Shown: piece by piece, positions 1 to 32,000 of the stretch
Layout: each line of letters starts with the position of its first letter
Numbering within the stretch: position 1 is the stretch's first letter
Assembly: GCA_000091165.1 (NCBI GenBank)
Contig: FP565575.1
Span: forward strand, 1,920,001-1,952,000
DNA from: Candidatus Methylomirabilis oxygeniifera
GTDB taxonomy: Bacteria > Methylomirabilota > Methylomirabilia > Methylomirabilales > Methylomirabilaceae
Length of the DNA stretch: 32,000 bases
Direction of reading: 5' to 3'
Made by a program: the position numbers and the translations under genes
Notes under the pieces: model-generated
Database searches by the model: none
The model's input: only the letters and a program-made list of their open reading frames with translations
What the model was told of the DNA's origin: nothing

Positions 1-503
1 TTGAGGATCTGATCTTGACCTTTGGCGAACAACCCTGAGACATACGAATCCGGCTGTGGCCTCGCCTGTCGATCCTTGATAACCTCGAAGATCTGTTGGA
101 GAATCGCAAGGCTCCCGCCGTAGACCGCCTCCGGATCGAACTGCTGTCGCGCTAACTCCTCCGGCACCTCTGAGTCCGGATGCAGGCGACGGAAAAAACA
201 GGACCGTCGACCGGTATGGCAAGCCGCCACTACCTGCTCGGCCTTGACCAGCAGGGTATCCTCATCGCAGTCGACATAGATCTCGCGCACGCGCTGAATG
301 TGGCCGGACTCCTCCCCCTTTTGCCAGATGCGCTGCCTCGATCGGCTATAAAAATGGGTAAGACCGGTCTCGACGGTCAGTCGCAGCGACTCTTCATTCA
401 TGTAGGCAAGGGTCAGGACCTGGCCGCTCTCAGCATCCTGTACAATGGCCGGGATCAGCCCCGATGCATCGAACCGAATTTGCGCACGATCGAATCGCTC
501 CAT
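1..503 (-). CDS. hisIE: bifunctional phosphoribosyl-AMP cyclohydrolase / phosphoribosyl-ATP pyrophosphatase HisIE (3' end runs off the window)
   Basis: Absent from the ORF track because it is open at the window edge. Hand translation of the minus strand from ATG at 501-503 gives [40 protein letters not shown]...[27 protein letters not shown] (HisI-like), then ...[30 protein letters not shown] (HisE-like). Lies directly downstream of hisF. Confidence 0.85.
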
Positions 504-509
504 AGCCCT

Positions 510-1349
510 TTAATCCCGCACCGGGACGCCACGGCCACGCAGGTACGCCTTCGCATCCTGGATTGCGTATTCACGGAAATGAAAGATTGAGGCAGCCAGC
601 GCAGCGTCAGCCCTCCCTTTCACCAATGCCTCATACAGATGATCCAGCGTACCAGCGCCTCCCGAAGCGATGACCGGGATCGTCACGGCATCTGCTACTG
701 CGCGAGTGAGGGCCAGATCGTAGCCATCCTTCGTCCCATCTCTGTCCATGCTGGTCAGCAGGATCTCCCCGGCCCCGAGCGCCTCCCCTTGCTTCGCCCA
801 CCCGACAGCATCAAGTCCGGTCGGGGTCCGTCCACCATGAGTGTAGACCTGCCAGCGCGGAGCGCCGGATGGGGTGTGGGGTGTGGGGTGTGGGGTGTGG
901 GGACCTGCTACCTCAACACTCGACACTTGACACTTGACACTATCACTGACCCGTTTCGCATCGATGGCGAGGACAATGCACTGGCTTCCGAACCGCATGG
1001 CGGCCTCAGTAAGCAGTTCCGGGCGCTCGACGGCCGCCGTGTTCAGCGAGACCTTGTCGGCGCCTGCGAGCAGCAGCGTTCGAATATCCTCTACCACCCG
1101 GACTCCACCACCAACGGTGAGGGGGGTAAAGGTCATCTCGGCCGTTCGACGGACCACATCAAGTAAGATGTCCCGCCGCTCATAGGAGGCGGTGATGTCG
1201 AGAAAGACCAGCTCGTCAGCTCCCTGTTGGTCATACAGCGCCGCCACCTCGGCCGGATCGCCCGCGTCGCGGAGATCTACAAACCGCGTCCCTTTCACGA
1301 CACGCCCGTCTTTCACATCCAGACATGGGATGATCCGCTTTGCCAGCAT
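510..1349 (-). CDS. hisF: imidazole glycerol phosphate synthase cyclase subunit HisF with an in-frame repeat-encoded insertion of about 27 aa
   Basis: 279-aa [51 protein letters not shown] and IASGGAG are typical HisF motifs. It is 25-30 aa longer than usual; the excess maps to the heptamer cassette at 871-941. Confidence 0.95.
871..941. repeat. composite tandem-heptamer cassette inside hisF
   Basis: Plus strand reads (GGGGTGT)x4+GGGG at 871-902, spacer acctgctacct, then CAACACT CGACACT TGACACT TGACACT at 914-941. On the coding strand it is translated as [24 protein letters not shown]. Confidence 0.9.
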
Positions 1350-1352
1350 GAT

Positions 1353-2075
1353 TTATTTTGCCGCCGCAATCGCTTCGTTCAGTGAGAATCTACCCTCGTA
1401 CAGGGCCTTCCCGACCAGGGCACCAATGACGATAGTGGGTTCAAGCGTCGCGACTCGCCTGAGATCGTCGAGTGTGGCAATCCCTCCGGACGCGATGATC
1501 GGGTGGCGGGCCGCCTGAGCCATTTGTTGCAACGCGCCCAGATTCGGTCCCGTGAGCATCCCGTCTCGCTCGATATCGGTATAGATAATCGCTGCCAGCG
1601 GAAGATCGGCCGCTCGTATCGCCAGATCGGCCGCGAGCAGCTCGGTGGCCTCCACCCAACCCCGTACCGCAACCTTCCCGTTTTTCGCATCGATTCCGAG
1701 CAGTACGCGACCGGGATAGCGATGGGCAGCCTCCCTCAAGAATCCCTCATCCTGGATGGCAGCCGTCCCAATGACGGCTCGCTCGATGCCGGAGGCAAAC
1801 GCCTGCTCCAAGGCAGCTAGATTCCGTAATCCGCCACCAAGCTGCACAGGAATCTTGATCGATCGGGCCACTTGGGCAACAACGGAAAGCTGCTGCGGCG
1901 TTCCGGCAAAGGCGCCGTCAAGATCGACCACGTGCAGAATCGGCGCCCCTTCATCCTCCCACCTCTTGGCCATAGCGACCGGGTCGGCGGAATAGGCGGT
2001 TTGACGTAGGGGATCGCCTTGCGACAACCGAACGACGTGGCCCCCTTTCAGGTCGATCGCGGGAATGATCAGCAT
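1353..2075 (-). CDS. hisA: 1-(5-phosphoribosyl)-5-[(5-phosphoribosylamino)methylideneamino]imidazole-4-carboxamide isomerase HisA
   Basis: 240-aa [36 protein letters not shown] and IASGGI motifs. Its stop lies 3 nt from the hisF start. Confidence 0.95.
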
Positions 2076-2248
2076 CTACGTGAGAGAGGCGAAGTTTTTC
2101 AGCAGTTGCAGGCCTAAGGCTTGACTCTTCTCGGGGTGAAACCGGCAGGCGAAGAGGTTATCACGCCACAGTACTGAGGTGAATCGAAGGCCATACTCGG
2201 TCGTCGCGGCGATCACGCTTTTATCCTCCGGTTGTACATAGTAGGAGT
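1985..2248. repeat. left copy of a 264-bp direct repeat (hisA 5' end plus hisH 3' end)
   Basis: Hand alignment to 3162-3425 at a constant offset of 1177 nt. No indels and 16 mismatches, 11 of them in the last ~80 nt. Confidence 0.95.
2076..2248 (-). pseudogene. hisH C-terminal fragment (duplicate of the last ~56 codons of hisH)
   Basis: The C-terminal 56 aa of ORF 2076..2312 are [56 protein letters not shown]. Full-length HisH has ...[56 protein letters not shown]. The N-terminal catalytic part is absent. Confidence 0.9.
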
Positions 2249-2413
2249 AGAGCACACAGGCACTTGTATCGCGGGTTTCTCTATCGGGCTGAGTATAGAC
2301 AAGGTGGTGCATAGTGTCAATGAGGGGAAATCAAGGAGCTTTGGGGAAGGCAGACCCAGGGACACCAATCCGTTTCTTGGGATAGCGCTTGGTTTTGTTG
2401 AAGTACTTCTTTG

Positions 2414-2441
2414 TTGAGACGTCATATAGTATTCTTAGTAA
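2414..2441 (+). promoter_or_regulatory. candidate sigma70-type promoter for the DUF4189-like gene
   Basis: TTGAGA (2414-2419), 16-nt spacer, TAGTAA (2436-2441), in the AT-rich stretch upstream of the ATG at 2541. An AAGGAA Shine-Dalgarno lies 8 nt before the ATG. Motif match only. Confidence 0.3.
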
Positions 2442-2540
2442 GAGTTTAACGGTGTGTCGTATGTGGTACCATTTGTCCTTATCAATTACGGCAGTATTGC
2501 ATTTTCAGGCTCCACTCTCTTTTAATAAGGAACTCTACAG

Positions 2541-3056
2541 ATGACAAAGCTAATGAAAATATCCTTTCTCCTTTTTATTAGTATGGTCGTGTCGTCCATG
2601 TTCACCGCAACTGTTGCCTTGGCCGATTGTTATCGGGACTGTATGGAAGCGTCTGGCTGTTGGAGTACAGAACCAGGAGTTAACGTAAGTTATTGCAGCG
2701 ACACCCAAGCCCGATGTTCATCAGATTGCCTCAATGAAGGCCCAAGCGGCCGTGGTAAAATCTACGGCGCCATCGCCTACAGCAAAGAAAACGGAGCGTA
2801 TGGCTACTCTCACGGCTGGACGAACCAGAAAAAAGCCGAAGCAGTCGCGCTTAAAAACTGCTCGGAACACGGATCGGGATGCGAATCGGTGGTGTGGTTT
2901 CATAATAGCTGCGGTGCAGTGGCAAGCGATGGCAGACGTGTGACCTGGGGGCAAGCTGATTCTGCGCAGGTCGCCATGAAGCAAGCCCTCGACAAATGCA
3001 ATAAAAGCTTTCTTAGGGGAAAGTGCAAAAACGTGGCGTCCCACTGTTCAGGATAG
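2541..3056 (+). CDS. secreted cysteine-rich protein, DUF4189-like
   Basis: 171-aa ORF with a signal-peptide-like N-terminus (MTKLMKISFLLFISMVVSSMFTATVALA/DC) and 14 Cys. The core YGAIAYSKENGAYGYSHGW..AEAVALKNC..GCESVVWFHNSCGAVA...WGQA....A...ALDKC matches my recollection of the DUF4189 pattern. Visibly lower GC than the flanks. One of only two plus-strand coding features called in this window; the other is the remnant at 30262-30429. Confidence 0.8.
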   Translation: MTKLMKISFLLFISMVVSSMFTATVALADCYRDCMEASGCWSTEPGVNVSYCSDTQARCSSDCLNEGPSGRGKIYGAIAYSKENGAYGYSHGWTNQKKAEAVALKNCSEHGSGCESVVWFHNSCGAVASDGRRVTWGQADSAQVAMKQALDKCNKSFLRGKCKNVASHCSG

Positions 3057-3091
3057 ACCGCGCCATTGTCTAAAAAGTCTCGGCCGCCCCA

Positions 3092-3160
3092 TCACAGACA
3101 TGCCATTAATTCATCGGGGCCTATTGTGCCATCACCGTTCACATCGAGTATATCGAGGGA
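3092..3160 (-). pseudogene. possible C-terminal remnant of an EF-hand / calcium-binding protein
   Basis: The minus-strand frame reads SLDILDVNGDGTIGPDELMACL-stop. DVNGDGTIGPDE fits the 12-residue EF-hand loop (D1, N3, D5, G6, I8, E12). There is no usable start and the frame runs into the repeat junction. Confidence 0.3.
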
Positions 3161-3161
3161 G

Positions 3162-3252
3162 CGGCGGAATAGGCGGTTTGACGTAGGGGATCGCCTTGCG
3201 ACAACCGAACGACGTGGCCCCCTTTCAGGTCGATTGCGGGAATGATCAGCCT
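3162..3252 (-). pseudogene. hisA 5' fragment (first ~30 codons) with destroyed start codon
   Basis: Matches hisA 1985-2075 with 2 mismatches. One of them changes ATG to AGG (plus strand cat at 2073-2075 versus cct at 3250-3252). The frame hits a stop just past the repeat boundary. Confidence 0.85.
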
Positions 3253-3425
3253 CTACGTGAGAGAGGCGAAGTTTTTCAGCAGTTGCAGGCCCAAGGCTTG
3301 ACTCTTCTCGGGGTGAAACTGGCAGGCGAAGAGGTTATCACGCCACAGCACTGAGGTGAACCGGATACCGTATTCGGTCGTGGCAGCGATCACGTTGTCA
3401 TCCTCCGGTTGTACATAGTAGGAGT
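3162..3425. repeat. right copy of the 264-bp direct repeat
   Basis: See 1985-2248. This copy contains the genuine 3' end of full-length hisH plus a dead hisA 5' fragment. Confidence 0.95.
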
Positions 3426-3885
3426 GGACGAAATAGAAAAATGCCCCATCGGGGATGCCCTTGAAGATCGGAGTCTGCTGTTCGATCCGGACGCGGTTCC
3501 ACCCCATGTGGGGGATCTTGAGTGGGGGCGATTCGCGAATCGCCTCTACCGCGGCATTCTTGAATCGGACGACCCGCCCCTTGATGATGTTGAGACCCGC
3601 ATGATGTCCGAACTCCTCGCTCTCACTGAACAGGAAGTGCAGTCCCAGGCAGATACCGAGAACCGGCGTACCCGCCTCAATCGCCCGAAGTAGCGGCTCG
3701 ATAAATCCACCATCCCGAAGCTTACTGATCCCATCGGCAAATGCACCGACCCCGGGTAGGACAATGCCGGATGCGTCACGGAGCGTTCGCGGATCCTCCG
3801 CGACCTTGGCGTCGGCCCCAACGCGCTCGAATCCCTTTTGGACGCTTCGGAGGTTCGCAATACCGGAATCGATAATGGCAATCAC
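3253..3885 (-). CDS. hisH: imidazole glycerol phosphate synthase glutamine amidotransferase subunit HisH
   Basis: 210-aa ORF. MIAIIDSGIANLRSV, PVLGICLGLHFLF (nucleophile Cys) and FHPEKS motifs. GTG start overlaps the hisB stop (GTGA). Confidence 0.95.
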   Translation of the reverse strand: MIAIIDSGIANLRSVQKGFERVGADAKVAEDPRTLRDASGIVLPGVGAFADGISKLRDGGFIEPLLRAIEAGTPVLGICLGLHFLFSESEEFGHHAGLNIIKGRVVRFKNAAVEAIRESPPLKIPHMGWNRVRIEQQTPIFKGIPDGAFFYFVHSYYVQPEDDNVIAATTEYGIRFTSVLWRDNLFACQFHPEKSQALGLQLLKNFASLT

Positions 3886-4469
3886 AAACTGCCTTTCGTC
3901 GAGGGGACGTCGGCGATCCGTAGATCAATCGCCGTCGCCTGATCGAGACACTTGGCCAATGCCTTAAAGATCGCTTCGACGCAATGGTGCAGATTCTCAC
4001 CATACAGGACCGCCACATGGAGGTCTACCTTCATGTTCATAACCAAAGCGCGCATGAACTCCTTGACGAGCGTGACATCGAAATCACCGATCCGACCCTG
4101 GAGTTGGGACGCCTCATAGACCAGATAGGGACGACCGCTGATGTCGAGCGCCACGCGCGCCAGCGCCTCATCCAGCGGGACAAGCGCCGAGGCGAACCGC
4201 CGGATACCCCGCTTGTCCCCCATGGCCTGAGCGAACGCGTCGCCGAGCGCGATCCCGACATCCTCCACGGTATGGTGCAGATCGATCTGAAGGTCGCCTC
4301 GCGCCTCAATGCTGAGGTCGAAGAGACCGTGTGTCGCCAATTGGGCCAGCATGTGATCAAGGAAAGGGACCTGAGTCTGAAGCGTGTGTCGGCCCGTTCC
4401 GTCCAGGTTGAGCTCCACCGTAACATCGGTTTCTGAGGTCTTCCTGCATACCCTGGCTGTTCGGCTCAT
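3882..4469 (-). CDS. hisB: imidazoleglycerol-phosphate dehydratase HisB
   Basis: ORF 3882..4514. I prefer the ATG at 4467-4469 (MSRTARVCRKTSETDVTVELNLDG...), which is preceded by GGAGAG. Motifs DLHHTVEDVGIALG and NLHHCVEAIFKA. Confidence 0.9.
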   Translation of the reverse strand: MSRTARVCRKTSETDVTVELNLDGTGRHTLQTQVPFLDHMLAQLATHGLFDLSIEARGDLQIDLHHTVEDVGIALGDAFAQAMGDKRGIRRFASALVPLDEALARVALDISGRPYLVYEASQLQGRIGDFDVTLVKEFMRALVMNMKVDLHVAVLYGENLHHCVEAIFKALAKCLDQATAIDLRIADVPSTKGSL

Positions 4470-4519
4470 GATCCGCTCTCCGTCCTCTGTGTCATCTCGC
4501 GTTGCACATCGCACCTCAA

Positions 4520-4566
4520 GAACAGGGTATAGGGCCTAGAGTTGAGGGTAAAGAACAGAACCCTGT
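4520..4566. repeat. weak heptamer-phased array with closing inverted repeat (hisC-hisB intergenic)
   Basis: acagggt atagggc ctagagt tgagggt (4522-4549) keep AGGG/AGAG in a 7-nt phase. acagggt (4522-4528) is exactly complementary to accctgt (4560-4566). Confidence 0.35.
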
Positions 4567-4588
4567 CTGATCCCTGCATCCTCAGCTT

Positions 4589-5668
4589 TCAATCCTGCTT
4601 CAGGGCCTTCGTCAATGCCTCCACAAACCGATTGTTCTCTGCTTTCGTCCCCACAGTGACCCGCAGGCAGTCTTGCAGGCCCGGCACCGACCCAATATTT
4701 CGCACCAAGACGCCCTGCTGAAGCAGCGCTCCGAACAGATCGCCTCCAGAATGCGTCGTCCGAAAGAGGATGAAGTTCGCTGCCGACGGAAAGGCTTCGA
4801 CGCCTGGTAACGCGACCAGACAGCCCATCACCCGCTCCCGCTCCCGGACCACCTCACCAATGTTGGCATCGATCCACTCATGGTGGTTGAGCAGTACGAC
4901 AGCGGCCGTCTGGGAGAAACTGTTCAGGTTGAACGGGAGGCGGACCTTCTCTATCTCGGCCGCGAGCGCAGGATGGGCAACGAGGTAGCCGATTCGCAGA
5001 CCGGCCAGTCCGATCTTGGAGAGGGAGTGGAGGATAACCAGCCGCTCCTGATCGATCAGGTGCGGCAGCATGGTCCGTCCGGCGTATGGCCCATAGGCTT
5101 CGTCCACCACGACCAATCCGGGCGCAACGGCAAGAATCTTACAGATCTCCGCCTCGGAGAAGACCCCGCCGGTTGGGTTGTTTGGTGTCGCGAGAAAGAT
5201 GATCCTGGGGCGCAATCGCTCGATGGTCTCGATCAGTGTCGGCAGGTCTGGCTCAAAGCGAGGGCCGAGCGGTACCCCTTCGAAGCGCAGTCCGTGAGCC
5301 CTCGCGATCAGTTCATACATCGAAAACGTCGGAACCGGGGCGAGCGCCGTAGCGCCAGGTCCGGAAGTCGCCAGCAGCAACAGTTGGATCAGCTCATCGG
5401 ACCCATTGCCGAGGACAAGCGATTCCGGCGACACCCGGAGCTGTGCGGCCAGGACTGATCGGAGCCGATCCGCTTTCGCATCCGGGTAGCGATGGACGTC
5501 TACCTGATCCAACGCACAGCGAAGTTCCCGGCGAAGCTCCTCGGGGAGCAGAAACGGGCTTTCATTGGCATCGAGCTTGATCAGACCTGGTCGTGGCTCC
5601 TCGGCTCGATACGCTGTCAGGCTCAGCACTTCAGGCTTGATCAAATCGAGCAGGCGCGGCCTCTTCAT
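4589..5668 (-). CDS. hisC: histidinol-phosphate aminotransferase HisC
   Basis: 359-aa ORF. KLDANESP, TPNNPTG and LSKIGLAGLRIGY (PLP-lysine context) are typical of class-II aminotransferase HisC. Confidence 0.93.
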   Translation of the reverse strand: MKRPRLLDLIKPEVLSLTAYRAEEPRPGLIKLDANESPFLLPEELRRELRCALDQVDVHRYPDAKADRLRSVLAAQLRVSPESLVLGNGSDELIQLLLLATSGPGATALAPVPTFSMYELIARAHGLRFEGVPLGPRFEPDLPTLIETIERLRPRIIFLATPNNPTGGVFSEAEICKILAVAPGLVVVDEAYGPYAGRTMLPHLIDQERLVILHSLSKIGLAGLRIGYLVAHPALAAEIEKVRLPFNLNSFSQTAAVVLLNHHEWIDANIGEVVRERERVMGCLVALPGVEAFPSAANFILFRTTHSGGDLFGALLQQGVLVRNIGSVPGLQDCLRVTVGTKAENNRFVEALTKALKQD

Positions 5669-5669
5669 G

Positions 5670-6959
5670 TCAGCTCAGCCTCCGGATCGAGGCCGCCCTC
5701 GCGTGGGCCTCAAGTCCCTCCAGACGGGCCAGCTCAACCAATGTCGGCTCCAGTGCCTCCAGCTTCTGTCGGCTGAAGGCGATCAGTGAACTCTGACGTT
5801 GGAAATCGGCCACGGAGAGGGGCGACGCAAAACGCGCCGTCCCTCCGGTCGGCAGGATATGATTCGGTCCGGCCAGGTAATCACCCACTACCTCCGGACT
5901 GGCACCTCCCATGAAAATAGCGCCCGCGTGTCTGATTTGCGGCAATAGTCCCCAGGGGTCCTTCACCAATAGTTCCAGGTGCTCAGGCGCGATCTCATTG
6001 CAGAGGGTGGCGGCCTCGCCCAGTCCCTTCACGACGACTGCCGCGCCGAACTGCTCCAAGGAGGCCTCTGCAATCTGTCGCCTGGGCAACAGCGCGACTT
6101 GGCGTGTGACCTCGTTCACCACCTCTCCGGCAAGCCGCTGGGATGGAGTGAGCAGCATCGCGCTGGAGAGCGGATCATGTTCAGCCTGCGAAAGCAGGTC
6201 GGCGGCAACCCAGGCGGCGTCGGCCTCCTCGTCGGCGATGATCAACAACTCCGTCGGGCCGGCGATCATATCGATCCCGACCTGTCCGAAGACCAGCCGC
6301 TTGGCCGCCGCAACATACACGTTTCCCGGACCCACGATCTTATCCACCCTCGGAATCGATGCAGTCCCATAGGCCATGGCCGCCACTGCCTGAACGCCGC
6401 CCGCCTTATAGATCGTATGAACCCCGCACAGATCGGCAGCAACCAGCACCGCGTCCGCGACCTTGCCGTCGCGACGCGGCGGCGTACACATCACGACCTC
6501 CGCGACGCCGGCAATCGCAGCCGGAATCGCATTCATGAGCACCGTAGACGGGTAGGCCGCCGTGCCACCAGGAACATAGATCCCTACCCGGTCCAGCGGA
6601 CGGACAACCATCCCGACGATCGCCCCGTCTTCCTCCGAGAACCAGGAGGGGCGGAGCTGTCGGAGATGAAAGGCCCTGACCCGCGATACCGCCGTCTTGA
6701 TCGCCTCAAGGGACGCGGGCGGCAAGGCGACATATGCGGCCTCAACCTCCCCTGACTTCACCTGCACCGACGCGGCATCGAGACGGACACCGTCGAACCG
6801 CTCCGTCTGCTCGAAAAGAGCGCTATCACCGCCCGTCCGTATCGCGTCAAGGATACCGCGAACGGTCCGCTCAACTTCGGCAGGCAGCGCGCCTTGTCGG
6901 GACCTGAGCTGCGCGACAAACAGCCGCCACTCTTGCGATCCGGCCTGAAGCAGCTTCAT
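5670..6959 (-). CDS. hisD: histidinol dehydrogenase HisD
   Basis: 429-aa ORF with IDMIAGPTELLIIAD, SQAEHD, APEHLEL and GDYLAGPNHILPT motifs. 4-nt overlap with the hisG stop. Confidence 0.95.
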   Translation of the reverse strand: MKLLQAGSQEWRLFVAQLRSRQGALPAEVERTVRGILDAIRTGGDSALFEQTERFDGVRLDAASVQVKSGEVEAAYVALPPASLEAIKTAVSRVRAFHLRQLRPSWFSEEDGAIVGMVVRPLDRVGIYVPGGTAAYPSTVLMNAIPAAIAGVAEVVMCTPPRRDGKVADAVLVAADLCGVHTIYKAGGVQAVAAMAYGTASIPRVDKIVGPGNVYVAAAKRLVFGQVGIDMIAGPTELLIIADEEADAAWVAADLLSQAEHDPLSSAMLLTPSQRLAGEVVNEVTRQVALLPRRQIAEASLEQFGAAVVVKGLGEAATLCNEIAPEHLELLVKDPWGLLPQIRHAGAIFMGGASPEVVGDYLAGPNHILPTGGTARFASPLSVADFQRQSSLIAFSRQKLEALEPTLVELARLEGLEAHARAASIRRLS

Positions 6960-7639
6960 ACGCGCGCCCTCACCGATTGCGCCTCAACCTGCTTCCGCAT
7001 CTCCTCGATCAGATCCTGGACCCGGCGGTACTTTGTCTTGAGGCTCGCCCGATTGACGATGAGCCGCGCCGTAGCCTTGGCGATCTCCTCAACCTCCACC
7101 AACCCGTTCTCCTTCAAGGTCTGTCCGGTCTCCACGAGGTCAACGATTCGCTCGGCCAGCCCCACAAGGGGCGCAAGCTCAAGAGACCCATTTAATTTAA
7201 TGATCTCTGCCTGGATCCCTTTGCGGCTGAAGAACGCTTCCGCGAGATGTGGATATTTGGTAGCCAGTCTCAGATGCGACCAGGAATGGGGGTCATCCTG
7301 CTTACGGAGTTCGGCGGGCTCTGCGACAACAAGTCGACAGGCGCCGAATCTGAGATCCAGCGGCTCATAGACATCACGGCACTGCTCGAGGAGCTGGTCC
7401 TTCCCCACGATCCCCATATCGGCGGCACCGTGCTCAACGTAGGTCGGAATGTCGGCAGGTTTCAATGTGAGGAACTGCAGTTGTCGAACCGGGTCCTCGC
7501 AGATCAGGCGGCGTGAATCAGCAAAACCTCGGAGACATGTGATGCCCATTCCCTCAAAGAGCGCCATGACAGGGGATAACAGACGGCCCTTGGGCAGCGC
7601 GATGGCAATGACGTCGTTATTTGAAGTTCCAGGTGTCAT
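6956..7639 (-). CDS. hisG: ATP phosphoribosyltransferase HisG (short form)
   Basis: ORF 6956..7708. I prefer the ATG at 7637-7639 (MTPGTSNNDVIAIALPKGRL...), because the 23 upstream codons are encoded by intergenic heptamer repeats. At 227 aa the length fits the short, HisZ-dependent form. Confidence 0.9.
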   Translation of the reverse strand: MTPGTSNNDVIAIALPKGRLLSPVMALFEGMGITCLRGFADSRRLICEDPVRQLQFLTLKPADIPTYVEHGAADMGIVGKDQLLEQCRDVYEPLDLRFGACRLVVAEPAELRKQDDPHSWSHLRLATKYPHLAEAFFSRKGIQAEIIKLNGSLELAPLVGLAERIVDLVETGQTLKENGLVEVEEIAKATARLIVNRASLKTKYRRVQDLIEEMRKQVEAQSVRARV

Positions 7640-7640
7640 A

Positions 7641-7708
7641 TTTCGCGTTTCGAATTTCGGGTCACTAGAAGAGTCCCACCTCGACACCCAACACTGCACA
7701 CTCGACAC
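7641..7708. repeat. two adjacent tandem-heptamer arrays in the murA-hisG spacer
   Basis: tttcgcg tttcgaa tttcggg (7641-7661), spacer, then tcgacac ccaacac tgcacac tcgacac (7681-7708). Confidence 0.85.
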
Positions 7709-7718
7709 TCTCTGTTAT

Positions 7719-8975
7719 TTATTCTGCGACTCGCTCGATGTCGGCGCCAAGGCCCTGAAGCTTTGTTTCAATCGACTCATATCCCCGGTCGAGATGATAG
7801 ACTCGCGAGACGGTGGTGGTCCCCTGAGCGGCCAGTCCTGCGAGAACCAGCGATGCGCTCGCCCGCAGATCGGTCGCCATCACCGGTGCGCCCGATAGCA
7901 TGGGAATGCCATGGACAAACGCCGTAGTGCCGATCACCTTGATATCCGCACCCATCCTCAGCAGCTCATTCACGTGCATGAATCGGTTCTCAAATACGGT
8001 CTCGGTGATGACGCTGCTCCCCTGGGCAATAGACATCAGCGCCATGAACTGCGCCTGCATATCGGTGGCAAATCCTGGATAGGGATGGGTTCTGACATTG
8101 ACCCCTCGCAATTGTCCGTCTCCCAAGACCCGAATACTGCGGTCCGTCTCCTCTATCAGTACGCCGGTCTCCCGCAGTTTCTCTGTAATCGCCTCCAGGT
8201 GGCCCGGCAGGCAATGAGTGACGGTGACGTCTCCGCCGGTGATCGCGGCCGCAACCATAAAGGTCCCCGTCTCGATCCTGTCCGGAATCACCTCGTGCGC
8301 TGCTCCGTGCAGATGCGAGACGCCCTCGATAGTGATCGTCGGCGTTCCCGCGCCCTCGATGCTCGCGCCCATACCATTCAGCAGAGCGGCCAGGTCGACG
8401 ACCTCGGGCTCGCACGCAGCGTTCTCCAGCACCGTCACCCCATCGGCCAGCGTGGCGGCCATCATTACATTCTCAGTGCCGGTGACGGTCTGGCCATCGA
8501 ATGTAATCCTGGCGCCCTTCAAACGCGACGCCTTCGCTTCAACGTATCCTGCGTCAAGGCTGACCGTTGCACCCATCTTCTCAAGCGCCGCCAGATGCAG
8601 ATTGATCGGCCGTGACCCGATGGCGCACCCTCCCGGCAAAGAGACCCGTGCTCGTCCGAATCGGGCCACCAGGGGGCCGAGAACCAGTACCGATGCCCGC
8701 ATCGTCTTGACCAGTTGATAGGGCGCCTCACACTGACCGATGCCATCGGCACGAAGGGATAGAGTCTCTCGATCGCGTCGTTCGACGCTCACACCTAAAT
8801 GGCTGAGCAGACCGATAGTCGTCTTCACGTCGCCCAATTGCGGAACACGATGAAGCTGGATCGACTCTCCTGTAAGCAACGAGGCCACCATCTCTGGCAG
8901 GGCCGCGTTCTTTGCGCCACCAGCCTCCACCTGTCCTCTGAGGGGGACCCCGCCTCTGATAATCAGCCTATCCAT
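7719..8975 (-). CDS. murA: UDP-N-acetylglucosamine 1-carboxyvinyltransferase MurA
   Basis: ORF 7719..8999. I prefer the ATG at 8973-8975 ([27 protein letters not shown]...), giving 418 aa. The catalytic-Cys context [12 protein letters not shown] is present. Overlaps the prmC stop by 8 nt. Confidence 0.95.
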
Positions 8976-9975
8976 GCGCCCTCTCGCGCCTTGGCGCACA
9001 CACGACCCGGTCGCGACCGGCCATGTCCTGCCTCACCTCCGCCGGTCCGAAGCCTTCTGTCTTCCGGATCAGTTCCATCACCGCGGATGCCTGACCGTCA
9101 CCGACCTCGAAGACCAGCCAACCGCCGTCGCGAAGATAGGCAGGAGCCGCTTCGATGATTCGCCGATAATAGCGCAGGCCGTCCGGGCCGCCATCGATGG
9201 CCTCGACAGGCTCGTAGGCGGTGATCTCAGGAGCTAAGACGCGGCAGGCGGCTGAGGGAATATACGGCGGATTTGATACGATCAGGTCACACCCTCCCCC
9301 GGCGTCGATCGTCCGAAACGGCTCAAGAAGATCGCCTTGGACGCAGCGAACCCTGTTCGTCAGTCCAAGCGTGTCTATGTTCCGTCCGGCGATTCGACAG
9401 GCACCCGGCGAACGATCGATGGCATAAATGAGCGCACGAGGCAGTTCGACCGCCAGCGCCAAGGCAACGGCGCCGCAGCCGGTGCCGAGATCCACAATAA
9501 CCAGTTGTGAGTGTCGAGTGTTGAGTGTTGAGTGTTGGGTCTCTGAGCCTTGACACTTGACACTGATCTTGTCCAGGGCGGTCTCGACAAGCGTTTCGGT
9601 GTCCGGCCTTGGAATCAGGACATCCGGGCTCACTGCCAAGAGAAGCGACCAGAACTCTTTTACCCCAAGGATATAGGCAACCGGCTCTCTGGCCTCGCGC
9701 CGGGACACCATCGATTCAAGGAGGCCGGATCTGTCTAAGGGAATTGGTTGCTCCGGATCCAGGATAAACTGCCACCTCGGAATGCCCGACGCCGCCTCCA
9801 TGAGGTACGCTGCGTCAAGCGGCGCGCTCTGCACGCCGCTCTCCACCAGCCGCTCCACCACCTGACGGTACGTGAAAATCTGAGGGGTGTGGGGTGTGGG
9901 GTGTGGGGTGTAATGGAGTTGTACTTCGCGCTTCGTGCTTCGCGCTTCTTCTGCAAGCGTAGACGTCATCCTCAC
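8968..9975 (-). CDS. prmC: peptide chain release factor N5-glutamine methyltransferase PrmC, with two repeat-encoded in-frame segments
   Basis: 335-aa ORF with [13 protein letters not shown] (SAM site), the NPPY motif ([10 protein letters not shown]) and RPDTETLVE. The start is GTG at 9975 (GTGA overlap with the prfA stop) or ATG at 9969. Confidence 0.92.
9508..9564. repeat. imperfect inverted heptamer cassette inside prmC
   Basis: gtga gtgtcga gtgttga gtgttga gtgttgg g (9508-9539), spacer tctctgagcc, ttgacac ttgacac t (9550-9564). Translated as [20 protein letters not shown] between the conserved LVETAL and VDLGTG blocks. Confidence 0.9.
9884..9951. repeat. two adjacent tandem-heptamer arrays at the prmC 5' end
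   Basis: (GGGGTGT)x4 at 9884-9911, spacer aatggagttgta, then cttcgcg cttcgtg cttcgcg cttcttc at 9924-9951. Translated as [23 protein letters not shown]. Confidence 0.9.
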
Positions 9976-11060
9976 ACCAACGCCTTCAATCGCGCGGCCT
10001 GATCGCTGGCTGCGAGCGCGCCGATCAGCTCCTCGATCTCCCCCTCCAGGATCCGCGGGAGGCTGTGGAGCGTGAGCCCGATTCGATGGTCGGTGACCCG
10101 CCCCTGTGGGAAATTGTAGGTGCGTATCCGTTCACTCCGATCTCCTGTGCCGACCTGCTGACGGCGCGCCTGCGAAATCTCTGCCGCCTGCTGTGCCGTG
10201 GCAGCCTCAAGCAGGCGGGCTCGCAATACCTTCATCGCCTTGGCTCGATTCTTATGCTGCGACTTCTCATCCTGACAGGACACCACCATTCCGGTCGGCA
10301 GATGGGTAATTCGCACGGCTGAATCGGTGGTGTTGACGGACTGCCCTCCAGGCCCTGTTGACCGAAAGACATCGATCCGAAGATCCTTGGGGTCAATCTG
10401 TATCTCCACATCCTCCGCCTCCGGCAGAACGGCAACTGTGACGGTAGAGGTGTGAATCCGACCACTTGACTCGGTAACAGGGACCCGCTGCACCCGGTGG
10501 ACGCCGCTCTCGAATTTCAGGCGGCTGTACGCGCCGCGCCCCTCAATGCTGAGGATCGCCTCCTTCACTCCGCCAACCCCCGTCTGACTTGAAGACAGCA
10601 TCTCCACCTTCCAGCCTCGTAGTTCCGCGTAACGGCCGTACATCCTGACCAGCTCCGCAGCGAACAGTGCGGCCTCGTCGCCGCCGGCCCCAGCCCGTAC
10701 CTCCAAGATGATACTTTTCTCATCGGCCGGATCGCGAGGAAGCAACAACAGCGTAAGTTCCTCCTCAAGTTTCTCCCGCTTGACGGCCAGCTCCTTCAGC
10801 TCCGCCTCTGCCAACTCGCGCACATCGTCTTCGGTGCCGTCGTGCAGTAAGGCTTTCGTCTCTTCCAGGTCCTGCAGGAGCTTACGATACTGCTGATAGG
10901 CCTCCACCACCGGTTCCAGTTCCGCATGCGCCTTGGCCAACCGCTGAAAGCGAGCCTGATCGGTGATAATAGCCGGATCACCCATCTGCAACAGGACCTC
11001 GGTAGATCGCTGTTCGATGGCGTCCAGGCGCTCACGCAACTGTAACATCGATGTTACCAT
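9972..11060 (-). CDS. prfA: peptide chain release factor 1
   Basis: 362-aa ORF with a PxT-type tripeptide context ([14 protein letters not shown]), the GGQ motif ([20 protein letters not shown]) and [13 protein letters not shown]. Confidence 0.96.
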
Positions 11061-11081
11061 TCTATGCGGACAGCCTCCTGA

Positions 11082-11360
11082 TCAGGGGGCGACCACTTCC
11101 CCTGGTGCTGCCGTAGCGAGTTCCGCGGAGGCGGCCTCTTCGACCACCTTGGCCGTTTTCGGCTTTTTGGAATATTTCCGTCGGAACCGATCGACCCGCC
11201 CCTCGGTGTCGATCAGCTTCTGGCGACCGGTAAAGAGCGGGTGACACTTGGAGCAGATCTCTACCCGGAGAGCATCCGCGGTGGACCGGGTATGGATCAC
11301 CTCGCCGCACGCGCATGTGATCGTTGTCGATTGATAGTTAGGATGAACACCTGACTTCAT
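11082..11360 (-). CDS. rpmE: 50S ribosomal protein L31 (Zn-ribbon type, with C-terminal extension)
   Basis: [63 protein letters not shown], followed by a ~25-aa Lys/Ala/Glu-rich tail. GGGAGGGA Shine-Dalgarno upstream. Confidence 0.93.
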
Positions 11361-11411
11361 AATCGTCCCTCCCTGAAAATAGCCAATTTTTCAGTAAGTT
11401 AAACACGTTAC

Positions 11412-11441
11412 ATTATACGTCCAAACGCTGAGCCTGCTCAA
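11412..11441 (-). promoter_or_regulatory. candidate sigma70 promoter for rpmE-prfA
   Basis: Minus strand reads TTGAGC (11436-11441), 18-nt spacer, perfect TATAAT (11412-11417), about 50 nt upstream of the rpmE ATG. Confidence 0.5.
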
Positions 11442-11453
11442 TAGAAAAGCAGC

Positions 11454-11538
11454 ATTCAGCCATCAGCCGTCAGCGGTCAGCAAAAGTAGGAAACCGATAG
11501 CTCCCAGCCGATGGCCGATTGCCATAAGCTGAACGCTG
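11454..11538. repeat. tandem heptamer array (NNTCAGC)x4 with a short inverted partner
   Basis: attcagc catcagc cgtcagc ggtcagc (11454-11481). gctgaacgctg (11528-11538) is the reverse-complement type (cagcNNtcagc). Confidence 0.8.
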
Positions 11539-11546
11539 TGCTATGG

Positions 11547-11577
11547 CAAAAAATACAGCCCGTCGAAGGACGGGCTG
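11547..11577 (-). terminator. intrinsic terminator downstream of rho
   Basis: Minus strand reads CAGCCCGTC-cttc-GACGGGCTG (perfect 9-bp GC-rich stem) followed by TATTTTTTG. Begins 29 nt after the rho stop. Confidence 0.8.
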
Positions 11578-11605
11578 ATGAATCGCATGAAGAGAGGACA
11601 ACCAC

Positions 11606-12853
11606 TTATGAATTCATGGCTCTCATGAAATCCTCGTTCGATCTGGCCTGCCTCAACTTCTCAAGCAGGAGTTCCATCGCCTCCACCACACCCATAGTCT
11701 GGAGGACCTTACGGAGAATCCACATCCGGTTGAGTTCCTCCTGCGTCAGCAGGAGTTCCTCTTTCCGCGTGCCTGACCTGAAGATATCGATAGCAGGAAA
11801 GACCCGCTTATCCACCAAGCGTCGATCCAGGACAAGCTCGCAGTTGCCGGTCCCCTTGAACTCTTCAAAGATGACATCGTCCATCCGGCTGCCGGTGTCG
11901 ATAAGGGCTGTGGCCATGATCGTCAGGCTGCCGCCCTCTTCAATATTCCGCGCCGCCCCAAAAAATCGTTTGGGGCGCTGCAGCGCGTTGCTGTCCACGC
12001 CGCCGGAGAGCACCTTGCCGCTCGGCGGGACAATGGTATTGTAGGCCCGTCCCAATCGGGTGATAGAATCCAGCAAGATCACCACATCCCGCTTGTGTTC
12101 CACCAACCGCTTAGCCTTCTCGATCACCATCTCGGCCACCTGGACGTGGCGCGTAGCCGGTTCATCAAAGGTGGAACTCACGACCTCCGCCTTGACAGAG
12201 CGCTGGAAGTCAGTCACTTCTTCAGGCCGCTCGTCGATCAGCAGTACGATCAGAATCACCTCAGGATGATTCTTGGTGATGCTGTTGGCAATCTTCTGCA
12301 GAAGAATGGTCTTACCGGTCCTCGGCGGTGCCACAATCAGCCCGCGCTGCCCCTTACCGATCGGCGTAAGGAGGTCCATGACTCGCATGTTCAGCTCATC
12401 CTGCGCGGTCTCCAGCCTGATCCGCTGGTTCGGAAAAAGAGGGGTCAGGTTATCAAAAAGGATCTTGTCCTTGATCAGCTCCGGGTTTTCGAAGTTGACC
12501 GCCTCGACCTTGAGGAGGGCAAAGTAGCGCTCGCCTTCTTTTGGAGGTCTCACCTGGCCCGACACGGTGTCGCCGGTCCGGAGATCAAAGCGCCGAATCT
12601 GCGACGGCGATACGTAAATATCGTCCGGCCCAGGCAGGTAATTGTAGTCCGGCGCCCGAAGGAAGCCAAACCCATCGGGTAGAACCTCGAGCACACCCTC
12701 CGCGAAGATCAACCCGCTTTTCTCGGTTTGCGCCTCAAGGATCTTGAAGATGAGCTCTTGCTTGCGGAGGCCGCTGGCACCCACCACGTTCAGGGTCCTG
12801 GCAATGGCACTCAACTCAGAGATGGTCTTCTCTTTCAGTTCCACGATATTCAT
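11606..12853 (-). CDS. rho: transcription termination factor Rho
   Basis: ORF 11606..12940. I prefer the ATG at 12851-12853 ([19 protein letters not shown]...), giving 415 aa. Walker A (APPRTGKT), RNA-binding FGFLR and [11 protein letters not shown] motifs. An N-terminal extension to 12940 cannot be excluded. Confidence 0.95.
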
Positions 12854-13012
12854 TGAACCACCCCTGGGAAGCGCCGCGGCAACCTCCTTCACTTCTGATA
12901 CACTGGACCGTCTGGTCGATTCAGACACTGATGGGGCCATCTACGCAAACTCCTCTTCCTTAAGTACAACTGTTGACGATGAATCTACTTCGCGACCATA
13001 ACCCGGTACCCG

Positions 13013-13079
13013 CCTATTCCTGTAACCAGCCTGCAGTATGCCGTGTGCGAACATCGAGAGCCGGTCACCAGGAATAAGG
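13013..13079 (-). promoter_or_regulatory. long imperfect hairpin in the untranslated region upstream of rho
   Basis: Minus-strand RNA: CCUUAUUCCUGGUGACCGGC ... GCUGGUUACAGGAAUAGG gives an ~18-bp stem with two bulges and two G.U pairs, and a loop of ~29 nt. Function unknown. Confidence 0.35.
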
Positions 13080-13387
13080 CCCCTGCCGGACGCATGGGAA
13101 ACAACGGTCTGAATCGGAAAGCCAGATGAGTTAGATCTTGGGCAGCGTCGGCCTCCCTTACCCTAAGTGATGCGGAGTTCAGGACTGACCGACAAACGAC
13201 ACTCTGGAGAAGTCATACCCTCAGCGAGATTGTCACTGTAAACCTATTAGAGACCATCTGCTTTGTCAAGCCTTTTTTCGCAGCCCAGGAAGCCTTTCAG
13301 TAGCAGGTCTGACGCGGAGCGCGTGGTGTGGCGCCGGATTTGGCTCGACGACACTCGGCACAGGCCACCCAAGCCACAGGCAAGCGC

Positions 13388-13993
13388 CTACGGTGCAAGC
13401 TTGGCGCGTAACTGTTCCCACACCGCCTGCGCCTGGCGCACTGTCTCTGCAAGCGGTCCGTCATTCTCGATGACATAATGAGCGTATTGACGCTTCTCCT
13501 GCTGCGGCATCTGCGACCGGATGCGCGGCATCGCTTCATCCCGGCTGAGACCTCTGGACCTCATCAAACGGTCGAGCTGCGCAGTTTCGTTCGCCTCCAC
13601 AAGGATCACCGCATCACAACGAACATACCAACCACTCTCAATTAGTAACGCGGCATCAATAAGGCAGACACAAGTTCCCGAGACCTCTGCCTGCCTGATG
13701 CGCCGTTCACACTCCTCGATAATGGCCGGATGAAGCAGCGCCTCCAATCGTCTGCGAGCCTCGGGATCGGCGAACACGATCGCACCTAATCGCCTACGAT
13801 CTATGCGACCATCCGCGTCGACGACCTCGCGACCAAAGGTCGAAGCGACGGCCTCGAACAGCGGCTGATCGGGCTCCACTACCTCATGCGCAACCTGATC
13901 CGCGTCGATGATGATTGCGCCTAAGTTCTTGAACAGTGCCGCAACCGTACTCTTGCCGGAACAGATGCCCCCCGTCAGGCCCACAACGACCAT
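13388..13993 (-). CDS. coaE: dephospho-CoA kinase
   Basis: ORF 13388..14101. I prefer the ATG at 13991-13993 (MVVVGLTGGICSGKSTVAALF..., P-loop at the N-terminus as in CoaE), giving 201 aa. Confidence 0.9.
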   Translation of the reverse strand: MVVVGLTGGICSGKSTVAALFKNLGAIIIDADQVAHEVVEPDQPLFEAVASTFGREVVDADGRIDRRRLGAIVFADPEARRRLEALLHPAIIEECERRIRQAEVSGTCVCLIDAALLIESGWYVRCDAVILVEANETAQLDRLMRSRGLSRDEAMPRIRSQMPQQEKRQYAHYVIENDGPLAETVRQAQAVWEQLRAKLAP

Positions 13994-14046
13994 TCGTCTG
14001 GCATCCTGCTTGCTCAGAAAATTGCCCACGACTGAAATCCCCCATG

Positions 14047-14068
14047 CCCCCCCTTGCGAAGGGGGGGG
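14047..14068. other. homopolymer C7/G8 stem-loop in the polA-coaE spacer
   Basis: ccccccc ttgcgaa gggggggg, followed on the plus strand by attttc. Not placed behind any plus-strand gene. Confidence 0.6.
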
Positions 14069-14110
14069 ATTTTCACGATGCATGGGTTGCCTTGGGGCCA
14101 TGACAAATGG

Positions 14111-16732
14111 CTAGGCATGGGCCTCAGCCCAGCTCGTTCCGACTCCGATGTCTACCTTCAGGGGAACGCTGAGCGTAGCCGCCCACTCCATCTCTTCGGT
14201 GGCCATCCGCCTGGCGACGTCCAATTCGACTTCCGGCACCTCGAACAGCAATTCATCATGGATCTGAAGGATCATTCTGGTTTCTAACTGCTCGGATCTC
14301 AGGCGCCTGGAGATGGCGATCATTGCCACCTTGATGAGGTCTGCGGCCGATCCCTGAATCGGCGTATTCACCGCCAACCGCTCGCCGAGCTGCCGAACCG
14401 TCTGGTCGGAGCTTTTCAATTCCGGGATCGCCCGTCGGCGCCCCCAGAACGTGCTTACGAAACCGAGTTCCCTGGCCTCGCAGATCGTCCGGTCAATGAA
14501 TGCCTTGACCCCGTGATAGATCTGAAAATAGCGATCGATGTACAAGGCGGCCTCCTCCTGCGATATCTCAAGCTCCGCAGCCAGGCCAAAAGGACTCATC
14601 CCGTAGACGATACCGAAGTTGATCACCTTGGCCCGTCGCCGCATCTCTACCGTCACCGCCTCAGGCTGTACCCCGAAGACCTCGGCCGCGGTGCTGCGGT
14701 GCACATCACCCCCGGCTATGAAGGCCGCAATCAACGCCTGATCTTGAGAGAGGTGCGCCAGAATCCGCAACTCGATCTGGGAATAATCGGCCGATAGAAG
14801 CCGATGCCCCTCTGAGGCAACGAACGCCTGTCGAATCCGCCGCCCAACCTCGGTGCGAACGGGGATATTCTGGAGGTTCGGCTCACTGGAACTCAAGCGT
14901 CCCGTGGCAGTCACCGTCTGATTGAACGACGTATGGATTCGACCGCTCGTACGCTCGGCAAGCCGAAGCAGCACGTCCACATAGGTCGACTTGAGTTTCG
15001 CGAGGCTCCGATAATTCAAGACCTCCGCAGGGAGTTCATGCGTGACGGCCAACCGCTGAAGTACCTCCACATTGGTGGAATAGCCGGTCTTGGTCCGCTT
15101 CAGCGGCGTAAGCTTCAATCGCTGAAACAATACCTCCGCCAACTGCTTAGGGGAATTGATGTTGAAGTGCTCGCCCGCCAGGGCGAAGATTCGCGACTCA
15201 AGCCGACTGAGCTGGCTCTCCAGCTCCTTGCCCAGCTCGCTGAGCTGGTCGGTATCGACACTGAACCCGACCTCCTCCATCGAGGCCAAGACCTCGATCA
15301 GCGGCATCTCGATCGTTGTAAAAAGGGGCAGCAGCCCTGCCTGCCCAAGTTGCGGCAGCAACGCCTCTTTGAGTTGCCATACAAGGTGCGCCTCTTCGGC
15401 TGCCCCCCTCATGGCCGTCTCTCGTCCGTCATTTCCACCCCTAGCTCCCGGCCCCTGCTCCCACTTCACGCCCAATAGCTCAAACACCAAAGTCGCGAGA
15501 GAGTGATCCGATCTGTTAGGATTCAGGAGATAGGACGCTACCATGGTATCAAAGGACAGTCCTCTCAGCGCAACGCCCTTCTTCCCGATAGCGGTCATGA
15601 TCCGTTTGAGATCGTGGCCGATCTTCCCCGGTCTCTCTCCGGCCAGGACAGGGCGCACGCGCTCAAGATACGAGTCGGTCATCGCGTCGGGAAAGCAACA
15701 GAGGGCGACATCGGGCTCTGCACAAAAGGCAAGGCCAAAGAACTCTCCATCAGCCGTCCCGTCGCCACGCAGCGCGACGGCGATGGCCACGCTGTCTGAG
15801 GCCAACAGTCCCCTAGCAGCTTCGCCAACCTCCTCCTCGCGATCAATGACGACTATGCGGAGCGAGCTGTGCGATGCCAGTGGGGTAAAAGCCCGCTGGA
15901 GCGCTGTAAATCCCAACTCTCGAAAGAGGGCCTGCATGGCGGAATGGTCTGGCGCCTGCAGCGTCAACTGTCCCAAGTCCAATCCAATCTGGAGATCTGT
16001 CCTGATGCGGGCCAGCTCCCGACTGAGGCGGGCCTGCTCGACCCCACTTCTCACAATCTCGCGGACCTTTGCGGACTTGATCTCATGCAGGCGAGCGACT
16101 GTCTCTTCGATGTTCCCGAACTGCTGGATAAGGTTTCTGGCAGTCTTCTCCCCGATTCCATGCACACCGGGGATATTGTCGATCGGATCGCCCATCAGCC
16201 CCATCACCTCCACGACCTGACCGGGAGGCACACCGAAGCGCTTCACAACCTCTGATTCGCCATAGACCGTTTCCTTCATCGAATCATAGACTCGGATCTC
16301 GGGTCCGACCAGTTGGAGCATGTCCTTATCGCCCGTAGCAATGGTCACGCGAAAATCCTGCGCTGCTGCCTGCCTGGCCAGCGAGCCGATCAGATCGTCC
16401 GCCTCTTGCCCCTGTTGCATCAGCAGCGGGATTCGCATCGCCTCTACCACCCGATGGATATAAGGAAGCTGACGGCTCAGGTCGTCCGGCATCTGCGCGC
16501 GATTCGCCTTGTAGTCGGCGTATCGCGTGTGTCGTTCGGTCGGTCCTGCGGAATCAAAGACCACAACCATGGCCTCCGGACGCTCGTCCCGGATGATCTT
16601 CAGAAGCATGTTAGTGAAACCGTAGACGGCGCCGGTTGGAATCCCCTCGCTGTTGCTGAGAGGTGGAAGCGCATGGTAGGCTCGAAAAACGTAGGAACTG
16701 CCGTCGATGAGATAGAGCGATCTGCCTGCCAT
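14111..16732 (-). CDS. polA: DNA polymerase I
   Basis: 873-aa ORF with a 5'-3' exonuclease N-terminus (LYLIDGSSYVFRAYHA), polymerase motif A (LLSADYSQIELRILAH), motif B (RRRAKVINFGIVYGMS) and motif C (LQIHDELLFE). Confidence 0.97.
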   Translation of the reverse strand: MAGRSLYLIDGSSYVFRAYHALPPLSNSEGIPTGAVYGFTNMLLKIIRDERPEAMVVVFDSAGPTERHTRYADYKANRAQMPDDLSRQLPYIHRVVEAMRIPLLMQQGQEADDLIGSLARQAAAQDFRVTIATGDKDMLQLVGPEIRVYDSMKETVYGESEVVKRFGVPPGQVVEVMGLMGDPIDNIPGVHGIGEKTARNLIQQFGNIEETVARLHEIKSAKVREIVRSGVEQARLSRELARIRTDLQIGLDLGQLTLQAPDHSAMQALFRELGFTALQRAFTPLASHSSLRIVVIDREEEVGEAARGLLASDSVAIAVALRGDGTADGEFFGLAFCAEPDVALCCFPDAMTDSYLERVRPVLAGERPGKIGHDLKRIMTAIGKKGVALRGLSFDTMVASYLLNPNRSDHSLATLVFELLGVKWEQGPGARGGNDGRETAMRGAAEEAHLVWQLKEALLPQLGQAGLLPLFTTIEMPLIEVLASMEEVGFSVDTDQLSELGKELESQLSRLESRIFALAGEHFNINSPKQLAEVLFQRLKLTPLKRTKTGYSTNVEVLQRLAVTHELPAEVLNYRSLAKLKSTYVDVLLRLAERTSGRIHTSFNQTVTATGRLSSSEPNLQNIPVRTEVGRRIRQAFVASEGHRLLSADYSQIELRILAHLSQDQALIAAFIAGGDVHRSTAAEVFGVQPEAVTVEMRRRAKVINFGIVYGMSPFGLAAELEISQEEAALYIDRYFQIYHGVKAFIDRTICEARELGFVSTFWGRRRAIPELKSSDQTVRQLGERLAVNTPIQGSAADLIKVAMIAISRRLRSEQLETRMILQIHDELLFEVPEVELDVARRMATEEMEWAATLSVPLKVDIGVGTSWAEAHA

Positions 16733-16788
16733 GGGTTAGCGTCCTTGGAGAATAACGATCAACGGTCAGTACTAAAAGCAGGTGTCTA

Positions 16789-16838
16789 GGCTGAAGGCTG
16801 AAGAATCCTCACAACCTTCAGCCTATTTACCTTCAGCC
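16789..16838. repeat. inverted heptamer repeat (GGCTGAA / TTCAGCC type) in the dnaJ-polA spacer
   Basis: ggctgaaggctgaag (16789-16803), 11-nt spacer, ccttcagcc (16815-16823), tatttac, ccttcagcc (16830-16838). GGCTGAAG/CTTCAGCC can form a hairpin. Confidence 0.85.
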
Positions 16839-16861
16839 TCTTCCGCCTGTGGCAGGGCAGA

Positions 16862-17944
16862 TCAACCGAAAAGGCTCTTGACCTTGTCAAAGAAGCTCTG
16901 GACCAGCGGACTTCCGTCACCATTTTCCAGGACAGCGTACGCTTCAAGCAGTTCGCGCTGCTTCGCAGTCAGGCGCTTAGGCACCTCGACCACGACCCTG
17001 ACCACCAGGTCTCCTTGATCATGGCCACGCAAGTGCGGCACACCTTTACCGCGAATACGGTACTCAGCGCCGGGCTGGGTCCCTGATGGGATCTTGAGCT
17101 TCGTCATCCCGGAAAATGTTGGGATCTCCAACTCGGCCCCCAAGGCCGCCTGAACAAACGTGACGGGGACCTCACAGTATAGGTCGTCGCCGTGTCGTGC
17201 GAAGAGCGGGTGATCCTTCACAGTGATCACGACGTACAGATCGCCCCGATCCCCCCAGTGGGGACCGGCCTCACCCTCCCCTGCCAGCTTCAAACGTATC
17301 CCCGTTTCCACACCGGCTGGGATCTTCACTGTGAGGGACCGATCAGACCGAGACCGCCCCGTGCCGCGGCAGTCACGACATCGATGTTCGATCACACGTC
17401 CCTCGCCTCGGCAGGCCGAGCAGGTCTGACTGATCGTCAGAAAGCCTTGCGAGTACCTGACCTGGCCGCTACCGCGGCAGGAACGACAGGCGGTTGGAGA
17501 TGTCCCAGGCTTTGCGCCGCTTCCCTTGCAGGTGCCGCAAGGCTCCAGCCGGGGGATGGTGATCTCTTTCTCTACCCCGACGATCGCTTCCTCGAGGTTG
17601 ATCTCAAGGTTGTAGCGTAAATCTGCGCCCCGCGAGGCGGCTCGTCGAGTAGACCCTCCAAAGAACCCCTCAAAAAGATCCTCGAATACCGACCCAAACC
17701 CGGCCTCGCCGAATCCCGCCCGTTCACCGGTAACCCCGAACCGGTCATAGGCCGCTCGCTTCTCGGGATTATTCAGAATCTCATACGCCTCGGTCGCTTC
17801 TTTAAACTGCTCTTCCGACGCCTTATCGCCGGCATTCTTGTCCGGGTGATACTTATGGGCCAGCCGACGATAAGCTCGCTTGATCTCATCGGGAGCCGCG
17901 TCCCGATCCACTCCGAGCACCTCGTAGTAGTCGCGCTTGTTCAT
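16862..17944 (-). CDS. dnaJ: molecular chaperone DnaJ
   Basis: J-domain (KRDYYEVLGV...HPDKN), G/F-rich linker and four CxxCxGxG zinc-finger repeats. The ATG at 17942-17944 overlaps the grpE stop (ATGA). Confidence 0.95.
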   Translation of the reverse strand: MNKRDYYEVLGVDRDAAPDEIKRAYRRLAHKYHPDKNAGDKASEEQFKEATEAYEILNNPEKRAAYDRFGVTGERAGFGEAGFGSVFEDLFEGFFGGSTRRAASRGADLRYNLEINLEEAIVGVEKEITIPRLEPCGTCKGSGAKPGTSPTACRSCRGSGQVRYSQGFLTISQTCSACRGEGRVIEHRCRDCRGTGRSRSDRSLTVKIPAGVETGIRLKLAGEGEAGPHWGDRGDLYVVITVKDHPLFARHGDDLYCEVPVTFVQAALGAELEIPTFSGMTKLKIPSGTQPGAEYRIRGKGVPHLRGHDQGDLVVRVVVEVPKRLTAKQRELLEAYAVLENGDGSPLVQSFFDKVKSLFG

Positions 17945-18585
17945 GGCTCGCATATGCCGGGTCCCAGGTTCCGGGTTTCACTCTGACCTTCCTCTGAACC
18001 TTGAACCCCCAACTCGTGGCTCAAAACCTTCGCCTTCGACACCTTCACCATCGCCGGCCGCAGCAAACGTCCCTCCAGAAGGTACCCTCTTCGAACCTCC
18101 TCAACTGCAATGTTGTCCCGGCCATCAGTTGTCTCTACCTGAGCCACAGCCTGATGGACATTCGGATCGAATTCATGCCCCACCGCCTCGATAGGCTTCA
18201 CCCCTACCTTTTCCAGGGTCGTCTGAAACAGCCGCAGAATGATATCGACGCCCTCCGTAAGACCCTGGACGTCTCCTCCGATACGAACCGTCGCGACCGC
18301 GTGCTCCAGACTATCCACAACGGGCAGCAGTTCCAGAATCAGCCCTTCGTTCGCAAATCTCACGAACTCGCTTCGCTCGCGGGATGCTCGCTTCTTATAG
18401 TTCTCAAACTCCGCGTGGAGGCGAAGCAGGCGGTCGTTAAGGGACTCTATCTCAGTGGTTCGCTCCTTGAGGTCGGCCTGTAGCCTGCCGATCATCGACT
18501 CCAACTCAGTCGTAGGAGCAACAGGACTCTCTTGCACGTTGTCGCTTGTCGATGCTTTGGTCTCTTCGCTTTCTTGATTCATCAT
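17941..18585 (-). CDS. grpE: nucleotide exchange factor GrpE
   Basis: ORF 17941..18600. The ATG at 18583-18585 is preceded by GGGAG at suitable spacing. Motifs LRLHAEFENYKKR and FDPNVHQAV. The start is uncertain within 18 nt. Confidence 0.92.
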   Translation of the reverse strand: MMNQESEETKASTSDNVQESPVAPTTELESMIGRLQADLKERTTEIESLNDRLLRLHAEFENYKKRASRERSEFVRFANEGLILELLPVVDSLEHAVATVRIGGDVQGLTEGVDIILRLFQTTLEKVGVKPIEAVGHEFDPNVHQAVAQVETTDGRDNIAVEEVRRGYLLEGRLLRPAMVKVSKAKVLSHELGVQGSEEGQSETRNLGPGICEP

Positions 18586-18673
18586 CCGATCGACTCCCAT
18601 CTCTGTGTATCGGCAGGCCCGACAACTCGGCTGGTCGAGCTTCGCCGCACATCATCGCTCCCGACCGCGGTCT

Positions 18674-19714
18674 CTACACATCGGCCTCCGTCAGCAGCTT
18701 ACTGACGAGCCTGGCCGTGCAATCGACCAGGGCCACCATGCGGTCATAGGCGATCCGTTTCGGGCCTACGATTCCGAGCACGCCGACGACATGATCTCCA
18801 CTCTTATACGGCGCGGCAATCAGACTAAGCTCGCGCATCTCTCTGACCTCACTCTCGCGGCCTATGATGACCCTTAATCCTTCTCGAGTCAGGCATTGAT
18901 CAAGGATCTTCACCAGCTTCGACTTTTCCTCGAAGGCCGCGAAGATATTCTTCATCTTATTGATGTCGGCAAACTCCGGCTGATGGGCGATGTTGGCTGT
19001 TCCTCCAATGCAGACATACCCCTCCTCACCCTCCAGCGTCTTGTTGCTGAGCTCCAGAGCGCGCAGCATCAGGCGATTGAACTCATCGCGTTCCTCGGCC
19101 ATCCGCGCAATAATCATGTTTCTGATCTCGTGAAGCGTCACCCCGCCCAACACACTGTTCAGGTAGTTAGAGATTCGATCCAGCTCCGGCTGCTCAATCA
19201 GCTCATCAATCGCAATGACCTTCTGCTGTACGAGTCCGGAGTCGGCCATAAGCACCACCAGAATCCGCTCTCGGTTGAGGTGGACAAAGTTTATGCGTCG
19301 CCACGTATTCTGCGCAAACTTCGGCGCAAGAACGACCGACGCATAGCGTGAGAGATCGGAAAGGATCCGGCTGACCCCCTGCACCAATTCTTCAGCCTCA
19401 CCGCGGCTGGGACGGATCCCCTGCTCGATTCGGCTTTCCTCTACCTTCGACAATCTTGGATGCTGCATGAGGCTGTCGACATAGAAGCGGTACCCGGAAT
19501 CGGTTGGGATCCTGCCGGCCGATGCGTGCGGTTGAGAGAGGTAGCCCACCTCCTCCAGATCCGCCATCACATTGCGGATGGTCGCGGGGCTGAGGTGGCC
19601 AAGGTGACGTCTGGCAATACTTCGGGACCCGACGGGTTCTCCGGAGGTGATATAGTCATGGATAATCACCTTCAGGATTTGACGTTCCCTTGGACTCAGT
19701 TCATGCGCTCGCAT
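18674..19714 (-). CDS. hrcA: heat-inducible transcription repressor HrcA
   Basis: 346-aa ORF. N-terminal winged helix LSPRERQILKVIIHDYITSGEPVGSRSIA, then ATIRNVMADLEEVGYL and GRIPTDSGYRFYVD. Confidence 0.94.
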   Translation of the reverse strand: MRAHELSPRERQILKVIIHDYITSGEPVGSRSIARRHLGHLSPATIRNVMADLEEVGYLSQPHASAGRIPTDSGYRFYVDSLMQHPRLSKVEESRIEQGIRPSRGEAEELVQGVSRILSDLSRYASVVLAPKFAQNTWRRINFVHLNRERILVVLMADSGLVQQKVIAIDELIEQPELDRISNYLNSVLGGVTLHEIRNMIIARMAEERDEFNRLMLRALELSNKTLEGEEGYVCIGGTANIAHQPEFADINKMKNIFAAFEEKSKLVKILDQCLTREGLRVIIGRESEVREMRELSLIAAPYKSGDHVVGVLGIVGPKRIAYDRMVALVDCTARLVSKLLTEADV

Positions 19715-19754
19715 CGGTCTATGGACCCCCTTCCCCTTACTATGCTGTCAAGAC

Positions 19755-19782
19755 TTGACACTCTCTTGAGAGAAAGTGCCAG
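19755..19782 (-). promoter_or_regulatory. CIRCE-like inverted repeat (putative HrcA operator)
   Basis: Minus strand reads CTGGCACTT-tctctcaaga-GAGTGTCAA, against the CIRCE consensus TTAGCACTC-N9-GAGTGCTAA. That is 6/9 and 7/9 arm matches with a spacer 1 nt longer. Located between the candidate promoter and the hrcA ATG. Confidence 0.45.
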
Positions 19783-19793
19783 GATTCTAAAAA

Positions 19794-19823
19794 ATCCTAA
19801 AGACAATTGGTCACTATTGTCAA
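19794..19823 (-). promoter_or_regulatory. candidate sigma70 promoter of the hrcA-grpE-dnaJ operon
   Basis: Minus strand reads TTGACA (19818-19823), 18-nt spacer, TAGGAT (19794-19799). It is immediately followed by the palindrome AGGATTTTTTAGAATCCT and the CIRCE-like element. Confidence 0.45.
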
Positions 19824-19866
19824 GTGGATTTGCCGCCGGTCGCACGCCAGAGAACACGCTCCGGAA

Positions 19867-21060
19867 TCAGAGGAGCTGGACAATCAGTTCATTAGCTACG
19901 AGGAGGCCCCGCTCTGCGATCTGCACCCGCCCGTCTTTCAGGCAAAGGAACCCATCATCCAGAAGACGGGTGACCCGGTCGGACGCCGCGAGCTCTTCAA
20001 CGCCAAGTACATCCTTGAATGTCTGCACGTCCAGTCCGCTCCGAAGACGAAGCCCCAACATCAGCCGCTCTGACCGTAGCATCTCGGCGGACAGCTCTTC
20101 GCCACAGGCCACGGCTGTCTCACGCTCGGCAATGGCGGATACGTAGCGTGCCGGCAGCAACTCATTATAAAACCGACGTCCGGCAACGAATGAGTGCGCT
20201 CCAGCCCCAATACCGACGTATTCCTGATGTTGCCAGTAGACCAGATTGTGCCGACAACGAAAGCCCGGACGCGCAAAGTTTGAGATCTCGTAATGCTCAA
20301 AGCCGTCGTTACACAGCCGATCCACAGCCATCTGGTACATCATTGTCTCTGTTTCCTCGTCAGGTAGTCCAATCTCGCCTTTACGATGCTCCTGATAGAG
20401 AGGCGTCCCCTCTTCGAGGATCAGCCCGTAGGCAGAGACATGTTCAGGCTCCACACCAATGACCCAGTCAAGAGTTTCCGACCAATCGTCCATGTTCTGA
20501 CCGGGTAGACCGAACATCACGTCCAGGTTGATGTCGCCAAAACCGGCCTCACGCGCCATCCGGTAGGCCCGTTCAGCCTCGTGGGCAGTATGAGCGCGGC
20601 CGATCCGCTGAAGGAGTCGATCCTGAACAGCCTGAACGCCTATACTCAGACGGGTCACCCCGCCCTCTCGCAACGTACGAAGCTTTGGAAGGTCGACCGT
20701 CCCCGGGTTAGCTTCAAGACTGACCTCTGCACCGACTTCAAAGGTGAAGGCCGCCCGGCACTGGTCGAGGATGCCGATGAGTTGCGACGCGTGGAGTATT
20801 GAGGGCGTCCCGCCGCCGAAGAAGACAGAGCAGACCGGCCGGTGTCGAATGACGTCTGAGGAGGCGCGGTGCGCAATCTCTTGCGCCAGCGCCTCCAGAT
20901 ACTGCTCTATTTGAACATCATCGAATCGGTAGCTGTTAAAGTCACAGTATTGACAGCGCGACAGACAATAGGGGATATGGATGTATAGGCCAAAAGATGT
21001 TGAGTGTTGAGTGTTGAGTGTTGAGTCAACGGAGAGGCCGGCACTTGACACTGAGTTCAT
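19867..21060 (-). CDS. hemW: radical SAM heme chaperone HemW / HemN-like oxygen-independent coproporphyrinogen oxidase family protein
   Basis: ORF 19867..21114. I prefer the ATG at 21058-21060, which overlaps the lepB stop (ATGA). The CxxxCxxC radical-SAM motif is present (IPYCLSRCQYCDF). The first ~20 residues ([22 protein letters not shown]) are repeat-encoded. Confidence 0.9.
   Translation of the reverse strand: MNSVSSAGLSVDSTLNTQHSTSFGLYIHIPYCLSRCQYCDFNSYRFDDVQIEQYLEALAQEIAHRASSDVIRHRPVCSVFFGGGTPSILHASQLIGILDQCRAAFTFEVGAEVSLEANPGTVDLPKLRTLREGGVTRLSIGVQAVQDRLLQRIGRAHTAHEAERAYRMAREAGFGDINLDVMFGLPGQNMDDWSETLDWVIGVEPEHVSAYGLILEEGTPLYQEHRKGEIGLPDEETETMMYQMAVDRLCNDGFEHYEISNFARPGFRCRHNLVYWQHQEYVGIGAGAHSFVAGRRFYNELLPARYVSAIAERETAVACGEELSAEMLRSERLMLGLRLRSGLDVQTFKDVLGVEELAASDRVTRLLDDGFLCLKDGRVQIAERGLLVANELIVQLL
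20999..21052. repeat. imperfect inverted heptamer cassette at the hemW 5' end
   Basis: (GTTGAGT)x4 at 20999-21026, spacer caacggagaggccggc, acttgacact at 21043-21052. Confidence 0.9.
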
Positions 21061-21691
21061 CGCACCAACATTCCAATCCGCTCCCAGCGTGGCCTGAAGC
21101 GCTCGTGATCCCACGACCAGTAGATGATGAAGGCTTTCCCCCTGATCTTCTTCATGTCAAGAAGACCCCAGAACCGGCTATCCATGCTGTAGTCCCGGTT
21201 GTCGCCCATCATAAAGAGTTGACCCGGCGCAACAACGATCGGACCGAAACTGTCCCGAAGCGAGCCCGGATCCTCGAGGGTGGCAGGGTCCAGGTGAATT
21301 GCGTACGGCTCAGTCAGCGGCTTGTCGTTGATGTAGAGCTGTTTTTCCCGAATCTCTAACTTATCACCCGGCAGAGCAACAACCCGCTTGATAAAGTCTC
21401 TCCCCTCATCCTGGGGATACTTGAACACAATGATGTCACCGTGCTGCGGGTCCGTAAACCAATACAGGAATTTATTCACCAGAATGTGATCGCCGACCTG
21501 CAGCGTCTGAAGCATCGACCCGGAGGGGATTTTGAAGGCCTGAATCACAAAGCTTCTGATCACCAGCGCCAAGATAATGGCAATGATGATGGCCTCGGCG
21601 TACTGGCGAAAGACCGACTTCTCCGACTTTACGCCTGACTGTGAGGCTCGCTCCTGGCCTTCCTTTATCGTCTCATCCGACGTCGGTCGCG

Positions 21692-21695
<4 letters not shown>
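21057..21695 (-). CDS. lepB: signal peptidase I
   Basis: ORF 21057..21998. I prefer the ATG at 21693-21695 ([13 protein letters not shown]...), which overlaps the lepA stop (ATGA), giving 212 aa. Catalytic-Ser box IPSGSM, Lys box GDIIVFKYP...[11 protein letters not shown] and [14 protein letters not shown]. Confidence 0.93.
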
Positions 21696-23500
<1,805 letters not shown>

Positions 23501-23510
23501 GTCGATAAGC

Positions 23511-23538
23511 CTTCAGCCGTCAGCCTTCAGCGTACAGC
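23511..23538. repeat. tandem heptamer array (NNTCAGC type) upstream of lepA
   Basis: cttcagc cgtcagc cttcagc gtacagc, starting 11 nt upstream of the lepA ATG. Confidence 0.8.
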
Positions 23539-23620
23539 AAGAATGATGAGTGCGGGGCATCGAATGGCTCGGAAGGGAGGCGGCGCATCAGGAGCGCCCC
23601 CAGGGAAGGAGGAACGGCCA

Positions 23621-24598
23621 TCACCAGTCCCGATCCCCGACAAAATCGACCATCAGGACAAGCGAACGCTTGGCCGCCGAATCCGGAAAGATGCTCAGGG
23701 AAGCCTTGGCTTTCTTAAGGTAGGTACGAACGAGCTCCATCGTAGCCGGAACGGCGCGGTACCGTTCCACTATCGCCTTTACCTCCACCAGATCGGACTC
23801 TCCGATACTCTCCTGCGCAGCCAGTTCTCTGATCCTGCCCTGATCGGCCTCCGAGCCCGCTCGCATCACATGGAGCATCGGAAAGGTCACCTTTCCCTCC
23901 TTGAAATCGTTCCCCACGGGCTTACCCAGCCGGTCCTCCTCGGCAACAAAGTCCAGCGCGTCATCGACCAACTGGAATGCAATCCCCACATCCAGACCGA
24001 ACTCGGTCAACGCAGCCACCTCCTCCGGTTGTCTGCCGGCGATCAGGGCGCCGGTCCTGCACGCAACGGAGATCAGGGCAGCGGTCTTTGACGTGATGAT
24101 ATCCAGATACTCGTCGTAGGTGAGGTCGAGGTTTCCGGCCATCTGAACCTCGCGCACCTGCCCCTCAATCATTCGAACCGTCGCGTCGGCAAACGCTCGC
24201 ATGACAGCCAGGTCACCGTCGATCACCAGCATCTGAAGCGATCTGGCATACAAGAAGTCGCCGGCCAGCACAGAGATCTGAGAACCCCAGGTGCTATTCG
24301 CCGACGGTAGCCCACGGCGCTTGTCGGCACGATCGATAATATCATCATGGATGAGCGTAGCCGCGTGCATATACTCGGCCACCACCGCCAGATCGATATG
24401 ACGTGAACCGCCATTATAGCCACAGAGCTTGGCCGAGAGCAGCAGCAGCGCAGGCCGTACCCGTTTCCCTCCGCTCTTCAGTACGTACCGGATAATCTCG
24501 GAGATCAATTCCACATCGCCGCTGATGTCTTGGAGCAGCCGCTCTTCGACCAGGGCGAGTTCAGGAGCCACAGGAGAGAGAATCGTCTCGGCAATCAC
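23621..24598 (-). CDS. long-chain trans-polyprenyl diphosphate synthase (IspB/HepT-like)
   Basis: 325-aa ORF with the first Asp-rich motif LIHDDIIDRADKRRG, the second motif FQLVDDALDF and GKRVRPAL. Chain length cannot be inferred from sequence. Confidence 0.9.
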   Translation of the reverse strand: MIAETILSPVAPELALVEERLLQDISGDVELISEIIRYVLKSGGKRVRPALLLLSAKLCGYNGGSRHIDLAVVAEYMHAATLIHDDIIDRADKRRGLPSANSTWGSQISVLAGDFLYARSLQMLVIDGDLAVMRAFADATVRMIEGQVREVQMAGNLDLTYDEYLDIITSKTAALISVACRTGALIAGRQPEEVAALTEFGLDVGIAFQLVDDALDFVAEEDRLGKPVGNDFKEGKVTFPMLHVMRAGSEADQGRIRELAAQESIGESDLVEVKAIVERYRAVPATMELVRTYLKKAKASLSIFPDSAAKRSLVLMVDFVGDRDW

Positions 24599-24628
24599 GC
24601 GCGCACCTTTCTGTCAACCGGATCCGAC

Positions 24629-26329
24629 TCACGGATGGTAACGGCTAGAGTATAGGACATACCCCCCTCGCCTGTCCAAGGGGAAAATGTCCGGAATCTT
24701 TCGCAAGCGTGTCTCGGCGGCGGCCTTCGCGACGATGAAGAGTCGCTCGTGAGTCGCAGCCAGACGCTGAAACTCTGCTTCCTCGCCCTTCCTAACGATC
24801 GCAACCGGTCGTTCTGAGTAAAACACAAGGCTGGGCGCATTCAGGTCGTAGGTCACCACGAGGTCGACGGAGCGAAGCTCCCGCCTGGCCATAAGAGCGA
24901 TGTCACGGAGAGACTTCTGCATACTTTCCTGGACAGCCGGCGCAACCTGATGGACGGCCAGCACGATGCTCAGGATCATCGTGCCCGCCATCGCGGCCGC
25001 CGCTGTGTCCTCCCGCCCTCTCCGTCTGGCTGCTCCCGTGACTGTCAGTCCAGCCAAGAGGAGGACGGCCAGCGCATACGGTGCGAACCCAAAGTCGAAT
25101 GGGGGAATGTCCGGTGCCTCGCGGAGGCGGATGCGATCGGCAATCAATGGCAGGAAGAGGAAGATCGCGGCGAGCAAACAGGCCATTCCACCTATGAGCC
25201 ACTCGCCGGCCTTCGCCCATCGCCGGGCCGGCTGTCGTTCGTCGGGGACAGCTTCTCCCGCAGCCCCTGCCAACAGCGCGAGCGCAGGAACAGCAGGAAA
25301 AATGTAGGAGGGGAGTTTCGTGCGGGAGAACGAGAAAAACAGTACGACAACGCCGCACCAAAGCCACAAAAAGAGCAACAGCTCCTGCCGTCCGGTCAGT
25401 TCAGCGTGTAGTCGGCTTCGGATAGTCCAGAGCCGGCTAAAGGCATTGGGCAGCGTCCCGCTCCACGGGAAAAAACCGACAACGATCACCGGCAGGAAAT
25501 ACAGAGGGCTTCCGACATGGCTTGACACGACACCCAGGTAGCGGTTCAGGTGGTGTTGCACAAAGAATCCCTGAATAAACGCCCATCCATTCTCCCGCAG
25601 GACCAAAAGGTACCAAGGTAGCGCGATTACGGCAAACAGGCCGATACCGGGAAACAGGCGGAGCCTGGAAAGAGTCGCCCGGGCCTTTCTTCGAATGACC
25701 AGAAACAGGCCGATAATTAGTCCGGGGAGTAGAAGGCCGATCGGGCCCTTCGTGAGAACGGCGAGCGCCATCGCAAGATACCCAACAAAGAGGAGACGCT
25801 CGCGCGTCTTGTCCGTAGTCAGATAGATATCGAAAAAACTGAAGAGTACCCAGGTCATACAAAAGGCGAGCGTCATATCGGTGACCGCCGCCCGTGCCAG
25901 GATTACGGTCCCGACATTCGTGGCAAAGGCCAGAGCGGCAATACATGCGCCCCGTTGACCCAGCAGTTGTCGTCCGAACCGGTAGATCGACAGCGTCAGG
26001 CCGGTCGCAAAGACCGCAGACCAGAAGCGAGCGGCGTACTCGCCGATCCCGAATCCTTTGTAGGCCAGCGCGATCAACCAGTAAAATAAGATCGGTTTAT
26101 CAAAGCGGGGCTGAAAATTGAAGTGCGGCGTGATCCAGTCTCCCGAGATCAGCATCTCCCGTGCCGCCTCAGCGTAGGCCGGCTCGTCTGCGTCAAACAG
26201 CGAGAGCGAGCCGAGGCGATAGAAAAAGAGGAGAAGACACACACTGAAGAGAAGACTCCCCGCAGCAATTTCTCGAACCCAACGGCGGGAACCGGTGGCC
26301 GCAGGTATCGCCTTCTCAGGTGCGCCCAT
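24629..26329 (-). CDS. ArnT-like / PMT_2 family (GT39-type) membrane glycosyltransferase
   Basis: 566-aa polytopic membrane protein. N-terminal loop FDADEPAYAEAAREMLISGDWITPHFNFQPRFDKPILFYW is typical of ArnT/PMT_2 undecaprenyl-phosphate-sugar-dependent transferases. The substrate is unknown. Confidence 0.8.
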   Translation of the reverse strand: MGAPEKAIPAATGSRRWVREIAAGSLLFSVCLLLFFYRLGSLSLFDADEPAYAEAAREMLISGDWITPHFNFQPRFDKPILFYWLIALAYKGFGIGEYAARFWSAVFATGLTLSIYRFGRQLLGQRGACIAALAFATNVGTVILARAAVTDMTLAFCMTWVLFSFFDIYLTTDKTRERLLFVGYLAMALAVLTKGPIGLLLPGLIIGLFLVIRRKARATLSRLRLFPGIGLFAVIALPWYLLVLRENGWAFIQGFFVQHHLNRYLGVVSSHVGSPLYFLPVIVVGFFPWSGTLPNAFSRLWTIRSRLHAELTGRQELLLFLWLWCGVVVLFFSFSRTKLPSYIFPAVPALALLAGAAGEAVPDERQPARRWAKAGEWLIGGMACLLAAIFLFLPLIADRIRLREAPDIPPFDFGFAPYALAVLLLAGLTVTGAARRRGREDTAAAAMAGTMILSIVLAVHQVAPAVQESMQKSLRDIALMARRELRSVDLVVTYDLNAPSLVFYSERPVAIVRKGEEAEFQRLAATHERLFIVAKAAAETRLRKIPDIFPLDRRGGYVLYSSRYHP

Positions 26330-26981
26330 GCACAGGGGAGAAAATCGAAAATCGACAGGTAATCCAACCCGCCAGAAGCCCGATAGCGGCTCCGGCCACT
26401 ACATCAGAAGGGAAATGCTTGGCGAGATAGACTCTGGAGATGGCGACCAGGACGGCCAGTCCATAGAAGAGACACGCATACCTGGGATAGGTACGGGCGA
26501 GCACAAATGCGAGGGCGAAGGCGGTTACAGAATGGCCGGAAGGGAAAGAAATGAAGCCGGCGCCCTTCCCAAGGCAAGGAAAATTCACGAAAAACTGGCC
26601 CGACATTTCAGTAAAGGGACGGGATCGGCAAAACAGGTTTTTTAGGGTCTGGACAGAAAGGCTGCCGACGATCACCGCAAGCAATCCGAGTTTGCCCGCA
26701 ATCGCCTCTCGAGGTCTTCCAGCCTTCAGGCCGATGGCTAAAATGGTAGCCGCAATCGCGGCATCCGCGAGACCGTATCCCATCGCAGTGATCGCAGTCG
26801 CCACACGCCGCCCCCAATCGCTTTGCACCGACGGGATGAAACTCTCCACCGGACCGTCTATGTACCACACCAGGAAAGGCAACACGACGAACAACGCGAC
26901 AGCATAACCCAGCACCTTTCCGTCGACCGATCGGGCGGGAGATCCGGAGGACTTCGAGTCAACCTGTAACCGTGACATCAT
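26316..26981 (-). CDS. PAP2-superfamily lipid phosphatase
   Basis: 221-aa membrane protein with the three PAP2 motifs KNLFCRSRP, PSGHS and SRVYLAKHFPSD. Overlaps the glycosyltransferase start by 14 nt. Confidence 0.88.
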   Translation of the reverse strand: MMSRLQVDSKSSGSPARSVDGKVLGYAVALFVVLPFLVWYIDGPVESFIPSVQSDWGRRVATAITAMGYGLADAAIAATILAIGLKAGRPREAIAGKLGLLAVIVGSLSVQTLKNLFCRSRPFTEMSGQFFVNFPCLGKGAGFISFPSGHSVTAFALAFVLARTYPRYACLFYGLAVLVAISRVYLAKHFPSDVVAGAAIGLLAGWITCRFSIFSPVHGRT

Positions 26982-26999
26982 TCTGTCTGTCCCCTCCCC

Positions 27000-27260
27000 T
27001 TACACCAGATCGCGCTTCTTGGCCTCGAACTCTTCCTTCTCAATCTCGCCGCGGGCATATCGCTTCTTGAGGATCTCTACGGCCGACTCCTCTGACGGTC
27101 GGACAGACCGGATCCCCGAACCGGCCTGCCAGAGCCAGCGAACCGTCAGCACCAACACCAGCAAGATGAGGAGCCAGAAGGCCGTTATCATCACCATCCA
27201 GAGGATGCCCCATCCCCAGAACCAGGACTCATGGCCCATTTCCTCCCACCGCATCATCAT
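27000..27260 (-). CDS. SHOCT-domain small membrane protein
   Basis: 86 aa: one hydrophobic segment, then AVEILKKRYARGEIEKEEFEAKKRDL (SHOCT pattern). ATGA overlap with the upstream ORF. Confidence 0.75.
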   Translation of the reverse strand: MMMRWEEMGHESWFWGWGILWMVMITAFWLLILLVLVLTVRWLWQAGSGIRSVRPSEESAVEILKKRYARGEIEKEEFEAKKRDLV

Positions 27261-27706
27261 CGCGGCGCACTCGGTTCCACTCGCCGCTCCAACCCCCTCA
27301 GGCGGATAGCCTCTCCCAGGGCGATAAGGTGATCCCCGGCCTCAATCTTTTCATCTGTGGAGGGATTAAAGATCATGCCACCAGACGCTCGCTTGATCGC
27401 TACCACAATTACCCCCGGCTCCTGAGACAGCCCGGAGTCGCCCAGCGTAACCCCCTCGCCTGGAGACCCCGGCGGCACCACAATCTCTTCAAGCTGCAGT
27501 TCCAGGCTTTGATAGTGCGTGGCCAGCTCAATGATATCTACGACGGCGGGGCGCAGCGCCGCCTGAGCCATGCGGTGTCCCCCCATTGCGTAGGGCGAGA
27601 TGACCTTATCGGCCCCAGCATGGCCAAGAGTCCTTTCGCTCCGCTCCGTCTCAGCCCTGGCCACGACAAAGAGGGAGGGGTTAAGATCCTTGGCCGTAAG
27701 GATCAC
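27257..27706 (-). CDS. C-terminal part of a frameshift-split RCK/TrkA K+ channel gene (second half of TrkA_N plus TrkA_C)
   Basis: Begins (GTG) ILTAKDLNPSLFVVARA, which in intact homologues continues directly from ...DADNV(F/Y/L)x. The C-terminal TrkA_C-like block is LEEIVVPPGSPGEGVTLGD...VVAIKR...NPSTDEKIEAGDHLIALG. Confidence 0.7.
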   Translation of the reverse strand: MILTAKDLNPSLFVVARAETERSERTLGHAGADKVISPYAMGGHRMAQAALRPAVVDIIELATHYQSLELQLEEIVVPPGSPGEGVTLGDSGLSQEPGVIVVAIKRASGGMIFNPSTDEKIEAGDHLIALGEAIRLRGLERRVEPSAPR

Positions 27707-28257
27707 AAGACATTGTCCGCATCGACCGGCAGGGTGGCAAAGAGACCCTTGGCCTTCATCACCCCGGCAGCCAGAAGAACCTTCTCGTCGGTGGCATCCC
27801 CACGGAGCAACAGATGGCCCGCCTCCTCTACCTTGCGGATCCGCTCTTCCTTCCGCTCAATGACCACGAATGGAACAGGCTTTGAAGCCAACTCGCGGCA
27901 GACCACCTCTCCGATGCGACCATAGCCGCACACAAGATAGTGGCCTGCCAGGGCGCCGATCCTCTTCTCCATTCTCTTCCTCCCGAAGAACTGCTGAAAC
28001 TCTCCCTCCACGATTTTTGCGGTCACGGTTCCTGCCGTATAGAGAACCACTCCCAGGCCGGCGAACAGAAGTCCGATCGTGAAGATCATACCGGCCGGGC
28101 TCAAGGGTCTTATCTCGCGAAACCCCACCGTTGAGATGGTGATAATCGTCATATAGAACGCTTCAAGCCATGTATACCCCTCAAGGAAGCGATACCCCGC
28201 GATTCCTAGAATCACCACCACCGCGAGAAACAGTGCAGCGACCCCTAGCCTTGCCAA
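27703..28257 (-). CDS. N-terminal part of the split K+ channel gene (2-TM pore domain plus first half of the RCK Rossmann fold)
   Basis: M1 helix, pore helix and filter region TISTVGFRE, M2 helix, then HYLVCGYGRIGEVV (GxGxxG) ...GDATDEKVLLAAG...DADNVL-stop. The stop overlaps the GTG of the next ORF (GTGA). Confidence 0.7.
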   Translation of the reverse strand: MARLGVAALFLAVVVILGIAGYRFLEGYTWLEAFYMTIITISTVGFREIRPLSPAGMIFTIGLLFAGLGVVLYTAGTVTAKIVEGEFQQFFGRKRMEKRIGALAGHYLVCGYGRIGEVVCRELASKPVPFVVIERKEERIRKVEEAGHLLLRGDATDEKVLLAAGVMKAKGLFATLPVDADNVL

Positions 28258-28288
28258 GTGCGTTATCCCTTCGTCACTAAAATGATAT

Positions 28289-28879
28289 TTAGGGCTCGAT
28301 CTTGGAGCCTAGCAGGTTCAGAAACTTGCGCATCCACTCAGGATGACCCGGCCAGGCTGCAGCCGTGACCAGGTTGCCATCCACATACGCATTGGAGAAG
28401 GTAGCGTTCACCTCTTGCCACTTGGCGCCTGCCTGGATCAGCTCGGGTCTCACAGCCGGATAGGAGGTGCAGCGCTTGCCCTCCACGACGCCGGCCGCCG
28501 TCAACAGTTGCTGTCCATGACAGATGGAGGCGATCGGCTTGTTCGCCTTCGCAAAGTGGCGGACGATATCGAGCACCTTCTCATTCAGACGGAGGTATTC
28601 CGGTGAGCGCCCTCCTGGAATCACCAGGGCATCGTAATTCTTGGGTCTGATCTTGGCAAGCGTAGCGTTGAGGGCAAAGTCGTGGCCCCGCTTCTCGCTG
28701 TATGTTTGATCTCCTTCGAAGTCGTGGACGGCTGTCCGCACCGTGTCGCCGGCCTCCTTGCCGGGGCAGACCGCGTGGACCGTATGCCCCACCATGGTTA
28801 ACATCTGGAAGGGAACCATCGCTTCGTAGTCTTCAACAAAATCTCCCACCAGCATCAGAATCTTTTTCGCAGCCATCAT
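28289..28879 (-). CDS. DJ-1/PfpI family protein (class I glutamine amidotransferase-like; deglycase/protease family)
   Basis: 196 aa. [27 protein letters not shown] and the nucleophile elbow [11 protein letters not shown]. Confidence 0.88.
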
Positions 28880-28906
28880 GCTCCTCCCTCTGGCTCCAGC
28901 ACCAAG

Positions 28907-29221
28907 CTAGGCGCCAGTCGGTGGCACAAAGCGCACCTGAAGTCCTCGACCCAACGCCCTGGCAATCTTATCCAAGGTCTCAATCGTCACGTTCTGCGCA
29001 CCGCGCTCGATTCGAGAGACCGTCTGCTGTTTGGTCTTGAGAGCATCGGCAAGTTCTCGCTGGCTCATCTTCCGCGCCTCGCGTGCCCGAGTGATTTCCA
29101 GCGCCACACGCAGCTCGATGTCAGCCTCCTCATAGAAACGCCGGAACTCAGGGTCCTTCATTTCGCCGCGCAGATACTGCTTCAGGGTCGTGCCACGCCC
29201 CCCTGCCTTCTTCCCCGTCAT
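28907..29221 (-). CDS. higA: XRE-family HTH antitoxin (HigA-type)
   Basis: 104 aa. HTH MSQRELADALKTKQQTVSRIERGAQNVTIETLDKIARALG. Lies downstream of, and overlaps by 4 nt, a RelE/Gp49-like toxin gene (toxin-first HigBA order). Confidence 0.8.
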   Translation of the reverse strand: MTGKKAGGRGTTLKQYLRGEMKDPEFRRFYEEADIELRVALEITRAREARKMSQRELADALKTKQQTVSRIERGAQNVTIETLDKIARALGRGLQVRFVPPTGA

Positions 29222-29586
29222 GTCTTACCTCCACATCGTTCCAACCAATCCGCACGAGCCGTACGTGCCCGGGTAATCGCCGACGGTGGAACTCGTCCCT
29301 CGTTCTTCAGTATGCCAATCGCGACAACGATGATTGATTGACCATGGAAGAAGTACAGCAGCCTGTGCTGATGCCGGTCTATCGCGACCCGGAGCTCGTA
29401 GATATCATCGCCAAGATAGTCGACCTGCGGACGCCTTGCCTGGTGGCCGGTATCCTCCAGATATTGCAACGCACGACCGATCTTCGCCCGATGTGCCGTG
29501 ACCTGCGTTCGGATGTAGTCCAATGCCGGCTCTTCCCCACGAAGCCGTCTTATAGAACTCGAGCCGATAGGCCATCGCTCGTACAA
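29218..29586 (-). CDS. higB: RelE/ParE-superfamily toxin, Gp49-like (HigB-type)
   Basis: 122 aa. DDIYELRVAIDRHQHRLLYFFHGQSIIVVAIGILKNEGRVPPSAITRA matches the Gp49/HigB core pattern (l.ELRi...yRvlYff.g..ivll.gf.K). Apparent TTG start. Confidence 0.75.
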   Translation of the reverse strand: MYERWPIGSSSIRRLRGEEPALDYIRTQVTAHRAKIGRALQYLEDTGHQARRPQVDYLGDDIYELRVAIDRHQHRLLYFFHGQSIIVVAIGILKNEGRVPPSAITRARTARADWLERCGGKT

Positions 29587-29587
29587 T

Positions 29588-29603
29588 ACAGCGTATAGGC
29601 TGT
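29588..29603. promoter_or_regulatory. palindrome abutting the higB start (candidate TA operator)
   Basis: ACAGC-gtatag-GCTGT, 2 nt upstream of the higB start codon. Type II TA operons are typically autoregulated at such palindromes. Confidence 0.3.
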
Positions 29604-29672
29604 TATGTCAAGGTGCGCCTAATGATTTACGCGTGAGCCGCCGAATCACAGGCGCATGCGCGCTCCCCCGAA

Positions 29673-30224
29673 CTAGGGCTGAAGGATCGCCTCGGCATCG
29701 ATCGTCACCGCAACGTCGTCGCCGACAATTACCCCGCCGCGATCGAGCGCACCGTTCCAGCTCACGCCAAACTCATGACGGTTGATCCGTGTGGTGGCCA
29801 GAAACCCGGCACGAGTCTTTGGTCCCTTCTCCACTCCGTCCTCCCACCACGGCGTTTGCCACTGCCCGAGGTAACGGACGTGGAGCTCGATGGAGCGGGT
29901 CACGCCACGCAGCGTGAGCTCCCCGAGCACGACCGCCTCGTTGGCCCCGTGAAGGCGGACCTGGCTTCCGCGAAACGTGATCTCGGAATAGCGCTCGACA
30001 TCCAGGAAGTCCGGACTCTTGAGATGGGTATCACGATCACGCTCACCGCTCCAGAGACCCCGCGCATCGATCACCGCCTCGACGCGAGCCAAGGCGGGAG
30101 CCTCCGGATCGAACTCGAGCATGCCGTGCACGTTCTTGAAGTGCCCCCGAACGTTTGTGACCATCATGTGTCGCACGCAGAACTCGGCGGCGGTATGTCC
30201 AGGTTCGAACGTCCAGCGCTGCAT
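29673..30224 (-). CDS. YceI-family (polyisoprenoid-binding-like) protein
   Basis: 183 aa. W.FEPGHTAAEFCVRHMMVTNVRGHFKNVHGMLEFD and LTLRGVTRSIEL are typical of the YceI-like domain. No signal peptide evident. Confidence 0.85.
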   Translation of the reverse strand: MQRWTFEPGHTAAEFCVRHMMVTNVRGHFKNVHGMLEFDPEAPALARVEAVIDARGLWSGERDRDTHLKSPDFLDVERYSEITFRGSQVRLHGANEAVVLGELTLRGVTRSIELHVRYLGQWQTPWWEDGVEKGPKTRAGFLATTRINRHEFGVSWNGALDRGGVIVGDDVAVTIDAEAILQP

Positions 30225-30261
30225 CGAGCCTCCTCCTTTCCCAGCTCTTCCCGTCTCTTAG

Positions 30262-30429
30262 GCCCTACGATATACTTTTATTCCCGCAGTCATCGAACAC
30301 ATCGAGGACCGCGACATCGAGGATTACCTCCTGCAAAGGAGCCCGCGCTTCCGCAAAATACTTGGCAAGGTCAAACGGGAACGTGGCTCCATGTCGCTGG
30401 CCGAATACCGCAAGTCCCGGGGCGTCTGA
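30262..30429 (+). pseudogene. start-less remnant of a small plus-strand gene, possibly an antitoxin C-terminus
   Basis: Frame after the TAG at 30259-30261 reads ALRYTFIPAVIEHIEDRDIEDYLLQRSPRFRKILGKVKRERGSMSLAEYRKSRGV-stop. There is no ATG/GTG start. The charged helical tail resembles C-termini of Phd/RHH-type antitoxins, judged from memory only. Confidence 0.25.
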
Positions 30430-30518
30430 CCTCTTGTCTGTAACGAATGGGGCGCAGGTCAGCGGTCGGCGGATGCACGAGCGTGCTCGCCTGGATGACT
30501 GGCTGCTGCAACTGCGTT

Positions 30519-30920
30519 TTAGGGTTGTTTTGATAGAAGCTCCTTGGCTGCCGCCGCGATTTCCTTTTTGTAAATTTCCTTAAACTCCGCGTAGTTCTTT
30601 CGAAGCTCTGGGTGTTGTTGAAGTACATGCTCGACATCATCCTTAAGGCGAAATACAAATAACAGTATGTATTCCAACCAGATTTCGATTTCTACGTTCG
30701 GCATACTGACTAGCTGACTAAGAAGACGCCGCGCGTGAGACCGCCGTAAGTTACCGAGGATAGTTTTCTCCGAGGACTTCATGGCGGGGTGGTCCTCTTC
30801 ATAGACCTCCAACGTATCCAACGCTTTTTGCAGGGCACGGCACTTCTTAGCAGGGTCGGTTACCCGCTCGGCTTCTTCAAACTGAGTTCTCACCCTAAGT
30901 AATTCCGAAGATAAATCCAT
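30519..30920 (-). CDS. hypothetical protein (predicted all-helical)
   Basis: ORF 30519..30983. I prefer the ATG at 30918-30920 (MDLSSELLRVRTQFEEAE...), preceded by GAGGGAA. Lower GC than the core genes. No motif recognised. Confidence 0.55.
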   Translation of the reverse strand: MDLSSELLRVRTQFEEAERVTDPAKKCRALQKALDTLEVYEEDHPAMKSSEKTILGNLRRSHARRLLSQLVSMPNVEIEIWLEYILLFVFRLKDDVEHVLQQHPELRKNYAEFKEIYKKEIAAAAKELLSKQP

Positions 30921-31040
30921 TGCGTTTCCCTCTACAACCCTAATGACCGGCGCTGAGCGACCCGCGCCCACAGGCGCTCCCATGAAGAACTCGTCGCTTA
31001 TGTGGGAACTCGCTCCAGCGCCTAGTTGGGCAGCAACCTC

Positions 31041-31580
31041 TCACTGCACATCGGACGGAGTAAAGAACATGTTCGTCGGACCACCGCAATTAATGTAGTA
31101 AGTGTTTGGCTTACTGGTGCTCTTGTCGCCATATTCGACGTGCGAGCACTTACCAGCGTTGAGGAACTTGATGGCACCCTTGTGAAGGACTAGGAGATCT
31201 TGTTCTGTGAGCCCGTACTCGCCTACTTTCGGAAAAGCGCCTTTGGCGATACGGGAATCACTAGACAACGACGGCTGGGGCAGCTCCGGAGGAGCTGTAG
31301 TCGATAGCCCAGTTGCAAGAACCCAGCGCGCGACCTTACCACTCTGCCCTTCCACGAAACCGTCGTAGAACTTCGAGACGCGCACCCAGCCACTCTTTAC
31401 TTCGAAGACCTCGACTTTTTGCCCGCGGTAGATCCGATTAGTCACGGGTGCGGTGGCGCTGGGACCGAGACGCACTTGAAGGACGGCCTCCTTAACGAAG
31501 TAGGTTCCGGGCTTGGTTGCCTGCGCGTAGGCGCTTGCCGAAGCGACTAGTAGCACACCGATGAGAATCAAAGCCTTCAT
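31041..31580 (-). CDS. secreted SH3b-domain protein
   Basis: 179 aa. Signal peptide MKALILIGVLLVASASAYA/Q, then LQVRLGPSATAPVTNRIYRGQKVEVFEVKSGWVRV (bacterial SH3 pattern). The C-terminal part with 2 Cys is unassigned. Confidence 0.7.
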   Translation of the reverse strand: MKALILIGVLLVASASAYAQATKPGTYFVKEAVLQVRLGPSATAPVTNRIYRGQKVEVFEVKSGWVRVSKFYDGFVEGQSGKVARWVLATGLSTTAPPELPQPSLSSDSRIAKGAFPKVGEYGLTEQDLLVLHKGAIKFLNAGKCSHVEYGDKSTSKPNTYYINCGGPTNMFFTPSDVQ

Positions 31581-31691
31581 CTGACTCCTCCGTCACAACT
31601 TTGCCACCCAACGGATGAATCACGGGCTGGCGCGACCACAGCGAAGGGCCGCGAAGCGGAGTACAAAATGTTTATCGCCGGTCCCGTGCAT

Positions 31692-32000
31692 TCACTCGTT
31701 ATGTAGTTTTCTTTCGTCGTTCCGCGGGCCTCCCAAAAGGTACTGCAGGATTTCATCCTTGTGATGCTCCCAAGTCAGTGGAGTAGCGTACACCTCCACG
31801 GGTAACCATGCTGGATGATCTACAATGACGCCGTCATAGACCGATGCCATGAAATTGATCGGCCGGTGTCCTATGAGTTGTCGGCGGTGAAGCGACTCTA
31901 GGAGTTGGCAGCCACTCTGGGAGATCCCTACTCCGATTAAGAGATGGTGATATTTCCGGATCCACGCTTTGGTAGATTGGGTGAGTGTGTTTAGAATACT
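31692..32000 (-). CDS. hypothetical protein, C-terminal 102 aa (5' end outside the window)
   Basis: Hand translation of the minus strand is open from the window edge: ...TKAWIRKYHHLLIGVGISQSGCQLLESLHRRQLIGHRPINFMASVYDGVIVDHPAWLPVEVYATPLTWEHHKDEILQYLLGGPRNDERKLHNE-stop (TGA at 31692-31694). No family recognised. Confidence 0.4.
   Translation of the reverse strand, partial: SILNTLTQSTKAWIRKYHHLLIGVGISQSGCQLLESLHRRQLIGHRPINFMASVYDGVIVDHPAWLPVEVYATPLTWEHHKDEILQYLLGGPRNDERKLHNE

Follow-up and report, generated by a model that had tools for sequence, protein, structure and literature searches.

How does the cyclase subunit of imidazole glycerol phosphate synthase come to carry two arrays of tandem heptamers in the open frame of its barrel, and is the resulting peptide a feature of the protein or of the DNA that encodes it? 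The question is raised by the hisF gene of Candidatus Methylomirabilis oxyfera (oxygeniifera), on the minus strand at 510-1349 of the 32,000-nucleotide stretch of DNA analysed here (the window). A preliminary description of this DNA had counted 33 residues between the AIDAKRV and VYTHGGR blocks of the protein, had ascribed about 27 of them to an insert coinciding with two heptamer arrays and their spacer, and had proposed that the enzyme tolerates this insert in a surface loop.

The insert in the HisF barrel

The 279-aa product of the open reading frame is 100% identical to M. oxyfera protein P0001, and the Pfam family PF00977 (His_biosynth) matches its residues 5-261 with 273.1 bits against a cut-off of 23.6 (E = 2e-81). 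Operon synteny agrees with this assignment, the gene being placed in a complete hisGDCBHAF-IE operon whose gene order is syntenic in every relative examined. R5, D11, E46, K99 and D130 are invariant columns in an alignment of 57 HisF sequences; in T. maritima numbering we take Asp11 and Asp130 to be the catalytic residues and R5, E46 and K99 to be those of the ammonia gate. The hisF region is 100% identical in two other assemblies, over 11,349 nt of an ENA contig and over 2,014 nt of a Logan assembly of run SRR023516, so that the insert cannot be an artefact of assembly. That the locus is a mis-assembled repeat, or a decaying hisF backed by another copy, is hardly credible to us: the present analysis covered about 50 kb of the 2.75-Mb genome (2,752,854 bp) and so leaves room for another hisF, but three assemblies carry the identical sequence, the operon is complete and syntenic, the catalytic residues are invariant and the same architecture occurs in dozens of relatives.

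The element occupies 870-941 of the window, that is in-frame codons 137-160, as delimited by tandem-repeat detection (TRF), codon mapping, absence from solved HisF structures and low pLDDT. Arm 1 (870-902, plus strand; codons 150-160) is reported by TRF as (TGGGGTG)x4.7 with 100% matches; its sense strand reads (CCCCACA)n and its antisense strand carries a G-quadruplex motif. A 9-nt spacer (ACCTGCTAC; 903-911, plus strand; codons 147-149 by codon mapping) is the hairpin loop. Arm 2 (912-941, plus strand; codons 137-146) consists of CTCAACA, CTCGACA and two CTTGACA units followed by CT, is reported by TRF as (CTCGACA)x4.3 with 91% matches, and reads (AGTGTCA)n in the sense strand. Translation of a heptamer across three frames gives peptides with a period of 7 aa, HTPHPTP from CACACCC and VKCQVSS from GTCAAGT. 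ORF translation and codon mapping bore out the count of 33 residues between the two blocks, and the extra residues are indeed those of the two arrays and their spacer (codons 137-160), though they number about 25 rather than the proposed 27 or so. HisF of insert-free close relatives is 254 aa long, and the excess of 25 aa in M. oxyfera corresponds to the insert, since it amounts to 75 nt, and the arrays and spacer together to 72 nt.

The AlphaFold model, for which an alignment of 57 relatives was used (mean pLDDT 84, pTM 0.84), has a barrel that superposes on solved HisF structures; target TM-scores are 0.91-0.96, and the Foldseek matches 4evz, 1ka9_F and 1thf score 0.91-0.92. All solved HisF chains align to residues 1-135 and 165-278 and leave residues 136-164 without a counterpart. 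In the model only residues 137-161 fall below a pLDDT of 50; they form the sole long low-confidence stretch and have no secondary structure. The insert lies between the strands 125-133 (beta-5, with Asp130) and 166-170, and therefore takes the place of the turn in the beta-hairpin after beta-5. It starts seven residues past Asp130, in a loop on the barrel face that is C-terminal and catalytic in HisF. Alignment to orthologues and mapping onto a structure, the check that the preliminary description had suggested, thus place the insert in a disordered loop of a predicted barrel, with no counterpart in solved HisF. The proposal that an in-frame, low-complexity insert is tolerated in a surface loop of HisF, with its residues, operon and predicted barrel intact, is upheld as far as sequence and model can tell.

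The loop is a variable one in other organisms as well. Unrelated inserts occupy it in other phyla; one, in Nitrospirota and Thermodesulfovibrionia, is conserved, non-repetitive and about 27 aa long. In the sampled hisF loci of Geobacter and in most other taxa the loop is short. HisF is 253-300 aa long in 118 of the best 120 homologues (the other two are multi-domain proteins of 446 and 469 aa), and the length variation within HisF among these homologues is confined to this one loop. One could therefore imagine an adaptive protein feature, a flexible Pro/Thr/His-rich loop with a modulating effect on the active-site face or a role in an interaction; its position on the catalytic face near Asp130, the wide occurrence of inserts at this place and the conserved Nitrospirota peptide would all fit. 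We nonetheless consider such a role very improbable. The insert peptides have no amino-acid conservation among relatives, and what is conserved instead is found at the nucleotide level, namely the period of 7 and the complementarity of the arms; moreover, the segment is predicted to be disordered and has been lost in nested lineages (see below). The insert probably has no role in catalysis and would be a tolerated disordered loop, a judgement that we make jointly with the reading of the whole element as a hairpin microsatellite. Intein, intron and translational bypass were rejected as explanations, the insert being 24-25 codons long, in an open frame in 33/33 loci and without an Rfam match.

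Paired heptamer arrays at fixed sites with changing units

The hisF element belongs to a family. TRF gave 12 period-7 rows in the 32 kb window, and four period-7 arrays with at least 3 copies and at most 1 mismatch were observed against none in 30 dinucleotide-preserving shuffles; among periods 5 to 12, only 7 is enriched in the window. Four window loci, the hisF element and those at 9508-9564, 9881-9948 and 20998-21056, are pairs of arrays 9-18 nt apart and have the same architecture, two arrays of 7-nt units in inverted orientation that flank a short spacer. Folded as plus-strand RNA they form long periodic helices, with z-scores of -6.4, -5.4, -6.6 and -3.6, respectively, relative to dinucleotide shuffles. 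The pair at 9508-9564 (z = -5.4), with (GAGTGTT)n and (CTTGACA)n, was placed by TRF, Pfam limits and alignment within prmC at codons ~137-155, where a linker joins the N-terminal domain to the methyltransferase domain; this linker has a hypervariable, heptamer-derived insert in all eight Methylomirabilis sequences (M. oxyfera and seven relatives). A second prmC element at 9881-9948, (GGGGTGT)x4 with (CTTCGCG)x3.6, lies in codons 10-32 of the N-terminal extension (TRF, alignment and folding) and gives a plus-strand RNA helix of 33 bp with 19 G.U pairs. The fourth, (TGTTGAG)x4 with CACTTGACACT at 20998-21056, was located by TRF and folding at the junction of lepB and a hemW-like gene.

Further arrays were detected by TRF at gene junctions. 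At the murA/hisG junction (7680-7710) there is a degenerate array of the (CTCGACA) type, and the orthologous junctions of the related loci L082, L087 and L088 also carry arrays. The rho/rpmE spacer has (TCAGCCN)x3.7 (11456-11481), with the same unit at the orthologous L082 site. Between dnaJ and polA (16788-16826), (AGGCTGA)x2.3 and CTTCAGCCT, its inverted partner, make up a near-perfect hairpin, and the spacer that separates lepA from a polyprenyl synthase gene contains an (AGCCTTC/AGCCGTC) array (23506-23538). The elements thus lie mainly at gene junctions of conserved operons, and the few intragenic ones lie where extra residues do no harm. Read-through of heptamer elements probably accounts for the N-terminal extensions that hisG, prmC and the hemW-like gene carry. 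Across 216 kb of Methylomirabilis loci TRF gave 126 rows, 57 of them with period 7 and 13 with period 14; the accessory, toxin-antitoxin-rich DNA on the flanks of the window had no heptamer arrays over about 19 kb. A metagenome scan with (GGGGTGT)x3 matched mainly low-GC, cyanobacteria-like contigs, some with inverted partner arrays, and there were no M. oxyfera loci among the matches listed.

We compared the DNA of 17 relatives, whose loci are denoted here by L-numbers, and found, at one and the same hisF codon, paired heptamer arrays whose units differ. The units are GGGGTGT/CTTGACA in the window, GGGGTGC/CTCGCAC in L086, GTTCCAG/GGAACCC in L087, GTTCACA in L088, AGTTTCG/CGGAACT in both L001 and L082, GGGGTTC/GAACCCC in L002, and CCGAGAG/CTCTCGG in both L017 and L021. 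Four Nitrospirota loci likewise have heptamer arrays at nt 400-515 of hisF. Array lengths vary between species; copy numbers are identical in the three M. oxyfera assemblies, which perhaps derive from one culture. The preliminary description had held that equally long, non-repetitive loops in close relatives would speak against its view of the insert: equally long loops do occur, but they are derived from heptamers, and some relatives have none. It had overlooked that the arrays are the arms of a hairpin, that the family recurs in prmC and that the hisF site is occupied phylum-wide with turnover of the unit.

Despite this turnover the two arms remain matched. Among 11 orthologous hisF inserts, cognate arms fold with -49.4 kcal per 100 nt versus -35.9 kcal per 100 nt for cross-species chimeras, and the cognate partner is the best in its row for 7/11; complementarity of the arms has thus been kept through sequence change. 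Units at different sites differ by at most one mismatch in 19% of within-genome pairs versus 7% of between-genome pairs (permutation p < 0.0005), so that, judged by sequence comparison, the repeat units evolve in concert within each genome. The spacers of the four paired elements of the window are mutually unrelated, ACCTGCTAC of hisF resembling none of the others, which disfavours transposition of whole elements and suggests either conversion confined to the arrays or a unit-specific process.

The insert is not present in every member of the genus. No hisF insert is present in L090 and L083; in L085 and L089 one arm survives as remnants, and L081 and L084 possess a single arm. In a neighbour-joining tree built from hisA and the hisF core, the insert-free L090 clusters with the window and L081 with 100% bootstrap, and full hairpins are present in the outgroup and in a deep clade (L086, L087, L088). 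On this tree the insert is ancestral to the genus and has been cleanly lost in two nested lineages, from which it follows that HisF can do without it. The 5' arm of the window is closer to that of L082 than to that of its closest relative L081, a likeness that points to recombination or turnover.

Such a pattern of presence and absence among close relatives (HisF of 254 aa versus 275-283 aa), together with the genome-specific families of units and a 7-nt direct repeat, TCGACGC, that flanks the L081 array on both sides, might suggest a non-autonomous mobile element of the MITE, REP or REPIN kind, moved by a trans-acting enzyme that recognises hairpins and finding in hisF a recurrent insertion hotspot. 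We judge this to be quite improbable. Copies with shared arms have different spacers, and comparison of insert-bearing with insert-free alleles revealed no consistent terminal inverted repeats or target-site duplications, the TCGACGC repeat of L081 being the sole exception. The arrays are missing from the accessory flanking DNA, orthologous positions are retained across species, and the insert was already there in the outgroup and the deep branches.

Translation and strand asymmetry

In 33/33 insert-bearing hisF loci a single open frame runs through the insert. The chance of this, were the frame unconstrained, is about 2e-16, a figure that is overstated because the loci are related and were partly chosen as intact genes. 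From this conservation of the frame, in a sample partly biased to intact genes and phylogenetically non-independent, we infer that the hisF element is transcribed and translated in frame as a disordered loop of about 25 residues. It also bears on the idea of a contingency locus, in which gain or loss of one heptamer would shift the frame and switch hisF off or on. A unit of 7 nt is not a multiple of 3 and a perfect array of 4.7 copies should be prone to slippage, but hisF is a housekeeping biosynthetic gene in mid-operon, the three assemblies (perhaps of one culture) have identical copy numbers and no locus was out of frame; we would give such switching extremely little weight.

The helices of the window are markedly asymmetric with respect to strand. 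The plus strand, antisense to all genes of the window, has all 37 G.U pairs of the four window helices; the sense strand has 0. The mRNA-sense strand of the four elements folds with z-scores between -0.8 and -2.7, at most slightly better than shuffles. With DNA parameters the hisF element folds at -12.2 kcal/mol (z = -2.1) and the N-terminal prmC element at -3.6 kcal/mol (z = -0.55); since DNA hairpins are thus weak or absent, maintenance based on them cannot now act on the M. oxyfera copies, and a function of these copies as DNA cruciforms or hairpins was rejected on the same grounds.

The strand preference was compared in 36 paired elements from the window and 15 related loci, a small set of non-independent elements, in which those inside ORFs show a weaker hairpin on the sense strand, with a mean ddG of -7.1 kcal/mol (13 favour the antisense strand versus 2 the sense strand) and intergenic ones a mean ddG of +2.5 kcal/mol (7 favour sense versus 3 antisense); intra-ORF elements differ from all others, edge and intergenic together, with a Mann-Whitney p of 0.006. 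The asymmetry may be read as the result of selection against stable mRNA structure in translated elements, with transitions that leave G.U pairs on the other strand. This argument is weakened by L002, L017 and L021, which tolerate strong sense-strand hairpins, near-perfect palindromes, inside hisF. Strand-biased deamination was rejected as a cause of the asymmetry, the plus strand being C-rich, the opposite of what C-to-T pressure on it would produce.

Alternatively, the hairpins could be functional RNA, whether a stabiliser of the operon mRNA, a processing site, a modulator of translational coupling or an antisense transcript, and this hisF copy of the element would be kept for that purpose. 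The conservation of site and hairpin in hisF despite sequence change, the preference of the elements for junctions between co-directional genes, helices whose high significance under RNA parameters disappears under DNA parameters, and the confinement of 37/37 G.U pairs to one strand would be expected of such an RNA. We nevertheless hold this explanation to be unlikely. The favoured strand in the window is antisense to every gene, and the asymmetry follows translation status and not a fixed strand; as it tracks the coding context, we give less weight to an antisense-RNA function in particular. L083 and L090 have lost the insert without replacement. Rfam gave no match anywhere in the window, the promoter scan flagged no element and made no antisense promoter evident, and none of the elements was among the 12 terminator-like sites of a scan of positions 1-12000; an intrinsic terminator was accordingly dropped as a candidate.

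Origin of the arrays and known repeat systems

Taken together, our results lead us to favour, as probable though not settled, the view that the hisF insert is a self-perpetuating hairpin microsatellite of the STRR type, one copy of a resident Methylomirabilis family that is tolerated by the protein and is not a feature of it. The arrays would lengthen and shorten in 7-nt steps by slipped-strand mispairing, and within genes only changes that restore the frame would survive. Two processes are established in replication biology (Ripley; Lovett; Trinh and Sinden), quasipalindrome template-switch mutagenesis and the hairpin-mediated deletion that occurs on the lagging-strand template. At the DNA level they allow an alteration of one arm to be transferred to its partner, and a hairpin to be lost precisely. 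Complementarity of the arms could thus be maintained by intra-hairpin template switching (quasipalindrome correction) together with conversion, and units would move among the loci of one genome by ectopic conversion. In translated copies selection would favour transitions that give A.C mismatches in the mRNA hairpin and hence G.U pairs in the antisense strand. An element of this kind would contribute nothing to catalysis and could be lost.

Template switching is a general mechanism that leaves both the 7-nt period and the occurrence of common units at different loci without explanation. More broadly, slippage and conversion do not account for the period of 7, for units common to loci with different spacers or for the persistence of sites. 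More tentatively, and with a likelihood that we would place well short of even, an active lineage-specific process might write and homogenise paired heptamer arrays at fixed sites, including sites in essential genes. Just as speculatively, this process might be carried out by a heptamer-specific binding factor or by an enzyme for the templated addition of 7-nt units. If this were true, it would account for shared units with unrelated spacers, for species-specific units at one codon and for a period of exactly 7, and the hairpins would mark an undescribed genome-maintenance or RNA-level system common to Methylomirabilota and Nitrospirota.

The elements also matter beyond their origin. The inserts enlarge and diversify housekeeping proteins in Methylomirabilota and Nitrospirota and may mislead alignment, phylogeny and gene calling. 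They form a natural experiment on how arrays are generated and homogenised, on the load of junk that the active-site face of a TIM barrel can bear and on how a hairpin is reshaped once it is translated, as in the 37-to-0 asymmetry of G.U pairs. Among the papers covered by a literature search, none combines Methylomirabilis with heptamer repeats.

Several known repeat systems share some of these properties. REP, BIME and REPIN sequences are likewise short, hairpin-forming repeats at operon junctions, abundant and genome-specific, but REPs have a conserved sequence of 20-40 nt, are extragenic and are tied to a RAYT transposase gene (PMC3116915, PMC3333891); the Methylomirabilis elements have no conserved palindrome, copies lie inside genes, and the roughly 50 kb of the M. 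oxyfera genome covered here showed no RAYT gene. Rickettsia palindromic elements (RPEs) are selfish palindromic DNA found in frame in unrelated housekeeping genes, at positions compatible with the fold (Ogata et al. 2000, as reviewed in PMC10969869), and going by that review they are the closest analogue for in-frame palindromic DNA in such genes. In its account they are about 150 bp long, with a conserved sequence, a conserved peptide per family and no tandem repeats (PMC10969869), whereas the Methylomirabilis elements keep only the period of 7 and the complementarity of the arms, with no conserved sequence or peptide. The in-frame location at permissive sites of housekeeping genes is common to both, as seen in the hisF loop and the prmC linker; a conserved full-length sequence including the internal part, as expected of MITEs or RPEs, was not found, the arms sharing units and the four spacers being unrelated.

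In Geobacter metallireducens, elements of four heptanucleotides (GGACCGG, 49 copies) lie within and between genes, and paired sites with five MTYCTGA repeats have been described (PMC2700814). Some of these are drawn as looped pairs, like the pairs of Methylomirabilis, but they were read as regulatory RNA or binding sites and have one fixed consensus per family, and no analysis of frame, orthologous sites or unit turnover was reported (PMC2700814).

Heptanucleotide repeats proper are known as STRR in heterocystous cyanobacteria and as GGGNATC or GGGGA(C/T)T in Xanthomonas and Nostoc (PMC4692102), and as TAACTGA in Beggiatoaceae and cyanobacteria (PMC4679880). According to Mrazek et al. 2007, as summarised in PMC4679880, no class of long SSR is more abundant in prokaryotes than the heptamers. 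For these commonest of long bacterial microsatellites Methylomirabilis provides an unusually informative setting. Its arrays are heptanucleotide SSRs in that 7-nt units are repeated head to tail above chance and above other periods, at many loci and with lineage-specific units. They share with the known SSR/STRR repeats tandem 7-nt units in about 3-10 copies, a dispersed and lineage-specific occurrence mostly between co-directional genes and, in some, G-rich units capable of forming quadruplexes. Unlike these, the Methylomirabilis arrays are paired, complementary and hairpin-forming, lie in frame within essential genes and hold orthologous sites phylum-wide while their unit changes. It is this paired, hairpin-forming and intragenic form that is new relative to the known heptanucleotide SSRs.

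Pairing asymmetry of the hairpins and G-quadruplex motifs

The G.U pairs of the four heptamer hairpins (regions 866-945 in hisF, 9504-9568 and 9878-9952 in prmC and 20994-21058 at the lepB/hemW-like junction) all fall on the plus strand (37 out of 37), the antisense strand for the genes; the mRNA strand has none. The element at 9878-9952 forms an RNA helix of 33 bp without interruption, including 19 G.U pairs. When folded with DNA parameters the four hairpins largely disappear. Only two canonical G-quadruplex motifs were found on the plus strand of the window, at 871-895 and 9884-9908, and both are (GGGGTGT)n arms; each lies on the template strand of its host gene.

Reading frames in hisF, prmC and other genes

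We found that the longest ORFs of hisG (6956-7708), the hemW-like gene (19867-21114) and prmC, the release-factor methyltransferase gene (8968-9975, minus strand), start 17-40 codons before the first Pfam domain position and cross heptamer arrays on the way. For all three genes, an N-terminus assigned by a gene caller would therefore probably be an artefact of repeats that lack stop codons. Two further in-frame heptamer hairpins are located within prmC: the internal one (9508-9564) is hypervariable across all relatives, and the N-terminal one (9881-9948) shows a difference of exactly three heptamers (7 aa) between the window and its closest relative, L081.

At the same HisF loop, Nitrospirota / Thermodesulfovibrionia loci (L004-L071) have an insert of roughly 27 aa that is conserved and not repetitive, with the pattern ...EEPWF.D..L...WAISTHGGR, as for example in L015, L043, L050 and L063. 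Some hisF loci of this group (L012, L013 and L019) present an additional heptamer array directly upstream of the WEV motif. In the hisF of locus L045 the catalytic-strand motif is tandemly triplicated (AIDAKRSTV AIDAKRSTV AIDAKR; L045 10386-10432, hisF nt 386-432) and was detected by TRF with a 14-nt consensus unit.

A potassium-channel-like gene on the minus strand (Ion_trans_2, TrkA_N and TrkA_C) occupies two overlapping ORFs (27257-27706 and 27703-28257) and is broken in the middle of TrkA_N: one ORF covers profile positions 1-78 and the following one 80-116. This pattern suggests either a frameshift or an error in the sequencing.

Duplication-flanked insertion in the his operon

The hisA and hisH genes are separated by a 1.18-kb insertion flanked by a 267-nt direct duplication, whose copies (1985-2251 and 3162-3428) are 94% identical and enclose 2252-3161. 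Its cargo is a DUF4189 gene (2541-3056, plus strand), and it left behind a hisH 3' fragment (2076-2312) as well as a hisA 5' fragment. The same arrangement is present in L081 but not in L082-L090.

Heptamer arrays beyond the window

No period-7 arrays were found in the toxin-antitoxin-rich accessory regions adjoining the window (L211 11350-20840 and L213 1-9580, one on either side), whereas the conserved housekeeping operons carry such arrays at high density. Among the metagenome contigs matching (GGGGTGT)x3, many low-GC, cyanobacteria-like ones (L098-L100, L103, L119, L122, L136, L139, L154, L163 and L170) have in common a repeated element, roughly 100 nt long and organized around (GGGGTGT)4, with flanks TAGGGTTTGCTGAAAAAGTTTTTCGTGGGGGCAGG and GGGGTTTTACCCATTTTCAGGTGGTCAATTACCTAATTTTCAGGGAAAAAG.

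Follow-up and report, generated by a model that had tools for sequence, protein, structure and literature searches.

The window analysed here, a stretch of 32,000 nucleotides from Candidatus Methylomirabilis oxyfera, carries a his operon on its minus strand. ORF and Pfam analyses placed hisB at 3882-4514, functional hisH at 3253..3885 (210 aa; Pfam GATase, 2.1e-19; homologues up to 95% identity), functional hisA at 1353..2075 (240 aa; Pfam His_biosynth, 2.8e-76; orthologous to the hisA of relatives whose hisH-hisA junction is empty) and hisF at 510-1349. Between hisH and hisA sits a duplication-insertion unit of 1,177 bp, which separates hisGDCBH from hisAF(IE). Base-by-base comparison and BLAST delimited a 264-nt direct repeat, made of the 3' end of hisH and the 5' end of hisA, with a left copy at 1985..2248 and a right copy at 3162..3425; the offset is 1177 and the copies differ by 16 mismatches and no indels, just as the initial annotation had described. 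A seventeenth mismatch falls at 2249, and there the similarity stops (a repeat finder returned 1985-2251 and 3162-3428, spacing 1177, 94% identity). The E value of the BLAST self-match, 1.8e-112, rules out chance similarity. The mismatches are clustered: 12 of the 16 lie within 2172-2222, and 1985-2171 is 98% identical between the copies.

The left copy contains the first 91 nt of functional hisA (1985-2075, minus strand) and a displaced hisH 3' fragment (2076..2248, minus), whereas the right copy takes in the last 173 nt of functional hisH and a displaced hisA 5' fragment (3162..3252, minus). ORF coordinates and Pfam thus uphold the previous assignment of functional hisA to the left copy and functional hisH to the right one. 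Codon comparison showed that the hisA fragment retains 30 codons and that its ATG has become AGG at 3251, a change already noticed before. The hisH fragment retains the last 57 codons and the stop, and its TAG adjoins the hisA ATG. It differs from functional hisH by 14 bases, of which 8 are synonymous third-position changes, as had been counted by hand, and the other 6 fall in 4 non-synonymous codons. In the left hisH fragment the catalytic His has become Tyr (H->Y), and the QFHPEKS motif, otherwise invariant, shows Q->R; the fragment is therefore predicted to be non-functional. A chimeric 78-aa ORF (2076..2312, minus), also recorded previously, ends in the same TAG; it gave no Pfam match.

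Between the two copies lies an insert of 913 bp (2249..3161) that is missing from five relatives. Its GC content is 49% (49.0% across 2252-3161, against 60-61% in the flanks) and it holds a plus-strand gene, both in agreement with the first description. This cargo gene (2541..3056) encodes a cysteine-rich, putatively exported protein of 171 aa that matches DUF4189 (Pfam PF13827; 71.4 bits for a cutoff of 25, E 9.5e-20, profile positions 1-97 of 97). Read by eye, the translation has a hydrophobic, signal-peptide-like N-terminus ending VALA|DC and many Cys; the DUF4189 family members XAC2611 and Rv1813c have been described as having a signal sequence at the N-terminus and cysteines conserved for disulfide formation. 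The protein had no sequence match in the PDB, and PADLOC returned no matches for the cargo proteins of the window or of two further islets described below (L099 and L101). The GC of the gene, 50.8%, equals that of the genome carrying a 76%-identical homologue, and the gene is most probably horizontally acquired. On the plus strand upstream of it, a sigma-70-like site was sought down to 8/12 matches and none was found.

No transposase or integrase was found in the insert, nor terminal inverted repeats at its termini (2249 and 3161), so the ORF/Pfam and inverted-repeat checks bear out what the initial annotation had said on this point. Considered as an IS or transposon, the insert lacks a transposase, and its duplication, 264 nt long here and of variable length between lineages, is not a short target-site duplication. 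Five small ORFs of the insert gave no Pfam matches; a lysine-rich reading at 2340-2420 (minus) was considered as a transposase remnant and rejected, as Pfam gave it no support. Within the repeat, Rfam returned only a sub-threshold COG2908 match (17.8 bits, with 58.7 required), and across the whole 32-kb window there were no matches at gathering score. The interval bounded by the stop codons of hisH and DUF4189 showed neither an intrinsic terminator nor an unusually stable fold (z-scores +2.0 and -0.7). A literature search for reports of an insertion locus at the hisH-hisA junction found none.

The arrangement is shared with a second species. Three assemblies, including a 202-kb contig, were 100% identical across the region, and a sibling species, L086, about 91-93% identical, matches it in architecture, in its junctions and in the spacing of 1177; together they sustain the view that this is a true duplication-insertion between hisH and hisA. 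The non-coding parts of the insert are 88-93% identical between L086 and the window, like the flanks, and the cargo protein has 95% aa identity. The islet structure evidently predates the split of the two species. The repeat copies are nevertheless closer to each other within a genome (93.9% identity in the window, 98.1% in L086) than across genomes (88.6-89.4%), so that despite the shared duplication the within-genome paralogues are closer than the between-genome orthologues. At 18 sites the two copies agree within each genome and differ between genomes, and at none does left pair with left; moreover, 4 and 5 sites have, in both copies of one genome, a state that none of the five empty-site relatives shows. 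From these patterns it is clear that the two copies have been kept alike by gene conversion within each genome. The synonymous bias of the fragment differences fits the same process, in which conversion keeps the pseudo-fragments similar to the functional alleles. Concerted evolution by gene conversion is known from tufA/tufB and the rRNA operons, and the likeness extends to the closeness of within-genome paralogues and to patchy identity. In the window, however, each half of the repeat pairs a functional sequence with a non-functional fragment.

These observations contradict the earlier suggestion of a recent acquisition. The same arrangement in relatives, which the initial annotation had itself named as the finding that would speak against recency, was largely what we observed, in L086 and, as related versions, in more distant lineages. 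Nor does the window genome need the proposal that its left hisH fragment is an imported diverged allele, since at about half of the repeat differences it is the functional right copy that departs from the relatives, and window-specific changes are shared by both copies.

Relatives were reached by protein searches and exact-protein contig look-ups, and 12 loci were examined; a HisH scan of genome contigs gave 61% identity as the best of the matches listed, with no Methylomirabilis locus among them. In five relatives (L091, L093/94, L096, L100 and L102) the site is empty and the hisH stop abuts the hisA ATG. Three other lineages have different cargo at the junction: L099+L103 (separate contigs of one MAG, with linkage assumed), L101 (an island seen without its right end) and L104-L106. 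Filled and empty lineages are interleaved on a tree of flanking genes. Displaced hisA fragments measure about 2, 30, 34 or 38 codons depending on the lineage, and displaced hisH fragments 135 or 173 nt, the window having 173 nt and L103 and L104, next to ParE, 135 nt. The L101 island contains broken pieces of an IS3-type transposase; a search with HisA gave no entry for a full hisA on its 63.6-kb contig. ORF767, ORF479 and ORF248 gave nothing significant in Pfam. Judged from these comparisons, the insertion is one version of a variable small island at the hisH-hisA junction of several related species and not a recent one-off.

One of these versions is a toxin-antitoxin cassette. L104/L105 encode an antitoxin (PF09720, 8.5e-16) followed by a ParE toxin (PF05016, 4.6e-13 in L104; 1.1e-13 in L103), neither of which Pfam detected among the ORFs of the window insert, where DUF4189 was the sole match. 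L103 and L104 share 96.3% identity over the cassette, and the value falls sharply to 87% and 84% at the edge formed by the hisH fragment and hisA; synonymous differences number 5 in 100 codons of ParE and 64 in 241 of hisA. Since the cassette is 96% identical while the flanking his genes are 84% identical, islets have been exchanged between lineages, and the exchange of the toxin-antitoxin cassette evidently ended at the his fragments. Comparison of displaced fragments with functional genes in L099/L103 gave 19 synonymous and 2 non-synonymous codon differences, which together with the movement of the cassette argues that his fragments are imported along with the islet elsewhere in the family; that part of the earlier import idea stands. 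Chromosomal type II toxin-antitoxin 'addiction' modules are known to occur as small mobile islets with a stabilising effect on neighbouring DNA. The islet core of the relatives resembles ParDE-type cassettes in its antitoxin and ParE under a predicted promoter of their own, and in a conservation between lineages that greatly exceeds that of the core genes beside it, as expected for horizontal movement. It is unusual in its site, inside an essential biosynthetic operon, and in its long gene-fragment repeats, and the window copy has lost toxin and antitoxin and keeps only the predicted promoter. Deletion of the toxin-antitoxin genes from an L104-type islet was rejected as the source of the window form, because the hisH fragment of the window (173 nt) is longer than that of L103/L104; a common origin with the ParE form needs extra steps or an unsampled ancestor.

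Apart from the his fragments, the similarity between the window insert and the other islets is limited to a module of about 100 nt (2258..2358, minus; 86-89% identity in BLAST, and seen in alignments), with none in the rest of the insert; the module is common to the islets of the window, L086, L099, L101 and L104/L105. It contains a predicted sigma-70-type promoter, TTGACA-17 nt-TATACT (2292..2320, minus; -35 at 2320-2315, -10 at 2297-2292), oriented towards the hisH fragment, hisA, hisF and hisIE. Hexamers and spacing agree with the sigma-70 type (17±1 nt), and 11/12 positions match the consensus, which we assume to be valid for NC10. This is the sole match of at least 11/12 in the 32-kb window, where 0.04 would be expected, and both hexamers are invariant in six loci whose neighbouring positions vary. 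In L104/L105 the module lies directly upstream (~90 nt) of the PF09720 antitoxin, followed by ParE, and in the window it is fused straight to the hisH fragment. A 7-nt microhomology, TTCGTCC, at this junction is not claimed, as it is not exactly reproduced in L086. The insert would carry a strong promoter aimed at the downstream his genes, which lends support to the earlier thought that hisA transcription could start within it. Because the ATG of the 78-aa ORF (2312-2310) lies inside the promoter spacer, the start of that ORF would be absent from transcripts begun there. The outward-reading promoters of IS and mobile elements are similarly placed to drive downstream host genes; in the window, by contrast, the element has no transposase, and the promoter would be that of the islet's own toxin-antitoxin cargo, redeployed by deletion of the cargo.

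We consider it likely that the 1,177-bp unit is the reduced M. oxyfera version of a polymorphic, recombination-borne islet that occupies the zero-length hisH-hisA junction in several Candidatus Methylomirabilis lineages. The common outline would be an intact hisH, a displaced 5' piece of hisA and, beyond the cargo, a displaced 3' piece of hisH followed by an intact hisA, so that, with the junction duplicated, hisH and hisA would both stay intact despite the insertion, as would the abutting stop and start codons ahead of hisA. The module of about 100 nt, with its near-consensus sigma-70 promoter facing hisA, would be common to every version. In other lineages this promoter appears to precede the antitoxin/ParE pair or other cargo. 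M. oxyfera and its sibling lack the toxin-antitoxin genes; there the promoter seems to have been joined to the hisH fragment, with the DUF4189 gene upstream on the opposite strand. The his fragments would serve as homology arms for transfer, and recombination between the direct repeats could also remove the islet precisely. The conserved promoter would transcribe hisA-hisF-hisIE and so compensate for the break in the operon. Initiation at hisA may be aided by translation through the hisH fragment; a possible entry point is the GGAGG at 2229-2225, which precedes an in-frame GTG at 2216 by 8 nt. At the outset, either a single crossover of the Campbell type could have occurred, or the junction could have undergone a short tandem duplication and been filled later.

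A purely local history, in which a tandem duplication of the hisH-hisA junction (at least 287 nt) created a harmless spacer where the toxin-antitoxin cassette, DUF4189, an IS element and other genes landed later, with trimming specific to each lineage, seems rather unlikely. It would account for the fragment lengths that differ among lineages, for L099 looking like L101 minus 12 nt of the hisA fragment and 122 nt, and for the left junction of L105, which cuts into a palindrome intact in L099/L101. A duplicated junction without insert, however, was not found among the 12 loci, and the 96% identity of the cassette across lineages points to movement between genomes.

Recent Campbell-type integration, by one crossover, of a small circle bearing the hisH-hisA segment of a diverged strain together with DUF4189 would also leave two diverged copies of the same his interval as direct repeats around the insert, with differences biased to synonymous sites, and the import of his fragments in L099/L103 and the mobility of the cassette speak for such events in the family. 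For the window it is nonetheless improbable as a recent event, given that a different species has the same junctions and spacing, that the insert's non-coding identity is similar to that of the flanks, that the copies share window-specific derived states, and that about half of the differences arose in the functional copy and not in the fragment. An ancient crossover of this kind may still have been the original event. The product resembles a suicide-plasmid single-crossover integration, with an insert between two homologous segments and both flanking genes intact, but the window insert has no vector functions, no circular form was observed, and the event appears ancient and shared between species.

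We give little credence to a site-specific element, driven by an integrase or transposase, that would insert again and again at the 5' end of hisA, bringing a substitute gene end with it, and of which the window copy would be a decayed remnant. In its favour, the junction is filled in at least four lineages, which share an end module, broken transposase pieces persist in L101, and such elements typically duplicate a gene end (PMC6379469). In E. coli, prophage e14 (like phage 21) integrates in icd, provides a new gene end and leaves behind a displaced icd' of 163 bp as a direct repeat; the gene is restored when the prophage excises (PMC6379469). In the window, too, a duplicated target-gene end lies on both sides, and insertion in a housekeeping gene region is tolerated through an element-side replacement end, with a pseudo-fragment as direct repeat; a recombinase and a fixed att core were not found. 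Against such an element, no integrase or intact transposase was seen in the window insert, in the compact islet of L104/L105 or in those parts of L099/L103 that could be seen, terminal inverted repeats are absent, and the duplication boundaries differ between lineages, unlike a fixed att core. The islet further differs from e14/icd in having no phage genes, in a duplication that spans a gene-gene junction inside an operon, in copies apparently homogenised by gene conversion, and in a predicted promoter for the downstream genes. Mis-joining of strain variants of the junction around an unrelated fragment is hardly credible: although the source was an enrichment-culture metagenome and a Logan unitig breaks inside both repeat copies, the three concordant assemblies, the independently assembled second species, the span of that unitig (2085-3191) across both insert junctions, and the 16 differences that make reads placeable all stand against it.

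A bolder extension of the recombination-borne islet, which we offer tentatively and regard as rather doubtful, is that the hisH-hisA islets form a recombinase-free mobile cassette. Target-gene fragments refreshed by gene conversion would act as homology arms, the promoter would repair polarity, the ParE toxin-antitoxin pair would guard against loss, and homologous recombination would spread the whole; in M. oxyfera the core would have decayed and the promoter would have been domesticated for the distal his operon. The locus suggests that an essential, translationally abutted operon junction without intergenic space can host foreign DNA, given a duplicated junction and an insert with a predicted promoter of its own. 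It would offer natural examples of gene conversion keeping non-functional gene fragments similar to selected alleles, and of the transfer of a toxin-antitoxin cassette from species to species, for which fragments of the target genes provide the recombination arms. The promoter of a selfish element may have been domesticated to run hisA-hisF-hisIE, and the his operon of M. oxyfera is predicted to consist of two transcription units. A horizontally acquired, predicted periplasmic DUF4189 protein would, in addition, have been retained across speciation despite repeats able to delete its gene.

On its minus strand the window carries the his operon, with a partial hisIE (1-509), hisF (510-1349), hisA (1353-2075), hisH (3253-3885), hisB (3882-4514), hisC (4589-5668), hisD (5670-6959), hisG (6956-7708) and murA (7719-8999). 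A repeat search of this region returned one long direct repeat, 1985-2251 and 3162-3428 (94% identity, spacing 1177, BLAST E = 1.8e-112). Compared base by base, the left copy (1985-2248) and the right copy (3162-3425) differ by 16 mismatches and no indels; a 17th mismatch follows at 2249, and beyond it the similarity ends. The 913-bp insert between the copies has a GC content of 49%, against 60-61% for the flanks. The left copy consists of the last 57 codons of hisH joined to the 5' start of the functional hisA, and the right copy of the 3' end of the functional hisH followed by 30 hisA codons, the ATG being changed to AGG. Within the hisH part, 8 codons differ synonymously and 4 non-synonymously, the latter accounting for 6 bases. 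The mismatches are clustered, with 12 of the 16 inside 2172-2222 and the remaining 187 nt 98% identical. The left hisH fragment has lost the catalytic histidine (H to Y) and carries Q to R in the HisH motif QFHPEKS, which is invariant across 72 relatives. Direct comparison thus bore out every factual statement of the initial annotation on the repeat, the insert and the fragments, and also the 78-aa ORF (2076-2312) whose TAG abuts the hisA ATG. In the window hisB and hisH overlap by 4 nt (3882-3885) and in several close relatives they are separated by ~60-180 nt (9349-9413 in contig L086, 4821-5001 in L099 and 4833-5001 in L091), so the hisB-hisH junction is also variable within the clade.

Exact-protein look-ups assigned the window to Candidatus Methylomirabilis oxyfera. 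Over this region the 202-kb ENA contig Methylomirabilis_oxyfera_contig_232, the NCBI contig WBTX01000028.1 and a Logan unitig from SRR023516 are all 100% identical to the window, and the unitig covers 2085-3191, crossing both insert junctions; the HisA protein is also on record in a 2.75-Mb contig. With three identical sequences, one of which runs across both junctions, an assembly artefact is very unlikely.

The closest homologue of the cargo gene (95% aa identity) was found in GCA_040960765.1 (L086), where it likewise has an intact hisH on one side and, on the other, a hisH fragment that precedes hisA, with the same repeat spacing of 1177. The two genomes are 90.8-92.3% identical over the operon and 93.1-94.5% in the blocks from which the tree was built. 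The non-coding parts of the insert are 88-93% identical, comparable to the flanking genes, which fits vertical descent of the insert since the two lineages split; the structure is therefore ancient and common to two species. The repeat copies, in contrast, cluster by genome: identity within a genome is 93.9% in the window and 98.1% in L086, against 88.6-89.4% in all four cross-genome comparisons. At 18 sites both window copies have one base and both L086 copies another, and the other pairing, left with left and right with right, occurs at none of the sites within the repeat. When the changes were polarised with five empty-site relatives, both window copies shared a state absent from those relatives at 4 sites, and both L086 copies did so at 5. 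For a change to stand in both copies of a genome, one copy must have passed it to its partner, and these alignments clearly show that gene conversion operates between the repeat copies within each genome. Recent conversion has not reached the patch 2172-2222 of the window.

These data bear on the idea, advanced in the initial annotation, that the hisH fragment was imported from a diverged functional allele. Relative to the relatives, the functional right copy has the unusual state at 2220, 2218, 2196, 2189, 2184 and 2115, and the left fragment at 2222, 2193, 2172 and 2143. Roughly half of the copy differences thus arose on, or were imported into, the selected gene, and from that alone a synonymous bias follows. 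A recent import is not required for the window and is at odds with the same structure in L086, but import does occur elsewhere in the islet family, in the genome represented by contigs L099 and L103.

Tracing HisH homologues (86-94% identity) to their contigs, mostly MAG or metagenome contigs, revealed empty sites, with the hisH stop touching the hisA ATG, in five lineages: GCA_003104975.1 (L091), M. lanthanidiphila (L093/L094), GCA_900206355.1 (L096), a JGI contig (L100) and GCA_900465445.1 (L102). Three further lineages are filled, each with content other than that of the window. In GCA_035561835.1, L099 reads hisH, 34 hisA codons, 222 nt, a 248-aa ORF and the contig end, and L103 reads antitoxin, ParE, 52 nt, 135 nt of the hisH 3' end and hisA-hisF-hisIE; both coming from one assembly, they were taken as one genome. 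The JGI contigs L104-L106 carry a compact islet composed of the hisH stop, 7 nt of hisA, ~25 nt, a promoter module, an antitoxin (PF09720, 8.5e-16), ParE (PF05016, 4.6e-13), 55 nt, 135 nt of hisH and hisA. The third, JGI contig L101, was located through exact matching of the promoter core, and the hisH-side end of its island reads hisH, 38 hisA codons, ~230 nt, the module and ORFs of 767 and 479 aa, neither of them matched in Pfam or PADLOC. Behind these ORFs come broken IS3-type transposase pieces (rve_2/rve_3, HTH_21); this part of the large island is at 7171-10910 and 10961-11826. Trees built from hisD+hisC and from hisA/hisF gave ((window, L086), (L099/L103, L102)), L100, ((L101 or L104), L096), L093, L091, in which filled and empty sites are twice sisters. 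The hisH-hisA site is demonstrably polymorphic.

The toxin-antitoxin filling has also moved. Between L103 and L104 hisA differs by 16%, but the antitoxin, ParE and the spacer after them are 96.2-96.4% identical, and identity falls sharply to 87% exactly where the hisH fragment starts. Synonymous differences number 5 in 100 codons of ParE against 64 in 241 codons of hisA. Given so similar a cassette beside so diverged a hisA, the cassette must have been exchanged between lineages long after their divergence. The displaced fragments of L099/L103 are only 90% identical to the functional copies, and so unhomogenised, with 19 synonymous and 2 non-synonymous codon differences. Since the empty sister genome L102 matches the functional halves and the differences are mostly synonymous, these fragments derive from functional-looking alleles of another lineage. 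Both observations have a simple account: conversion would keep the fragments similar to the resident genes within one host, and the islet would enter other genomes by homologous recombination in the surrounding his sequence, taking its fragments along.

Apart from the his fragments, the only insert sequence that the window shares with other islets is 2258-2358, 86-89% identical to L099, L101 and L104. This module holds TTGACA-17 nt-TATACT on the minus strand (2320-2292), the only promoter-like site found within 1800-4000 and the sole match of at least 11/12 to the consensus in the 32-kb window (block shuffles give 0.04). Both hexamers are invariant across six aligned loci, and the spacer and flanking positions vary. 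In L104/L105 the module lies ~90 nt upstream of the antitoxin start, where it is the predicted promoter of the toxin-antitoxin operon; in the window and L086 it is joined directly to the hisH fragment and faces hisA-hisF-hisIE. The putative promoter module is evidently common to all versions of the islet. L099 (5800-5830) and L101 (~6830-6856) also have, ~45 nt upstream of the -35, a palindrome with a 9-bp stem (GGTCAGGAT...ATCCTGACC), which may serve as an operator or as a transcript insulator; the window lacks it, and in L105 the left islet junction cuts through it.

In L086, L099, L101 and L104/L105 an ATG 7 nt past the -10 opens a short ORF, MEKN(R/S)D(E/T)SSY... (L086 7534-7743, minus strand; L099 ~5917; L101 ~6941), which could be a leaderless small ORF. 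That of L086 runs for 69 codons in frame across the hisH fragment to the TAG abutting hisA. The window counterpart (2284-2282) has ATA for ATG, and a 1-nt deletion shifts the frame. The ATG of the 78-aa ORF sits inside the promoter spacer and would be absent from any transcript made from this promoter. Translation of the final 46 codons of the hisH fragment could begin at the in-frame GTG at 2216, which has a GGAGG (2229-2225) 8 nt ahead of it.

The 171-aa cargo product matches DUF4189 across the whole profile (9.5e-20), and its translation has a hydrophobic N-terminus ending VALA|DC and many cysteines. Between the window and L086 the gene shows 6 synonymous and 8 non-synonymous codon differences, both copies being intact. 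The next homologues are at most 69% identical; the nearest outside the locus, at 8001-8513 of contig L089 (69% aa, 76% nt identity), has unrelated genes around it and belongs to a genome whose GC of 50.8% equals that of the cargo gene (58-60% for M. oxyfera). This GC match and the distance of the next homologues fit horizontal acquisition of the cargo gene. Of the characterised DUF4189 proteins, one is periplasmic and prevents the type IV secretion system of Xanthomonas from killing sibling cells, and the other, Rv1813c, is secreted by M. tuberculosis; neither function is transferable to the window protein.

Paired tandem arrays of 7-nt units, such as TGGGGTG x4.7 followed by CTCGACA x4.3, recur inside hisF (870-902, 912-941), as two pairs inside the prmC ORF 8968-9975 (9508-9537 with 9549-9564; 9884-9911 with 9924-9948), and at 7680-7710, 11456-11481, 20998-21026 and 23508-23531; they resemble the short tandemly repeated heptamers of cyanobacteria. 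Several arrays inside coding regions add in-frame loops, as in HisF, which is 254 to 283 aa long in different relatives; at ~889-953 the BLAST alignments with relatives are interrupted, and one public contig stops at 885. Just past window position 1, downstream of hisIE-HIT, 2228-3690 of the M. oxyfera contig (L001) encodes HicA, Phd/YefM-ParE, a CopG-type antitoxin and a HicB-like protein, and relatives have other toxin-antitoxin or HTH/peptidase pairs downstream of the operon. The whole his neighbourhood appears to be a hot spot for toxin-antitoxin-type cassettes.

As to origin, the islet may have begun either with a Campbell-type crossover or with a short tandem duplication, filled at a later stage. 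Derivation of the window form from the L103/L104 form by a single deletion is ruled out by the length of the hisH fragment (173 vs 135 nt). The window insert is not an IS element, since no transposase, inverted repeats or short target duplication were found in it. The related islets are ordinary type II toxin-antitoxin cassettes, and the window copy, in which both genes are missing, falls outside that class. Its closest analogue is prophage e14 in icd, where the element provides a replacement gene end and a 163-bp pseudo-fragment is left as a direct repeat (PMC6379469); unlike e14, the insert has no recombinase and the junctions are not fixed. The islet is not a new kind of system, but its operon-internal junction duplication, conversion-kept fragments, shared promoter and interspecies exchange are a new combination of known processes.

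Because hisH and hisA abut without a spacer, only insertions that duplicate the junction would leave hisH, hisA and the region upstream of hisA intact, and the islet's own promoter would make up for the break in the operon. The repeats would permit transfer as well as precise loss and would thereby account for sister lineages with an empty site, and the ParE pair, where present, would discourage loss. That the window form survived speciation despite its 264-nt flanking direct repeats hints at a benefit from the DUF4189 gene or from the new promoter.
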